Made by a program: the position numbers and the translations under genes
The notes under the pieces: model-generated
The model's input: the letters and a program-made list of their open reading frames with translations, nothing else
Databases searched by the model: none
What the model was told of the DNA's origin: nothing
Assembly (NCBI GenBank): GCA_044892505.1
Contig: CM097883.1
Span: forward strand, 226,052,001-226,116,000
DNA from: Schmidtea nova
Lineage: Eukaryota
Reading direction: 5' to 3'
Length of the DNA stretch: 64,000 nucleotides
Shown here: positions 1-64,000 of the stretch, one piece after another
Position numbering within the stretch: the first letter of the stretch is position 1
Layout of the letters: the number at the start of each line of letters is the position of its first letter

Positions 1-1717
1 AAATCCTACTATTCTTGAATCATCATATCTGACTTGAGGTGAAATATTTTTCTGTTTAAATTATGAATTCTGGATGTCATTTTGAAAACAACGATTTGTA
101 TTTTTTGACATTTTTAACTAACTTTTGAGGATGATTAGGATATAGGAAATGAAAAAGAGCCTCCTGCACAAATTCGAATTTAGTTTACACATACCAAAAA
201 TGGAAGGTTGTTTTCTGATGTATGCTCTGTTTTCTAATCTGTTCTCATTCTGTTGTTTATTCTAATTTCATATCATTTAGTAAATTAAAAAAAGTATAAA
301 AAATCTTTAAAGAAAAATCACCGAAAAATTACAATTGCATGATTTGGCCCTCCTTGATATTGAAGTAAGTGAGACTAAAATACAATAGATCCTTTTGATA
401 AATTTGCAGCTGAAGAAAGTCAAATAGAACTTTAAAAATTGTAATTAAATTGTTTTGGCTGTCATATTTTTGAGTAATATAAAAGTTTAAAAAAATAATA
501 GCTTTTTTTAAAATACGTATTTCAATCATAAAATGATGCTCTGGTAAGCAGGCCCAAAAATTGCAATTGCACTACTTAAGACATGCAAATTTCGAGCAGT
601 TTAAAGACTAAGCATGAAATATCTGAGAGTCCATAAATTAATGAAGGAACAATGCATGAATCCTGTAGTCACTTTATAGAAACACAAAAATAAAAATGAC
701 ATAACGTTAAACCGTTTGTTCAGCTATATGCTGTGAAGAAATAAGTGCATATAATCTAAGTAAAAAAATTGTTACGCAGCACGAAATATCAAGATTTATA
801 TTTTTTGAAAAACCGAAAGCTTCTTCGAAGACAATATTAATATAGATGCGATATATCTGAATATTTTACAACTATATTTTGTTCCTATATTAATCAGACA
901 TGAATTAAATTCTGATGAATTTTTTATCGAATGATCTACCACAATATAACCCCTCTGATTACTTGAATAATATCGATTTATTTGTGCTTTCAACAAAATA
1001 AATGTCTAAACATTAAAAACCAAGAATTATCCAATAGAAACTTGTGAACGTCATAAGTATCGAAAGATCAAATATCCTATGTTTCCAATTAATTCTGGAA
1101 TAAACTCAAAGGATATTTAACAACATCTAGTTGATTTAAGATCCACGAAGTGACTCCTCAGCAGCTGCTCAATGCCCCTATGAATTAAGATGGGGGGGCA
1201 GAGGCTGATATATATAAGGGCTAGTAGGATTGATCCCAGGGGCCAGAACTGTCAGGTCGATACTAAAACAAATAATAGCAAAAGTACCTTTATAAATTAT
1301 CCTAGTGTCGCGCTTCAACAAAATGAAATAAAAATGCTTTTACTTTAATTATTTTTTCTTTGTTAATTAATATTTATCTACTTCTGTTTGAAAGTAATAA
1401 AAGCATGTCAAAATAATTTTATTTCAAATATGAAGTAAATAATAAAATAAAGTGCACAAATTAGCATTTTTCAAAACCATTTATAAATTTATGAAATTAA
1501 AAAGCAAAATTTTAAAAAAATTCTTGTAACCAGAATTAAATCCTTTTGTGTAAACTTTACCAGAGTTTTTCTGAGAGTACTGCTTTATGTGAGGAGTAAC
1601 CGTTTTTTTACTAAGAATTGCACATTTTTACATGTTGGAAATCTGAGAGCTGTCTTTTAATGTGTAAATTTGAAGAATTTTTGATAAATTGTTCGAATTT
1701 TTGAAAGGAAAATGTTA

Positions 1718-1718
<1 letters not shown>

Positions 1719-1787
<69 letters not shown>
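1719..1787. repeat. (TA)n microsatellite; others at ~7342-7370, 18460-18490, 25070-25094, 60208-60283, 62136-62181
   Basis: Pure TA dinucleotide runs seen directly. Confidence 0.95.
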
Positions 1788-1791
<4 letters not shown>

Positions 1792-3029
1792 GATTATATT
1801 ATAAAAAATTACAAAAAAAAATAATATAAATAAATACGCAATAAATTATGAATTAGTAATTTTTATATAATTCAATATCCCCCAGAAAGAGTTGCTATGC
1901 AGTTTTCTGTTTGATAATACGCAATATTATGTAGTCAGGGTTATTTGGCTTGGTTTAGATACCTCACATTACCCTAACACACTTGAAAGAGACTGTTGAA
2001 AATTCGTGTAACTTTTCAAAAATATTTTGATCAATAGGCCTTATAAAAAATATGGAAATTTCTGAATTTTAAATGCATTTAATGCTGTTTTTTTAGACTC
2101 ATGAAAAAAATTTTTAATTATTTTTTTAAAATTTGTCCACATTACGGGTATGATAATGAAATAGGTTGATAAAATATCTAATTTACTTGGGTTTAATATT
2201 TCAATATAAAATAATAACAACTAAAATATATATTTTGTAATTAAATAAATGTGGACATTTATATTTATTGACTTTCACTGAGATTCCGTGTGTTCTTGGG
2301 TTTCATGGAAACAAGGTTTAATTTCTCTACAAATCACTTTAAAGAAAAAATCATTTCGATATATCGCGAATATAGCACGAGATAACTTGAATAAAATCTG
2401 TTGATATCTCGTAATGATATTTCTAACTCTGATTGCTTTTTTATGAGCTTAAAATGTATTAATAAGTTTATCTCTCTTTTAATTAATTGAATATATTATA
2501 TTTTTCCTCAATTTTCTTCAATTCATAATTTGTAATTCGTCAATTTAGCACATCTTTTGGCCTTCTGTATTTTCTTTATTGATTATTTTTTCAGAAATAA
2601 TTTCTCAATTTTTCTTTTACTCATTTAACGTTTTTTTGCCTTTTTACGCAATGTTTATTTCAGTCCTGAAAAGATCCTGGTCAATCAAATACGAAATTCT
2701 TTCCAATTGACTTATCACTTTATCCTTTGTTTTTTTTCCGCCTAAGGAAAAAATCAAAAAAGTGATCAAAGATATTTTAAAGATCAAAATAAACTTTGCA
2801 AAGAAAGGCTAGCCACAACTGACGATTCTAGAAAAAAAACCAACTGAAAAAAATAACCACCTAACCCTAATAAAAATAAGGTCTTTTAATTATAATACCC
2901 AGTTGGTATTTTTTCGAATTGGTATTATTTCCCAAAGCCACAACAAACTTTATTTTTATATTATAATAATCTCTACTAACGACAAACAATAAAAATATTT
3001 TTATTTACTTTATATTTTATTATTATTAT

Positions 3030-3180
3030 TGTTAAATAACAAAATAAGTCTTTCGTGTAGTTTTGTTAGGTGAAAATTTTCGAATATAAAATAATCCTTA
3101 TCAATCTTAAAAAAAAAATTGTAAAATCGAAAATTTTCACCTAATAAAACTTTTCAGAAAAGGCTTATTTTGTCATTTAT
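3030..3180. repeat. Imperfect inverted repeat, MITE-like
   Basis: Left arm ...aaaataagtctttcgtgtagttttgttaggtgaaaattttcga pairs with right arm tcgaaaattttcacctaataaaacttttcagaaaaggcttatttt; spacer ~45 nt. Confidence 0.6.
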
Positions 3181-4559
3181 TAATAATTTAATATTTAATT
3201 AATTAAAAAGTTACCAAGAAACCATTATTTAATCTTATTATTAATGATAATATTATAATTAATAATATTATAATTTTTTTACTCAAATATATCACGCTGT
3301 CTATGTTACCGAAGAAGCATTGAATAATTGTATTAAAATATTCATTTTTACGGCAGCAGAGGCAGCAGCAGTAGCAGCAGTAGCAGCATCAGCAGCAAAG
3401 AACCAATACCATTTAAGATTGAAAGTTCCATCAATTGCATTTGTTTCAGTGTATCAAGTGACTCCGGCTACAAAGGAATACGTGTTCAAATATTAAAATT
3501 GGTTAGTCATACAATGAGTTCGCGTTGCATTTAACTTGTGTGTATGATGAAATAAATCGAGCGTGACGCTGTTAGTTTTATATAGCATGACAAACTTGAT
3601 AGACCGGTGATGGTGAAATTGAAGATTAATCAATACTACTCATTAAATTAGTAAACTAACATTAATAATAAAATTGTTAATTATATAGGTTAATCAATAT
3701 CATTATTGCTGCAAATGTTCGCATCAATAAATCAATAAGAATCAGATAACCGCGAGTTGGCGGAAATAATAACGAAAATTTTGTTTAAATGATGTTTCAC
3801 AATATTCAATTAAATTTTTCAATAAAGAAATTTTTTATGAACAATTGAAAATTCATCCAAATTGACTAGGTTCAATAGAATTTTATTTTGATCTTTTTCA
3901 GATTAAAATGACTGCCACCTCAATTGTGCCAGAACCGGATGCTCCGGTATCTAAAATTGATCTTCTGATTTCATTGGAAAACCTCAAGCTGTACTAAATG
4001 TTTATAAAATATAATTTTTTATTCATTTACTATACCGTTTTCAATAAGATTGTATAAATTGATATTGGATTGTTACTCGGCAACGGAAAGAATATTGGCG
4101 AAAGAAAATGTTTGAAAAAGTTTTGGGTATAACCATAATTGAATGTCTTGTGTAGTGTGGACGAGTTCAGCGATCAATGTATAAAATTATTATTAAAATG
4201 ATAACCATCAAAAAAATAGCAAACAAAATTTAAACTGATATTTTTTTTGAGAGGTCAAACTGTGTGTTCCAATCAGCACAAAGTAATGAATATGTCGTTA
4301 TTGCATTGTAATCAATGAAATTGCTGTCATTGTTTCTGGAAATGAGGCTAGACGGTGAATTATACATGGTCGCTAATGCAGAAGCACAAACCGAAAATGT
4401 TATTTTAAGTGAGGTCTTGAAATGATCAGAATATAAATATTTTAACGTTTGTCAGTGAAATATAATACATACATGTTGGGAAGTATGGGTGTTGTTACAA
4501 AATTTATCATTCACTCTAGGGATTAATACAACCAATAGCCCATCATAAATATTAAACTA

Positions 4560-5340
4560 TCTCACTCTTGTACCCATAGTTTCTCCCTGACTAACTATGT
4601 TGGTACTGTACACGGTGGCGAGAATCTAGTGAGCAGGTGATATTTGTTACTAAAACTAATCCTCACTATATTCTCTCTTGGGTTCCTGCTGCCATCGTAA
4701 AATAAATTTCGTATTTAAAACTCGTTTCGTATTTTCCACATCAATTTTTAATTTACTTCTGGTTCAGGTTTCAATCTTTTTCTTTGTCAATTTCAAATTT
4801 TCTACTAAATCTTGTCTACCACAATTTTTCTTACTTCCACATCCTCTGTCTACAATTCTTAAATGTTCTGCCTGAATTTTCTCTAAAATTCTGACCACTT
4901 CTGCTGTGCTTCCTCCTTTTATATCTCGTCACTTTGTGGCACTTCATCTTTGCCACTCCTGTCTCTGGTATTTTCAAATTTTTTCTCCGCAATTCCCATG
5001 TTGCGCCTGACAGTTCGGCACTCGTGACAACTTGCTTTTTTTCCATTTCTGCTTCTGGCATTTCCCATACCTTTTTAGAACTCTCTTTGCCGAGCTGCCT
5101 TTGACAGCTCGGCACTCGGGCTACTTTGTTTTTTCTTTTTGCCGCTCCAGCCTGTTTTCTTTTCTGACAAGCTGTCGAGATAAGCTCATTGTTGTTATTT
5201 TTTTTTCCCGATTTGAAATTCCTTTTCAGTTTGTACTAATTAATTTTATTTTTTTTTTGTTTTTATTTTCTTGTCTGATTCCTATTTCTCATTTCTTTTT
5301 ATTTCCTTTTTCTTTTCTGAGTTCCCATTAGCCGTCTCAT
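4560..5340 (-). pseudogene. Highly degenerate gag-like/retroelement remnant
   Basis: GA-rich minus strand with broken frames; one segment reads LFYDGSRNPREY, resembling the Ty3 gag N-terminal FxG motif; many stops. Confidence 0.3.
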
Positions 5341-6675
5341 TCATCATGACGATTTTCCCCCAGGTAATTTTATTTATTTATTCGTAAATTGTTATTTAGG
5401 TATCCTCAGCAATACAATGAAAAAAAAATTTAATCAAACTTTTCCGCATTTTAAAATTTGATGGATCACCATAACAATGGTGAATAATTCGACAAAACAA
5501 TGATTGATTTTGACTTTTTACCATTTAATAAACAACTTCATTATACACCGAAGAACCGCATTTTTTTCCAATTAGGACAATTTTACAAAAAATGAATTGG
5601 AAATCTCATAGTATTATGTCAGGTGAACATAGATTTTCGATTCAACTGACATTTTTTCTGAGTTTATTGACATATGCATTCGCTTTATTTTTATGGTTTA
5701 CTACTCTTCCTATTAGCAACTCTTGGGCATTTTTTGTAACATGGCTTAATTAACAATAAAATACTTTCCATAGTAACTTAACAGTTTAGAGACCCTTATT
5801 CAAACCCTACCAGTCAGTAAATACATTTAAAACTTCAATGGTTGAAAAAGTGTGCAATGACATTGTCAGGTCATTACTTAACACCATTGTCTGATAAATA
5901 ATTTGAAATCACTAACGCTGACTTCATAATTATTCAGGTCATCATATAAATTTTATAAAAATTATACCATATAATAAGTTATTTATGACTATTGGTTGTA
6001 ATTTCTTGGCCAAATTTGATGAAAGTAGGTCATAAAACTCTAATTGATAAATTATGACAATCTAAACTGATAGAAAATAATTGTAGAATAATAATGCGAA
6101 CAATGTCGCTTTGATTTTGCCTACACAAAAATTTATTTTGATCTGATTTCAAAGTCGGTCGCGGTGCACGATTTTGGGCACCAGTTGAGAATCTGACAAA
6201 TTAAATCAGAGTTTGTTTTGTGAAATCTAGTGATAAATATTTTATAGATATTTTAATAGAATTTTATTATTGAAAAGAGCGCATTTTACTTTAGTTCATT
6301 TGATAATCTATTAAAATGTGTTAAATTTTATTTCTATTTTAAAACATTTAGCCTGTTTAAAAAATTTCCCACAATATCCTTGCGTTAAAGTATGAATTGT
6401 ACGCTATCAATAACGCGCTGAACACGTGGAGAAATGGTTTATTGTAATGATTCTTATCTGGGAGACACGAACTCCCAAAGGTCGGCAAAACAATGTGAAA
6501 ATCCATATATAATTAATCCTTCAAAATTCTTTATTTCGGGAAAAAAGTTTAAGGTCAACTGCATGTAGAAATTTTAGATAAAAATAAAGTTTTAGGATTT
6601 CATTAAAATTTTTTTCCACTTTTTGTACAACTTCATGAATCATAATTATCTTTTGGCTTCACTTTTGATCTCTAA

Positions 6676-6890
6676 TTATTTGATCTAAATAATTTTCATT
6701 ATTATATGACTATAGATCAAATTTTTTTTTGGTTGTTAAGTACCCGATGTTTTAGGACAACCTTTATCAAGTGTGTATTTCGAAATACACACTTGATAAA
6801 GGCTGTGCCAAAATATTGTGTACTTAAAAACCAAAAAAAATTTTTTTTTGATCTAGTCATACTATTATGGAAATTATTGATATAAATAAC
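6676..6890. repeat. Spacerless imperfect palindrome (~215 bp), foldback-like
   Basis: Centre at tttcgaaa (~6781); core ctttatcaagtgtgtatttc/gaaatacacacttgataaag; arms continue with mismatches to about 6676 and 6890. Confidence 0.75.
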
Positions 6891-7337
6891 TTAAATTAAA
6901 TTATATCATTTACGAAAATCATTATTAAGGATATAAGTATTATAATTGAGAACTTCTTCGTGTTGTTTCCATTAAATAAGACAACAGCAGATTTTGAATT
7001 TTAATAAATTAATGTCTGCAAACCAGTTTTTATTCTTAACAAACTTTTTAAAATAAAATGTCATCACAGAGAACATAAAGATTGATTTAATTAAATAATT
7101 TTTAATATTATTTCAGCGATTTTTTCTTACATTTAAATTTAACCCTTAGACTAAATTTTTTTCTATTTTATACAATTGAGTGTTTTGATTGTGAACATTA
7201 GAATTATGACTTTAACACTTTTTTCTTCGGGTTTTTTAGTTTTATGGTTTTTTCCGATGAAATTTTGAGTATAGATCACATTTTTGGCATCAGAGTTGAT
7301 AAAAACGTCGCGTCCTGACTCATAAGAATCTAAAAAT

Positions 7338-7372
<35 letters not shown>

Positions 7373-7467
7373 ATGTAATTTTCCGTCTGATAGAGTCTAT
7401 CAGATAGACTACTGTTACATTTTAAAAATACAATACTTATGAAAATAAATATTTTTATTATGTAAAT

Positions 7468-9081
7468 CAGGAACGGCAAAGATGTCGACCACGTAATTAT
7501 TGAAAGTCGCCTGTAAATAAAAAGTCATATTCCAGAAAAAAATTATATCCTTGAATATAAATAATTTTGAATATGATTAATAAGCGCAAAGAAATAAAAA
7601 CGAAATCGCTTTACAAAGATAAACAATTTTGCTTTTCTGAGTTAGAATTGAAAAATATTCGTTTTGTTTAAAAATTCTTCTAACTTGTCACTTCAATTTG
7701 AAATATCGTTCCATAACAGCAATTAATTATATCAATTATTTTTATTTTTTGTCTCATAAATTCGAATATTTTTTTTCTAGCCATTATGACTCCACCAGGC
7801 AAAAAACTAAAATACAAATATCACTATCATAGTGAATGGGAACAATACATTTTCTTTATTATGATGCAAGATAAGTGTGTTTGTCTCATTTGTCAATCAA
7901 ACGTAGCACTACCTAAAAAGCCAATGTTGAACGACATTTTTGAACTGTTCACCAACAATATAAAATTGACTTTCTATTACATTCCGAAGCACGAAAAGAA
8001 AAAATCAAAAAATTTAAAGTCACAATTAGGTGCACAACAAACTTTAAAATAGTGAACTATTACTACATACGAATGTAAGCTGGCAAAGTCGTGCATAATC
8101 TTAAAAGCGATTCAGAGATCTTTTAGCTGAAATAAAAGAGTTCTTGGCTACAAAACAAGAATCATATTCTCAATTGGAAGATAAAAATTGGTTACTGGAT
8201 CTTGCTTTTCTTTGTGACATTACAGAACAGTTGAATAGGTTAAATCAAAACTTCAAGGGAAACACAAATTTATATTCTACATGACAACGGCAGTGAAAAC
8301 GTTTAAAGAAAAGTTGTCCAAGTTTGCAGGTCAATTAACACGAGGTAATTTGAAACATTTCAAAAATATGGAAGAAGAATCTAAACACGTGCCAAAGACT
8401 GTTTATGATCATATATGCTACTCAGGTAATGAATTCAGTACACGTTTTAAAGATTTTTCTAAAATTGAAAAGATTGCAACCTTCATGCCATTTCCATTTA
8501 ATTATTCTAACAATACAGAAGAGATCGGAGCTTCTCTGGAAGATGAGATAATAACATTGAAAACGATATATTCATTAAATCAAGAGCTACCGCTGAAAGT
8601 AATTTTTTATAGTCTGCTTTCGCAAAGATTACCCAACTTTGCAAAGTGTTGCAAGATATCTATCTGCAATTTTTGGATCCACCTACCTTCGCAAATCAGC
8701 CTTCTCCTCAATGAATGTAATTACGACAAAACATCGATCTCGTTTAACAGATGATCATTTAGTTTCACGCTTGCAAATCGCCATAAGCCCTTATGAGCCA
8801 AAATATGAAGATCTTGCTGCAAACTTGCAGAGCCAAGTATCATGTGCACATAGCAATAAATAAGAATTTTTAATTTCAATTATATATTATGTTAATTTCA
8901 AGTTTTGGTGTCATTTGTAGGCATATTAACTTATATTTTACAATTTTGTTTGTTTTTTAATAAATAAAGCAGATTACAGTTGAAAGCGCTCTTTTGATAT
9001 TTAAAATAATTTTTCTAGTAGACCGTGAGGATTAATTTAGCCAAAAGTCGCCAACGAGACTTGAAAGTTTTGCCATTCCTG
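7468..9081 (+). mobile_element. Internally deleted hAT DNA transposon (SPIN/Charlie/GTF2IRD2-like)
   Basis: TIRs caggaacggcaaa / tttgccattcctg; fragments EWEQYIFF..KCVCLICQSNVA (BED-like), ttggttactggatcttgc (WLLDL), FGSTYL..SAFSSM..KHRSRLTDDHL (hAT C-terminus); TSD degenerate. Confidence 0.85.
7786..8863 (+). pseudogene. hAT transposase pseudogene
   Basis: ORFs 7786-8052, 8281-8754 and 8639-8863 carry hAT motifs in different frames. Confidence 0.85.
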
Positions 9082-9242
9082 ATATACACTATCTATAAAA
9101 GTTAAGAAAATATTCCAATTTAGAAAAACCATAATTGGTCATATTAAGGATATTATCAAGATAATGTTTAATTGACCGCTCATTCAAATGCTTCCTCATT
9201 ACTTTATCAAAAACTTCCAAATTGCGAATTAATTCTAATTTA

Positions 9243-10536
9243 GGTGGTGCGGTCAAAAAGTTTCCGGCCTACCCTACTTAACAAATTGATTTTTAATGGA
9301 AATAGGTTTATTTTATTGGAAATTTATTGACAATTTCATGTTAAAATCTTATTGACCTAATCCATTTACTTTATCTGTTGCAGATGGAAATGTCGTTGCA
9401 AGTGCATTCGCTGGAAAAAATTGAGTATCGCAGTGCTATTTGTTTTTGTGTTCTTCTCGGCCAAACCAACCAGGAAATCATGGCAAATCTGAATCGAGCC
9501 TATGGCGAAAAGTGTCCCTCTCAGTCTACCATCAAGTTTTGGATTGCTGAATTCAAACGGGTTCGGCAAAGTGTGTCAGACGAGGAACGAGAGGGTCGAC
9601 CAACGACTTCGAGAAATGAAGATGTGAAGGAAAAATTGGAGAAAATGGTACTGGAAGATCGCCGTATAACTACCAGGCAGCTGGAAGAATCCCTACAAAT
9701 ATCACACGGCACCGTAGTGCAATTATTGAAAGACCTTAACTTCAACAAGGTGATGTCTCGCTTAGTGCCTCGCTTTTTGACAACTGAGATGTGCAATAAC
9801 CGAAAGAATGCGTGTCTCATGAACCTCGCCATTTACCGCAAGTATGGAGAAAGATTTATCCAAAACATCCTCACTGTTGATGAGACACCGTTGCCCCTAC
9901 ATCAGTCTGAATCAAAGCGGGAGTCTATGTAATGGAGAAAGCCGGAAGAAGGAAAAGTTTGGAAGTCTCGTTCCGGAATGTCGCACAGACGGGAACTCAT
10001 GTTGACTGTGTTTTGGAGTCATAAGGGAGTGATCCTCACCGACTTTCTTGAGAAGGGACGGACAATCAGCGGAGAATATTACGGTTATCTAGTTGAGCAA
10101 GCTCGTAGAAAGTGCCGAAAACCATATGGTCTCCCTCACTGGTTTCAACATGACAATGCGCCAGTTCACACCAGCCGCATTGCCCAAGCAAAACTCAATG
10201 ACTGTGTCTTCGAGATCATTAGCCACCCTCCATACAGCCCTGATTTGGCTCCCTCAGATTACTGCCTATTTACGGAATTGAAGAAGCAACTGCGGGGACA
10301 GTATTTCATGGATGCAGGCGATTTAGAGGAGGCTGTAAATCGGATTTTTGACCAGCTTCCACCCTCATTTTACCATGGGGCATTCGAAGCCCTCCCTGGT
10401 CGTTGGCAGAATGTGTGTCGATGCCGGAGGTAATTGGTTCGAGAAGTAATGGTATTGGTGTTGATAAAAATATAGTTGTGGTTTCTTGCTTTTACTTTTT
10501 TCTGTGGTAGGCCGGAAACTTTTTGACTGCACCACG
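9243..10536 (+). mobile_element. Full-length mariner element (1294 bp)
   Basis: TA flanks; ~31-bp TIR (c/g)gtggtgc(a/g)gtcaaaaagtttccggcctacc at both ends. Confidence 0.95.
9384..10449 (+). pseudogene. Mariner DD34D transposase with one premature TAA (9930-9932) and a C-terminal frameshift
   Basis: HTH region, LVPRFLT, TVDET, HDNAPVH, YSPDLAPSDY motifs. Confidence 0.93.
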
Positions 10537-10860
10537 TATGCCAACTACAACGAAACAAATGGGTAATTTCTAAATTATCTATGAGTATTGTCGAGAGAAG
10601 TTCAAAAACAAGGCAAAAGAATTTGAAAAATCAAGTTAAAAGGGTATGTGAAATTTCTTTAGGATGGATCGGATTAAGTGAATTGTGTAAAATGTCGAAA
10701 AAAGGACTGCTATTAAAAGACTCATATTAATCGTACAAACAAAAATGTGAACAAAAGTGGAGATATATTTTACAAATTATACACAAATTTTTCAAAGAAC
10801 AAATGACAAAGTACATACATATTTACAAGTAATACAAGTAAAAGAGAACTACAAAGTTTA

Positions 10861-12099
10861 AAATGAAATAACAAAAACAATAGGTTATTTAAGAAAATAC
10901 AAATACATTTATTATAGGATATGAATTAATTAAATTTTATATGCAAAATATAAAAAAGAGCAGCCTAACTAGTTTAATCAGTAAGCAATGCCTTATCACT
11001 ATGAGTCTTAGTTTTGTGTCTTCTAGTCTTCTTTTGCCATTCGTTTATTTAGATTAAGCTTACTCGAATCATTCTTTAAATTAAGAAACATGACAATGTC
11101 TAAGACATGTTTGGTCGGGTGAGACCAAGTTTTTCATTTTTTGTGCCTTTTTTGTTCACCATTGAATTCTCAGTAGATTGGTATAAAAATTATTGAAATC
11201 TGAGCATTATTGAAAGTTTTGGAAAAAATGTTGAAAAAATTAATTTATTTTATATTTTTTGTAAAAATAAATAAAAATTAATAAATTTCAGTATTGTGTC
11301 ATCAATTACATAATAAAAATAGTGTTATGTAAAATTTTTAAAATTTTTATAAAATTACGTAATATGTATAGTATTATGCAAAATGCACATTATTACGTAA
11401 TTTTTCAAAAAAAAATCGTAATAGAATACCCCCTCCCCGAGGGTGGGGTGGGATGGTGTAAACTTTATAATTATTACGTAAAATGAAATAACAAAAACAA
11501 TAGGTTATTTAAGAAAATACAAATACATTTATTATAGGATATGAATTAATTAAATTTTATATGCAAAATATAAAAAAGAGCAGCCTAACTAGTTTAATCA
11601 GTAAGCAATGCCTTATCACTATGAGTCTTAGTTTTGTGTCTTCTAGTCTTCTTTTGCCATTCGTTTATTTAGATTAAGCTTACTCGAATCATTCTTTAAA
11701 TTAAGAAACATGACAATGTCTAAGACATGTTTGGTCGGGTGAGACCAAGTTTTTCATTTTTTGTGCCTTTTTTGTTCACCATTGAATTCTCAGTAGATTG
11801 GTATAAAAATTATTGAAATCTGAGCATTATTGAAAGTTTTGGAAAAAATGTTGAAAAAATTAATTTATTTTATATTTTTTGTAAAAATAAATAAAAATTA
11901 ATAAATTTCAGTATTGTGTCATCAATTACATAATAAAAATAGTGTTATGTAAAATTTTTAAATTTTTATAAGATTACGTAATGTGTATAGTATTGTGTAA
12001 AATACACATTATTACGTAATTTTTCAAAAAAAATCGTAATAGAATACCCCCTCCCCGCGGGTGGGGTGGGATGGTGTAAACTTTATAATTATTACGTAA
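10861..12099. repeat. 620-bp direct tandem duplication (2 copies)
   Basis: aaatgaaataacaaaaacaatagg starts at 10861 and again at 11481; first ~470 bp near-identical, last ~150 bp diverged. Confidence 0.9.
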
Positions 12100-12461
12100 T
12101 ATTATACAGTTTAGGAATAAATGGCTTGAAACCAAATTGTTCCCGGCTCCACACATCTACCTACAATTTTATGTATAGGCTTTATGAAGGCCTACACACA
12201 GACCGCAACTCTTTCACCAATTTGAACTGCCAAGCTGAACTTTACCAAGCTCTGTTATATTTATATAATTTAATTTCTTTGTTTATAATTGTTATTTTTT
12301 TACGAAATTTTAATTATAAATGTATTTTTTCAGATGAAATTTTAGTGATTAATCCAAAATTATCAGTTCTATGTTTTATTCTTTCCATACATAGTTAATT
12401 ATTGAACTAATATTTAGTATATACTTTATAAATTTAATTTCTAATTTATGAAGTCGATTTA

Positions 12462-13696
12462 CGTGGTGCGCCCATTAAATACCCGGAATGAAGGTTTAAT
12501 AAAATATCAATTTAAATGCTTGTTTTGTGATATATTCCTTGAGTATTATAGGTAACTGAAATAAAATTTGTTTTCCTGTAACGTCTGCATGTTGTCTAAT
12601 TTTTGCGGACATTCAATTTTTCGTCATATTCATGTATTCTCCCTTGGAATTTCGTAATGTAATAAAGTTTCTTGTTTTGAAGAAGTTGCCGGCGAAGGAA
12701 AATATTGAGGAGTGGAGGAATGTATACCATGATGAAAGCCCATCCAAAACTACTATTTATTACTGGATTCCACAATTTAAGCATGGTAGACAGAATGTTT
12801 TTGATGAGAAAAGTGCCGGAAGACCTTTGGAAATTGGCGAAAACATAAAAAAATTTGGAGAATATCGTCAAATTTGAAAGGCGCATCACAACAAGAATGC
12901 TCTGCGACAGTCTGAATGTGAGCAAAGAAAAAAGTCTAAGAAATATTTCTTCATGGTTCGTTCAACGCTTCCTAACAAGTAAAACGTGTGAAAACGGAAA
13001 ACATTGGAGCAAGTTAGAGGTTTTTTTCTGCAAAACATCGTAACAGCTGACGAAACACCGCTCTTTCTCTATTTACCGGACACTAAACAGGAGTCTAAGG
13101 AGTGGAAATTCCCAGATGAGACGAGCACAAAGAAGCTAAAAGCATCAACTTGCCACCGGAAATCTCTCATGCTAACCGTTTTTTGGGATTTCCATGGCGT
13201 GGTTTCAATAGATTTTACTGACAAGGATGTGAAAATTAACTCATATTACTATGTCGAGCAAGTCCAGAAAACCAGGAAGTCCAAACAAAAATCCCGGAAA
13301 TGCAATCTGTATTTTCTTCAAGATAATGCCCCAATACAGACAAGTGCATTCTCTACAAGCGAAATCGAGAAGGTGAGTTTCCACAGCCTCCCACATCCCC
13401 TATTCACCGGACCTAGATCCGAGTGATTTTTATTTGTTCCTCCATTTGAAGAAACACGTATGAGGTAGACCTTTCACTTCAAAAGAAGTATTAATAGAAT
13501 TCCTGGAGAATCAACCCGCCATTTTCTACGAAAATGCCTTCTTGGAGCTGGTAAGACGCTGGTAAGTGTGTACAGAATGGTGGGTCTAATATTGAAAAAT
13601 AAATACCTATACATACCAACCAATGTTGGTTAAATAAATTAGTCATGTATCATGTTCTTTTCTACTTCATTCCGGTTATTTAATGGGCGCACCACG
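12462..13696 (+). mobile_element. Second mariner element (1235 bp), transposase frameshifted
   Basis: TA flanks; TIR cgtggtgcgcccattaaatacccggaatgaag / cttcattccggttatttaatgggcgcaccacg; motifs TADET, QDNAPIQ in ORFs 12632-13426. Confidence 0.93.
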
Positions 13697-13986
13697 TATA
13701 TATCGCAAAGTCAACTTACATTTTATTAATTCTGTTTTCTATATTATAATTGTTAGATGTTGTTAAAAAATCTTCATTTAATTCAGAATCCAAAGTCATA
13801 TCCAAAAATATTTATTTAATTCAAGAATAATTTCGCCTTTGAAGATACTTTAACAAACTAAAAACGAGCATTTTTATTGAAAATACTTATTTAAAATTAT
13901 TATTCTAAAATCTGTTTATATAAAATTTTTTATTTCTATTTATTATTTTAAAATAAACATTAGAAAATTAACAAAATTAAATTTAA

Positions 13987-14428
13987 CCCTTTCCACTCAC
14001 ATTAATTTAGCCGTGATTGTTCGTTCCAGTCATAATTAATTTTGAGAATTTTGTGGAATTTCAGGAATCTTTTTTGGAATTTGTAATTATTTGGTCCAAC
14101 TATCTCAGGAACCACAAATCAGAAAGAAGTGATTTTGGTGTCGTTTTCGACTAAGTTGGGGTGAAGGAATGCGAAAAAATAGTGCTGTCATCACGACCTT
14201 GACCTTAGACCATATAATGATCATGCGTCTCTAGCACAATTTTTGGGTCGCCTGTAGTACCTCTTGCATGGTTTTTGCGTGATACACACAATTTCAATGA
14301 GGGATGGTTGTCTCGCCGTGGGGAGTAGTAGAAACAGTTTTTAAGAACGTGGCAACCATTCTTGCTATCATGAATGTTAGGCCAAAAAAATATTTGGCAA
14401 GAATTTTTGCCAAGATGAGTGGAAAGGG
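13987..14428. mobile_element. Non-autonomous piggyBac element (442 bp)
   Basis: TTAA on both sides; termini ccctttccactca / tgagtggaaaggg. Confidence 0.85.
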
Positions 14429-14724
14429 TTAAAAAAATTTAACTTAAAATACTTATTTAAAATACGTAATAAAATAATTATTTTAATATCTATAAAATCG
14501 TTTACTCTAATTTGATTATTTAATTTTAATTTTATTACTCGTTAATAATCATATCCGAATACCCTCACAATAATAATATCTATACTTTTTAAAATTTATC
14601 TGTGTTTTTGTTCAAATTTGTTTTTACGATTATTAAAGCCATTATTGGAAGATATGTGGGATTGTATGAAGTAAGTAAGAGAAACACAGACAGAATAAAG
14701 AAGATTGTGAAGGAAATGAACGCC

Positions 14725-15811
14725 GGCGATCCTCTGTTATAGGGATACCAAAAATAAATTAAATAATTTTAAAAAAATAATAATAAAAATATTTATTTAA
14801 TGACTAAATATTCAATAAATTGTCTAATCCTTAAAATGGAAAAACTACCAAACCTCTACGAAATATTTGAAGTTTCAAATGATAAACTCAAAACAATAAA
14901 ATATTTACAAGATAAAGGCGTACTTAAGACCAACTTTACATGTGCGTGCAGCAGTAATATGAATTTAGTTAAAAAGAATGACGGATATATTTTTAAATGT
15001 CCAAAAAAATGTTCTACAATTTCGGTAAGAAAAACTAGTTTTTTTACTAAATCGAAAATACCGCTTTCGAAATTAGTAGTTCTTACATATTTGTGGGTAA
15101 TGGATATACCTACGTTAAAAATACAGGGCTTGCTAAACTTGTGTAATCAAACAATGGCCGATTAGAACATTTTTTTAGTGAAATTTGTTCTACTTCTCTA
15201 TTGAAGTTAACCCACGAAGAGCTCATGATTGGCGGGGAAGGCGAAATAGTAGAAATCGACGAAACTCTGATTTCTAAAAAATCAAAATATAACCGCGAAG
15301 TTTGGTTATTCGGTGGAATTTGCCGAAGAACAAAAAAATGGTTTTCACAAGTAGTGGAAAAAAAGATAGGAATACTTTAATAGGAATAATTACCAAATTC
15401 ATAGAACCTGGAACCAAAATTTATTCTGATATGTGGCCTGGATACTACACGGCCAGTTTTAATTTAAGCATGATTCACAACTTTAGATATGAGCACCAAG
15501 CAGTAAATCATGAGGTGGAATATGTAAACGCAGAAACTGGCGTTCACACTAATACAATCGAAGGACACTGGGGCAATTCGATAACTGATTTAAGAAGAAA
15601 GCGAGGATGCTCGTTTTTAGAAAAGGCCTCGTTTATTGATTTCAGGATGTGGATTTCGAGACAAAATCGAAGCGAACATAATTTATTAGATTTGTTTTGG
15701 CTTGCCGTTTCAAGTATTTATTGAATATTTAGTCATTAAATAAATATTTTTATTATTATTTTTTTAAAATTATTTAATTAATTTTTGGTATCCCTATAAC
15801 AGAGGATCGCC
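14725..15811 (+). mobile_element. Merlin (IS1016/ISXO2-like) DNA transposon with frameshifted transposase
   Basis: 96-bp TIRs (14725-14820, 15716-15811); perfect 8-bp TSD tgaacgcc; motifs C-x-C..FKCPKKC, IGGEGEIVEIDET, IYSDMWPGY, VNH, VHTNTIEGHW. Confidence 0.93.
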
Positions 15812-17496
15812 TGAACGCCTTTTGGAGTAAGCTTAACTTTCCTGTGATTTCAGAACAACAAGGGATTAATTCCATATTAATTCACGCTTTTTAGATTTTA
15901 TCGTAATGAGCAAAGCGAAAATTTTATGAAAGACCCCATAAGAATCGTTGATGTTACCAAAGCAAAGGGAATTTAACTGTTTGAAAGACAAAGAACTTTC
16001 TAAAACGCAAGATAGAACTCGCGCGTAACATTTGCTCTAATAGACTATTTCTCTCATTTTCACGGCGTGGGCTTTTGTATTGTTCTCAAATCAACATTTC
16101 CGGTAATATATGTATGGCGTGCTGCAATCTGCTATTTCAACAATTGGATGTCAGAAAGCGACAAAGCGCCTTAAAACCCATAGTGTTAAGGAGTCCTTAG
16201 TTGTGGATATTCTCAGAATTAATATTGTCTATGAGAGAGCCGTGAAGAGGATTGAAGATATATTTGTGAAAGCAAAAATGATAAATACCTCAACTTGATG
16301 TTCATTAATACAAGCATATTTTGAATAATACATATTGTTCTGAACTAATTTGTGGATTTTCTTTCTTTAGGTGTTGCGCAAGGTTTTTTTTATTTTGTCA
16401 AAAAAGGTTTTTTATCTTTATTTTACAAAACAGTTCATTCCTTTCGACCCCAGGGATTTACATTTTTAAAACATTCAAGTCATAACCCTGGTTTACATGT
16501 TATTTAGACTTTAATAAGTAGTCATGTATATTTTATTTCAAATAAAATTATAAAAAAGTTTAAGACATAATAGTAGGAATCATATTAGGATCATAGAATT
16601 TGAGCAAAGTATTCAAAGAAATCATTAGTGCACAGAAAATTCATTTTGAAATAAAAGGATGTAAATAGTATATATAACAATCATTAGTGTACATAATATT
16701 TTACTTTAAGAAAAAAATAGAAATAGTCTACATAATGAAAGTTTATCTTCAATTTATGTATGCAGCTTGTGATAAAGAGCTGTTTCTCTCTTAAAATCAG
16801 AAAGATCCGTCAATATAAGGAGAGTTTTTGTAATTAAACATTGCGCGGTTGATTACAAATCACAGGAATTGCAGATCGTGAGTTTTATAATCGCTATATT
16901 ACTATTGCTATCTCAATGACCTTCAGTTGGACACATGTTTCCAGTTGTTAGCATAAGGGTTAAAAAATATGATTTTATATTACTGAAACAAAAATGTTAG
17001 AAACCGCATAAAAACTTTTATGATTATTAATATGCTAGCAATTATTTTATTATTTTGTTTTTCTCTTTTTTTATTTTTATAAATGAAAATAAATATTAAA
17101 AAATACAGACTTGATTATTCTACTTTTTAACCACACAACTTTCCATTGTATAAAAGTAAAAATATAAATATTTATGAACAAGAATCTAATTATTATAGAA
17201 CTTACTGTATTTAATCCTTCCTGAATAAATGAACTAATAGACTCTTTTATGGTATTCATCTTTTCATCGACGCGATTTTCATAATCTGATATATTAATAA
17301 GAACATGAAGATCTTCATTTAAATGTTCCCAATTAGGCTTGTTTCTATTTTGTTCTTCCTGGAAGTATGATAACTAGTTAAAGATTACTATTGTTATTAA
17401 TATTATTATAAAAGTAATTGATAATTGTTATTATAAGCCTTTACTGTGAGTTTTAAGTTTTAATAAAAACGCATGAGAATTTTCAACTATGAAATA

Positions 17497-18293
17497 NNNN
17501 NNNNNNNNNNNNNNNNNNNNNNNNNNNNNNNNNNNNNNNNNNNNNNNNNNNNNNNNNNNNNNNNNNNNNNNNNNNNNNNNNNNNNNNNNNNNNNNNNNNN
17601 NNNNNNNNNNNNNNNNNNNNNNNNNNNNNNNNNNNNNNNNNNNNNNNNNNNNNNNNNNNNNNNNNNNNNNNNNNNNNNNNNNNNNNNNNNNNNNNNNNNN
17701 NNNNNNNNNNNNNNNNNNNNNNNNNNNNNNNNNNNNNNNNNNNNNNNNNNNNNNNNNNNNNNNNNNNNNNNNNNNNNNNNNNNNNNNNNNNNNNNNNNNN
17801 NNNNNNNNNNNNNNNNNNNNNNNNNNNNNNNNNNNNNNNNNNNNNNNNNNNNNNNNNNNNNNNNNNNNNNNNNTCAGAAAGAAAACCGAAAATTCATTTT
17901 TAAATTAAAAAAAAATTTAATCTTTACTATAGATCAGGCTTGTCACTAAATTTTAAAAAAAATTGGTCACGGAGAATTTTTATTGACAAAAATATATCTT
18001 AAGTAAAAATTATTTGACGTCCCTGCTATAGATCAATATTTTTTATTTATTAAAAACGAAGTATTGTTAGTCTTTTTTAAGTANNNNNNNNNNNNNNNNN
18101 NNNNNNNNNNNNNNNNNNNNNNNNNNNNNNNNNNNNNNNNNNNNNNNNNNNNNNNNNNNNNNNNNNNNNNNNNNNNNNNNNNNNNNNNNNNNNNNNNNNN
18201 NNNNNNNNNNNNNNNNNNNNNNNNNNNNNNNNNNNNNNNNNNNNNNNNNNNNNNNNNNNNNNNNNNNNNNNNNNNNNNNNNNNNNNNNNNNNN
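17497..18293. other. N runs (17497-17873, 18084-18293); further runs at ~21671-21884, 22021-22155, 22216-22362
   Basis: Runs of n in the sequence; ORF-track entries spanning them are artefacts. Confidence 0.95.
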
Positions 18294-18458
18294 TAGCAGC
18301 ATTAAGTATTAAATAAATTAAGAAATAAGTAACAAAATAAGCCTTTGATGCAAAAACAATTTTCTCGATTAATAAAATTGTATTGTAGCAAATGCTTATT
18401 TGTTACTTATTTATTAGTTTATTAAATAATAATAATAAAATTGATAAGTGTGACATAA

Positions 18459-18490
<32 letters not shown>

Positions 18491-19540
18491 AATTACAAAT
18501 TAGATTAATGGTAATATTTATTAAAAAATAACTATTTTTAAATTGAACCGTTCTTACAAGCAGCATTATCAAACAGTAATTTCGGAACTTATATTAGAAA
18601 ATATTATCTCATTATTATATTTGAGAAACACTAAATCACGAAAAATAAATATAATTATATTGCACATGAAGTGTTTTTGATACAATTTGAGACATTGGTG
18701 AGAAATGAAAAATAAAAATAAAACCAAAATCACAAATTAGACATGCTAACAAACAGAAATCAGCAGCAACAGAATGTGCGATTACAGCAATGCCTAGATT
18801 GACAAAATCAAATGACAAATGATTATGGCATCAAGTAGAATCTGTAAATATTACTATGTGAATCCGGGAAGTTCATGCTAATTGTTTTTATTAGATATTT
18901 TCGCGTTTATCAACACGGATGAATTTAAGGTACTTTGAAGAAAAAAAAGTCAGTGCCGAAAATTTGTTTATCAATAAAAGAAATTTCGATCTATAGTATT
19001 ATACAAACTTAAAGTTCTGAAATTAAAAAGAAAAAATCAAAGCTGGACCAAATTATAGATATTAATGATAGTATAATTAATATGAAAAATAAATTCTTTA
19101 TTAACCCGGGAAAATGTGACATTCAAATCGTTTTATAATATTAATCGTTTTTAATATTAAACTAAATCTACATTTATTTATACAGAATGGGGATCATAAA
19201 AAACTCACAAAACAAAGGTTTTTCGTGATAGTAAAGGAAGCTAAAGAAAAGTATAATGAACTAACAAAATCTTATCACTCGGAAGAGGATGTCAATTGTA
19301 AGACGAACCAAATTGTATGTATAAGTGTGCTTCACATTTATACATAAACAAATGCATTATGGCAGCTAACGTGTTAATAGTGTTTTATTTAATTTGATTA
19401 TGCTCATTTTATATATTAATGAATAAATTTCATATTACCTATTTAAATTACCTTTATAATTTATAATATTAAATTCAAACGTAATAAAAAGCAGAAAATT
19501 AATAATCCTTTAAATCCTGTAAAGAGACTGACCATACAAC

Positions 19541-20096
19541 TGGGGTTGCCAGACGTCCCGGTTTTCAAGTCACTGTTCCTGTGTCCCGAAAGAAGTTTTC
19601 GGGACGTTCATTTGTCTCCATTTAAATTTTTTCCCCAAAATATGCGAATATATATATTTAATATTCCTGCACATAATGCAAATGTGGAACAGATATTTTC
19701 ACTAATGGTAATTCACTGGACAGACGAACGAAATCGATTACTGCCAGAAACAGTAGAAGGTATCTTACAGTTTATCGCCAATTTCGACTTCAATTGCAGT
19801 GAAATATATGACTATGTTTTAAAAAACAAAGTGCTTTTAAAGGATGCAATATCTAACAGGAAATATGATTAGATTCAATTTTTGTATTCATAGTTCTAAG
19901 TGGTTTTAAGTTTTTTGAATTTATTATATATTATTTAATTTAGAATTTTTTATGTTCCTATGTTATTTATTTTATGGTTCTTTTTATTAATCTCAATGAA
20001 TTGTCAACCTTTTTTAAAATAAAATTTGAAACTTTCTACTATATTAAAATATTTGTTGTTGTCCCAGCTGGTCGTGGTCAAAATCTAGCAACCCTA
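19541..20096 (+). mobile_element. Deleted hAT element keeping only the C-terminal dimerisation domain
   Basis: TIR t(g/a)gggttgc(c/t)aga at both ends; ORF 19546-19872 reads IPAHNANVEQIFSLMVIHWTDERNRLL..NF..C..Y; no clean TSD. Confidence 0.75.
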
Positions 20097-21000
20097 TATC
20101 CCCACATAGACGTGAACGCTCTTTATCCAACTAACAAACCACAATTCCAGTTCATTGTAATCCTTTCAAAATATTTTGTAAAATTCTTATATTTGAAGTA
20201 ATATTCGCTTCCTGGAAACATTTTTTATTTAAAATGTTCCATCAAATTTTGCATTTCATATTAAAAGAAAGGGCTTTTCCTTCTTTAATCACATGTTTTT
20301 GTAAAATAAAATTTCTTACCAATGAATTTTGAAATACTTATGCAATCTGTTTTATTTCATTTAAAATTCAAGTTACAGAGTAAAGCTAAAAAATCCTTGG
20401 ACTCGCATTGAAATAATTAAGCTAATGGGACAAATTTCATTACTATCAACAAGATACGTAAGTAGGTAGATGTGTGGAGTCAAACACAAAGAAATGCGTG
20501 GGCGTAAAAATTCAAACAAAGACTTTTTAGTTACCAAAATTTTTTTTTCGCGCCAAAAATTTTTTTTCAAATTTTTTTTCGCGCCAAAAATTTTTTTTCA
20601 AAATTTTTTTTTCGCGCCAAAAAATTTTTAAAATTTTTTTTTGCGCCAAAAATTTTTTTTTCAAAATTTTTTTTCGCGCCAAAATTTTTTTTTCAAATTT
20701 TTTTTTTCGCGCCAAAAAAATTTTTTCAAAATTTTTTTTTAACACAAATTTTTTTTAACACATTTTTATTTTCAAAATTTTTTTAACACAAATTTTTTTA
20801 ACACAAATTTTTTTAACACAAATTTTTTTAACACAAATTTTTTTAACACAAATTTTTTTAACACAAATTTTTTAACACAAATTTTATTTTTTATTTTTAT
20901 GACTCATCGATGACTCACCACTATGACTCATCGATGACTCATCCTTATGACTCATCGATAACTCATTTCAATTTATAAATAAGTCACGTCATCGGTAACT

Positions 21001-22550
21001 CATAACAAAGACATTACAATCCATGTGCAACATTAACAAAGACATTGCAATCCACATGCAACGTAATCAAAGACATTTCATTGCCAAATTTCATAACAAA
21101 GACAATTCATTGCCAAAAAACTAAACAAAGACATTTCATTGCCAAATTTCATAACAAAGAAATTTTAATGCCAAAAACTAAACAAAGACATTTCATTGAC
21201 AAATTTCATAACAAAGACATTTCAATGCTAAAAAACTATACAAAGACATTTCATTGCCAAATTTCATAACAAAGACAATTCATTACCAAAAAACTAAACA
21301 AAGACAATTTATTGCCAAAATAATTAAACAAAGACATTTCATTGCAAAAACACCTAAACAAAGACATATCAATGCCAAAATAACTAAACAGAGACACGAA
21401 CATTTACTTGCAGAACATTTACTATCAGAACATCTTTTGTGATGGTTTTTATCTGCCAAAGCTTATTACTCGAACATTTATTACAATTCAAAGATTATAT
21501 ATGTATTCTTAAACATAGAAATTTTTCATAACAAAGACATATCATTGCCAAAACATCTAAACAAAGACATTTCATTACCAAAAACACCTTAACAAAGACA
21601 TTTCAATGCCAAAAATAACTAAACAAAGACATTGTAATACATATGCAAGTTAACAAAGACATTGTAATGCNNNNNNNNNNNNNNNNNNNNNNNNNNNNNN
21701 NNNNNNNNNNNNNNNNNNNNNNNNNNNNNNNNNNNNNNNNNNNNNNNNNNNNNNNNNNNNNNNNNNNNNNNNNNNNNNNNNNNNNNNNNNNNNNNNNNNN
21801 NNNNNNNNNNNNNNNNNNNNNNNNNNNNNNNNNNNNNNNNNNNNNNNNNNNNNNNNNNNNNNNNNNNNNNNNNNNNNNNNNNNNAATGCCAAAACAATAC
21901 ATATGCAAGTTAACAAAGACATTGCAATACATATGCAAGTTAACAAAGACATTGCAATACATATGCAAGTTAACAAAGACATTGCAATACATATGCATGT
22001 TAACAAAGACATTGTAATGCNNNNNNNNNNNNNNNNNNNNNNNNNNNNNNNNNNNNNNNNNNNNNNNNNNNNNNNNNNNNNNNNNNNNNNNNNNNNNNNN
22101 NNNNNNNNNNNNNNNNNNNNNNNNNNNNNNNNNNNNNNNNNNNNNNNNNNNNNNNAACAAAGACATTGTAATGCCAAAACAATACATATGCAAGTTAACA
22201 AAGACATTGTAATGCNNNNNNNNNNNNNNNNNNNNNNNNNNNNNNNNNNNNNNNNNNNNNNNNNNNNNNNNNNNNNNNNNNNNNNNNNNNNNNNNNNNNN
22301 NNNNNNNNNNNNNNNNNNNNNNNNNNNNNNNNNNNNNNNNNNNNNNNNNNNNNNNNNNNNNNCTTATTTAAACAAAGACATTGTAATGCCAAAACAATAC
22401 ATATGCAAGTTAACAAAGACATTGCAATACATATGCAAGTTAACAAAGACATTGCAATACATATGCAAGTTAACAAAGACATTGCAATACATATGCAAGT
22501 TAACAAAGACATTGCAATGTGGATACAAGTTAACAAAGACATACATGCAA
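21001..22550. repeat. Tandem array of ~30-bp units built on aacaaagacatt
   Basis: Homogeneous unit atatgcaagttaacaaagacattgcaatac from ~21640; more diverged copies 21001-21640; interrupted by N runs. Confidence 0.92.
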
Positions 22551-22947
22551 GTTAATAAAAAATATTCAAAAATATTCACGGGTTCAAAATTTTTTAAAAC
22601 TATATAAATATCATACGAAAGGTATTTGAGATGTGTGTGTGTGTGTATTTTCAAACCTTCAAGATGTCAAAATAAAATAATTAAACTACCACAACGTAAT
22701 ATATATTTATTTTCCTACCCATTTTGACGCTGCAATTCATGTGCAATATTAACAAAGACATTGCAAAACAGATGCAAGTTAACAAAGACATGGATTGTTA
22801 GCAAGCCAGATTAACAAAGACATTGCAGTTGCAAGCCAAGTTAACAAAGAAAAGTTGTTAAAAAAAGACTAATAATTAATCACAAAGTTCATTCTTTTAG
22901 CCAATGATAAAATAAATTAAATGAAAATACATATATTTTGTACGACA

Positions 22948-23540
22948 TTATATGTATATCACATGATATTCATCAATACTAATACCACAAGACTCACACT
23001 TATCAATATTTTTTAAACATTTTGAACAAATAATGACATGTCCACAAGGTAAATATAAAATGCCAACTCTATTGATATTACATATTGAACATGTGAGAAA
23101 TCTTTGTTTGGTTTCTTCCAATTTCTTGGTTACATTTACCTCTAAAATATCCACATTCAGCATGAAAGTTCGAATAATAGTACGATATTTTCCAAGTCGA
23201 AATTCCATACATGACCAGAAAATGGTATTCAAATTGAATTCAGTAGAATCGATATCATTAAGAATCATAATAAAACTGGATAATTTCATCATGGATTTAT
23301 CATATCCGAATGGTTCTGTTAAACCAATAATTAATTTATTATTGAAGGATTTGAATAATTTTGAAAGAATGTCGATATCGCATTTCTCAATCGAAGTTAA
23401 AAGGTCATCAAGTATTAAAAATGATTGGATCCAATTGTCCAAAGTAATGAAATTATCTGTAACCTAGTTTAAAATAATTAATTTAAATATATATTTTTAA
23501 AACTAACTTTATTTGTTTCTTTATTTGTTTCTTTATTCAT
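22948..23540 (-). CDS. Intact two-exon gene, ~182 aa, with C-terminal IAP/MDM-type C3HC4 RING (E3 ligase-like), no BIR
   Basis: ATG 23540; exon 1 MNKETNKETNK; 44-nt GT-AG intron 23507-23464 joins in phase; LTCSICNINRVGILYLPCGHVIICSKCLKNIDKCESCGISI; TATAAAT at 23577. Confidence 0.75.
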
Positions 23541-25061
23541 TTTCGTCAATCAATATTATTTAAAAGTTGTATTTATATTACAAAAATCAACCAATTTAAT
23601 AACAAACCATTTTATTAACCAACCAATGATTGAAAGTTTTGCTAAACTGTTACATTAAAATGATGATAAGGGACATTGAAAATTAGGTAACAATATATTT
23701 ATTATTAGAAATATGTTCAAGTAATGAGCTTTTGCACATAAAAACCATCACAGAATAGGTTCTGCTACTAGGGTTCTGCTCGCAATGTTCTGCTACTAAA
23801 TGTTCTGTCACTATGACAAATACATGAAAAATTATCATACTATTGAGATAGTCACACAAATAATTCTTAAATTATAGTACAAATATATCAAAAATATATG
23901 AAATATACATTACTTGTAATATTATCACAAAGTATCATTACATACATGAAATATCTACATACTTCCTCAATTACACAGAAAATCATCAAAGTTACACACA
24001 AAATATGAAAAGTATATAGAAATTCGTCACATACAAAAACATCGTATATATGAAATATTATCAAAAATACATAGAAATTTATCACACACGTACAAAATAT
24101 CACCATACTATAGTGTATAACTATACATACAAAATATCAGAAATACAAACATACATAAAATTTCATCTTACTATAGTTTGATAACATAGAAATACTTGAA
24201 ATATTCACAAAATACAGAAACTAACAAAGATATATAGAGTCATCACACATGCAAAATATCACATATAAGAAATATCATTACAGATTATCACATGCATGAA
24301 ATATTATTATTATTATTGTGCAAATTACATAGAAAATAGTAAAGATACATGAAATATCATCACAAAATACACACACAGAATTATAGGAAATTTTCACACA
24401 CTAGAAATACATACAATAATAATAATAATGATCATTAAAAGAATATTATCACGCCAGTAGAAAATTATACACAGAATATTATCATATTGAACAAAAGCTT
24501 ATCATATATATGAAATATTATTATACTTTTATGTAAACTACAAAGAAATATACAAACATATACACAAAATATTATCACATTATAGTGTCTAAACATTAGA
24601 AATACTCACAAAATATATGAAATATGATCATAAAATATCAAAGATTCACAAAGAAAATATATAAAAGATTATCATATTTTTGATTGATAACATGAAAATA
24701 CATTGAAATAGATAGGAAAATTATTAAAATACATACAAGTATCAATACATACATGAAATATCTTACACAAAATGTTATAACATGCATGAAATATCTACAT
24801 ACAAAATACCAAAAGTACATAGAAATAAATTCTATACACAAAGGATATCATTACATATATAAAATATCATCATAAAATATCTTTACATACATGAAATATC
24901 ATCATACTTTAATGCAAATACAGACAAAATATTATCATGATATATTCCAAATACACTTAATAATTAAAAGAAATATCATACATACACAAAGGATATCATT
25001 CACATGAAAAGTTGTCATGTTATAGTCAGTCAAATGCATGAATTATTATCATACTAGTGTA

Positions 25062-25092
<31 letters not shown>

Positions 25093-27559
25093 TAATATCA
25101 AAATAAAATGTGTCATACATACAAAGGATATCATTACAAAGTATCATTACATACATTTAATATCATCACACTATAGTACAATTAAATAGATAATCATTAA
25201 AAAATATAAAGAAATTAAATCAAATTCACAACAATATTCATTAAAGAAATATCTACATACTTGTGCAATTACATAATAAATATACATAAATATCAAAATT
25301 ATATGAAATATCATCAGAAATATCAACACATATGAAATATTATCATACATACACAAAATACAAAAAGTACATAGAAATTCGTCACATACAAAATATCAAA
25401 AGTTTATTACACATACAAAATATAATTACATATATCATCATACTATAATTTAACAGTAATAAATGTTTAGCTAATGAGCTTTTGCACATAAAAACCATCA
25501 CAGAATAGGTTCTGCTACTAGGGTTCTGTTCGCAATGTTCTGCTAGCAATGTTCTGCTACTGAATAAATTTGATGAAAATGTAACAATGTATTATGAATG
25601 GAAATAAATCTTTCAAACATTACAGTAAATTCTACTTTAAAATGAGGTTGAATGCATGAAATGTCATCATACTATAGTGCAAATACATGAAATACTCTTT
25701 AGATACATGACTTTAGATGAATCAAATATTATCTTACTATAGTTTGATAACATAGAAAAAATATATAGAAATCATCAAAATTATACCAAATATTAAAAAA
25801 AGATTATATTAAATATCATCACAAAGTACATAGAAAATCATCAAAAATACACAGAAATTCATCAAATTCACAACAATAATCATTAAAGAAATATCTACAT
25901 ACTAGTGTCATTACATAACAAAATATCTGAAAATATATGTTATATCATCACAAATATGAAATATTATCATATACAAAGGATATAATCACATACAAAAGTT
26001 CATTACACATACAAAATATACTATCATATATCAACATACCTTAATGTAACAGTAATAATTGTTCAAGTAATGAGCTGTTGCACATAAAAACCATCACAAA
26101 AGATGTTCTGATACTAGGGTTCTGCTACTAAATGTTCTGCTAGTCATGTTATGCTACAGTATAAAATTAATGAAAGTTATATAAATGGAAATAAATGTTT
26201 CAAACATTACAGTAAATTCTACTTTAAAATGAGGTTGAATGCATGAAATATCGTCATACTATAGTGCAAATACATTAAAATACTCACAAAATGATATTAG
26301 ATACATCAAATATTATCTTACTGTAGTTTGATAACATATTAAAAATAGATCATAAAATTTCATCACAAAATACATAGATATTCATGTACAAATTATCACA
26401 AAAAAAAGAAAAAAAATACAAACATACACAAAATATTATCACAAAATATCACAAATACATTAGAAATACATATCAAATATATATGAAATGTCATCACAAA
26501 GTATCATTAAATATATGAAATATCATAATTCTATAGCGTAATTACAAGAAAATATCCACAAATTCTCACAAATACTATGAAATTCATCAAAAATACATTG
26601 AAATTCATCAAACATACATAGCAATTCATCAAACAAGAAATATTCACATAATAATTGTCATTAAAAGAGTATCAGTAATTGTAATATACTTTCACAATTT
26701 TTCTGTTACATTGATCGAAGCTCATATGCTAATGATTGTTATTTTAGTATATGTATGAATAATGAGCTTTTGCACATAAAAACCATCACAAAAGATGTTC
26801 TGTTACTAAAGGTTCTGTTCGAAATGTTCTGCTAGTGGATAGATTTAATGAAAATTATACGAGTGACAATAAATTGTTAGAGTAAATTCTACATTAAAAT
26901 GAGGAAAACCAATAGAGAAAATATTAATTGGTGAAAATATTAGAACAAATGATGCTGAATGAATTGTAATAAATGTTCGAGTAATAAGCTTTGGCAGATA
27001 AAAACCATCACAGAATAGGTTCTGATACTAAATGTTCTGTTCGCAATGTTCTGCTAGCATGAAATTAATATAATAAAATGATAGTCTGTGACAAAACATG
27101 TTGAAATAGTTATTGGAAATATATATAGTCTGTAACAAAAATGTGAAATAATTATTGGAAATGTATAGTTTGTGACAAAATAATTATTGGAAATACGCAT
27201 GCGAATAAATAAATTAAAATAATATCAAACTGTACATCATAGTTTTAATTTCTTGTAAAAAACAAAGCGGGTTATCAAAATTCATGTTCTAAATATAACT
27301 TTACAATTTAAAATATATCTATTACAATTTTATAAGTAATTCATTTTAAACTATGAACTGTCAACAAAATACCAATAATGATAATGAAGTTAAGGAAACA
27401 ATATCATTAAATGGAAGATCGATATTTGAAAGTCCTAAACTTTCAAGTAAATATTTTACGTAACTAAAAAGTCTTTGTTTGAATTTTTACGCCCACGCAT
27501 TTCTTTGTGTTTGACTCCACACATCTACCTACTTATGTAGGATTTATTTCTCAACAAAA

Positions 27560-28190
27560 CCTAATTGAACACTAATGCTTTTTCTCCAACGGTTCACCAT
27601 TGATTTGAGAGCCATTTCGGGGAATTCTTATCTCTTCTCCGCAAGAAATTTCTCCACATTTTCCTTCAAATCATGTTTTGATTCAAATATTTTATCTCAC
27701 AAATCTTTCTACGGATGATTCAACCAAAAATCACTAGGTTCAACATCTGAGTTGTATGGTCAATGTACAATTGCACTAACCCACTGCTTCCTGTGGTTCA
27801 TAAGATGCATAGATCAGAGCGTTGTCAAGGAGAAAATAAATTTCCTGATTTCGTGGCTTGTGTCTTATGATTCTGACTTCATTGATCAAAGAGATGTAGT
27901 ACTCTGAGTATATGTTGTCGTTACGAAACTCAAGCTTCAAGACTTCTTTAACATCCAAAAAAACACAAATTATAACGCATTTATAATGTGAAGTGCCGGA
28001 ATCTTTAGTGGCTTCTCTCCAGGCAATATCTACTCTTTACATTCTCATTTAGAGTGGGGTATGTAGAGAAACAAAGGTGTATCATCCACGGTAACTATAC
28101 TTGCCAGAAAACTTGGTCCGATGCGATTCAGTAAGAAAAAAATTATTTTCACAAGCAACTTTCCGTCTACCCGTCAATTAAATAATAATA
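27560..28190 (-). pseudogene. Degenerate mariner transposase remnant
   Basis: IYSEYY..L..R.KPR..IYFLLDNA and C-terminal VEKFLAEK..MVNRWRKAL segments; VPSFLA. Confidence 0.7.
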
Positions 28191-30902
28191 AATTAAAACA
28201 TTAAAATAAACCATAGATTAAAAACCTTTGTCTTTTTTCAAATATAAAAAAACTTTGTTTTTAACTTTATTATTTCTATGAGTCTAAGGACTCTTTAGCC
28301 TTAAAAGGAATTTTCATCGGAATCAAAATCCAAAATCCAAAATTGAATTTCATAACAACCAATGTCTTACTAAAGTCACTATTTGCTTCAGCAACAGTGT
28401 TACTTTCATAACCACAATATTCATCCTCTTCATTTGTTTTCTTTTGTATATGAATGAAAGTGTGTGTAAGATACGAAGAGTACGGCAAAATAGATAGAGT
28501 GAATGGAATACATGATTGGTGACACAAGGCCATGGATAGAAACAACATTAGCCACACCTTTACAAACAAACTCTTTCAATTTCATTGAATTACATGGCCC
28601 ATTCATTGGCATTAGTTTTACCCTATTTTCCTTCTTTATTGTACAAAGTAACGTCTTTCTCTTTACGCCGTTGTTTGTACCTCCATCCACATCTATACTG
28701 CACTTTTAATAATCAACCTCCTAGAAATGTTTTATCTTCTTCACTATTAATATGGCTATTTACAATTACGTTTATTTTTATTCTTTCAAACTATAGATCA
28801 ACATATTTTCAATTAATTGAAAAATTTGCAAAATAACTGATTTTGCAAACCATGTACATGAAGTGTCTTTGAGATTGATAAGATACTCAAATGTTGCCAC
28901 GATTGTCGAGAGAAACGCATTTTATATAAATGAAAGTTTTGAAGATTGTATTTCTGTTTCACAGCCGGCAATTAATGGAGTCAAAAACCTTTTAAGGAAA
29001 TTGAAAAATTTTAAAAATGCCCAATAACATGGTCATGAGTAGTAAATTTTAGAAGAATATTTTTGAATAACGTTTACTGACTTTTATCAATTTCTTTCAT
29101 ATTTAATAGGTTTCCCAAGCTCTAGCAACTGAAAATATGAGGCGATAGCTTAGGATCTGCGAGAAATAATTTTTAATTGGTAAAATATATTTTTAAATAT
29201 TTTAGTATAATTTTTTATTCTATCAGTAAAACAATTTATAAAATGGTGAAAAAGGAATTATTAATAAAATATTCATTATTCATGAAAAGATATATTTTGA
29301 TATATAGATGATATTTTATTTTGGAGGGGTGTAATGAAATTTTATGAACCAAAATATTTAATACGTTGCCCAAATAAATTAAATGCTATAATTTATCAAA
29401 TCGTTTTTATTTTTTAAATGAAATGCTTTCATCCGAAAACTAAAAACTATTTGATTCTATTTAATAATTTATCATCATTGGATGATATTACAAACTCTAG
29501 CTGCGTTTACACTTATGGTAGTAGAGATTTGATATGAGTTTCTCATACGCCTAATTTGTAAGATATCAAATGTATTTGATAAGAGAAGTTCCTACTGTAT
29601 ATAATTATATTTTATTGTTATTATTCTACAAAAAATATCAACTTTTTAAAACGATAACATCACAAAAATGATATAACATAAAACGAAAACATCACATCAT
29701 CTTTGATTTTTCGTCACTTTTGAACATTTTTTAGAATTACATATATTTTCATTTTTAAGAAAATAAATTAAGTTTTTTTATTGTTTTAAAAATAAAAATA
29801 TAAAATTTATAATATTAATTATTTTTTTGAAAATCTTAATATATTAGTAATAAAGATTTTCTTTATTCTCATTTCAGACTATTAATCAATATTTTTATTG
29901 ATATTTTAAAATGAAAATAATGAAATTGAAAACGAAAATCAATCAATGGCGAAAAAGATAAAAGATTTTATTGGTAATAATTAATAATCGCTATTAAAAA
30001 CTCTGACGTTCTTTACAACTAAATAAAGTTAAATATAATAAGGGCTGCAAAGGCAAAAATGTTTTTAAAAACAATTAAAAGTAAAATTATATTTGACTGC
30101 ATATGGAATGTTCAGTAGCGTGGTGTGACTTCTGAAATGAAAAATGACTCTGCGCTGCTAAAATAAATTGTAATATTTTAAATATAAATACATATTATTA
30201 TTCATATAAATTTGTTTAACTCTTATACTAAATTCTGTATTTTATGATAATTTTCGTTTATTTTAAAAATCTTTATTCTTATTTCTTCGACCTCTAATGT
30301 GTATTCACCAATGGTGTTCAGTTTACATATCTAAATTATAAATATGCATTTTTGGTTGAGATTTTTTCGATCTCAATACTTAAACTTTCCAATGGACTCA
30401 TCTATAATTTTATAGTCCTCTATACAACGGCTCTTGAAACATTTTAATAACTATAACTAGAAACTATAAGTCGCGATCTATAAAAACAAATTACTTTCAT
30501 TTCTCTTGTTGAATATAGAAGTGTTTTACGAGTCCGGTGAACTCTAATGTACCAATGAGTTTTTCCGTCGTGTTCTTTCGGAGTTCACAACAAGTATAAC
30601 ATATATATCTAGATAAAATAAATTTCGCGTGAGGTAATGTGATTTGCGCTTAAATGTTAATAATCAGGACTTAAACTGCTAGAAGTATAAAAATGCTCTA
30701 AATAAGTACACCCGTAAAGTTCATTTCATTAATTGTTGATTCACTTAAGACTGTTGCTTTCGATTTTCAGTACATCGAATGAGAATAAAATTTATTATAG
30801 GAAGATATATGTTGATTCATATTATCTTTCCAATATGCAGTGGTATAACTAGGATTTTATCAACAGGTAGGCACAGACTACATAACTGTTATGCAATTAG
30901 AG

Positions 30903-31330
30903 CAGGGGTCTCAATCTCAAAGTCTAATGCGGGCCGTGTGTGACTAAAAGTATAATCACAGGGACCGCACTACTTAAAATCTTTATACAATGATTAAAAC
31001 ACATAAATCTAGTAGTAAAGAAAGGAAAACCTAAAAATTTTTAACACTATTCTTCTATGGATTAAAATTTTTTAAATATGCAAATCATTATTAATAAAGC
31101 AAATGAAAAATTTTAAAGAATAAATAAACTGTTTTCAATAATATTATTAGAATTACGTAGTGAAGCTTTTATTGAGTTGTAAGCAGACGCAATCGTTCAA
31201 ATAAAAATAATTTTAAATAATTTAAATTTTAAAGCTAATCATGATTTTAATTGTTATATAAGTTTGGTTAAATTACAAAATCCACGTGCTTCGTTTCGGA
31301 CCGCATGAGCGGTTGAATTTGAGCAATGTA
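30903..31330. mobile_element. Degenerate hAT-type MITE
   Basis: Left end caggggtctcaa..gcgggccg; right end ggaccgcatg..tttgag is poorly conserved; no TSD. Confidence 0.4.
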
Positions 31331-31711
31331 TATTTTAGACAATAATTTATTAAATAAATTCATGACTACGATAAGAATTTGCTCTTATTAACTCTTAAAA
31401 TTAACCTTAGAGTAGAGGAAACATAAAATAAACTAATTAATTAAATCAAAAAGTAATCAAAGATCTAATTCCGAGGAAAGTCAAAATAGTAGAATTATAA
31501 GCGTTACTTTTCATTGGATTCAGCTTTGTAAAACTATCTGAGAAATGTTGCATTACCTAGTCTTCATATGAAATCAGTATCAAATACAACTTACGCTGAT
31601 TCAACATTTAGTAAAGCAGGGGCGACAAAAAATCTTTTTGAAGATACTGAAAAATGATTTTACACGCTGCCATTAAATCTGAAATTGTTATAATTGCATT
31701 TATTTTGCTTA

Positions 31712-31938
31712 CCGTATTTTCCTGGGTATTAGTCGCACCGTGGTATTAGTCGCACCAACCTAATTTTTCGATTTTTTCTAAAAAATCATTATTTGTTATT
31801 TCTTCTGGAAATTTGGCTGGACATTTGTTGGTTTGGTTAGAAAAAAAATAAAAATTATCATATAAGTCGCTTCTTTATATTAGTGGCACTTGTATTTTTA
31901 ACGAAAAAAAGTAGCGACTTATACGACAAAAAATACGG
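31712..31938. mobile_element. pogo/Tc-type MITE (227 bp)
   Basis: TA flanks; termini ccgtatttt / aaaatacgg; internal repeated tattagtcgcacc. Confidence 0.8.
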
Positions 31939-33199
31939 TATAAGTAAAATCATTTTGATTAGGAGATATTTAGCATTAAAACCTTTATAAAGTATTTTTA
32001 AAAGTTTATAGTGAAGACAAACGTAAATAATAAGTAACAAAGAGACGTTACCCTCCTTTCCCTCCTTGGTTGTTGCGATGCCGACACGATATGGATAACA
32101 TAATCCTACACTGATAACATTTATGAAAAGGTCCGTCTGCAAAAATTAGGGGACAATAATACAAAAGGTAATAATTAAATGTATTTCAAGTAAGGGAGCT
32201 AAACTTTAAAAGCTTTGTTTAACGACGGAAAGTAATTAAATATAATTAAATCGTTTTTTGTTTAAGTTAATCACAAAACAAAATCAAAAAATCAAAAAAA
32301 TACTTTATTCTGATCTCTCATGGAACCGCGACCTCGAATCATGATTTTACAATCTAATTTCTGTTCGAGTTGTTTCGCTGTATATCCTCGGGGGCCGAGA
32401 ATTCTCCCAACGAAATTATACTAACAACAGAACCCATTAATTAATCAAATGATTTAATTAATTTTTTCACATTGGGATTTTCCTTCACTGGCAGAAAGAT
32501 TTTCTCTTGTTTCGACACGATTCTTCCCTCGCGGGCTGATCCATTGTCAATGGTAGCCACGGTTTTTTCAAATTTGAATAAATTTTCTTTTACAAGTGCG
32601 ATCTCTGACAAATGGAAACATAATTCGTTAAATCAATAAATGCATTTCAAAACCTTTGTCTAATAAATTAGCGACATGCTTGAAATTAATGCCGGATAAT
32701 TGAATTGATTTTTTATCTTTAAATAATTCTTGTAGATAATCTGATGTGTAAATATTTTTCTTTTCACTTGATAATTCATTATTCATAATTAGCGTTAAAA
32801 TAAAACTGATTCAAAAATGTTACTTTTGATAATGTTACATATTGACAATATTAAACAAAAATAAAATATAATCGATATGACGTATAAAATATTTAAGGTT
32901 TATATAAATTTTCATTATATAATTAAAGATTAACTGAAGTAAAAATAGCTCATTTTTAAAAAATATCAAAACTGAAAATGAGTATTTGATAAAATTTTAA
33001 TGTGTATTTTGAAATTGTAAAAATTTTGTTCTGATAAATAGGGTTTCTCTTTTGATAGTATAAACTTAGATTTACGATTAATCTTTCATTTTTTAGTGTA
33101 TTTTGGTAATTGTGATTATTTATTTATAATTAACTTATAGAGAAATTTTAATACAAAATACATGTACATACCTTATTTATCATCGTTAGTTCACTTATA

Positions 33200-34115
33200 C
33201 AGTAAGACCCTGTTTAACGCGGTGGATACGCTCCATCAAAGTAGAGCGTAATGCGAAACAGCGCTAAACGAGGCTATCTTAACATGTATATAATGGGGTT
33301 TGGGGAAGTTGGATAGAAAATTCGTTAGGCATTAAATTTAAAAATTATGATTGTTTTTTATAAAAAGAAAACCAATCATTTATTTATTACAAAAATAAAT
33401 AACAATATAAACGAATATATTATAAAAACAATTAAATTTTTAGTCAGTCAGATCATTCAGTCTATTCTGTGTTTCCAACTTTCTGTGTTTTTGTCAAGAA
33501 AGCATCTAATGTAGTTTGCGTTTGCCTTTTGCGTTTTGTTAGAAGTTGTTGTTAAGAGGATAAAGCATATTTAACACCCCGTCTTGCTTTTGAACTCTTG
33601 TCAAAATTTGGATCATTTTTAACAAATTGGTCCATAATTTCAGTTATAGTGGTCAAACTTCTTTTTACAAACGCCATCGAAAGTTCTTTTTGATCTTCTT
33701 CGAAATCACTATTTTTGTTTTCTTCTTGCGCAGTTAATGCTTTGAGCTCATCATTAGAAAAACTAGCTGCTATTTCTTGAACTATTTCTTCGACGTCTTC
33801 CACGTTTACCTCATCTAAACCGGTTTGTTTCGCTAATTTCACTATTTCTTCACTATTTCATTCATATCGACAAAGTGTCCAATGTCTTCGCTCTTACTTA
33901 AATCCGGCCAAATGTTCTTCCATATTCCTTTCAAAGATCTTTCTGTCATTTCATTCCAAGAAAGGTTTATATTTGCTACAGCATTCATGATATTGTAGTT
34001 TTTCCAAAATTCTCTTATTGATTGTTTTTCTTCTCCGTCTGTTTTTTCAAACATCTGCTTAAATGTTCGCCTCAAATAATAAGCTTTAAAATTGGATATA
34101 ACGCCTTGGTCCATT
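33200..34115 (-). mobile_element. 3' part of a Tigger/pogo transposon
   Basis: TA then TIR cagtaagaccctgtttaacgcgg at 33200; MDQGVISNFKAYYLRRTF..REFWKNYNI..IWKNIWP and EDVEEI..SNDEL..DPNFDKS are Tigger DDE C-terminal motifs. Confidence 0.88.
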
Positions 34116-34891
34116 TGTAGGATCTTTTGGATCACAACTCCTTGATAACCATTTACATCTCTTTGTAGGTCCTCTTTTTCTTTGATCAACTTTTGTCGTT
34201 CCGCTTCCTCTTTCTGTCTAATACCTCGTATTTTTCCATTTATCATCTGTATTTGCCACTGTGCTTTCTTTAATTCTTTTGCTTGTTCCCGAATAAATCG
34301 TTGGCGTTTCCGACTCCATTCTCGGTTTGTCTGCTCTTGTCGCCTTTTCCGCTCCAATTCCTCTTTTAATTCGTCTATCTCTTGATACAGTTTCCAGTCC
34401 TCGCTGTACGCTGTCTTTTTGATTATCTCTTTGGCTTCTTTATACACTCGCTTCGACTCTATTTTCCAATGTCTTGCTTGAGCTTTGATAGCTAATATTT
34501 TTACTTCCATCTTTTCCTCTTGTTTCTCTTTCTCTTCTCTCCTCGCTTTCATCATATTTTTATAATGTTCTGCTTGTTTTCTCATCATCTGATAGATTTC
34601 TTCTATCTTTTCTCGATTTCGTAAATTCGTTTTCTTTAATTGCTTCGTTTGTGCGATAAGCTGCACTATTTTCTCGTTTTCTTCTCGGAGGTGTTGTTTT
34701 CTTATTTCGACCTGATGTCGGCAGTCTTGTAGTTCATCCCATTGGAATGTCATTCTATCATTTAATTCTTTAGTTCTTTGTTCTACTTCTACTTCGCATC
34801 TCCTTTCGATATCTCTTTCCACTGATTCTTGTTCGTTCAACACTTCTCTTCTCGTTTCGTCTTCTGTTACACGTTCTTTTACGTTCTCCAT
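33842..34891 (-). CDS. Chimeric ORF: ~255-aa coiled-coil retroelement cargo fused in frame to the Tigger transposase C-terminus
   Basis: Open 349-aa frame; E/K/R/Q-rich helical region switches at ~34115 to MDQGVISNF. Confidence 0.7.
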   Translation of the reverse strand: MENVKERVTEDETRREVLNEQESVERDIERRCEVEVEQRTKELNDRMTFQWDELQDCRHQVEIRKQHLREENEKIVQLIAQTKQLKKTNLRNREKIEEIYQMMRKQAEHYKNMMKARREEKEKQEEKMEVKILAIKAQARHWKIESKRVYKEAKEIIKKTAYSEDWKLYQEIDELKEELERKRRQEQTNREWSRKRQRFIREQAKELKKAQWQIQMINGKIRGIRQKEEAERQKLIKEKEDLQRDVNGYQGVVIQKILQMDQGVISNFKAYYLRRTFKQMFEKTDGEEKQSIREFWKNYNIMNAVANINLSWNEMTERSLKGIWKNIWPDLSKSEDIGHFVDMNEIVKK

Positions 34892-34977
34892 TCTGCAATT
34901 TACAAATTTACACTTGTTATACTATATGTTACAGTTAAGTTGCTTTTTACACTTTATTTACAGGGTCGTTTGCTCTA

Positions 34978-36390
34978 CTATTCCAACCATCCTTTCGTTG
35001 ACTTCGTGTTCAACATTGTCGTGCTTGTCTTCTTTTCGACCTCTAACTGCACATATAGGTTGTCGTCGTACAACATTTCCCATATTTTATGGTGTACTAC
35101 GAATTTTGGTTCTCCTGTTGCTAATGAACATTCTGTGTTTGGTCTTTTGTACGCTTCGTGCTTTACATCAACTTTGAATATTCTCACTATCGTTTCTCTC
35201 GAATTTTTGATTCTCATTATCGCCTTTGTTTCTAGTGGGCATTCCAGTATATCGTCATAACCGCCTTTACATAACGCAAAAAATAATGACACATGCGTTT
35301 CCTTTCCTGGTCCATCTCCATTTGGATAAATTCTTATTCTGATTTTGTATCCATTTTTCCACAGATAGAATGTTGGACTTGTCACTGACACTTGTTTTCC
35401 TGCTCTTGCTGCTGTGGACTTATCGTTGAAGTTCGTGATTTTCCATACATACGGTGCAACAGGTAGGTTTTCTATATCCTCTGTATCTCGAATTCATATT
35501 TGATGTCGTACGTTTATTTCTTTTACTAAATTCTCTATGACCGTGATTTTGCCCATCATTTTCTCTCTGGTGAGTTCGAATTGTTCTCTCGTTTCCAGTA
35601 ACAGTTCTGTCATTACCCTCTGGGATTCGATTTCCTTTTCTAACTTCTGTATTGTTTGTTCCATCTCACTCAGATTCCCTGTCAACATCTCTGCGTGTTG
35701 TACGGTTTCCGTTTCTAGATGTTCTTTCGTCTCCTTGCTTGTTTTCCTTGCTTCGCATCCCTGTTTGCTCCATACACATTTTCTTGGTTTCGATTCGCAT
35801 TGTTCCCAATGTTTTCGTAACATTACTTCCTCTCCGATTCTGCAATTATTTGGACAAATTCCTCTGAATTCCACACATACTTTCTCTTCTGATACGTTGA
35901 TATGTTCTGTTTCAATTATTCCTTTCGTTTCCTTTTGTTCGCAATGTTGACATTCGATTATCTCTGCTTTGCACTCGTTCTTGTGATTTTCCCACTGTTT
36001 GATGGTTGTCGTCTGTCGACACTTTTCGCATATTGCTTTCTTGTTCTCACATTTCTCCAGATGTTGTGTTAGTTCGATTATTTGTCCTTTCCATTCGCAT
36101 GGTTGATTTATACATTCTGTTTTTATCTTCCAGATCTTCTTTTGGATTGCTTTGTCTGGTTTCGTTTCGTTGATTAGTAATTTATCGTCACACTCCGGAC
36201 ACTTTCTTGTCCCATCTTCGCGGATTATTTGCAATATACACTTGGTGCACATTCTGCATCCACATTCTGTTTGTCTCGGTTTTAACAGTAAGTTTTTACA
36301 CTTTACACATGTCACGGTTACTATCCATTGTCGATTCTCTCCTCCCAAAATTTCGATTGTTTGGTAATCTGCTTCACTTTCTGCTCTCAT
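34978..36390 (-). pseudogene. TRAF-family protein (RING, TRAF Zn fingers, coiled coil, MATH) with a single in-frame TGA at 35494
   Basis: CVKCKNLL..QTECGCRMCTKC..CPEC; CINQPCEWKG..HLEKC; YVWKITNF..SPTFY..GYKIRIRIYPNGDGPGKETHVSLFF..KGGYDDIL; the two ORFs share a frame. Confidence 0.93.
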
Positions 36391-36480
36391 TCTACAACAA
36401 TAGATACATCAACTCTCATATTTTTGATTTTTCTGGTTTTTTTATTTACACATATCTACACAATTTTCCGCTTTATTTCA

Positions 36481-36831
36481 CTATACATTCTCAGTCGAAT
36501 CTGGCTCTGGATACACGTCTATCTCATTTACAATCCAGTTTGTCCAACTATCTGGTATCTCTTCCTCTTCATGTCTCGTTAACCGATTAATTTCCTCTGC
36601 TTGCCAGTCATTTACTTCGTTTAACATTCGGTTCTCATTCTGTAATTCATTTATCTGCTGTTGTTGAATCTCAATTTTGTTCATCGCCTCGAAATTACAG
36701 TTGTAACTCTCGGTTAGTAGTTGCGTCTTTGCCGTCAATTGACTCTGTAATTCGTTTACTGTTCTGGTTAGCAGGTCACATTGCACTTTCCATCTAATCA
36801 TCATTGATATTTCTGCAGTTTCTTGGTTCAT
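36481..36831 (-). CDS. 116-aa coiled-coil ORF of unknown function
   Basis: Open frame with heptad-like Q/E/N-rich segment; followed by AATAAA at 36477-36472. Confidence 0.5.
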   Translation of the reverse strand: MNQETAEISMMIRWKVQCDLLTRTVNELQSQLTAKTQLLTESYNCNFEAMNKIEIQQQQINELQNENRMLNEVNDWQAEEINRLTRHEEEEIPDSWTNWIVNEIDVYPEPDSTENV

Positions 36832-36953
36832 CGTCTTCTAGATTATATACATCAGTCTCTTTTTCTTGTTTTTATGTTTTATAATATTTATACCCATACG
36901 TATACGGTTATGCATTGGTTTTTACAATATTATTTACACTCATATTCCTCCCT

Positions 36954-38929
36954 CTATACCACTATCACTGGTTTTCCTTCATAACACTTCTCATCTTCGA
37001 TTTGTTCCAACATTTCTTTACATTTCGATCTTTTCTTCAGTTCTTTTCGTATTTCCTCTGGTAGTTCTATGTTGTAATTCATGACCTTTATATCTGGCCA
37101 TCGTTCTGCTATGGTCTTATTTCTCATGCCATACATCCAGCATACTACCATAATCGTTATCAGTAATATACACGCTATAAATACTCCAATGCTGATTAAT
37201 CCCATTATCGTTTTTCCAATGCTCTTTTTCTGAGTCTCGCTTTGGTTTATCATTACGCCATATTGACCTTTCCATTCCGCTTCCCATTGTTCGTATAGTT
37301 GTTGTCTCCGTCTGATTTCTTCGACTACTTTCTCTGGTTCCCATCTTTCTTGGCGGTTTGGTATTGTTTCTTCAGTCTCGGTTTGTTCTCTCATCTGACT
37401 CAATTCTTTGAATTCTAACTTTCTGATTCTTCTTTTTATTGTTATATTCCTTGGCGTATAATAGGTTTCACACCTCTCCTGTTGGTTTCCTTGTGTATCT
37501 ACTGCTTCTATTGCACATACTTCGTATTCTGCGTTTGTTTTTAGCCTCTGCATTTTTACTTCAATTATTTCCCCTTTGTTTCCTGCTGTCTTCTGGCAGT
37601 TTTGTGGAGACTTTCCTACATTATTTGGCATTAATTTCCAACAGATTTCTAGGACCTTCTTATGGATCTTCCATATTAGCAAGGTTGTTGACTCCGGTTT
37701 AACTTCGTTTTCCGTCGTCCTCCCCTCTGTTGTTATCCATTGAGTTTGTTAACCGTTGATTATCGTTGTTCTTTTTGACTCTTTCCTCTTCTGTCGGCTT
37801 CTTCTCATTTCAATTACTCTTGTTCCGTTGATTTTCTCTGGCGTCTTGTATAATTTGCACTCCAGACTTCTTTGTATTATTTCTCTTCTTCTTCTGATCA
37901 TGCAAATTTTGTAGGTTTGTCCGACTTCGAATCCATCTAGCTGAAATGGGATTCCTTGTTCTCTTGTTTTACATTGTGGTATTATGTTGCTGGTTGATAT
38001 TCCGAGATATTTTCTCCAACACATTCCAATCGTCCTTCGATTGACGTTTTTTATCTCCACTGTTACCACTTCGTTTGCCATTGTTTCATTGTCTTGCTTC
38101 TTTCTTTTCGGGAACTCGATTATCTCCTTTGGTTTAAACACTTTATACTCGCTCGTTCCTTGTCTATTTCCGTTTGCTGCTTTCTCATGAGACATAGTTC
38201 ACATACTTTATTCGTCTCTATTTCGGTTATTTCGATTTCTTCATTCATCTCCGACTCTCTACTTTCCTTTGTTTCGCTGATTCCAATTACTTCATTGTTT
38301 CGTCCCCAACATCTTCCATTCGTTGTTCGTTGATCCTGGATATTTAGTAACGTCATCACGCTGATGTCTATTTCTTCCTCAATTCTCTTAATTAGGATTA
38401 ATATTAATGCTACGCATATCAATTCTGTTTGGAATGTTAATTTTCCCGCTGGATTTTTGGTTATTCTTTCTTTCTCTGTTCGGTTTCCGGTTACTTCCTC
38501 TGCTTCAGTTTGATTCGTCTGTTTCCTTGATTCCACTTCTGTTCTTTTCGTTGTTTCTTCAATTCTTTTTCCAATCCATTTTTGTATTCTCAGCGCTTCT
38601 GTTGCTTTGAACAATTGACATGAAGTTACTTGAGGTGCTTTTGGTTCTCCTCTCTGCTTTATTGCGCATATTATGTATGACTTTTCTTTTTCCAATACTT
38701 TGATTTGGATGATATCTCGTTTCAAATCCGTCAATATACACTTTAGCGTTTCGTTCTTTCTCATATTCTCTTTCCAGCATATTCTTTCATATACTTCATC
38801 TCCTCTGATTATTTCCAGCGTGACGTATTGTTTCTTGGCTTCTCCTTGTCCGTTGATTGTTATCAATATCGCAAGACACAACATTTCTGGTCTCAAAAGT
38901 AGACTTCCTGTTCGTTTTTCATAGTTCAT
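36954..38929 (-). pseudogene. Membrane protein region: signal-like segments, 4 FN3-like Cys repeats, TM helix, cytoplasmic tail
   Basis: Repeats share CW(K/R)..C..L/F-E..Y-x-I/V-C-x-I..C-x-x-Y/F; TM IMGLISIGVFIACILLITIMVVCWMY; one frameshift and one stop. Confidence 0.6.
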
Positions 38930-39439
38930 ACATTCATCTTTTATTCCACTGTTTTCTCGTTCTTCGGCTTCTTCTTTCTTGTCGTTTCTCGTTGGTTTTG
39001 GTTCTTCCTGTCTTTCTTTTCTATCATCTTCTGTTCCTCTTTTATCGTTGTCTTCGTTGTTATCTTTGTTGTCTTCATCTTTGTCCCCACCTTTGTCATC
39101 GTAATCTCTGTAACCACCCCTGGTCCTTTCAAAATGTCGTCCTCGACATTAATTTCTTTAATCATCCTTTCGTACGCTTGAACTGCGAGTGTGCTAAACT
39201 CAAATTCTTGTATCTCCATATCTTTCGATGGTTCTACGCCTTCTCGTCTACTTTGGCTGATCGTTTCCTTGGCATCTGCCCACTCATTCACATACTTTTT
39301 GAATAAGTCTCTCCATCTTCCCATTCGTTCATGTTCATGGATTATTCGTAAATCTCAAATCTCTTCTCTTCAAGAACTCTTCTACTATCTCTGGCTTCTT
39401 GTGTCTTAATAACGCACCTCTGATACACCAATTCTGATT

Positions 39440-41189
39440 TTATTCCATATGGTCGTTAATCCTGAAGACCGGTTCCTTTGTGATCGAATTTATCCATGTT
39501 AGCAATGCTTTTGTTTTCTCGAGGTCGTGTATCTTTACCACTAGACTGAATTTTCCCACGTTATTTGCCAGATATTCGATCTCATCTTGTTTCTTGATGG
39601 ACTTTATGAACTTGATCATCTCGAAGTTATTCCACTGTATCGCAATATCCATGATAGAATTATTCTTTCCATTTTCCCCTTCGATTTTGGCTCCTGCTTC
39701 ATATAATTCGTTTAGCACTTTCCACTTAGTCTTTTTCCTTGCTGCGATTACCATAATTGTATCTCGATTGTCATCAACCGTATTCATCTCTGCTTCGCAT
39801 TTGATCATTACCCTTGCTATTTCTATAGCCTAATTTTCTTTCTTTCGACGTAATGCCCAGTGTATCGGTAGTCTCCCATCCTTTGATAATAGGAATGCCA
39901 CTGGCATTTGATTTTTGATCGTTTCTATGTCGCTCTCGTTATAGTCTCCTTGTGCTTATCTGTGCACTTTCTCTGTAATTGCTCCTAGTATCTCCAACGA
40001 GTTTTTAACTTCTTTAACTTCTGATATTTTTTTCCTGCGCTTTTGCCACGATTGCGCCTAATCCTTCTTGATAATCTGCCTTTGCATTGAACAACACTGC
40101 TTTGCTCTTTATTCGTGTCTGCATCTGTTTCATTCGTTGATCCTGGTACACTGCTTGTCTGAAGAATTGTCCGTATTTCAATGCTTCTACCAGATCCTTA
40201 TATCGCTTGCGTATTTCTTTGTGCTTCTATTGGATGTCATAGAAATGTTCGAAACTCATATCCGGATTCCATTGTTTGTCACACCATCTCCTGATTAATC
40301 CGAATAATTCTTTCTTTCGGTCTTCTAATTTGTACTACCTTGGGTTTTCTATGACCCGTAGCGTATCTCTTGATATCAACGCCACGAGAGTTTTCGGATC
40401 GTATGTTACTTCTAGTAGATGTTTCAGTAACGCATTTTATTTATTTGTAAACACTTCGTTACAATCTATGACCCATGAGTCTCCTTCTGGTCGTTTCCAC
40501 ATTAGCAATATTCTCCAGGTTTTACTGTTCTTTACTCCGATTGATTGTCTCATGATTGGGCCTCTAGTTAACTCATCGAACTCCCACGTGGCATTTTCCG
40601 TGATATATTTTAACATTCGGTGATTCGCTCTCTCGATTGCATGAGAAAAGAACGTTCTTCCTTCTTTATCTCTTGTTGTCCAATTTGATCTGGTGTTCCC
40701 GAATAGCTTGATTATCTCATCGTTTCTCCCATGAATTGTTATCATCATGAGTGGGGTAATTCCTTCCTAATTTACTTTGTCGATTTTTCCTCCACCTTCG
40801 AGGGTTATTTCCATAATTTCTTTCACCTTTTCGTTCCCACCGTGCTTGATTGCATTGTGCAGCGCTGTGTTACCGTCTTTATCTTGTAGACTCAATGTTT
40901 GAGGAATCTCTTCTAGTACCGTTCTTGTTATCGGATGCGCTGTTCTGTCTTTTGCGTAATTCATTACATTTTTCCGCACTTCTGTCAGTATATTGAAATC
41001 AAGCCACCATTTCCATTCCGGTATTAATTCTCTGGTCTTCTTTGCCAGTTCTTTGATATCTACCGTTTCCTTTCGGTTGTTCTCTAGACTTGTTTGTGGC
41101 TTTTGTTGTACTCGCAACATATTAATTCTCGCCGTTTGTGATCTCGTGATTACTCGTTTTTCTGGTAATAGAGTCGCTGTCTTCGGTAT
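39440..41189 (-). pseudogene. Two ankyrin-repeat clusters continuing from integrase
   Basis: QDKDGNTALHNAIKHG, N*EGITPLMMI, RDKEGRTFFSHAI; KDGRLPIHWAL, VDDNRDTIMVIAA, NGKNNSIMDIAI. Confidence 0.85.
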
Positions 41190-44100
41190 TTTCTTGCATC
41201 GACATGCGTTTACGTATATTGGTCTCACCAATGGATTGTTTACTAGTTTCACCGTACATTATTTTCATTTACCGATGTTATTTCGTATGGCCCTTTGCCT
41301 GGTCGTTGCAGTTTCTTGATTGTACCGGGTATTATCTCTGGTGTCTCTATTATCACCCAATCTCCAATTTTTAACTCATGTGCCTTCACATTCTTTTTCT
41401 GGTCATGCAAATCCTTGTAACTTTCTTGATAGAATTTGATGTTGAGTTCTGCCGTTTTCCATATTTCTTGCATTCTTTCTTTGAACTTAGTAACATAATC
41501 ATCAACCTCCATGTACTGTGATAATGGTGGTTGATATTCCAAGTCGATCGGTAAGTTACAATCTCTCCCGTACATCAATTAGAATGGACTTAGCTTCGTT
41601 GCCGCATGTATTGACATTCTGTATGCCATTAAACACAAGTTTATTTATTCGTCCCAGTCAGTCTGATGTTTACTGACGTAATTCGATAACATGAGTATCA
41701 ATGTTCCGTTGAATCTTTCTGTTTGACCGTTCGTTTGCGGATGGTATGGGGATGTTCGTAATTTCGCTATTCGGAAGTAATTCGTAACTTCGTCTAATAT
41801 TTCACTCATGAAATTTGTTCCTTGATCCGTTAGGATTTTCTTTGGTGTTCCGTATTTGCAGCATATCTCTTCCACCAATATTCTCGCGACTGTTTTTGCC
41901 TTTTGATCTGGTATTGCGAACGCTTCTGGGAATTTCGTTAGATAGTCCGTAACTATTAATATATACTGATTTCCTTTTAGGCTTTCTGGTAATGGTCCAA
42001 CTACATCCATTGCTATCGTCGACATTGGTTCTGCAGGAATTGGCATAGGTTTTAATGGTGTTTTCCACTTCGTCCCGACGTTCTTTCTTGTTGCACAGAT
42101 TAGGCAATTCTTTATCCACTCTTTTACGCCATCTCCCATGGTTGGCCAAAAGTATTTTTGTCTCAGTCTCCCGATTGTCTTTTTTGCTGACATATGTCCA
42201 CCTAGTTTTCCGTCGTGGTACTGAGTCATGATCTCTTTTCTTCTATTTGCAGGTAAGCACATCAGTCTCCTTTCTCCATCTTTTATTAGTAACCATCCTT
42301 TTTCCATCACGTATCTATGTTGATACTTTTGCATATGTTCGCGAAATGCTTGATTCTTGCTGAATATTTTCATCTCCTTTTCCTTCATATACTTGATGAT
42401 AAATCCCAATTATTCATCTTCATGCTGGTCTTTCCTTAACTCACTGAAATCCAAATCCTCAGCTATTAACACGCATATCTTGGTAGCATCCAGGTTTATC
42501 AACTCTGGGAATGTAAATCTTGACATGCAATCCGCGCTTGCATTTGCTTTTCCTGCTTTGAACTTTATGAATGGCGAGTATTCTTGTAACTGCATCGCCC
42601 AACGCATCAATCTACTTAATGATTCTTTATGCTGTCCTAACCATTCCAATGGTTGATGATCTGTCGTAATATATATTTCATGACCCCACAGCAGGTATTT
42701 GAAATGCTTGATTGCCAATATTATTGCATAAGCTTCTCTTTCTGTGACCGAGTAATTCTTTTCGTGCTTCCTAAATGTTCGACTGTAGTATTCAATTACT
42801 CTTTCCTTGCCTTCTTCATCAAATTGGCCTAATACTGCTCCTGCTGCGTATCCTCTTGCATCTGTTGCCAACAAAAATGGCTTCTTGAAGTCCGGATGGA
42901 TCAATATTGGTGCTGTAATCAGTTTGTCTCGTAATGTTTCGAATGCTGCTTGTTGCTCTTCTCCCCATACAAACGACACGTCCTGTCTTACTAATTCTTG
43001 CATTGGCTTCGATATTCATGCATAGTTCTTGATGAACTTTCTATAATATCCACACAATCCAAAAAACTCTTGTATTTGCGTCACTGTTTCTGGTGGTGGA
43101 CATTCTTTGACTTTTTCGATATTCCTTGGATCTGGTTCTTTTCCTCTTGCTGATACAATGTGACCTAAGAAGGTAATTTTCTCTTTTGCCCAATCGCACT
43201 TTGACGGCTTCAATTTCAGCTTCCATTGTCTCAATTTCACGAACACATTTCTGATGTCCTGTAGATGATCTTCAAACGTTGCGGAATAGATCAATAGATC
43301 TTCGATATACACGATGCATTGTTTTATGCCATGGGTTAGAAAATTCATACATCTCTGGAATGATGCTGGCGCATTTGTTAGTCCAAACGGCATTTTCTTG
43401 AATTGGTTCAGATCTCGTCCGATTGTAAATGCTGTTTTCTCTTTATATTCGTCTTTCATTTTGATCTGCCAATATCCGCTTTTTAAATCTAGTGACGTGA
43501 AATAGGCTGCTCCTTGTAACGTCAACAGCATCTCAACAGAATCTCTTTTTGTAACTGCGTTTAATCGTCTGTAATCAATACAGAATCTCTGAGTTCCATC
43601 CTTCTTTTTCACCATCACCACTGGAAATTGCCAGGGTGAACAACTGGGTTCGATGACCTCTGCATCTAGCATCTTTTGTACCTCTTCCTCTGCCACTGCT
43701 TTTTGAGCTTCTGCCAGTTTATATGGTCGTAATGCGATCGACGTTTCATCCGTTAACGGTATCGTGTGTAATGTTACATCACATGTTCCCAAGTCTAAAT
43801 CTGATCCTGCGAATATATCTTTATACTCCATCAACAACTTCTGTAGTTTTTCCTTTTGTTGTTCGTCTAACAACACACTGTCTATTTTCCATGGTAATTC
43901 GCCACTACTTTTCTCGTTCTTATCTGGTATTTCGATCTCGGACATGGGTGTCAATTTACCCAATCTCTCATTCTCGTATATTATGTTGTCCTCCTCGTCA
44001 AAATTCACCAGATTGATCGGTATCTCTCCTTCTTGATTTATCGTGACCAATTCTCTGGCCATTGGTAATTCCTTCTTTGCTTCGAAACTTTTACTTGGTT

Positions 44101-44638
44101 CGAATATCATTTCCCCTTTTATTGTTGAATCGATCTTCACATAACACATCATTTCGTGTCTTGCTGGTACAACTATTTGTTCCGCACTTGCTACTTTGAC
44201 CTCTATTCTGCAGATTTTTCCAGTTCTATCTTTTAACTTCATTGCTCCCAGGTCGATTACTATTTCCTTGAAAAAATCTGGCATCAGGTCAGTTCCAATG
44301 ATACATGGTACACTCAGCGATGGTATTACAGCGATGAACGTATCAATTTCCGCATTTCGATGTCTTATTTTTACAAGCCATCGTCCGGCTACTTCCACTG
44401 TTTCTTGACTGCATGCGATTACATGAACATTAGTCTTCTCAATCTCTCCTTTATTTTTCTCTGGTATATAGTTGATATCGATTGCCGAAATATTCGCGCC
44501 TGTATCGATCATAGCTTTGATTTCTCTTCCGTTTATTTCTACGGTTGTTGTTAGGATTGGTCCTGTACTTGTAGACATAACCGCTATCGTGTGCGTGTCT
44601 TCCAACGGGTCTACACTTCTGCATCTTTTACCTTGCAC
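41190..44638 (-). pseudogene. pol: Ty3/Gypsy pol: protease, RT, RNase H, integrase (inactivated)
   Basis: AMIDTGANIS; RFCIDYRRLN, LDLKSGYWQI, MPFGLTNAP, YIED (YxDD mutated); LATDA, NYSVTERE, TDHQPL, NASADCMSR; HHCC, MDVVG, TDQGTNF, QTERFN, GPYEI; four in-frame stops. Confidence 0.97.
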
Positions 44639-46946
44639 TCCTCCGGGATTATCGGGTATATACTCGTCATCGGCATCATCTGCATCACATTCGGTTTCGT
44701 TTTATACATAGGTTCGTTGTACATTGACTGGGGTGGGGCACTGTATCTCCAATTCTCAACTGCACTCTTTTCGGTATACTGTGGAATCTGGTTTATATTC
44801 GCTTGTCCTCCTTGATCGTCATCGTCATCGTCATCATTGCTTGAATTATCTTGCGTTCGATATCCTCTCACTCTTTCCCATAATCCATTCTTTTCTTTCT
44901 TTAGTCGTCGTCTTGCTTGTTCGTCTTGCATTATCTTTTTGAATTTCTTTCCGACATTTTCATTTGTTCCTTTCATTTTTGCGAGTATCTTCAACAATCT
45001 CTTTATCCGATGTATGTTCTTTGAATGTCCATGTAACACCATTGTTTTCGCGAGGAATGGTAAAGATCCTACTACTATTTTCCAATTCACTTTCTTTTCT
45101 GTCTTGTAGATAACGAAGCACGATAACATTTGCATTATTATCACTCTGACGATTTGTATTATTAATATAACACCTAGTATTCCAGCCATCATTTGTCCGA
45201 ATATCAGGAATCTTCCCCAAATTGCCTTCATCATATTCTCGGTGGCCTTCTTGAAATGTGCCGGTGACAATAGTAGTTCGTAATTCGGTCCTTCTCGGTA
45301 ATTCGTTCCTCCAGTTATCGTTACAATATTTGACAGTAAAGCTTCTCTTCTAGCCGGAAATAGTATATTCTGTCTCGCTGCTTCCAAGTCTTTTAGACTG
45401 TATATTCCGTTGTTTGATACATCGATATCGCTAAATTGTCTATCTTTTGACAGATGCATTAGCTCGAATTCTCTTGGTGCAGGTACTTCTGTTCTTGCTG
45501 GAAACATAACTCATTTGTCATCTGGTTTCTGATAAAGCGGTCCATACACATTACTGCAATTGAATGGATTCGGTTCAAACCCTGGTGGGTTGATGATTCT
45601 CGTCACCGGTTGAACGTATCGTACTTTTCACTTGTAGTCGATTTCTAACTCATTTGTACATGTTCCGGGTTTTAGTTGCGTTGTTGCTGCTAACGGCACG
45701 TGTGTCTTTTCGCAAATATACACATACATTGCCTCTCCGACCACTCTTCCGAAATTTCCTTCTCTCAGTGGTCCTAATGCATTGCACTATCTGGATTCGT
45801 AATTGCCATGGCTAATTTTGTCTTCAATATTTCTCGATTCAGTATGCAGTCGTTGTTTATCAGATCGTAATACACCTTTTGTAATGAAGCTTGTCCTCGA
45901 TGGAATAAGAAATCCATTTTATTATTCACGTACAAGTGTAATTTGATATCCATTGTGTCGATCTTGGGTTTCGCATTCGGCACTTCTTGTTTTGACACGT
46001 ATATTCCTGGGTAGTTCGTTTCGTATACCGTTGTACTACTCTTAAGGGTTGCTTTCCCTTTTATGAATCTCATTCCCACGTCCTGATTCGTGGTTATCAA
46101 CACTGTTGGTGTGGCTCTCATCTCTATCCGTTTCTCTTCTCGTTCTGGTTTCAGTTGTCTCTGATTTTCCAGTGCTTCCTTGAGATGCTTTGCTCTAATT
46201 TTATCATCATCTTCTTCTTGGAACGTTTTTCCTTGAATTTTGTCGAACTTTGCTCCTTGTAGCAGTTGCAATTGGCAATCGTTTATTTTCGATTTATACA
46301 CCAAGGTTGACATTCCCGTTTGACACATACTTCTGTTGATTTTGCACATGGATAACGTTTTCATTTCTCCTGTTGTTGGGTCGAAGAATGCTTCATAACT
46401 TTTCAATTCGACTATATACGTATCCATCACGACTAAGTTACTTGCAAGTGTTCCGAATATCGGGTAGGTTTCTCCTTGACAATAGCCTTCTCCTCCGGTA
46501 ATCCGTCCAGCTACATAATACGTCTGTTGCAGCATCTTTCCTGGCTTTCCTTTTATCTTGATTTTGTCTCTTGTTGTTACTTCTCCATGTCTAAAAAATG
46601 CTTCGCAGTCTTCTCCTTGTAACAGGATGGATTATCTTTCCGTACCTAGTATGACAATTGCTGAATAATGTCCTCTCCCACAATAAAATGCGAATCTCGT
46701 CTTCTGTACTTTGCATTCGTTAACCATTGTTTTTACCAATTCTGCTTCCTGGTACACATGATACCATTGTTCCTTTTTAATCTTTTTCAATTCTACTGGA
46801 GTTGCATCTTTGCATTGCTCAGTACCTCTCAACGAGTACTTTTCTCCTAATTTCATTTGATCACAGTCAAATACCTCAAAGGTTGTTACACCTTCCGTGC
46901 TTAACAACCATACCAACATCATCATGATTATCGAGTTTAAATTCAA
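44611..46946 (-). pseudogene. env: Envelope: class III (chuvirus/herpes gB-like) fusion glycoprotein
   Basis: Signal-like IIMMMLVWLLSTEG; FEVFDC..YSL..C; CKVQKTRFAFYCG; GYCQGETY; NNKMDF..DC; GEAMYV..C; GIYSLKDL..ILFP; TM MAGILGVILIIQIV. Confidence 0.8.
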
Positions 46947-47054
46947 CGTCGATCTCCCATTTCCTTGCATTGTTTGTCTATACTCTATTTCTCTCAATAC
47001 TCCTTCGAGCTTCTTTCGCATAACATTTGAACCATCTTTTGTCTGATTTTCTTT

Positions 47055-47501
47055 TAAAAACTTCTCCCATCCTCCTTTCCTGAGGATATATGGTTCGATT
47101 TTCTTCTCGATAATCATTGTCGTAGTTTTAATATATCTTCCAATCGGACTTGATTTCGGACTTCCTCGGCTTAGCGTTAACAAATTGTATATCGTATATG
47201 AGATTGCCACTAGATATTTGCTGTCTGTTTCTGGTCCATTAAGTAGCCTTCTTATCAACATTGTGGTTCCTTACGAATCTAGATGATTTGATTTTGTTTT
47301 CGCTTTTATCAATTCTGGCATAATCAGTGCTATTGCATTATGTAGCATCTTTTCCTTTGTACTAGGTTCTTTTATCCGCCACAGATTCTTTAATTCTGGA
47401 TCGATTATCGCTAATACATTCATTATCGTTTTGGTGAGCCATTCCTCTCCTTGACAGACTTGATTCTCTTCTTTACCTCTGATTTCTGCAATTTTGTCCA
47501 A
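47055..47501 (-). pseudogene. Bcl-2-like domain in frame upstream of the env signal peptide
   Basis: BH2-like IEPYILRKGGWEKF and BH1-like RLLNGPETDSKYLVAISY at nearly Bcl-xL spacing; one TAA at 47271. Confidence 0.7.
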
Positions 47502-47519
47502 TTTCCTTAAACATATTTC

Positions 47520-48869
47520 TCATTGTTCTTGTCTCCTTTCTTCTCTTGTCTTTGGGATTGTTGTTGCTGGATCTAGTTTTGGTCTTCCTCTCGGTCGTTT
47601 CTCCATTCCAGTTCCGGTTTCCACGAATCTCACTGATCTTCCAGTTTCTTCTGTGACGTCTCTTCCTTCGTTTGCTCGTTGTTCTAACCATCTTTCCATT
47701 TCTTGAGTGAACTGTGGTTTTTCTTGTTCATCTTCTAGATCATTTACCGTTTCTATAACTACCTCTTGTTCCACTCCTTGATCGTTGATTTCTGTTGGTG
47801 ACGTTATTGGCATCTCTATTATTCTGTCGAAGATGTTCATTGTTGGTTTCTGAGTCAACTTCATTAATTCTTCTATCGCTTCATCACTGTCTGTTAATAT
47901 CTCATCAACATCATACGCTTCTGGCGGTGTTCTCTCTCTTATTTTTACTGGTGTTGTTCCTGTTTGTCCCGAACTTGTTCCTGGGATCATTGTTGATTTC
48001 ATCGGACTATATGTACTTATGCTTTCTTTTGGCTTCTTTTCCTCTTTTAACTCCAATGGTTGACCCACTATTTGTGCCAGTGTTAGCGTGTTCATTAAGT
48101 CCAATTGCACTGGTGTCAGCCAGATTTCCAAATTGTTTTCTAACGATCGTCCTTGATGTTGTAAATGGAATGGTAGTTCATACATTAGCTTTTCTTTAAC
48201 ACTCTTCACTTTCTCCGTTAGCATCACCCAAAACTCTTCTTTTCTCTGATTCAGATATATTATTCTCAAATGTATTTTTTGTAGCGTTTCGTCTGTGAAT
48301 TCTCTGTTTCTCCATTTTTTGATTACATGGTCTAGTTGCTCTGGACACCACTCATTGACCCTTTTGTATTCTACTATCGCTTTGGCTACTTTTCTCAGAT
48401 TCGTTACATCTTCTCCGTTTACAATTATAAATTCTGCTAAGCCTTTGACTGTTCATCTTTTTCCTTGAGCATTTCCTCTCAATAATTCGATTATTTTGTC
48501 CGTTTTCTGCTGCTCCAATTCTGCCCATATTGCTGCTGTTTCTGGTCCATCTAAATCTGTTGGTAATAGTTTTCTTGTTACCATACATATCCTTTTCGTA
48601 TCTGATTCGTATCTGTCTTCCACTTCCGGATCTTCTTCATATACGCCTCCTTTCGCTTTCCAACATTTCTCTTTATCAGCCCATTGTTTCTCCACTGGCG
48701 TTAATCGTCGTCTGTTAAGATCCAATTCTCCAAATACCGTTTCCCATTCTGGCTTTATCTGCCAGTTCCGATTGATTTCCACTATCTGTCTCAATTTTCG
48801 CATAACGTCCTCATGTCGTTTCTTTCTCCTTTCCTCATCTTTTGGTGTTACTCTCGGCACATCATCCAT
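47520..48869 (-). pseudogene. Unassigned polyprotein segment
   Basis: ORFs 48453-48869 and 47520-48269 share a frame, split by one TGA; low-complexity acidic tail with basic motif KRPRGRPK. Confidence 0.6.
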
Positions 48870-49110
48870 TCTGATAACATGTATCGTCTGATAATTATCC
48901 CATATGCCGATTTTATACGCTCGTCTCTCATCACGTTCATTCAGTACGTGTTCCTTGTATTTTATTGTATTTTATCATCTTCGAATTCGTTTTCTCGTTC
49001 TCGTTATAATATCGTCTCATTGATAACATCCACTAATTCTCCCACTGTGCAATCTGATATTATTTCCATTTGCCTTGTCTCTTCGTTTGGCAGCTTCACT
49101 GTAATATTTT
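48870..49110 (-). pseudogene. Ubiquitin-like domain
   Basis: ITVKLPNEETRQMEIISDCTVGELVDVINE..DDKIQ/KYKEHVLNERDERRAYKIGIWDNYQTIHVI follows the ubiquitin strand/helix pattern; 2 stops and 1 frameshift. Confidence 0.5.
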
Positions 49111-49380
49111 AGTCTGATATTTCTCCTCGTTTGAACATTGCTTTTCCCATCTTTGCGATTAGCTTGTCCGTTTTGAAATGGGAATGTCTGGATTTACTTG
49201 TATCTCGTATATTCTCGATACACTGTTTCAAATTCTCATATTCGCTTCTCATCAAAACCTTTCGATGTTTCCCGATTTGCTAGATGATCTGTTCTATCGT
49301 CGTATTTAAATTCTCCGCCAAGATTCTTTCTTTCGCCTCTGTTACTCCCATATCCTCCCATATATCAGTCATCTTCAACT

Positions 49381-51495
49381 TCACTTCTGGTAGATCTTCT
49401 GTTTGTAGAAATGCTTCTCTGGCAGTTTCGTCACTCCCGAAATCATCTCATTTACTTTATTGAACAATCTTCCTACTTCTTCTTTTACATCATATTTGAA
49501 TCGAAACACGTGATCATTTTGCATGATCACCAACATTCCTCTTTGTTTAATTCTCACTTCTACCTCTTGATTCGCTTCTTTCTCTGCTTCTGTTTCTTTT
49601 TCCGTTTCTTTTTCTGCTTCATCTTTTTGATTTTGCTCTGCGGTTTCTACTTCCTGATTCACTTGCTCTTGTTTCTGCTCTTCGTTTCTTTTCTTTTCAA
49701 CTTCAGCTTCATCCGATTTATCTTGCTGCTTCCTCTTCATCATTGCTCGTATCATATTTATCCTTGGATTTCCCATTTTTAACTGTTGTAGCCATTGTTG
49801 TCTGACTTGTTCTTCTTCTCGTCGTATTCTGGCCCATTCTTGATTGTGTCTCTGTTGACTCTCTTTATTCTCTCTTTCAGCTTCGTCTTCGATTAATTGG
49901 ATCATATTTATCTTCGGTTGAGCAGCTTGCTGGCTCCCTTTTGCCATATTTTCGATTATCTCGTGTAATCTGGATACTTCCTGCCTCAATTTGGCTTCTT
50001 TCATACTAGCTTCGTTTGCATTGTTATTCGGGTTGTTCCGTTGTTGGTTCTGATTCACATAGCTTGGTCGATTTACGTAATTCTGTCGATTTCCGTAATT
50101 CTGTCGATTTCCATTGTTTGACCAGCTTCTCTGTTGATTACACTCTCTTGACATGTGTCCAGGTTTTCCACATGTGTAACACGTTTTTACGTAACACCGA
50201 TTCTCTGAATGACCCTTTTGTCCACACATTTTACAGGCTACGTTCTGAAAACAATCTTGTTGCATATGTCCACTTTTCCCACACGTCTGACATTGTCTAT
50301 TCTGCCTGTTGTTGTAACTGGTTCCTCCATTTGCGTTTACTGTGATATATCCTTTATTTTTCCTCTCTGGTGGCTCTTTAAGCAATCTCTGCAAATGGGG
50401 AATACTCTGGTTCATATTTCTTTTTCCTTGTTCTTCATCTTCTGTCGTTTTTTCCATTACTGCCATTATCCTCATATCGTTCATTGTCATATGCAATTCG
50501 AACAGGTTGGCTGCTTCCAACGCTTCGTCTACCGTTTTATATCCTTTGCATCCCACTTGTGCTCGGATATCAGGTCTCCTGAGGCCTCGTACAAATAGTG
50601 CTGTCATTAACTTCTCGTCTACTGGGCTTCCTCTGTTGAATGCTAGCTTAGCCAACTTCCTTAATTCGCTTGCATACACTGCATTTGACTCGTTTCTCCT
50701 CTGTTTTCTCGCTGAGAATTCATCGAATGCTTCATTCAAACTTTATTTATTCCAAACTTCTGTTGGAAGAATTCCTTTATCGCTTCCCACGTTCTGGGTG
50801 GACTGCTTCCAGATCTCTTTTCAATATACAGATCCAATGCGCTATCTTTCAAGTATAGCGGGATTCGATTTGCCAACGTTTCTGCACTCAATCCGCATAT
50901 GTCTACAAATATGCCAAATTCTTTTAGAAACGTATCTAACCTGCTGGCGTCTCCATTGAATGGTTCGCCTTTGAATTTTTCTCTTAAATCCTCTCTGTGA
51001 TCACTCATCCCGATTCCACTGACTTGGAATGTTGTACTAGCTCTCTTTGTTTCTAGTTCACCGCTTGTTTCCGGGTTGACTCTTCTTCTTCACTGATCTT
51101 TGATTCGTTATCCCTTGATTCGCTGCTTGTACTGTTTTCACTGACTAATTCACTGTCTATCGTTTCTACTTCGGTCCGTACTTCTGGGTTCTCTGGGGTT
51201 TCTCTTTGGTTTTCTTTATTACTCGAATTATCACTGATCTCTACTGGTTGATTCTTCTGCTTCTTCGATTCTTTTGTTATTCTTGCATTTTTCGCTGCTT
51301 TTCTTTCTTTTTCTGTTAAGATTGGTATTACTCCTGATCTCGTTTCGCGTTCTGCAATTTTGTTGCACTACTCAACTTCTTGTATTTTCAACTAGTTGTC
51401 TACTTTGTTCTTGCTTGGCTTCTTCTTCGATTTGTTTCCTTTGATTGTTCTGACTGCTAGATTGCTTTGAATTGCTTTGAATAATTTGTTTCCTT
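49381..51495 (-). pseudogene. gag: Ty3/Gypsy gag with three CCHC zinc knuckles
   Basis: EPFNGD..FLKEF..LKDSALDLY; RKQRRNESNAVYASELRKLA..LFVRGL; CQTCGKSGHMQQDC, CKMCGQKGHSENRC, CYTCGKPGHMSREC; frameshifts near 51030 and 50740. Confidence 0.93.
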
Positions 51496-51894
51496 AAAAC
51501 AAATAATCACTTACACGATAAGTCCCCGTTATCGTGTTTCTCGTCCCTCTCACGGGTGTAGTCATAATTCATGAAGATCCCCATTTGTCCCATTTCCCTT
51601 GATTTTAAGTCTATTTAAATTATCTATGCAGTCGTATCAATTATCTATACTTTATCAAATACACCGATTACTTTTCCCCAGTTCCCCAATTACTTTGTCG
51701 CTCGACGCTCTTATTATTCCCTTTACTTCTCTCAGGCTTCTTTGGCACTGAGTTCAAATTTCCCCTTATCCGCCAACTGCTCTGTTTCTCAACTATTCAC
51801 TCTATTTCCTATTCACACTCTTAACTACGTTTACTACTTTCTTTTTCAATTCTCATCTCTACTCACTTTTAATTCAACTGACATCTTTCATTGG

Positions 51895-52328
51895 CCTGCT
51901 GGACTTTCCAGTCAGCGCCTTTAATCTCACCTTTTAATCTCAAACTTTGTTTCTCTCGACTTCACTCATTGTCTCATTAGCCTTCTGGGTTTTCCAATCA
52001 GCGCTTTTAATCTCACCTTTTTATTCTGCTTCGTTATTCTCGACCTCAACTGTCGTCTCGTTAGCCTGCTGAGTTTTTCAGTCAACGTCGATTTTCAATC
52101 TCTCTTTGCTCCGATGATCATCACTTTTGACCTGCTGGTTTTTCCAGTCAGCGTCTTCAATTTCGCCACTTCTCCTCTTATTATCTACTTTTATTCTCTC
52201 TAACTTTCGATGATCGTTATCTTTGACCTGCTGGGTTTTCCAGTCAGCGTCTTTTTACCACTCTACTTGTCTTGACAAACCGGTTTTATTTTATCAAATC
52301 TCATGGTCTGCTGGGTTTTCCAGTCAGT
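51895..52328. repeat. Six spaced copies (~80-bp period) of cctgctgggttttccagtcagc
   Basis: Copies at ~51895, 51981, 52064, 52131, 52227, 52307. Confidence 0.85.
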
Positions 52329-52640
52329 ACCCACTCTTATTCACTTTCCCTCATTAATTCCACACTGTATGCATACTTTAATACTACTAGGCCACGTAAT
52401 CAGCTTTACTCGCATTATCAATTCAGTGGTGCGTACCTTTAAATTCCTCATTATCACCTCGGTTTCTTTCAACCGTTATTCATCACTATTATTCACTATT
52501 CATTTCTACTATTCATTATTCATCTTCATTATCAATTATTCCTCTCTACTATCCGGATAGTTTTTATGCTTCATTTACTTTTCATTTGCCTCACTTCGCT
52601 GTCTTTCTCGTGAGCTTTCACTCAATATCCTATTTCGAAC

Positions 52641-52793
52641 GAGAACTATGCTCACAAATGAGAACTATGCTCACTGACGAGAACAATGCTCACTACGAGA
52701 ACTATGCTCACTACGAGAACTATGCTCACTACGAGAACTATGCTCACTACGAGAACTATGCTCACTACGAGAACTATGCTCACTACGAGAACT
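52641..52793. repeat. 18-bp tandem repeat gagaactatgctcactac (~8.5 copies); 64-bp repeat x2 at 52861-52970
   Basis: Seen directly. Confidence 0.92.
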
Positions 52794-53169
52794 CGAAATT
52801 TCATCTCTACTGTGGATGCTTATGCTTCTTTGGAGAATCTATTATCGCGTCTCGTTAAGTCCTATATTTCAAGAACTATGGGCAAATCCTTTCTTTCAAG
52901 GACCCCTCTATTATTTCACTGGGTCCTATATTTCAAGAACTATGGGCAAATTCTTTCTTTCAAGGACCCCTGTATTGAATTCTCTATTTCAAGGAACTCA
53001 TTTAGCCTCAAGTTTTCCCTTCTACTCGGCTTATCTATTACAACTTCTATGTTCTATTATCGATTCGTCAAATTCTCTACTTGATTTTACTTTGTGCGAG
53101 CTGACTACGTGCCTTTCATCATTTACCACCTTACTCCATTCGTTTGTTCATTTCCTTGCTCTCTATCCT

Positions 53170-53340
53170 TACTGATCAGTTTATCATCTTATTTTATATT
53201 TTCCTGTGCGCGCCTAAGCCTCATTGGGTTGTACCTACCTTCCACCCCAACCAAAACAATTAAAAAGTTCGCATTGGTCCACTAATGCGGGATGTGGTGA
53301 TCAGTCACATCACAAAAGCTTTCCAATATCCGCGATTGGC
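53170..53340 (-). promoter_or_regulatory. Candidate Pol II promoter upstream of gag
   Basis: Minus strand: GCCAAT at ~53340, TATAAAA at 53198-53192, Inr-like TCAGT 25 nt downstream. Confidence 0.45.
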
Positions 53341-53501
53341 CCCTTTCTACACATCTCGGGTAAGTTGATCAGTTGGTTCCCCCAACGGGTGCTTAACGGA
53401 TTACTCGTGAGTAGCTCATAATTATTTATGTCATTTATACCATATTATCATTAAACTCTCATGATTATGCACAAATGCACTTGTTCGAAACTTTATTTCT
53501 A

Positions 53502-53990
53502 TTACAAGTACACTGTTATTCTTTCAGAAACGGGAAGGTTGCACATAGGACATCGTTCATTGATTTTACATTCACAACAAAATCGAAAATGCCCACACGG
53601 CAGTAACATTATTTGTATTGTGTTCATTTCACATATGTAACACGTCAGATATTGTCTTGTATATTCTGTTGTTATTCTCATCCACTCGTCATATTTCGTT
53701 GTTAGTTGTTGCTCTAGCCTGTGGCACTCGATGTTCATTGCAGGGTTGTTTAATCGTTCCCTCTACCATTTATATCGTGTTGCTGTATCAATCGTGTTCT
53801 TATTCTCACTTATGCTCATCATCATTTCGGCTCTTTCTGTGTTGTTTGTCGGTTCATGGTATTCTATTGCCTCGAGTCGTCATAGCTTTCCCATTATCGT
53901 TTCCACTGTTTCGTCGTTTGTCTCGAAAAACATTTGCATTTCTTTTATTTTGTTCTCCATCTCCTGAATGAATTTCTATTTTTTTCACTG
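53502..53990 (-). pseudogene. IAP-type C-terminal RING gene, ~160 aa, two in-frame stops
   Basis: LTCYICEMNTIQIMLLPCGHFRFCCECKINERCPMCNLPVSERITVYL; frame extends upstream through TAG and TGA; AATAAA right after the stop. Confidence 0.8.
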
Positions 53991-54863
53991 TCAATTTCTA
54001 TCTGTTATTTATTATTTTTATTCTCGAGTTCTATGGTAGCCCTACTGTTCAACTTTTGTTGTTCTGTTTGTCGCGTCGTGTTCTTATATATCCCCCCGTG
54101 TATTTGAATGTCGCCCCGACATGTATATTATTTGTTTCATACGCTCATGTAACTTTCATCATACTTTTCATCATACTTTCCCATTCTATCATGCATACTT
54201 TTCATTACCCCTTCATACTGTTATCCCACATACTATTTCTCATGCTTTCATTCATTATCATACTTTCACCCCATTATCATTCATACTTTCATTCTCGTGC
54301 ATCCTTTTGTCATGTTCATCAATCTCATTGTTTTAAAACACATTGTTTTATTTATTATTTTACTACCCAATTCATTTTTGCCTCTGGACCATTTTATTAT
54401 TCAATTTGTTATTATTCAATTCGTTTTTTCCCACAAAATCAATTTCATACCGACTGAGCCCCCAAATTTATACTGGTTTGTTGGTCAGGTTTTACAACAG
54501 AGGTTATACTTGATTTTATTGGCTAGGGTAACCTCGCCAACATTAACTCTTTCCCACGCTGATACCCATGATGTATCCCTAACTACTCATCATGTTGGAA
54601 CTGTATCAACTTGTGAAATGGTAAGGCAGGTGAGCAACCTTGCAGCTACTATTCCCTTACTTATTCATGGGTCCACCACTACCGTTAGAAGGTTTGTGTG
54701 GTTTTATTCCGGTCTAATCTTATTTATTCACGTCTAGGGTGTATTTACTTTCCTTATATCTTTTGGCTGTAAAATGAATTGGTTTTATTCAACCATTCCA
54801 TTTATTTAAACTCACATTTATTCCTCATTCATTCGTAAGACCTCAAGTTACACACAAAAACAT

Positions 54864-55424
54864 TTATTCGATTAATAACACTTCAGGATTCATCACATCC
54901 AATAATTGTCTTTCGGTTAAGCCGCTTAAAAAGTCGACTTCGATCCCCAGCTTCTCGGCATAGGCTCGCCTTTCCCGACGCCTATTGGCAACCAATCGAT
55001 TTCTCCTTTTGGTGCGCTTAGATCCTTCTGATCTCTGCATGCTTTCCGGAGCGTCTGAACTCGGACTTAAATTCATATCTGTCTGCACGCCCATCGAGAC
55101 GCTAGTAGACTGTACCCATCGATCGAAGGTGCTGGTTCGTATGAGCGGTCGTAATTGTTGCTCAATGAACTCCTTAGTCGATGCCCCCAAGTAATTCATC
55201 AATTCTAATTTGACGACTGCTGTCTCTCGTGCCTGCTCGTCCGCTGTTCTTTCAGCACGATATCTGGTCTGTTGGATGCTCTTTACTCGTTCCGGGTGAA
55301 ACCAAGTCGTCTTTACCAACTGGTACTCGGCATCCAACTGCCTTAACCGACCTTCGAGGGCCTTGACTCGTTTCCGAGATTCCTTTGCTACCTTCCGGTA
55401 GTCTCGATTTGCCACTCCGTGCAT
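54864..55424 (-). CDS. Intact 186-aa accessory ORF B (coiled coil, basic NLS-like tract)
   Basis: ATG preceded directly by acceptor cttttcctttag; stop overlaps AATAAA; GC-richer than flanks. Confidence 0.65.
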   Translation of the reverse strand: MHGVANRDYRKVAKESRKRVKALEGRLRQLDAEYQLVKTTWFHPERVKSIQQTRYRAERTADEQARETAVVKLELMNYLGASTKEFIEQQLRPLIRTSTFDRWVQSTSVSMGVQTDMNLSPSSDAPESMQRSEGSKRTKRRNRLVANRRRERRAYAEKLGIEVDFLSGLTERQLLDVMNPEVLLIE

Positions 55425-55661
55425 CTAAAGGAAAAGTATGGGGAATTATTACGTTATCGGTCACGCAGATCTCGTGGGTTCCCTCCTTTTTGTACTATTC
55501 GACTCTTTAGTTACCCCTTGTTACAGTCTACACCAAGTTTATCAATTAAACTACTTCTAGTACGTCATTTTCACCACATGCATTCAAACCAAAGAGCATT
55601 TAACACATCATTTATTTATTAGCTATGACACACAAAATTTTCATTTCTGGTTCGACAGTTT

Positions 55662-56226
55662 CTAGAAGAAATCCACTAGATCTTGATCGCAAATTCTATC
55701 ACCCAATCTTTTTCCGTCTGTTTGATAGATTTCCGGACACGGGTCCCAGCATAGGTCGTCCTGAAGGGTAAACACCTCCCATAATTGGCTTCCATCTCCT
55801 CCCTGACGTAGATTCTTATCTCGGTTTCTTGGGGGCATTGGAGTACGGTTGGAATTCACCGGTACGGATGCATCTAGGTTGATCTAGTAGAAAGTAACCC
55901 AACTGCCGGAATTCCTGGCCAAGCATGGTGTTGAACGAGAGTATCCACGGTGACGTAGCCTGCTCATTTTCGAATTGGATGAACCACCTGGCAGGTCTCT
56001 TTGTCGCAGCATCCTGAGGCACTGGCCACGATGGGTCTCCCTCCCATCGTATTCGGAGCTTGAAGGAAAGTGTGGCTACCCGCGCCGCGGCATCCACTTG
56101 ATGGCGCATCCACGCCCGTAGATGGAGTTCAGCGGACTTCTTGACCCATCCGGGAGTCGAATTTGAGTTGATAAATGTCGGCTCCTTGGCATGACGGCGT
56201 TGTTGGTATACTCTCCTTCTCGTCAT
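55662..56226 (-). CDS. Accessory ORF A, unknown, probably one gene split by a frameshift (56226-55816 and 55859-55662)
   Basis: ATG preceded by ttattcag/aca; upstream donor ccag/gtaata at 56350; AATAAA at ~55620. Confidence 0.5.
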
Positions 56227-57299
56227 TGTCTGAATAAGATAGTCAAAGTTGTTCGGTTATTCTTTAGATTGCCAATCACACATTCACTCATCATTCACCT
56301 CACATCATAACACAATATTAATTTCATTTTCAAACCACAACAAATATTACCTGGACGTCATTTCTCTTGGTGCTGGTCATTTTTGTCATTCAACTATTCT
56401 AATCTAATGAGTGACCATATTTTATTGACTACGGACCTACTCATACTCACGCATTCCAAATCAGCGTTGGCACAGCGTATCTCATCATACTCCAGACTAT
56501 TATTACTACACCTGATCGCACTCATTCATTCAACTGTTATTGATCTATATTGCTTAAAATTTTACTTCTGTCTCACATTCACTGGTTTCTCATTCATACA
56601 AATGTGTCAGGCATTCTCTCTCGGGGCAGCGAGAGTGGCGAAAAATGATTTCTTGTTGCGTTGTAGGGGAACAGTCGGAAATAGAACTCTCATGGGGTGT
56701 TTTGGGTTAGTGCTTCTCGATTAGTGATTTCTTCCTAGTGCTACGTGTGACTAGCAAGGTTGCGCGAAATCAGCCCATAACGGTACCCTCTTTATCGTTT
56801 ACTTCTGTACCTGGTTTAACTCCTTCATGTGGCACTCAACTGGTCATTACGAGGTCTCAATTTTATCACCTTGCCGTTCCGGTTGTCATTACAGGTTCCC
56901 CTTGAGTCTTCATCATCATTACGAATTGTTTTTACTCTGGTAGTAGCTATCCTACCCTCAAAATTATTTGTGCCGCACAATTTGCCGATCATAATATTGA
57001 ACTCGTCCATTCATGTGAATCCCTCCCCCAAACTGATTTTAGTAAACCTATTAGCTCGCCGCATCAGCCCTCACATGAAAATGTGTTGCGCTGAGAGGCC
57101 CGAGAATCCCGTCAGATCGAATGACCTTCGGGACAAACATAATGGATTTTGATCATGAGGGTTTACAATAAATGAAAAATTCTAAATCAACGTACCTTTT
57201 ATTTTCCTCGAACTGTTCAATTTACAGTGATTCGCTAACGATCGTTATAGAGAAAAATGACTCTTAGTGAGAAATTTTACTCTCGGTAAAAATGACATG

Positions 57300-57353
57300 A
57301 CTACTGATTTTGACTGCTGCTTATATAGTAATTTGTGTTGCCGGCCAGCCAAT
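57300..57353 (-). promoter_or_regulatory. Candidate LTR-type promoter
   Basis: CCAAT 57349-57353; minus-strand TATATAAG 57327-57320; Inr-like TCAGT ~57305; AATAAA ~57200. Confidence 0.5.
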
Positions 57354-58019
57354 CAGAATTTAGTGTGCATGCAGATATTGTGTGTATTTCATTTTTAACG
57401 TTTGTCGGTACTTGCTTCATCCAGTGAGTTTTCTGTTTAATCAACCGTGACTTTATTTTATTAATTTATTTTATTTTGTAGATTTGTGCTGGTTGATCCG
57501 CCTACTCGTTGTCAATTTTGAGTAGCTAGTTTTTCTGTGACTTCCATCGTTCCGCATGCGTAAGTTTTTGTGATCGATATTTTATTTAATCTATTGTTAA
57601 TCCTTTCAGGTTTTGTTGTACACCTGTCAAAATGCCGACTATTTGGTTATTGATTTGATTATTTCTTGTTATTTATTTGTATTTATTTAATTTTATTTAT
57701 AGTTCATTTCAGATTTGCTTGGCCCAACACACTATTTGATTGAGACTTTGAATTTTACTAACATCAAATCTCTGAATATTTAAGAGACACATTCTGAGAT
57801 ATTTTCGAGAAAGCGTCTTGAACTTAAGTAGTGTAATGTGTCACATCTGGACCACTTACCTCCCTTTTTCCCTCAGAACTTACGATCGAATGACTAGTGT
57901 GTGTAAACTAGATTTGGTGGGAATTAAGTGTGTGTACATGAACTTTCGCGGGAATATATTATATGTGTAAATTAACATTAGTTTGACTTTTAAGTGTGTG
58001 TAGACAAATTTTGACGAAA

Positions 58020-58600
58020 ATGAAAGAGAGTGATCATCAGCTTCGGAAGCGGAGAATCGGGACATATCAGAAGAGAATGTTCACATATAAGACGCAGGAG
58101 ATTCAATAGAAATGACCATAAAGAAGCTGAGTGTTACACAAATTTAAAACGAAGAGAAACAAGATGTAGAATAAGGAGGAATGAATAGAGAATCAAGGGG
58201 GACCAGGGAGAATATCGAGGAGTTTCCAGAAAATGGAGAGTTTGAAGATCGAATGGTCCAACAAGAAGAACATCAATTACAACAATAAACGAAGAATACA
58301 AAAGAAAGCAACGATGCTATGAACGAATGGCCACCACAACCCAGTTATCCTTAGGGTAACAAGAAAGAAATTGGCAATCTCATACCACAAATCATGAAAG
58401 AAATAGGAATTATCTTATCAAGCATTATTAAATCCAAATTTGAAGAAAAATTTTTCTGAATTAAATTAAAAATTTGAAACCAATCAAATATTAGAAAAAT
58501 GAATTAAATTCAAAATCTGTCTCAATGATCAACATCAATCACAATGTCAAATCATCGAATGATCCAACAAGAAGAACATCAATTAAAACAAATTGTAGAA
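58020..58600 (+). pseudogene. Degenerate purine-rich coding remnant, possibly another retroelement gag
   Basis: E/Q/N-rich broken frames with a duplicated RMxQQEEHQL segment; many stops. Confidence 0.3.
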
Positions 58601-59031
58601 AGTAAGTATTATGTGAATTAAAGAAAATGTTTTATTTAAAAAATTTTTGAAAAATTAATTATATTGATTAATAAGTTTTTTTTCATTTTTCTGAATAAAA
58701 ACTATTAGTAAATATTTCAATATCGTCTTGATAACAAGTCTTTGAAAAGAATTGGATTTTCCCAGTCTCGGGCTTCTTCTAGAAAAATATTAATTAAAAT
58801 TAATCTTTTCTAAATTTTTTAAATAAAAATATTAATCATAGTTAATGGTTCTAGATATATTATTAATAAAAATAAAATAAAGTGATTAGATTAAATATTC
58901 AATTTTATAAATTTCTTTTATTTTTTAAATTAATTAATTTAATTTAAGTAATTATTAAATGGAGCAAAAGAATTAATGGTCGTTGTTTTAAAATTCACAT
59001 TTTTCATATTCACGCTGATCACACAAACAAA

Positions 59032-59619
59032 ATGCAAGCAACTTCAAACCATTCGATGTCTTCAGTCAACAGCTCAATTTACATTGACCGATTTTTCATG
59101 ATTGAGAATTCACAACATTTTATCCAAAATCTACACAATTACTCATTTTTACTGAACAACGACAATATCAATATTGAAACGTCAAAACGAAAGTCTGAAC
59201 CCGACTGCAAAGTTTATAGCAACAAATGCCGTGTTCAACACCATGAATGCATAAGTTTTTATTGTTTATTTGACATTCAAAGAAGAAGCAATTGTCAGTT
59301 CTCTAAATTTCAAAAATGTTTCAATGTCGAAATTCAAAAAGAACCTGTACAAACAGAGATGTGTTTATCAATCAAGGGACCTTTTATGAACCTCTATTCG
59401 GACCCATCTGAGATGCCTAACTTCACAACGCTATCAATCAATTCTCTGGATCACAATCAGTCTATATCAATGCATCATTTATCTGCACAGGAAATCAATC
59501 TATACAGACAATCACAGAGTTTGTACAGATCAACTCTCGATATCATTGGTCCAAATTCCCGTCTACTAAAAGATGAATTATCTTTTAATACTCAATATAT
59601 ATTAAATAAATCGAATTGA
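59032..59619 (+). CDS. 195-aa intronless ORF resembling a degenerate NR4A-like nuclear receptor fragment
   Basis: QRRSNCQFSKFQKCFNVEIQKEPVQTE resembles NR4A [27 protein letters not shown]; several Zn-ligand Cys absent. Confidence 0.5.
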   Translation: MQATSNHSMSSVNSSIYIDRFFMIENSQHFIQNLHNYSFLLNNDNINIETSKRKSEPDCKVYSNKCRVQHHECISFYCLFDIQRRSNCQFSKFQKCFNVEIQKEPVQTEMCLSIKGPFMNLYSDPSEMPNFTTLSINSLDHNQSISMHHLSAQEINLYRQSQSLYRSTLDIIGPNSRLLKDELSFNTQYILNKSN

Positions 59620-60208
59620 CTTTTAGTATTCCTACAGTGATAATAATCATTCTAAAAAAAGATTATTTAATATAATTTTTTTAATTTAATTTATTCAACA
59701 AAAATTTATTTATCTACTGTTTACAAAAATGAAACTTAAAAAGCTCAACGGGTAAGAAGATTAAAAAGCAAAATACAGTATTTATATACAGCAAAGACAC
59801 ATGAAGTGAAGGTTTACTAGTAACCTCGAAACAAACATAAGAAAAATCTAAAATTGCTATCATTTATTAAAATGAATTTTGAAATTTATTGTGAATACTT
59901 GAGAAAAAAGCCTAACCTATCTTACAGTTATTGTAAGTGGAACAAACTAATTAGTGGTAAAAGTCAAGTATTAATTTATATACGAAAAAAATTGGAAAAA
60001 AATCACAAGACGATTTTAATAGCAGCAAAAGGTTTCACTTATACCCTTATCCACCTACAATTATAACTGTTTATCAAATTTACCAATCACTTTTAGTGAC
60101 ATATAATGGGGTGTTTTCACCATTCGATGATAACATTGACTTAATGCAAAAAACGTTTTGGTGAACACATGAGTTTCTAATTTTTATTTTGTACAGGATC
60201 TGACAAAT

Positions 60209-60287
<79 letters not shown>

Positions 60288-60876
60288 CCTGTTCATGAAA
60301 ACAAGGTATTGTTATGGTTGATATCAAATGATAGAAATAAAAGCGCGGAAAACCAAAAACATCAAAAATAATTAAAGTACAAAAATTAATTAAAATTTTA
60401 GAAAAATTAAAAAATTTATATTTCCCCGAGAAAACAGGTATGGTTAAACGCCAAATTTAGAGACAAACCTAAATAGGATAAAAATAATTTAACGATAGTT
60501 CCCTAGAGAAAGATTTAAGGAAATGTAAATTAATTAATCCCTTTATGGAAAACGAGAGCCAGTGTGATGCCCGAGCTAATGGGAAGCCTTAGCAGTATGG
60601 GAAACCTGAGATGTGTAGAGTGCCGAGCTTGTATGGAAAGCTCGGGTGATCAGTAAACAATTATTTTCATTTAGGGTAAATTATCCAAGAGCTGGCATGA
60701 TCAAATCGTCTGTTTGGAAGGCAATTACTCTGGAATTTTGGAACTAATTGTCAAAATAGTAATCAAAATATTTTAACAGAGATGGAATAAAAAGGAGAGC
60801 TGACGAAAGACAAGAACAAAATAAGGACGAAGGAAAAACCTGCAAATAAAGGAAAAGAAAAGTGAAAATAAAGTGA

Positions 60877-61105
60877 CCGTTTGTGATTTGTTTTGAGAGT
60901 CAACAAATTTGTTCTAGAATCAAATTGCTGGTACAGAGCTTCTTTCAACATTAGTTTGATTACATATATTAAAACATTACTACTGTTGGGTTATTATTTA
61001 ATAAGTTTGTTAATCTCTGACTTCTCGTGCCCTTTCATTATAAATCAAATAAACGAAACCCAACACAGAACAAATTTACTGACTCTCAAAACAAATCACA
61101 AACGG
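60877..61105. repeat. 39-bp inverted repeat pair, ~150-bp spacer (MITE-like)
   Basis: ccgtttgtgatttgttttgagagtcaacaaatttgttct versus the reverse complement of 61067-61105: 37/39 identical. Confidence 0.8.
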
Positions 61106-61455
61106 CTTCCATAATGAAATTTCACTTCTTGTTTGAAATTTGCATTTGAAGTTTGACACTACGTGAAAACAGTGAAATAATAGTCTCCGTTATCATAAAG
61201 GTTGATAAAACTGTTGCTATTAAACTTAACGCAATTGTGCAGAGGAGAAATTCTTAATATATTATAACATAATAAACGATCCAGCAGAGACAAAAATCAC
61301 AAATTGGCATGCCAAAACGATGACATCCGTCAAGAAGTTAGTGACGCACCTTAATTTAATAGGTTAAAGAAAAAATTTGGTTATCATGATGGTTATTTTG
61401 ATTTGATTTGATTATTACTTATGTCTATAAATAATAAAATATAAAAACAACTCAC

Positions 61456-61869
61456 CGTCAACTTTCCATTTAGAAATAGGAATTTTGTCATCCGGATCAC
61501 GCTTGCTAATCCTCCAGTAACCTCTCAACCAAAAGCAACGAACAATTTGCCCGTCATATGTTTCCTTCTCTTTTTGCGTTAAATACTTGATCTTGGAAAA
61601 TGGTTCAAAAGTTCCATATGCATACAACAAACCAATCCATTTTTCAGCGCGTCTATTTGTGCAAATTTGATTTTAATTTTGGGCAAAAAATATAAATAAA
61701 TAAACTTATCAAAAACCGCTTTCAGTTTAAATTTGATATATCTGGCCCAGGTGGGTATCCAGATATAAATGTATGCTCTGCCGAGAAAATTGTATGAAAT
61801 ATCTCTATATGGATAAAATATTAATCCGGTCATTTCGTGTGGAACAGTTTTCCTGAGTCGATTCCAAGT
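61456..61869 (-). CDS. Two exons (61869-61706, 61652-61456) of a divergent mRNA capping enzyme guanylyltransferase homolog; possible upstream exon ~62630-62790
   Basis: VPHEMTGLIFYP..IWIP..IKFKLK / WIGLLY..PFSKIK..YDGQIVRC..W..DKIP parallels metazoan RNGTT SHEMDGLIFQP..KWKP..DFRLK / VGLLYV..PFAQIK..YDNKIIEC..W..DKSFP; 53-nt GT-AG intron restores the frame. Confidence 0.7.
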
Positions 61870-62129
61870 CTGTAAGAATCCCAAAATTAAAATTGTCAAA
61901 AAATTTCTACATTATAAAATTTTATCTTTATGATCAAGTTTTCTTCATTCACAAGTGAAAATATAGAAAAGAAGATAAAATTTGTGGATCAAATAATTTA
62001 TGCCTAGTACACATTCAAGGCAGAAGTAATTCTAAAAAGTATAATGGCATAAAAAATTCGAAAAAAAGATTGATAGAAACTACGAATAAATATAGAACCT
62101 TTAACAAATTATGTACATAAAGGTTAGTG

Positions 62130-62184
<55 letters not shown>

Positions 62185-62242
62185 TTGTTGTCGGAGGTGC
62201 GTTAAGATAAATGCAGTTTCTTTATATTTGTAATTATTAAAG

Positions 62243-62588
62243 CAGCATTTCCCAAAGTTTTTTCACCGCAGCACCCTTTTTGATTTCAAATTTTTGACGG
62301 AACCCTATTTACAAAAATCAAATGCAAATGTTGCCAGGTCTAGTTTTTATATAGTGAATGAAATGGAATTGGCACATATGAAATAGAATGGAAATGCATT
62401 TTTGAAGTCAATATCAATGGAATTGAAAAAGAATTTTAAATTGGATCGAATAAAATCGAGAATTATTTATTAATCTTTATTTATAAATCTTTTTTTTATA
62501 AATTATTTATTTACAAAAAGTTTGCAGAACCTCTGCTATCAGTCCACGAAACCCCAGGATTCCGCGGAACACACTTTGGGAAACTCTG
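62243..62588. mobile_element. hAT (Charlie-like) MITE, 346 bp
   Basis: TIR cagcatttcccaaagt / actttgggaaactctg; perfect 8-bp TSD tattaaag. Confidence 0.9.
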
Positions 62589-63863
62589 TATTAAAGAGTT
62601 GCCGAAATCTGATCATATATACGGATTAAGCAATTTAAGTGTAACAGGTTGAAGGGTTGACAACATTCGATTATGATGAACTTGGGATCAATTGAATAGT
62701 TAAATATATAAACATCTGCGATCAGTTGCAGGCTCTCTGGGTAGATTGTAGGATCAATAACGTTTTTGTTGAAAATTTGGGTTTTTTATGATAACATATT
62801 TTTACAGAAAAAAAAATTTTCAACAAAACAGATTATTTTATTTTATACAAATTGTAATATATCTTTTTCAATTATTTTTCGTATTTTTTCAACTGAAATC
62901 GGTGAATAAGTAAGATACTGCAATGAATCAGGCATACTGTAAGGCAGTGATTCGCAGCCGTTTATGGCTTGTGGAACACTAAATGAATCTTAAAATTGGA
63001 TTTGGAAATATTTCATTTGATTTCATTTTCGATTTTGATTTGATAATTGTAAATTCTTCTTGGAGTATGTTCTACATGTTGTTTTTTTTAATGTGAAAAA
63101 AGGAACGTTTTTTGATTATTTAAAACAAAAAAATGTTTAATTAATATCATACTAAACTAATAATTTAATTATTAAATTTCATAATTAAATCCGAGGCACT
63201 ACATTTCTTAATAAAAATACATTGTTTTAATATAAAATTAACTAGTTTCATTTAAAAAAACGTAATTTTCATATATCCGTCAAAATGGCGGGTTTCAGTA
63301 AAAAAAGGTATACATTTGATGTCAGTAAATCTGGTGTTGAAGTTGTTGATAATAAATTTTGAATAAGATTTTACTTATTTATTTAATAATGGAAATTCAA
63401 AACGAGAATAGTGAATGCGATATAATATGTATGCTGTATATAATATTTGCATTACTATATATACGATATGTATGAAACAGATTTAAATATTGCTCCAAAT
63501 CGACTCTGTTGTTTTTGATAGTTTGTAAATGAACTTTACAATTAGGTTTTCCTTTTGCAAATATTCATGAGTGATTAATTATCTCTTTAATACTTAAATT
63601 TATATGACAAAGTAATCTATAATTTCTTATCAGATTTAATAAAAATTATTTTATGATGTAATTCACTATTATTATATTTCCGAAAAATGAAATTTATCTG
63701 ATCTTTGAGAGTTATAATTTAAATTGTTTCAGTGCATTGTGGGATTTTTCAAGAGTTAAAGCTTCTTATTATAAAATCTACTTTATTATAATAAAAGAAA
63801 ATACCGTTACCAATTATTTTTGACAGAAAATTACGTTGTTTCTCTTAACAGTTGTTATTTATA

Positions 63864-64000
63864 ATTGGTGCGCCCAATAAGTCGTGAGACTAAAATAGAA
63901 AGACTTAAGATATCAACACAAAACTTTGTATTTAGAACAAGCATGGTAAATAAGCATCATTTCTGAAAATAGTTTCCTTCTGCACTGACAATTTTCCCAG
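63864..64000 (+). mobile_element. Possible left end of another mariner element
   Basis: ta-attggtgcgcccaataagt resembles the TIR at 12462; the other end is outside the window. Confidence 0.35.

Follow-up and report, generated by a model that had tools for sequence, protein, structure and literature searches.

A decayed Burro-like Gypsy element on the minus strand

The window, which is the whole 64,000-nucleotide stretch of Schmidtea nova DNA analysed here, holds on its minus strand an A-rich run of same-strand frames between about 57.9 and 34.1 kb. A Pfam scan of 27 pieces of this run gave, in reading order, a RING of the IAP type, CCHC knuckles and a Monjiviricetes-type fusion glycoprotein in three pieces, then protease, RT, RNase H, integrase and ankyrins, followed by a membrane protein without a family, ORF X, a TRAF gene with domains from RING through MATH, and ORF Z joined to what is left of a DDE transposase. 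The central part of this order is a decayed gag (CCHC)-env-PR-RT-RNase H-IN-ankyrin-membrane-protein region at 36954-51593 (minus strand; PF00098, PF24664, PF00077, PF00078, PF17917, PF00665, PF12796), for which we infer a single polyprotein frame in intact copies. The PR-RT-RH-IN order is that of Ty3/Gypsy, and the best RT matches listed are 44-54% identical, one of them being named 17.6-type Pol. The env (PF24664) is found as three consecutive pieces at 47270-44611, between the zf-CCHC and the protease, which places a fusion glycoprotein between gag and pol as in Burro-like elements. MATH, RING, ankyrin and coiled coils, all cargo of the Burro type, were detected; BIR and BCL2 had no Pfam match in the 27 pieces scanned. 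Just 5′ of env (46632-47270, minus strand), a stretch with GGWEKF and no Pfam match resembles the BH2 motif of BCL2; it lies where Burro carries a BCL2-like domain. The membrane-protein region (39148-36954, minus strand) contains a cysteine-bearing unit repeated about four times and, at its C terminus, a hydrophobic segment, with no family above the cutoff.

The junctions described below thus sit within a Burro-like giant Gypsy element that is decayed and 3′-truncated: its 3′ end and 3′ LTR are missing, lost at about 34115, where ORF Z is joined to the DDE transposase remnant (33552-34114, minus strand; PF03184, E 4e-9). Burro/GYPSM1 of S. mediterranea and Dugesia tigrina, in its published description (PMC6431247), has the same CCHC Gag, mononegavirus-like fusion glycoprotein between gag and pol, PR-RT-RH-IN order and ankyrin, TRAF/MATH and IAP-type cargo, to which the description adds Smc-like and BCL2-like cargo. 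Its coding span is given there as 4873 and 5140 aa, compared with 4880 codons from gag to the membrane-protein region here, and its polyprotein as one frame of ~4900-5100 aa, whereas the present copy has many breaks. Furthermore, Burro is described with paired long LTRs and a total length of about 30 kb, whereas here we found one candidate 3.4-kb LTR and a lost 3′ end, and TRAF is here a separate whole gene behind the polyprotein, whereas MATH lies within ORF1 in S. mediterranea Burro and in an upstream accessory ORF in D. tigrina (PMC6431247). The likeness is one of architecture, drawn from the published description.

DNA contigs from four runs of one study (X1-X4) were aligned to positions 33000-42000, with 2004-3312 contigs per run. 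Most are less than 95% alike, indicating that the region belongs to a repeat family. None of the contig joints listed (15 of 87) has splice-type ends, and none of the loose ends listed (24 of 1821) falls at an acceptor. Searches elsewhere confirmed 0 of 3 stretches for an env piece against viral contigs, 3 of 64 for the integrase in metagenomes (of which the one inspected is an ordinary chromodomain Gypsy) and 1 of 11 candidate MATH homologs, and ORF Z had no match at 0.9 or above in the Atlas.

At the 5′ end, we found a candidate 3.4-kb LTR containing ORFs A and B (54465-57858, minus strand), whose boundaries we infer from a purine tract that precedes it (57874-57859) and a PBS-like stretch starting with TGG that follows it (from 54464). 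Self-BLAST gave no LTR pair, with no second copy within the 64-kb window; a polypurine tract before and a PBS-like stretch after the LTR suggest an LTR common to tandem copies, or a recombinant. Within it lies a candidate promoter with a leader exon of ~110 nt (57196-57353, minus strand), recognised by ATTGG at 57353 and TATATAAG at 57327 in the layout ATTGG-21 nt-TATATAAG, from which transcription would start near 57305. The leader ends at a candidate major splice donor, AAG/GTACGT (57187-57198, minus strand; intron start 57195), which matches the consensus at 6 of 7 positions. Of 1073 GT sites, the six that match best, this donor among them, are all located in the 5′ 6 kb, a region with 347 of the 1073 GTs (P about 1e-3); four others of the six are found between the PBS-like stretch and gag, at 53238, 52016, 51930 and 51866 (minus strand). 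From the TATA box of spacer 1 (see below) to the TRAF acceptor, no donor exceeds 4 of 7. The 5′ untranslated region also contains an 18-nt tandem array (52639-52802) and imperfect repeats of ~85 nt (51888-52255), the latter carrying the donor-like sites 52016 and 51930. An AATAAA at 57203 (minus strand) directly abuts the candidate donor at 57195, and in this layout U1 binding could mask the poly(A) signal, as in HIV-1.

Candidate splice acceptors and poly(A)-like signals of the accessory genes

Six accessory frames lie outside the polyprotein region, all on the minus strand. ORF A (55662-56226), without a Pfam match, is broken by stops at 55816 and 55662; it has no upstream cistron, and its acceptor AG ends at 56230, 3 nt upstream of the ATG at 56226. 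ORF B (186 aa, 54864-55424) starts directly after an AG ending at 55425, an acceptor with the best pyrimidine tract among 730 YAGs. The IAP-like RING gene (53502-53960; PF13920, E 4e-8), with stops that break the frame, has TTCATTCAG 3 nt upstream of its ATG. Behind the polyprotein follow three frames: ORF X (116 aa, 36481-36831), coiled-coil-like and with no Pfam family above the cutoff; the intronless TRAF gene (34978-36390), with RING, zinc fingers, coiled coil and MATH (PF21363, E 4e-4; PF22486, E 1e-23) and an in-frame stop at 35496-35494, whose acceptor is the most T-rich among the 525 YAGs below 51367; and ORF Z (34115-34891), a coiled coil cut off at ~34115.

The earlier note had described two operon-like junctions in which a stop, an AATAAA and a splice acceptor directly before the next ATG follow one another within about 90 nt, and had placed the starts of ORFs A and B at acceptors as well. 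All of these we recovered. In the ORF X-TRAF junction, the TAG at 36483-36481 is followed by AATAAA at 36477, TTGTTGTAG ending at 36392 and the ATG at 36390, with a spacer of 90 nt; in the TRAF-ORF Z junction, the TAG ending at 34978 is followed by AATAAA at 34958, TTGCAG ending at 34893 and the ATG at 34891, with a spacer of 86 nt. To these we add a second AATAAA in the 90-nt spacer, at 36446, a third spacer at 36953-36832, and the IAP acceptor.

We then scored acceptors with a simple, self-devised rule, a YAG 0-6 nt upstream of the ATG with at least 5 T in the preceding 12 bases, taking the first ATG of each of the six accessory frames. This pattern is found at 6 of 6 accessory starts, compared with 9 of 616 other ATGs; such scores are self-devised counts on one decayed copy. 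Among ATGs with a purine at -3 it is present in 6 of 387, and in the T-richer 5′ region in 0 of 163. The acceptors at the accessory starts are a real pattern, far beyond chance. As the purine -3 control shows, the pattern is not a by-product of Kozak context, and Kozak context as the sole cause of an AG before the ATG was rejected. The branch-point motif YTRAY is not enriched in the spacers (3 seen, 1.7 expected).

The main poly(A) signal of planarians is reported as AAUAAA, 10-30 nt upstream of the cut (PMC5068929). In the present element, an AATAAA occurs within 50 nt past 5 of 6 ORF ends (4 of 6 when the first stop of ORF A is used), whereas in the 5′ region 14% of 50-nt windows contain one, an excess with P about 3e-4 for a window length of our own choosing. 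Taken one by one, such hexamers are weak evidence: the element contains 56 of them, 15 in the 10.1 kb of gag-env-pol, and dinucleotide shuffles of the three spacers reach the observed 3 AATAAA in 32% of 2000 trials. Taken together, the post-stop set holds. Furthermore, when the 31 non-coding hexamers are ranked by T content downstream, 7 of the 8 post-stop ones take places 2-8; counting one hexamer per ORF, p is 0.005-0.016 over four windows, weaker in the nearest window (0.016) than in the other three (0.005-0.007). This T richness covers the hexamers of ORF A (55620 and 55616), of ORF B, whose stop falls inside the AATAAA at 54868, and of the IAP gene (53497), none of which has an acceptor tract in its scored window. 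The exception is 36477, which ranks 20-24 of 31 in three of four windows and, among the contig gaps listed (12 of 67), is interrupted at 36474 and 36476 by 1-nt gaps of a single contig; the share of depth carried by that contig is 459/522 in X1, 5241/5883 in X4, 29/119 in X3 and 0/70 in X2. The AATAAA at 36446 is the better poly(A) candidate of the two. Within 50 nt downstream of the polyprotein stop at 36954, neither AATAAA nor a planarian variant is present in this copy.

TGTA octamers in the three 3′ spacers

The three 3′ spacers (all minus strand) share a further sequence feature. Spacer 1 (122 nt, 36832-36953), between the polyprotein stop at 36954 and the start of ORF X at 36831, contains TGTAAATAAT at 36938, CCAAT at 36918, TATAAATA at 36892, TGTATATA at 36851 and an acceptor TAG ending at 36838. 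Spacer 2 (90 nt, 36391-36480) contains the weak AATAAA at 36477, TGTAGATA at 36460, TGTAAATAAA at 36450 (with the AATAAA at 36446) and the acceptor ending at 36392; spacer 3 (86 nt, 34892-34977) contains TGTAAATAAA at 34962 (with the AATAAA at 34958), five TGTA and the acceptor ending at 34893.

TGTA is the top 4-mer in these spacers, with 12 seen and 1.3 expected. With 5-10 flanking bases included there are 13, all on the sense strand, against 0 TACA, which fits an RNA motif better than a promoter element. Moreover, all 5 sense-strand TGTANATA octamers of the element fall within the 298 nt of the three spacers: 5 of the 12 spacer TGTA extend to TGTANATA, compared with 0 of 90 elsewhere (2.3 expected), and a count of 5 was reached in 0 of 5000 shuffles, for a motif that was found post hoc. 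The UGUANAUA octamers are confined to the three spacers, and TGTAAATAA occurs once per spacer, 15-30 nt past the stop; an 8-mer present in every spacer turns up in 191 of 5000 shuffles, so that TGTAAATAA by itself counts as modest evidence only. Among the variant places listed (40 of 1610), position 36403 is one at which all aligned contigs in all four runs differ from the window, and those copies gain an extra match beside the TRAF acceptor.

The PUM motif is given as UGUA(A/C/U)AUA (PMC8595405), and 4 of the 5 octamers fit it exactly, the remaining one being UGUAGAUA; all are in untranslated spacers. We propose that the octamers are probably PUF (Pumilio) sites dampening the messages that retain them. 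UGUA is also open to a CFIm reading, which we rank lower since S. mediterranea poly(A) sites reportedly lack an upstream UGUA (PMC5068929), favouring the PUF reading. Alternatively, the three octamers that overlap the position of a poly(A) hexamer could be part of the poly(A) signal. The octamers do not lie in hairpin loops, with a mean unpaired value of 0.26-0.77 in weak folds.

A proposed common-leader unit and its alternatives

With an acceptor-like site before 6 of 6 extra genes and a poly(A)-like site after 5 of 6 ends, a long RNA is likely cut into single-gene messages. Judging from these motifs, each cargo gene very likely yields a single-gene mRNA via a 3′ splice acceptor, most cargo genes probably have their own poly(A) site, and the spacers are non-coding junctions that likely act as RNA-processing switches. 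The earlier note had read the junctions as operon-like, resolved by spliced-leader (SL) trans-splicing, or by retrovirus-like alternative splicing from an upstream donor. The spacing of ~90 nt indeed fits flatworm operons, yet it is not specific to them: a single promoter combined with a choice of acceptors and of poly(A) sites would leave the same arrangement. Between these routes the evidence leans towards cis-splicing, given that the good donors are confined to the 5′ part, that the acceptor of ORF A has no cistron upstream, and that the frame of an ATG-ending leader disagrees with some starts.

The reading that we prefer, to which we give about an even chance of being right, is a unit in the style of the adenovirus major late region, in which a single promoter in the LTR and one donor behind a common leader serve alternative acceptors and poly(A) sites. 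Transcription would probably begin once, in the LTR; the short leader would be cis-spliced to the acceptor upstream of the wanted gene, and the RNA would be cleaved at a leaky poly(A) site past that gene. The donor for the 3′ genes could be 57195 or one of those at 53238-51866, implying introns of 15-22 kb, and genomic RNA would be made when every internal site is read through. Within one spacer, polyadenylation and splicing might also compete, because the AATAAA stands just 54 and 65 nt away from the AG and the U-rich downstream element is the acceptor tract itself. As motifs, the parts of such a unit are in place, namely a promoter-proximal donor, an acceptor per ORF and several internal poly(A) sites. 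A leader ending in AAG would give a purine at -3 at 6 of 6 starts, where the genomic bases alone fix it for A, IAP and X. An ATG-ending leader would be in frame at A, B, IAP and X, and would place an out-of-frame AUG 4 nt upstream of the TRAF and Z starts. At a shared acceptor, a cis donor is reported to outcompete the SL (PMC4558846, citing Hastings 2005). Several points stand against this common-leader reading: cis-splicing to TRAF or Z requires a 15-22-kb intron and has to bypass as many as five other acceptors as well as several poly(A)-like sites; in the present copy, the polyprotein ends without an AATAAA; and both spacer 1 and the IAP gene come with their own TATA box.

A tentative alternative, which we consider unlikely but the most serious of the rivals, is that X, TRAF and Z form one RNA, possibly from a promoter in spacer 1, that is cut after each gene and re-capped by the SL at the next AG. 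The array resembles flatworm and nematode SL operons, described with same-strand genes less than 300 nt apart and a poly(A) signal followed by an AG acceptor (PMC12582326, PMC8629364): here the spacings are 86, 90 and 122 nt, and a poly(A)-like motif and an acceptor stand within the same 86-90-nt spacer in spacers 2 and 3, with no such poly(A) motif in spacer 1. These lengths are in the size range of flatworm operons, given as an intercistronic median of 99 bp in S. mansoni (PMC12582326) and a peak at about 100 bp in M. lignano (PMC8629364), although cleavage would fall ~20-50 nt before the AG, below the S. mansoni median and still within range. The cassette has no good donor inside it, the nearest lying 15-22 kb upstream, and an RNA cut internally has no donor left, such that cis and SL routes could both act. 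Spacer 1 has CCAAT-21 nt-TATAAA, with the spacing of the LTR promoter, but the element has 9 CCAAT-TATA pairs over 23.5 kb, 4 of them with 21 nt. S. mediterranea is reported to perform SL trans-splicing and to have an SL that is enriched in stem cells, and leader relics of parasitic flatworms beside LTR and LINE elements have been read as SL-receiving retrotransposon RNAs (PMC12582326). Acceptor anatomy does not exclude the SL either, because flatworm SL acceptors are commonly shared with cis-splicing, on average 66% (PMC12582326). Parasitic-flatworm SLs end in ATG (PMC12582326), a property documented for parasites that may not hold for the present host; the offsets from acceptor to ATG are in frame with such an SL AUG in 4 of 6 cases (0, 3, 3, 6), with a chance of about 0.1 by hand calculation. 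However, an ATG-ending SL is out of frame, with a worse -3 base, at exactly the TRAF and Z junctions, and ORF A has the same acceptor pattern, together with a donor (966 nt upstream, at 57195), and without an upstream gene; unlike known SL operons, the array is embedded in an LTR unit that has donors upstream of it, and even its first gene has the acceptor pattern. A bolder form, in which a true animal operon within a provirus-like element would use a promoter at the polyprotein end, a host SL (perhaps that of stem cells) and Pumilio sites for tuning to stem cells, appears doubtful to us.

Two other explanations have a weaker claim. Separate units, in which every cargo gene would bring a short promoter and a poly(A) site of its own, seem improbable. 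Here the TGTA(AA) repeats, with a forkhead-like core, would be directional promoter elements, and the T-rich AG would be initiator-like or a downstream poly(A) element. TATA boxes are indeed found at 36892 for ORF X and at 54090 (minus strand) for IAP, the latter a TATATAAG identical to the LTR TATA box and 130 nt upstream of the start, such that IAP may have its own promoter as well as an acceptor; most genes have a poly(A)-like signal downstream, and a TGTA-rich stretch precedes a plus-strand coding-like remnant (57886-58330) with no upstream gene seen. However, spacers 2 and 3 have no TATAWAW match, 3′ UTR, terminator and promoter would have to fit into just 86-90 nt there, the sense-only TGTA suit an RNA motif better, and the YAG 0-6 nt upstream of all six ATGs is left unexplained. 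It is more improbable still, in our judgement, that the acceptors are used in cis for an HIV-like nested set in which every RNA reaches the 3′ LTR and the internal AATAAA arise incidentally from A-rich sequence and from the TGTAAATA octamer. The abundance of AATAAA in the element is consistent with this, as are the unconserved look of 36477 in the gapped contigs, the TGTAAATAA that spacer 1 retains without a hexamer, and the acceptor-side octamer (36851), which stays in upstream messages only if no cleavage occurs there. The hexamers of A, B and IAP, which lack the octamer and are yet U-rich downstream, argue against it.

The preferred common-leader unit would work like the adenovirus major late unit, described as ~28 kb with a common spliced leader, alternative acceptors and five poly(A) sites (PMC4346872). 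Adenovirus, however, is an unrelated DNA virus that needs no full-length genomic RNA, whereas the element must read through all internal sites. Among LTR elements, the short gag RNA of EVD and plant Ty1/Copia also couples splicing to internal (premature) termination to produce a subgenomic mRNA; that case, as described (PMC5580714), is a single event for gag only, in a different superfamily and with no cargo array. The sections of PMC6431247 that describe Burro contain nothing on splicing or poly(A). Our literature search found no paper with such an expression layout for Burro, which a 2026 Dev Cell paper on Burro1 B-IAP could cover, and no title on it under SL with LTR retrotransposons or Pumilio with retrotransposons. 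The element adds a member to a known kind, and its expression layout was absent from the literature searched. Burro elements carry apoptosis and signalling genes, and we found no description of how this cargo is expressed beside a 25-30-kb genomic RNA; the IAP-type B-IAP of Burro1 is reported, second-hand, to protect planarian stem cells (PMC13465017). If the preferred reading is true, an adenovirus-style unit would be an unusual solution for an LTR element; if the RNA is instead SL-resolved, the element would be tied to SL-bearing hosts and its cargo could be switched by SL knockdown.

The surroundings of the element contain other features. Just outside the purine tract, the decayed plus-strand remnant at 57886-58330, antisense to the element, has a composition (A 0.45, C 0.13, G 0.25, T 0.17) like that of the element's coding strand, and four TGTA are found in the 135 nt upstream of it. 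On the other side, host exons at 32630-32280 (minus strand) resemble a KH/STAR RNA-binding gene; the 63-aa piece had no Pfam match, and these exons have a T-rich CAG acceptor resembling those of the element. Satellite-like arrays with 29-31-nt units extend over 20455-27539 within 91-nt inverted repeats, and a further 96-nt inverted pair is located at 14725-15811.

What the first reader, a model, noticed from the sequence alone, without database searches (positions are those of the whole stretch)
34978..36390. Complete RING-Zn finger-coiled coil-MATH TRAF encoded by a retroelement
All TRAF modules are in order, with only one nonsense change, in an element otherwise riddled with lesions. A mobile TRAF could act as an activator or dominant-negative of TNFR/TLR-type signalling, and could help explain TRAF family expansion in the host lineage (inference).
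Basis: partly seen in the sequence, partly recalled or inferred. Interest (0 to 1): 0.75.

Follow-up and report, generated by a model that had tools for sequence, protein, structure and literature searches.

The report
Broken TRAF cargo in giant retroelement
A giant, repeated jumping element, likely from a flatworm, carries a complete intron-free copy of a TRAF cell-signalling gene; this copy is broken by a stop codon, and the family likely uses the gene to dampen host stress and cell-death signals, extending a cargo already reported for such elements.

Summary
The TRAF is real. It lies on the minus strand at 36390-34978, with a RING, five zinc fingers, a coiled coil and a MATH domain in order, and one in-frame stop just before MATH. 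It is a separate gene 3' of the polyprotein of a decayed, 3'-truncated, env-bearing Ty3/gypsy element of at least 23.7 kb, built like the planarian Burro elements.

It is not unique to this copy. In four runs of one study its depth is 40-530 times that of the unique flank and equals that of its element neighbours. It shares the element's A-rich bias, keeps all 28 zinc ligands and groups with triclad TRAFs on a long branch.

The single stop does not show special preservation: 2.5-3.2 lesions are expected, P = 0.17-0.30. Its MATH is of the TRAF1/2/3/5 type, not TRAF6, and lacks the usual serine patch.

MATH/TRAF-C cargo in Burro is published. I found no description of a full-length TRAF as a 3' accessory gene. 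This scan already noted the same cargo on other DNA (e1-9312700, e1-9203678). A role in host TRAF expansion is untested.

The parts
34978..36390 (-). Intronless TRAF accessory gene, 470 codons, one in-frame stop
36181..36309 (-). RING with eight cysteines (Cys in place of the usual His, as in triclad-type TRAFs)
   Evidence: motif in 3 of 128 TRAF hits (P0038 Dendrocoelum, P0082, P0110), the His form in 22 of 128
35695..36114 (-). Five TRAF-type zinc fingers, all 20 ligand positions present
   Evidence: Cys/His positions, alignment, TRAF6 N-terminal match E 9e-14
35500..35694 (-). Coiled coil (TRAF-N), short
   Evidence: one predicted helix over residues 229-297, pLDDT 76-89
35494..35496 (-). 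In-frame TGA between the coiled coil and MATH
35038..35451 (-). MATH / TRAF-C domain, TRAF1/2/3/5 type, serine patch replaced
   Evidence: Pfam E 9e-24; PDB ranking; first patch position is Ser/Thr in 96 of 100 scorable hits, His here
36392..36407 (-). Splice-acceptor-like site ending 1 nt before the TRAF ATG; AATAAA 56 and 87 nt upstream of the ATG
36484..36831 (-). Accessory ORF, coiled-coil-like, 116 aa, acceptor-like site before its ATG
34130..34891 (-). Accessory ORF, charged coiled-coil-like, cut at its 3' end
   Evidence: family depth reaches 34165
33555..34123 (-). DDE_1 (pogo/Tigger-type) transposase remnant joined in frame; marks the truncated 3' end of the retroelement
   Evidence: Pfam DDE_1 E 4e-9; junction read; depth and skew drop
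36957..39354 (-). Polyprotein tail: FN3-like stretch, then one hydrophobic segment (lead only)
   Evidence: Atlas hits 0.83-0.88 to fn3 + TM clusters, below the 0.9 mark; no Pfam fn3 hit
39443..41000 (-). Ankyrin repeats after the integrase
   Evidence: Ank_2 E 2e-5, 1e-3 and 9e-4 in three frames, each below cut-off
41250..44600 (-). pol in Ty3/gypsy order: protease, RT, RNase H, integrase; broken
   Evidence: RVP 1e-9, RVT_1 2e-30, RT_RNaseH 2e-38, Integrase_H2C2 2e-20, rve 3e-11; lesions
45090..46935 (-). env-like mononegavirus-type fusion glycoprotein between gag and pol; broken
   Evidence: Monjiviricetes_fusion E 5e-7, 2e-19 and 9e-22 in three pieces
46998..47519 (-). Bcl-2-like helical region (weak support)
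   Evidence: no Pfam or PDB sequence hit; low-confidence model, pLDDT 42, whose top 9 Foldseek rows are Bcl-xL/BAX at E 0.5-1.0
49384..51089 (-). gag with CCHC zinc knuckles
   Evidence: zf-CCHC E 8e-11; three knuckle motifs in the translation
53502..53960 (-). 5' accessory ORF ending in a RING (zf-C3HC4_3; IAP-type by recall), two stops, no BIR found
   Evidence: E 5e-8
54864..56226 (-). Two 5' accessory ORFs of unknown family (ATG 56226 and 55424), each after an acceptor-like site
57100..57845 (-). Probable 5' end: candidate TG start at 57845, TATA-like box at 57327, donor-like site near 57195
   Evidence: strand skew reverses near 57900; motif scan; no partner LTR found

Best explanation
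This is an intronless TRAF gene, broken by one stop, inside a decayed, truncated and repeated Burro-like giant Ty3/gypsy element; it was likely captured long ago from a triclad flatworm host and, in intact copies, likely acts as a scaffold that dampens host stress and cell-death signalling. Shown: the architecture, the stop, the position 3' of the polyprotein, the high depth shared with neighbouring element DNA, the element-like base bias, and acceptor-like sites before the accessory ATGs. Inferred: (1) capture through a spliced host mRNA; (2) purifying selection while the family was active; (3) expression as a spliced single-gene RNA from the element's own promoter; (4) trimer formation through the coiled coil and MATH, alone or with host TRAFs, with altered peptide specificity, favouring survival of the cell that hosts the element alongside the Bcl-2-like and RING cargo; (5) this copy is dead and has decayed at the same rate as the rest of the element.
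For: Domain order gag - Bcl-2-like - env - PR-RT-RH-IN - ankyrin matches the published Burro layout (PMC6431247, section 7). Depth over the TRAF is 40-526 times that of an identical single-copy flank contig and 0.96-1.13 times that of the adjoining 36.5-41 kb element DNA in 4 of 4 runs. A diverged contig (80 differences in 574 nt) lies on 35572-36148, and one contig joins 35048 to 37489. A content is 45% and 41% in the TRAF halves against 39% in PR-RT and 43% in gag. All 28 zinc ligands are kept on a branch of 1.8 changes per site. The TRAF groups with triclad-type TRAFs at 98/94 and 93 and shares their RING motif (3 of 128 hits). Acceptor-like sites precede 5 of 6 accessory ATGs against 28 of 626 ATGs, and 5 of 8 accessory ORFs in four related elements against 83 of 1104 ATGs. 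Planarian TRAF knockdown raises cell death (PMC7586133, passages), traf2-1 acts as an inhibitor of infection pathology (PMC4993586, passages), and a Burro1 IAP is reported to protect stem cells (second-hand, PMC13465017).
Against: No function, transcript or splice junction was observed. The four runs are contigs from one study and at most three samples, and may include the window's own source; summed depth is not a copy number. The TRAF is a long, compositionally unusual row, the mixture-model support of 93 is under the tool's mark of 95, and the MATH-only tree leaves it unresolved. The host is inferred, not named by any tool. No LTR pair was found. None of 79 integrase-related metagenome loci carries a TRAF, though only a few extend far enough 3'. 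The acceptor rule was set after I had seen the window's sites. Loss of the serine patch could equally mean a decoy or a dead binding site. Whether other copies share the stop is not known.
Confidence: 0.6

Rival explanations
1. Decoy or dominant-negative: the element's TRAF joins host TRAF trimers or holds their partners but cannot engage receptor tails, and so blocks immune signalling against an env-bearing element.
For: The serine patch of MATH is replaced (His where 96 of 100 hits have Ser/Thr); its role in receptor binding is recalled, not tested. The branch is very long. The element has env.
Against: The RING, all zinc ligands and the central MATH strand motif are kept, which a pure decoy need not keep. 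Triclad host TRAFs also drift in this patch.
Confidence: 0.2
2. Neutral passenger: a host TRAF mRNA was captured by template switching and amplified with the element, with no selection on it.
For: Lesion density in this copy fits neutral decay. Related elements carry other cargo in the same 3' slot, a DEDDh-type exonuclease in 3 of 4.
Against: All 28 zinc ligands and the frame survive about 1.8 changes per site and full adoption of the element's base bias. The gene has its own acceptor-like site.
Confidence: 0.1
3. Domesticated or mutualistic module: host and element share the TRAF, and element-derived copies feed the expanded host TRAF family.
For: Planarian MATH domains are expanded (121 domains in 99 transcripts; PMC6109357, passages). 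traf and ankyrin mRNAs are piRNA targets (PMC6824462, passages). The Burro1 IAP is a precedent (second-hand).
Against: The four triclad-type TRAFs sampled group together without the element's TRAF (97/98; 97). No close relative was found among 128 TRAF hits (best full-length identity 33%). This copy is broken.
Confidence: 0.08
4. A host TRAF locus placed next to retroelement DNA by misassembly or chance insertion.
For: No listed contig spans the whole stretch or the 3' junction. No LTR closes the 3' side.
Against: Depth is high and continuous from 34006 to 46000, diverged copies exist, the gene has no introns and shares the element's strand and skew.
Confidence: 0.02

Closest known systems
Burro1/GYPSM1 and Burro2-4 giant Ty3/gypsy elements of Schmidtea mediterranea, and the Burro-like element of Dugesia tigrina (PMC6431247, section 7 read in full; Jurka 2007 and Grohme 2018 not seen)
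   Same: Over 20 kb; gag with three CCHC knuckles; Bcl-2-like region then mononegavirus-type env between gag and protease; PR-RT-RH-IN; ankyrin repeats; accessory ORFs; TRAF-C/MATH cargo.
   Different: There MATH_TRAF_C is a domain inside ORF1 (S. mediterranea) or in an upstream accessory ORF (D. tigrina). Here a whole RING-zinc finger-coiled coil-MATH TRAF is a separate gene 3' of the polyprotein. No BIR or ubiquitin-like domain was found here, and no LTR pair.
Burro1 B-IAP (Lee et al. 2026, Dev Cell; not held, known only through PMC13465017 passages)
   Same: A host cell-death regulator carried by a Burro element; this window also has a RING accessory ORF.
   Different: That cargo is BIR + RING with a demonstrated function. 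The TRAF here has no functional data, and the RING ORF lacks a detectable BIR.
Triclad host TRAF2-like proteins: Dendrocoelum lacteum TRAF-4 (P0038), Dugesia japonica TRAF2-like A (P0035)
   Same: Length and layout. The Cys-for-His RING and the long third zinc finger motif are shared with P0038 (P0035 lacks the RING region). Both are among the nearest tree neighbours.
   Different: Only about 30% identical, long branch, element-like composition, serine patch lost, intronless and mobile.
Vertebrate TRAF1/2/3/5 (PDB 5h10, 1czy, 1kzz, 4gjh)
   Same: MATH sequence (E 1e-25 to 3e-22) and predicted fold.
   Different: Shorter coiled coil, altered peptide-binding patch. TRAF6 is a much weaker MATH match.

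Membership tests
TRAF family | C-terminal TRAF-C/MATH domain of the TRAF type | tested here: met
   Pfam above cut-off, PDB sequence and fold matches
TRAF family | Coiled coil (TRAF-N) directly before MATH | tested here: met
   predicted helix 229-297
TRAF family | N-terminal RING plus TRAF-type zinc fingers | tested here: met
   8 + 20 ligands; TRAF6 N-terminal match E 9e-14; Pfam RING hits below cut-off
TRAF family | One open frame giving a full protein in this copy | tested here: not met
   TGA at 35494-35496: a TRAF pseudogene in this copy
TRAF family | Trimer formation, receptor-tail binding, ubiquitin ligase activity | not testable with these tools
   only a monomer was modelled; serine patch altered
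Ty3/gypsy LTR retroelements | gag, then PR-RT-RH-IN order | tested here: met
Ty3/gypsy LTR retroelements | Paired LTRs and target-site duplication | tested here: inconclusive
   no pair found; the 3' end is cut by a DDE_1 transposase remnant
Burro-like giant elements | Internal region above 20 kb | tested here: met
   at least 23.7 kb of skewed sequence, 57845 to about 34130; the share that is 5' LTR is unknown
Burro-like giant elements | Mononegavirus-type env between gag and protease | tested here: met
Burro-like giant elements | BCL2-like motif before env | tested here: inconclusive
   no sequence hit; weak fold hits, top 9 all Bcl-2 family
Burro-like giant elements | Ankyrin repeats and accessory ORFs | tested here: met
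Burro-like giant elements | Triclad host; RT clade shared with published Burro sequences | tested here: inconclusive
   host inferred from TRAF kin; no named Burro sequence among 120 listed pol hits, so no RT tree was built
Burro1/GYPSM1 itself | MATH_TRAF_C and Ubi2/SUMO-like domains inside ORF1 before BCL2; BIR domain | tested here: not met
   the only TRAF match in the window is at 35035-36348; no BIR or ubiquitin-like Pfam hit in the ORFs scanned. Not filed as Burro1.

The most novel reading that the evidence does not exclude
A planarian retroelement family runs a complete survival-signalling kit (full TRAF, RING, Bcl-2-like, ankyrin and an FN3-type membrane protein) from separately spliced RNAs. 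Its mobile TRAF is functional in the host and has seeded a real share of the planarian TRAF expansion.
Probability: 0.15. Interest if true: 0.8.

Novelty: new variant of a known kind. Interest (0 to 1): 0.4.

Why it matters
Full-length TRAFs are signalling hubs. One carried as a free-standing gene by an env-bearing retroelement would put these elements beside complex viruses that manipulate TRAF pathways. It gives a testable source for part of the unexplained MATH/TRAF expansion in planarians (PMC6109357) and for the piRNA targeting of traf and ankyrin transcripts (PMC6824462). It also warns that transcriptome counts of planarian TRAFs may include element copies. The surprise is limited: TRAF-C cargo in Burro elements is in print, and this copy is dead.

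Tried and rejected
Preferential preservation of the TRAF in this copy: rejected (P 0.17-0.30).

Own-genome search: no genome is held, so copies could not be counted or aligned.

RNA: no RNA holder listed; this says nothing on expression.

Close TRAF relatives with flanking DNA: none in viral contigs (3 pattern matches, 0 confirmed) or metagenome contigs (53 matches, 0 confirmed). 0 of 79 integrase-related loci hold a TRAF.

dN/dS: only 4 of the 40 variant rows shown fall in the TRAF (2059 rows not shown), too few to use. Whether other copies share the stop remains open.

LTR pair: none found. No Rfam match in 30000-60000 and no tRNA gene. The bacterial promoter scan was at chance level and does not suit this host.

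Bcl-2-like region: no hit by phmmer, Pfam or the Atlas; fold hits are weak.

MATH-only tree (129 rows, quick search): unresolved for this row. Full-length trees used 28 of 128 TRAF hits (those whose N-half aligned over 120 residues or more) plus P0109. One search then dropped P0109, P0129, P0099, P0088 (long rows) and P0002, P0125 (near-duplicates).

Lee et al. 2026 was not held. Grohme 2018 and Jurka 2007 were not seen, and no supplements were read; any of these may already show a full TRAF in Burro2-4 or relatives. My paper searches were made; none listed a paper describing a full-length retroelement TRAF, judged from listings and the passages read.

Full report
Observation. On the minus strand a frame starts at ATG 36390 and ends at 34978, with one in-frame TGA at 35494-35496. 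Read with X at the stop, it gives 470 residues. Pfam finds MATH above cut-off (E 9e-24, 1e-21) and a RING below cut-off (E 0.001). Solved structures match both ends: MATH to TRAF1, 5, 2 and 3 at E 1e-25 to 3e-22, to TRAF4 near 1e-15, to TRAF6 only at 8e-8 to 2e-6, and the RING-zinc finger part to TRAF6 at 9e-14. The sequence shows eight RING cysteines and five zinc fingers with all 20 ligands. The model has mean pLDDT 79.7 and a helix over 229-297, and the Foldseek rows printed are all TRAF chains. The stop falls at residue 299, between the coiled coil and MATH, so this copy cannot make a whole TRAF unless the stop is read through.

Is one lesion remarkable? A codon-based frame path finds 21 stops and 11 frameshifts in 14.0 kb of polyprotein under three penalty settings. 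That predicts 3.2 lesions in 1.41 kb (P of 1 or fewer 0.17), or 2.5 against env+pol alone (P 0.30). Six of 32 one-lesion stretches are as long. The TRAF in this copy has decayed like the rest.

Surroundings. A block with strong strand skew runs from about 57900 to 34100. On its minus strand lie, in order: two unknown ORFs, a RING ORF, gag with CCHC knuckles, a mononegavirus-type fusion glycoprotein, protease, RT, RNase H, integrase, ankyrin repeats, a tail with one hydrophobic segment, a short ORF, the TRAF and another coiled-coil-like ORF. The region before env has no sequence hit to Bcl-2. A low-confidence model (pLDDT 42) returns Bcl-xL/BAX as its top 9 rows at E 0.5-1.0, which is a lead only. 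The tail resembles FN3 + membrane proteins at Atlas scores of 0.83-0.88, also a lead. At about 34123 the last ORF runs in frame into a DDE_1 transposase remnant. No LTR pair was found, so the copy is 3'-truncated.

Copy status. Four contig-level runs hold the stretch; they come from one study and at most three samples, and may include the window's source. Flank contigs match with no differences at depth 11-32, so the organism is in the runs. Summed depth over the three TRAF bins is 40-526 times that value, 0.96-1.13 times that of the adjoining element DNA, and about 0.4 times that of RT. The tool warns that summed depth is no copy number, so I read this only as a repeated sequence amplified with its neighbours. 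A contig with 80 differences in 574 nt covers 35572-36148, and one joins 35048 to 37489. The TRAF has the element's A-rich make-up: 45% and 41% A against 39% in PR-RT and 43% in gag. A misassembled host locus is very unlikely. Whether other copies carry the stop is not known.

Origin. Among 128 TRAF hits the best matches to the N-half are P0110, P0082 and P0038 (E 3e-32 to 9e-29; the next is 3e-19). P0038 is Dendrocoelum lacteum TRAF-4 and P0035 is a Dugesia japonica TRAF2-like protein; P0110, P0082 and P0109 are unnamed. The Cys-for-His RING motif occurs in 3 of 128 hits, these same three, and the His form in 22. In a 30-row full-length tree the window's TRAF joins these proteins and P0109 at 98/94 but lies outside the group of four (97/98). 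With other long rows removed and a mixture model the join has support 93, under the tool's mark of 95. The MATH-only tree is unresolved. The row is long and compositionally odd, so capture from a triclad host is likely, not shown. Keeping all 28 zinc ligands over about 1.8 changes per site implies selection during the family's active life (inference).

Expression. Five of six accessory ATGs, the TRAF's among them, have a pyrimidine-rich YAG 0-6 nt upstream, against 28 of 626 ATGs in the element (binomial 1e-6, inflated because I set the rule after seeing the sites). The sixth has a YAG but fails the strict rule. Applied unchanged to four related intact elements from metagenomes, the rule passes 5 of 8 accessory ORFs against 83 of 1104 ATGs (1e-4); L001 passes 0 of 1. 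A TATA-like box at 57327 and a donor-like site near 57195 exist. Spliced single-gene RNAs are the likely route; cis- versus trans-splicing is not resolved here. Those four relatives (46-55% identical in integrase) carry other 3' cargo, an RNase_T exonuclease in 3 of 4, and none of the 79 loci has a TRAF. The 3' slot looks like a changeable cargo bay.

Mechanism. I commit, at about 0.6, to a TRAF that was functional cargo in active copies and favoured survival of the host cell. Planarian TRAF knockdown raises cell death (PMC7586133, passages), traf2-1 behaves as an inhibitor of infection pathology (PMC4993586, passages), and a Burro1 IAP is reported to protect stem cells (PMC13465017 citing Lee 2026, passages; the original was not held). 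The MATH serine patch starts with Ser/Thr in 96 of 100 scorable hits but with His here. Its role in receptor-tail binding is recalled, not tested, and points to changed partners or a decoy. Planarians are reported to lack TLR orthologues (PMC7958881, passages), so 'TLR-type' fits poorly.

Comparison with what is known. PMC6431247 (passages, section 7 in full) describes Burro elements with gag, MATH_TRAF_C, BCL2-like, env between gag and pol, ankyrins, BIR and accessory ORFs. It places MATH inside ORF1 in S. mediterranea and in an upstream accessory ORF in D. tigrina. The window's element works like these and is best called Burro-like. It is not Burro1: the only TRAF match in the window is the 3' gene, and no BIR or ubiquitin-like domain was found. 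No named Burro sequence was among the 120 pol hits listed of 1241, so RT membership is untested. PMC8532177 (passages) mentions Burro as a PIWI target and has no TRAF passage.

Host expansion. MATH is expanded in S. mediterranea (121 domains, 99 transcripts; PMC6109357, passages), and traf and ankyrin mRNAs are piRNA targets (PMC6824462, passages). Neither passage links this to retroelements. My sample holds only two named triclad TRAFs, and they do not descend from the element's gene in the trees, so the expansion idea is open and unsupported here.

Novelty. Ten paper searches listed no description of a full-length TRAF as a 3' accessory gene. Grohme 2018, Jurka 2007 and Lee 2026 were not seen and no supplements were read, so it may be in print. 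The scan has noted the same cargo on another piece of this genome and in another genome, and the acceptor pattern several times. I had written down both readings before those look-ups, and the notes are not independent support. Verdict: real, a new variant of a known kind, interest 0.4.

Noticed in passing
L004:8592-9923, L005:9043-10374, L006:10617-12107: Related intact elements with polyproteins of 2200-3400 aa carry an RNase_T (DEDDh-type) exonuclease as a 3' accessory ORF, with an acceptor-like AG directly before the ATG.
   Followed up: partly
L004:6861-8249, L005:7268-8743, L001:9958-11781: Accessory ORFs of 460-607 aa with no Pfam match. The L001 ORF follows the polyprotein stop directly and in frame, so readthrough is possible.
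   Followed up: no
L004, L005, L006, P0166: Extra aspartic-protease-like domains in the polyprotein: a second one after the integrase in L004, L005 and P0166, and two or three Pfam stretches in L006.
   Followed up: no
window:36957-38198 (-): The polyprotein ends in an FN3-like stretch and one hydrophobic segment, like a receptor stub; Atlas lead only.
   Followed up: partly
window:54450-54470 (-): A G-rich motif that may be a tRNA primer-binding site (tRNA-Pro type by recall, untested). If so, the 5' LTR would be about 3.4 kb and contain two ORFs.
   Followed up: no
window:51888-52255 and 52639-52793: An 86-nt degenerate tandem repeat and an 18-nt x 8.5 array in the non-coding region before gag.
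   Followed up: no
window:32300-32410 (-): Host exon with a KH/STAR-type (Quaking-like, by recall) motif in single-copy DNA next to the element.
   Followed up: no
window:20455-27539: A region bounded by 91-nt inverted repeats (95% complementary, 6.9 kb apart) and filled with 15-31 nt tandem repeats; likely a foldback-type DNA element.
   Followed up: no
window:14725-15811: 96-nt inverted repeats at 99% around 895 nt; likely a young DNA transposon.
   Followed up: no
window:10859-11778: Two identical 300-nt copies 620 nt apart; a recent duplication or an assembly artefact.
   Followed up: no
P0109: An unnamed 298-aa TRAF fragment shares a motif just before MATH with the element's TRAF (1 of 128 hits) and may be another element-borne TRAF.
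   Followed up: partly

Follow-up and report, generated by a model that had tools for sequence, protein, structure and literature searches.

The locus raises the question of whether a giant retroelement carries a Bcl-2-like domain immediately in front of its envelope protein (env), and whether one hydrophobic helix, the env signal, could at the same time anchor that domain in a membrane. We analyzed a stretch of 64,000 nucleotides of Schmidtea nova DNA (here called the window), in which the minus strand from about 34 to 58 kb corresponds to a decayed giant Gypsy-like retroelement, with element-like base composition. Its domains follow the order gag (CCHC), a stretch without an assigned domain, the Bcl-2-like domain, the hydrophobic stretch, env, protease-reverse transcriptase-RNase H-integrase (PR-RT-RH-IN), ankyrins, and a TRAF-like gene. 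Our reading is that the Bcl-2-fold domain in the gag-env-pol frame might be a cell-death blocker held at the endoplasmic reticulum (ER) through the cleaved env signal, a proposal that we regard as evenly balanced between right and wrong.

By the layout and domain order described for Burro, the window element is a Burro-type giant Gypsy. The Burro description used for the comparison includes two long terminal repeats (LTRs) and a total length of about 30 kb; no LTR pair was found within the 64-kb window. All parts of the element lie on the minus strand. The broken gag, with its CCHC zinc knuckles (zf-CCHC, E = 7.7e-11), spans positions 49381 to 51089, its start being placed as in a stop-free copy. 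Env, a Monjiviricetes-type fusion glycoprotein, is found in several pieces at 44611 to 46880, where three window open reading frames (ORFs) matched PF24664 (E = 5.4e-7, 1.9e-19, and 8.9e-22), and hydropathy points to one membrane anchor at about 45,136 to 45,192. The pieces of pol (protease, RT, RNase H, and integrase) span 41645 to 44701. After the integrase come ankyrin repeats at 39440 to 41258 (Ank_2, E = 1.9e-5 to 1.3e-3), and the 3' end of the element holds a broken, near-complete TRAF-like accessory gene at 34978 to 36408 (TRAF3_RING, E = 4.3e-4) with a RING, zinc fingers, a coiled coil, and a MATH-like end that was read by eye; the ankyrin and TRAF scores are under the Pfam cut-offs. 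Past the ankyrins, at 36,954 to 39,148 on the minus strand, we observed accessory frames with hydrophobic membrane-like segments (KD19 up to 3.06) and without a clear Pfam family. Toward the other end, a tandem array with a unit of about 18 to 19 bases occupies 52,640 to 52,790, within the element's 5' untranslated portion, and is also present in a stop-free copy. Between 54,800 and 56,700, depth falls far below the level seen elsewhere in the element, and there are two unrelated ORFs, neither of which has a Pfam match; a piece may have been inserted here within the LTR region.

The original prediction mentioned no stops. As seen in the sequence, a premature TAA at 47271 to 47273 lies inside the Bcl-2-like fold, and a TGA at 47520 to 47522 interrupts the helix upstream of it. 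Env and pol are interrupted as well, and in comparison with one stop-free copy some 850 bases are missing near 49,335. This copy is dead, and the protein cannot be made from it. Because of these stops, the tests described below were run on natural stop-free sister copies.

The case for a Bcl-2 domain had started from two short motifs aligned to Bcl-xL. Both are present on the minus strand, RLLNG at 47,235 to 47,249 and GGW, the BH2 motif, at 47067 to 47075, and their spacing of 61 residues against 60 in Bcl-xL holds as an inclusive count against the Bcl-xL chain. GGW is invariant in 12 aligned rows of seven families. The reported loss of the NWGR signature was also confirmed in the aligned rows of the window family (family A), where the loss includes its Arg, and one copy of family C retains NWDR. 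No BH3-type Asp was seen in the predicted helix 2 of family A. The half-domain of the window scored 13.1 bits (E = 0.15) against Pfam PF00452, under the cut-off of 31.4 bits, which was reached only by some copies of sister families. A single stop-free copy retrieved no Bcl-2 chain from the PDB sequences and nothing above 0.80 from the Atlas, and a word-indexed protein search with single sequences of family A gave no matches. The family A domain is detectable only via profiles and folds; single-sequence searches fail. PF00452 matched 9 of the 12 aligned rows (best E = 9.3e-8), the three unmatched rows being those of A and A2. A profile of eight family rows, three of which had been found with a Bcl-2 profile, matched Bcl-xL with an E value of 2e-7, and a profile of four rows that had not been found via Bcl-2 matched Bax first (E = 0.0012) and then Bcl-xL. 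Overall, the Bcl-2 likeness exceeds chance, though not from the window sequence alone.

Structure prediction on two natural stop-free copies led to the same assignment. For sister copy L009, which shares 93% identity with the window over the 209-residue query, the model had a mean pLDDT of 64, with the five models ranging from 41 to 64, and Foldseek returned only Bcl-2 proteins among the matches listed, none of them at E ≤ 0.001. When the model was compared with 48,161 chains by VIA-align, the best match was Hydra Bcl-2-4 (Z = 14.1, 137 residues, rmsd 2.7). Since the chance Z of helical bundles can reach 13 to 14, the case is made by the run of Bcl-2 rows above unrelated ones: the first 33 rows were all Bcl-2 folds, and unrelated rows began at a Z of 5.9. 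The family C model gave a Z of 13.2 (126 aligned residues, rmsd 3.2), a Foldseek E of 7.8e-4, and a value of 0.95 to a Bcl-2 cluster of the Atlas, and the best viral structure rows were v-Bcl-2s (best E = 7.5e-3). The groove wall is poorly modelled, given that residues 78 to 88 of L009, which form part of it, have a pLDDT under 50 and that the five models vary as described. Judged from these models, the domain almost certainly has a Bcl-2 fold.

With its eight helices over about 137 residues, a hydrophobic helix 5, and the BH2 GGW, the predicted domain resembles cellular and viral Bcl-2 proteins, the relatives compared being Hydra HyBcl-2-4 (6wgz), Trichoplax trBcl-2L2 (6yld), Bfl-1, Bcl-xL, ASFV A179L, and KSHV Bcl-2. 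It differs from them in an identity of only 8 to 15%, the absence of NWGR, a degenerate BH3, and its place within a polyprotein. Residues 29 to 171 of L009, mapped in register, put helices 1 to 8 of the fold, broken here, at 47037 to 47465. Therefore, the extent first given to the domain, 47,055 to 47,501, overlaps the fold, but it also takes in part of an extra N-terminal helix that lies outside the fold (47475 to 47546; residues 2 to 25 of the L009 model), for which the family C model has a pLDDT of 43 to 45.

A search of the same genome gave 2,433 candidates, 150 of which were scored, and all 150 matched, many of these sister copies lying in open frames of about 5,080 to 5,090 residues. Six further families (A2, B, C, G, D, and E), with 14 to 65% identity to family A, were gathered via the Pfam Bcl-2 profile, an env profile, and a search with a family member. 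Thus, at least seven related families of giant elements coexist, with open frames of about 2,990, 3,070, 3,400, 5,090, and 5,690 residues. The order Bcl-2, signal, env was found in all seven, four of which were scored in dozens of copies, and in every family a single open frame runs from Gag through the Bcl-2 domain and the signal into the start of env. An RGRP word, located at 47577 to 47600 on the minus strand in the window, which we take to be AT-hook-like, is present in families A, A2, and B and absent in C, G, D, and E. When non-overlapping profiles were compared, family A was linked to B/C/G with an E of 9e-6 (probability 83%) and weakly to D/E with an E of 7e-4 (probability 27%).

When 11 rows were searched against a library, 19 matches were obtained. 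Eight of them show the order Bcl-2, linker, signal, and env, four are element-like fragments that end earlier, and the remainder are five cellular-type Bcl-2 proteins, one of which (P0019) is without a tail, and two saposins (P0008 and P0020), which were taken as false. One outside element with the Bcl-2, signal, env order, P0015, has two protease-like stretches after env, at residues of about 1,060 to 1,157 and 1,342 to 1,430.

The conservation of GGW across copies, on which the original prediction depended together with the fold, was evident in all seven families. In-frame GGW precedes env in all 30 loci of family A, in 27 of 30 loci that were found by env alone and belong to two related families, in 15 of the 16 long-frame loci that PF00452 retrieved, and in 9 of 12 family C loci. 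At the seven loci that miss it, the motif region is still present, with point changes or shifted frames. Across the fold of 29 sister copies, pS was 0.188 and pN 0.005, a pN that is lowered by the choice of these copies by protein similarity. Residues 29 to 96 are outside the query, and residues 29 to 105 show the same pattern. Between families A and A2, pS was 0.83 and pN 0.149 over the fold. The Bcl-2-like domain is under purifying selection. The fastest-changing part is the linker behind the domain, with an identity between A and A2 of 40%, against 72% in the fold.

As described above, the domain was thought to be fused directly to the env signal. This did not hold, since a charged, partly helical linker of 45 residues (46932 to 47066, minus strand) separates the Trp of GGW from the hydrophobic core in family A. 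The same distance is 31 to 58 residues across the elements, compared with only 14 to 19 residues between GGW and the tail in the four cellular tail-anchored Bcl-2 matches. The hydrophobic stretch itself, at 46881 to 46931 on the minus strand, aligns with PF24664 from position 4 on. Because it aligns with the start of a viral glycoprotein profile, its best interpretation is as the signal of env itself, a predicted internal signal peptide with a core at 46,902 to 46,931, a c-region at 46,881 to 46,901, and a predicted cut between 46,881 and 46,880. Small residues at -3/-1 before an xxx(Y/F)DC start were found in all 10 own-genome rows and in 7 of 8 outside element matches, against a background of about 10% of positions (59/598 and 64/577); the families are kin, so these counts are not independent, and they serve as a pattern check for which the register of the cut was taken from an analogy to the xxx(Y/F)DC start. 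Four outside sequences that stop before any env start (P0009, P0013, and P0014, which are short, and P0007) were left out of the count. From these patterns, the stretch is very probably a cleavable signal of env.

A cleavable signal is a different thing from the tail of a cellular Bcl-2 protein. For targeting to mitochondria, Bcl-xL needs no fewer than two basic residues on both flanks of its transmembrane segment, and Bcl-2, which is described as lacking such basic flanks, spreads over several membranes (PMC2172731). The family A core has 13 uncharged residues (KD19 = 1.52), and no basic residues follow it in the c-region; together with the 45-residue gap, these features set it apart from a mitochondrial-type tail anchor. 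Outside matches have cores of 8 to 16 uncharged residues, and families D and E have 19. The suggestion that the signal could remain as the C-terminal anchor of the Bcl-2 domain was therefore upheld in one part and not in another. If the stretch behaves as env's cleavable signal, its remnant would stay on the upstream product after cleavage, as had been proposed, and would probably keep the domain at the ER membrane for a while at least. However, such an anchor would not be typical of Bcl-2 proteins, being further from the domain, short, without a basic C-flank, and presumably inserted in the ER, in contrast to the basic-flanked anchors at 14 to 19 residues. Neither would it belong to Bcl-2 alone, as it is predicted to hold the whole Gag-to-Bcl-2 precursor. 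Apart from the hydrophobic Bcl-2 helix 5 in D and E, no signal-like segment was found upstream of the env signal in the seven families. The Gag N terminus has no clear myristoylation Gly in six of the seven families, as read from the 5' parts of seven natural copies (L126 to L132), which fits membrane tethering via the env signal.

In the simplest topology, the polyprotein would cross the ER membrane twice, going in once and coming out once. Signal peptidase would cut at the predicted env N terminus, leaving the Gag-to-Bcl-2 part in the cytosol on a type II anchor made of the cleaved env signal. The ectodomain of env would face the lumen, with PR-RT-IN on the cytosolic side behind the env anchor. 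The element protease might then trim Bcl-2 from Gag, and the Bcl-2 domain might dampen Bak/Bok-type killing by the host in cells that express the element. Flavivirus anchored capsid and the alphavirus structural polyprotein have a similar arrangement of an upstream protein and a glycoprotein signal. The core protein of hepatitis C virus (HCV) ends with the signal of E1, which anchors it in the ER until signal-peptide peptidase sets it free (PMC5402940). By analogy, a cytosolic upstream protein of the element would end with the signal of the next glycoprotein and would stay ER-anchored. The upstream product differs from HCV core in comprising Gag and cargo, the latter ending with a Bcl-2 fold, and the enzymes come after the env anchor; no homology is implied, and cleavage in the element is a prediction. 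The idea of one helix for two proteins thus has a precedent, which is at the same time one that makes the anchor transient. A hepacivirus- or flavivirus-like topology would be unusual for a retroelement, and the complete version of it, with one helix as env signal, Gag tether, and lasting Bcl-2 tail, a working blocker, and Pol held by the env anchor, appears to us rather doubtful.

One alternative is that the anchor is only transient. As in HCV core, where the same kind of anchor is removed (PMC5402940), a cut by signal-peptide peptidase or by the element protease, either within the signal or ahead of it, could release the Bcl-2 domain in soluble or peripheral form. The short core, which contains polar or helix-breaking residues in several families, would be in keeping with such a cut, and the long, variable, and exposed linker could hold one. 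Nevertheless, the 19-residue uncharged run of families D and E is enough for a stable anchor, and the proposed protease words, (R/K)I(N/C)xx, which occur upstream in A, A2, and C, were not visible by eye in the aligned linkers. We consider this release unlikely, and we hold a lasting anchor formed by the signal remnant to have an even chance. In another alternative, a spliced RNA would be the main source of env, whose N-terminal signal would then be an ordinary one, and the adjacency of env to Bcl-2 would reflect gene order only. Other gypsy-like elements make env from a separate ORF (PMC6431247), and family A has Met codons in the linker, at 47,010 to 47,021 and 46,962 to 46,973. This is the least likely of the alternatives, because 4 of the 10 rows (B, B2, D, and D2) have no Met between GGW and the core; moreover, all seven families keep the frame open from Gag to Bcl-2, and Pol made from the long frame must pass the signal. 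We therefore regard it as very unlikely.

What the domain does is a separate matter. Its fold is closest to pro-survival members, and the B-IAP cargo of Burro1 is reported, second-hand, to protect stem cells (PMC13465017), which makes an anti-apoptotic role our best guess, one that we favor by a small amount. The loss of the BH1 Arg leaves room for a non-apoptotic role, and the degenerate BH3 points the same way. The poxvirus Bcl-2-fold proteins A46, A52, B14, and K7 block innate-immune signalling, and a block of this kind would have company in the TRAF and ankyrin cargo of the element; alternatively, the fold might act as a membrane-proximal Gag scaffold, as the lack of a clear Gag myristoylation Gly suggests that the anchor may mainly serve Gag. 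These non-apoptotic roles seem to us improbable. Both models are nearer to the cellular and herpesvirus/ASFV Bcl-2s (Z = 10 to 14) than to A52, A46, and B14 (Z = 5.8 to 7.5), the BH2 GGW is invariant, and the B-IAP cargo, according to the same second-hand account (PMC13465017), gives Burro1 another functional anti-apoptotic component.

The placement of Bcl-2 before env is already known. Planarian Burro has been described with a BCL2-like motif followed by an in-frame env (PMC6431247), and what is reported of Burro/GYPSM1 in that review, which cites Grohme 2018 and Jurka 2007, agrees with our element in the polyprotein of about 5,000 residues, the CCHC Gag, the BCL2-like motif, the many copies, an in-frame env between BCL2 and PR with homology to mononegavirus-like fusion proteins, the ankyrins, and the MATH/TRAF cargo. 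The differences are that the available text of the review (PMC6431247) contains neither a fold model nor a selection test and describes no signal peptide or topology, and that the window copy is broken. Since the layout has been published, the finding itself adds little, and the topology is a modest new hypothesis. Literature searches did not return the reading of the signal as an anchor; the signal, or what the domain does, may already have been treated in Grohme 2018 or Lee 2026. What is added here is support from structure and selection that the Bcl-2 fold is complete and maintained in at least seven families, together with a testable polyprotein topology. Should the anchor last and the domain block Bak, elements that have been linked to the survival of planarian stem cells would carry, next to B-IAP, a second gene against cell death, and the topology would hint at the way in which an element whose env lies between gag and pol delivers its components to a membrane.

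Regarding the origin of the domain, a tree built from 18 rows over 66 columns, which left out five near-duplicate element rows, placed the seven element rows together on one side (support 91/96, not starred). This is consistent with one capture, and the element Bcl-2 domains probably derive from a single event. The 18-row tree showed no donor gene, and the element rows adjoin host genes L036, L038, and L056 with weak support (75/74). These three belong to a host group of short, diverged Bcl-2-like genes (with L042, L050, and L059), some of them with a basic-flanked tail, and the same group scores best against the element profile. Given the weak support, it is a possible donor lineage. The extra helix upstream of the fold carries a weak BH3-like LxxIA word in the window, and an LxxI(A/S/T) word was found in this helix in five of the seven families. 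When it was compared as a candidate BH3 with the BH3 exon of a host Bak-like gene (L118), the best segment in this zone ranked 2nd to 24th among 907 to 1,771 sequence segments and never first, and we keep the identity of the helix as a BH3 as a weak lead. Two Bak-like host genes, L035 and L037, face each other about 133 kb apart near 503.6 to 503.7 Mb, and L118 is likely the BH3 exon of one of them, located about 11 kb upstream and putatively joined to exon L035.
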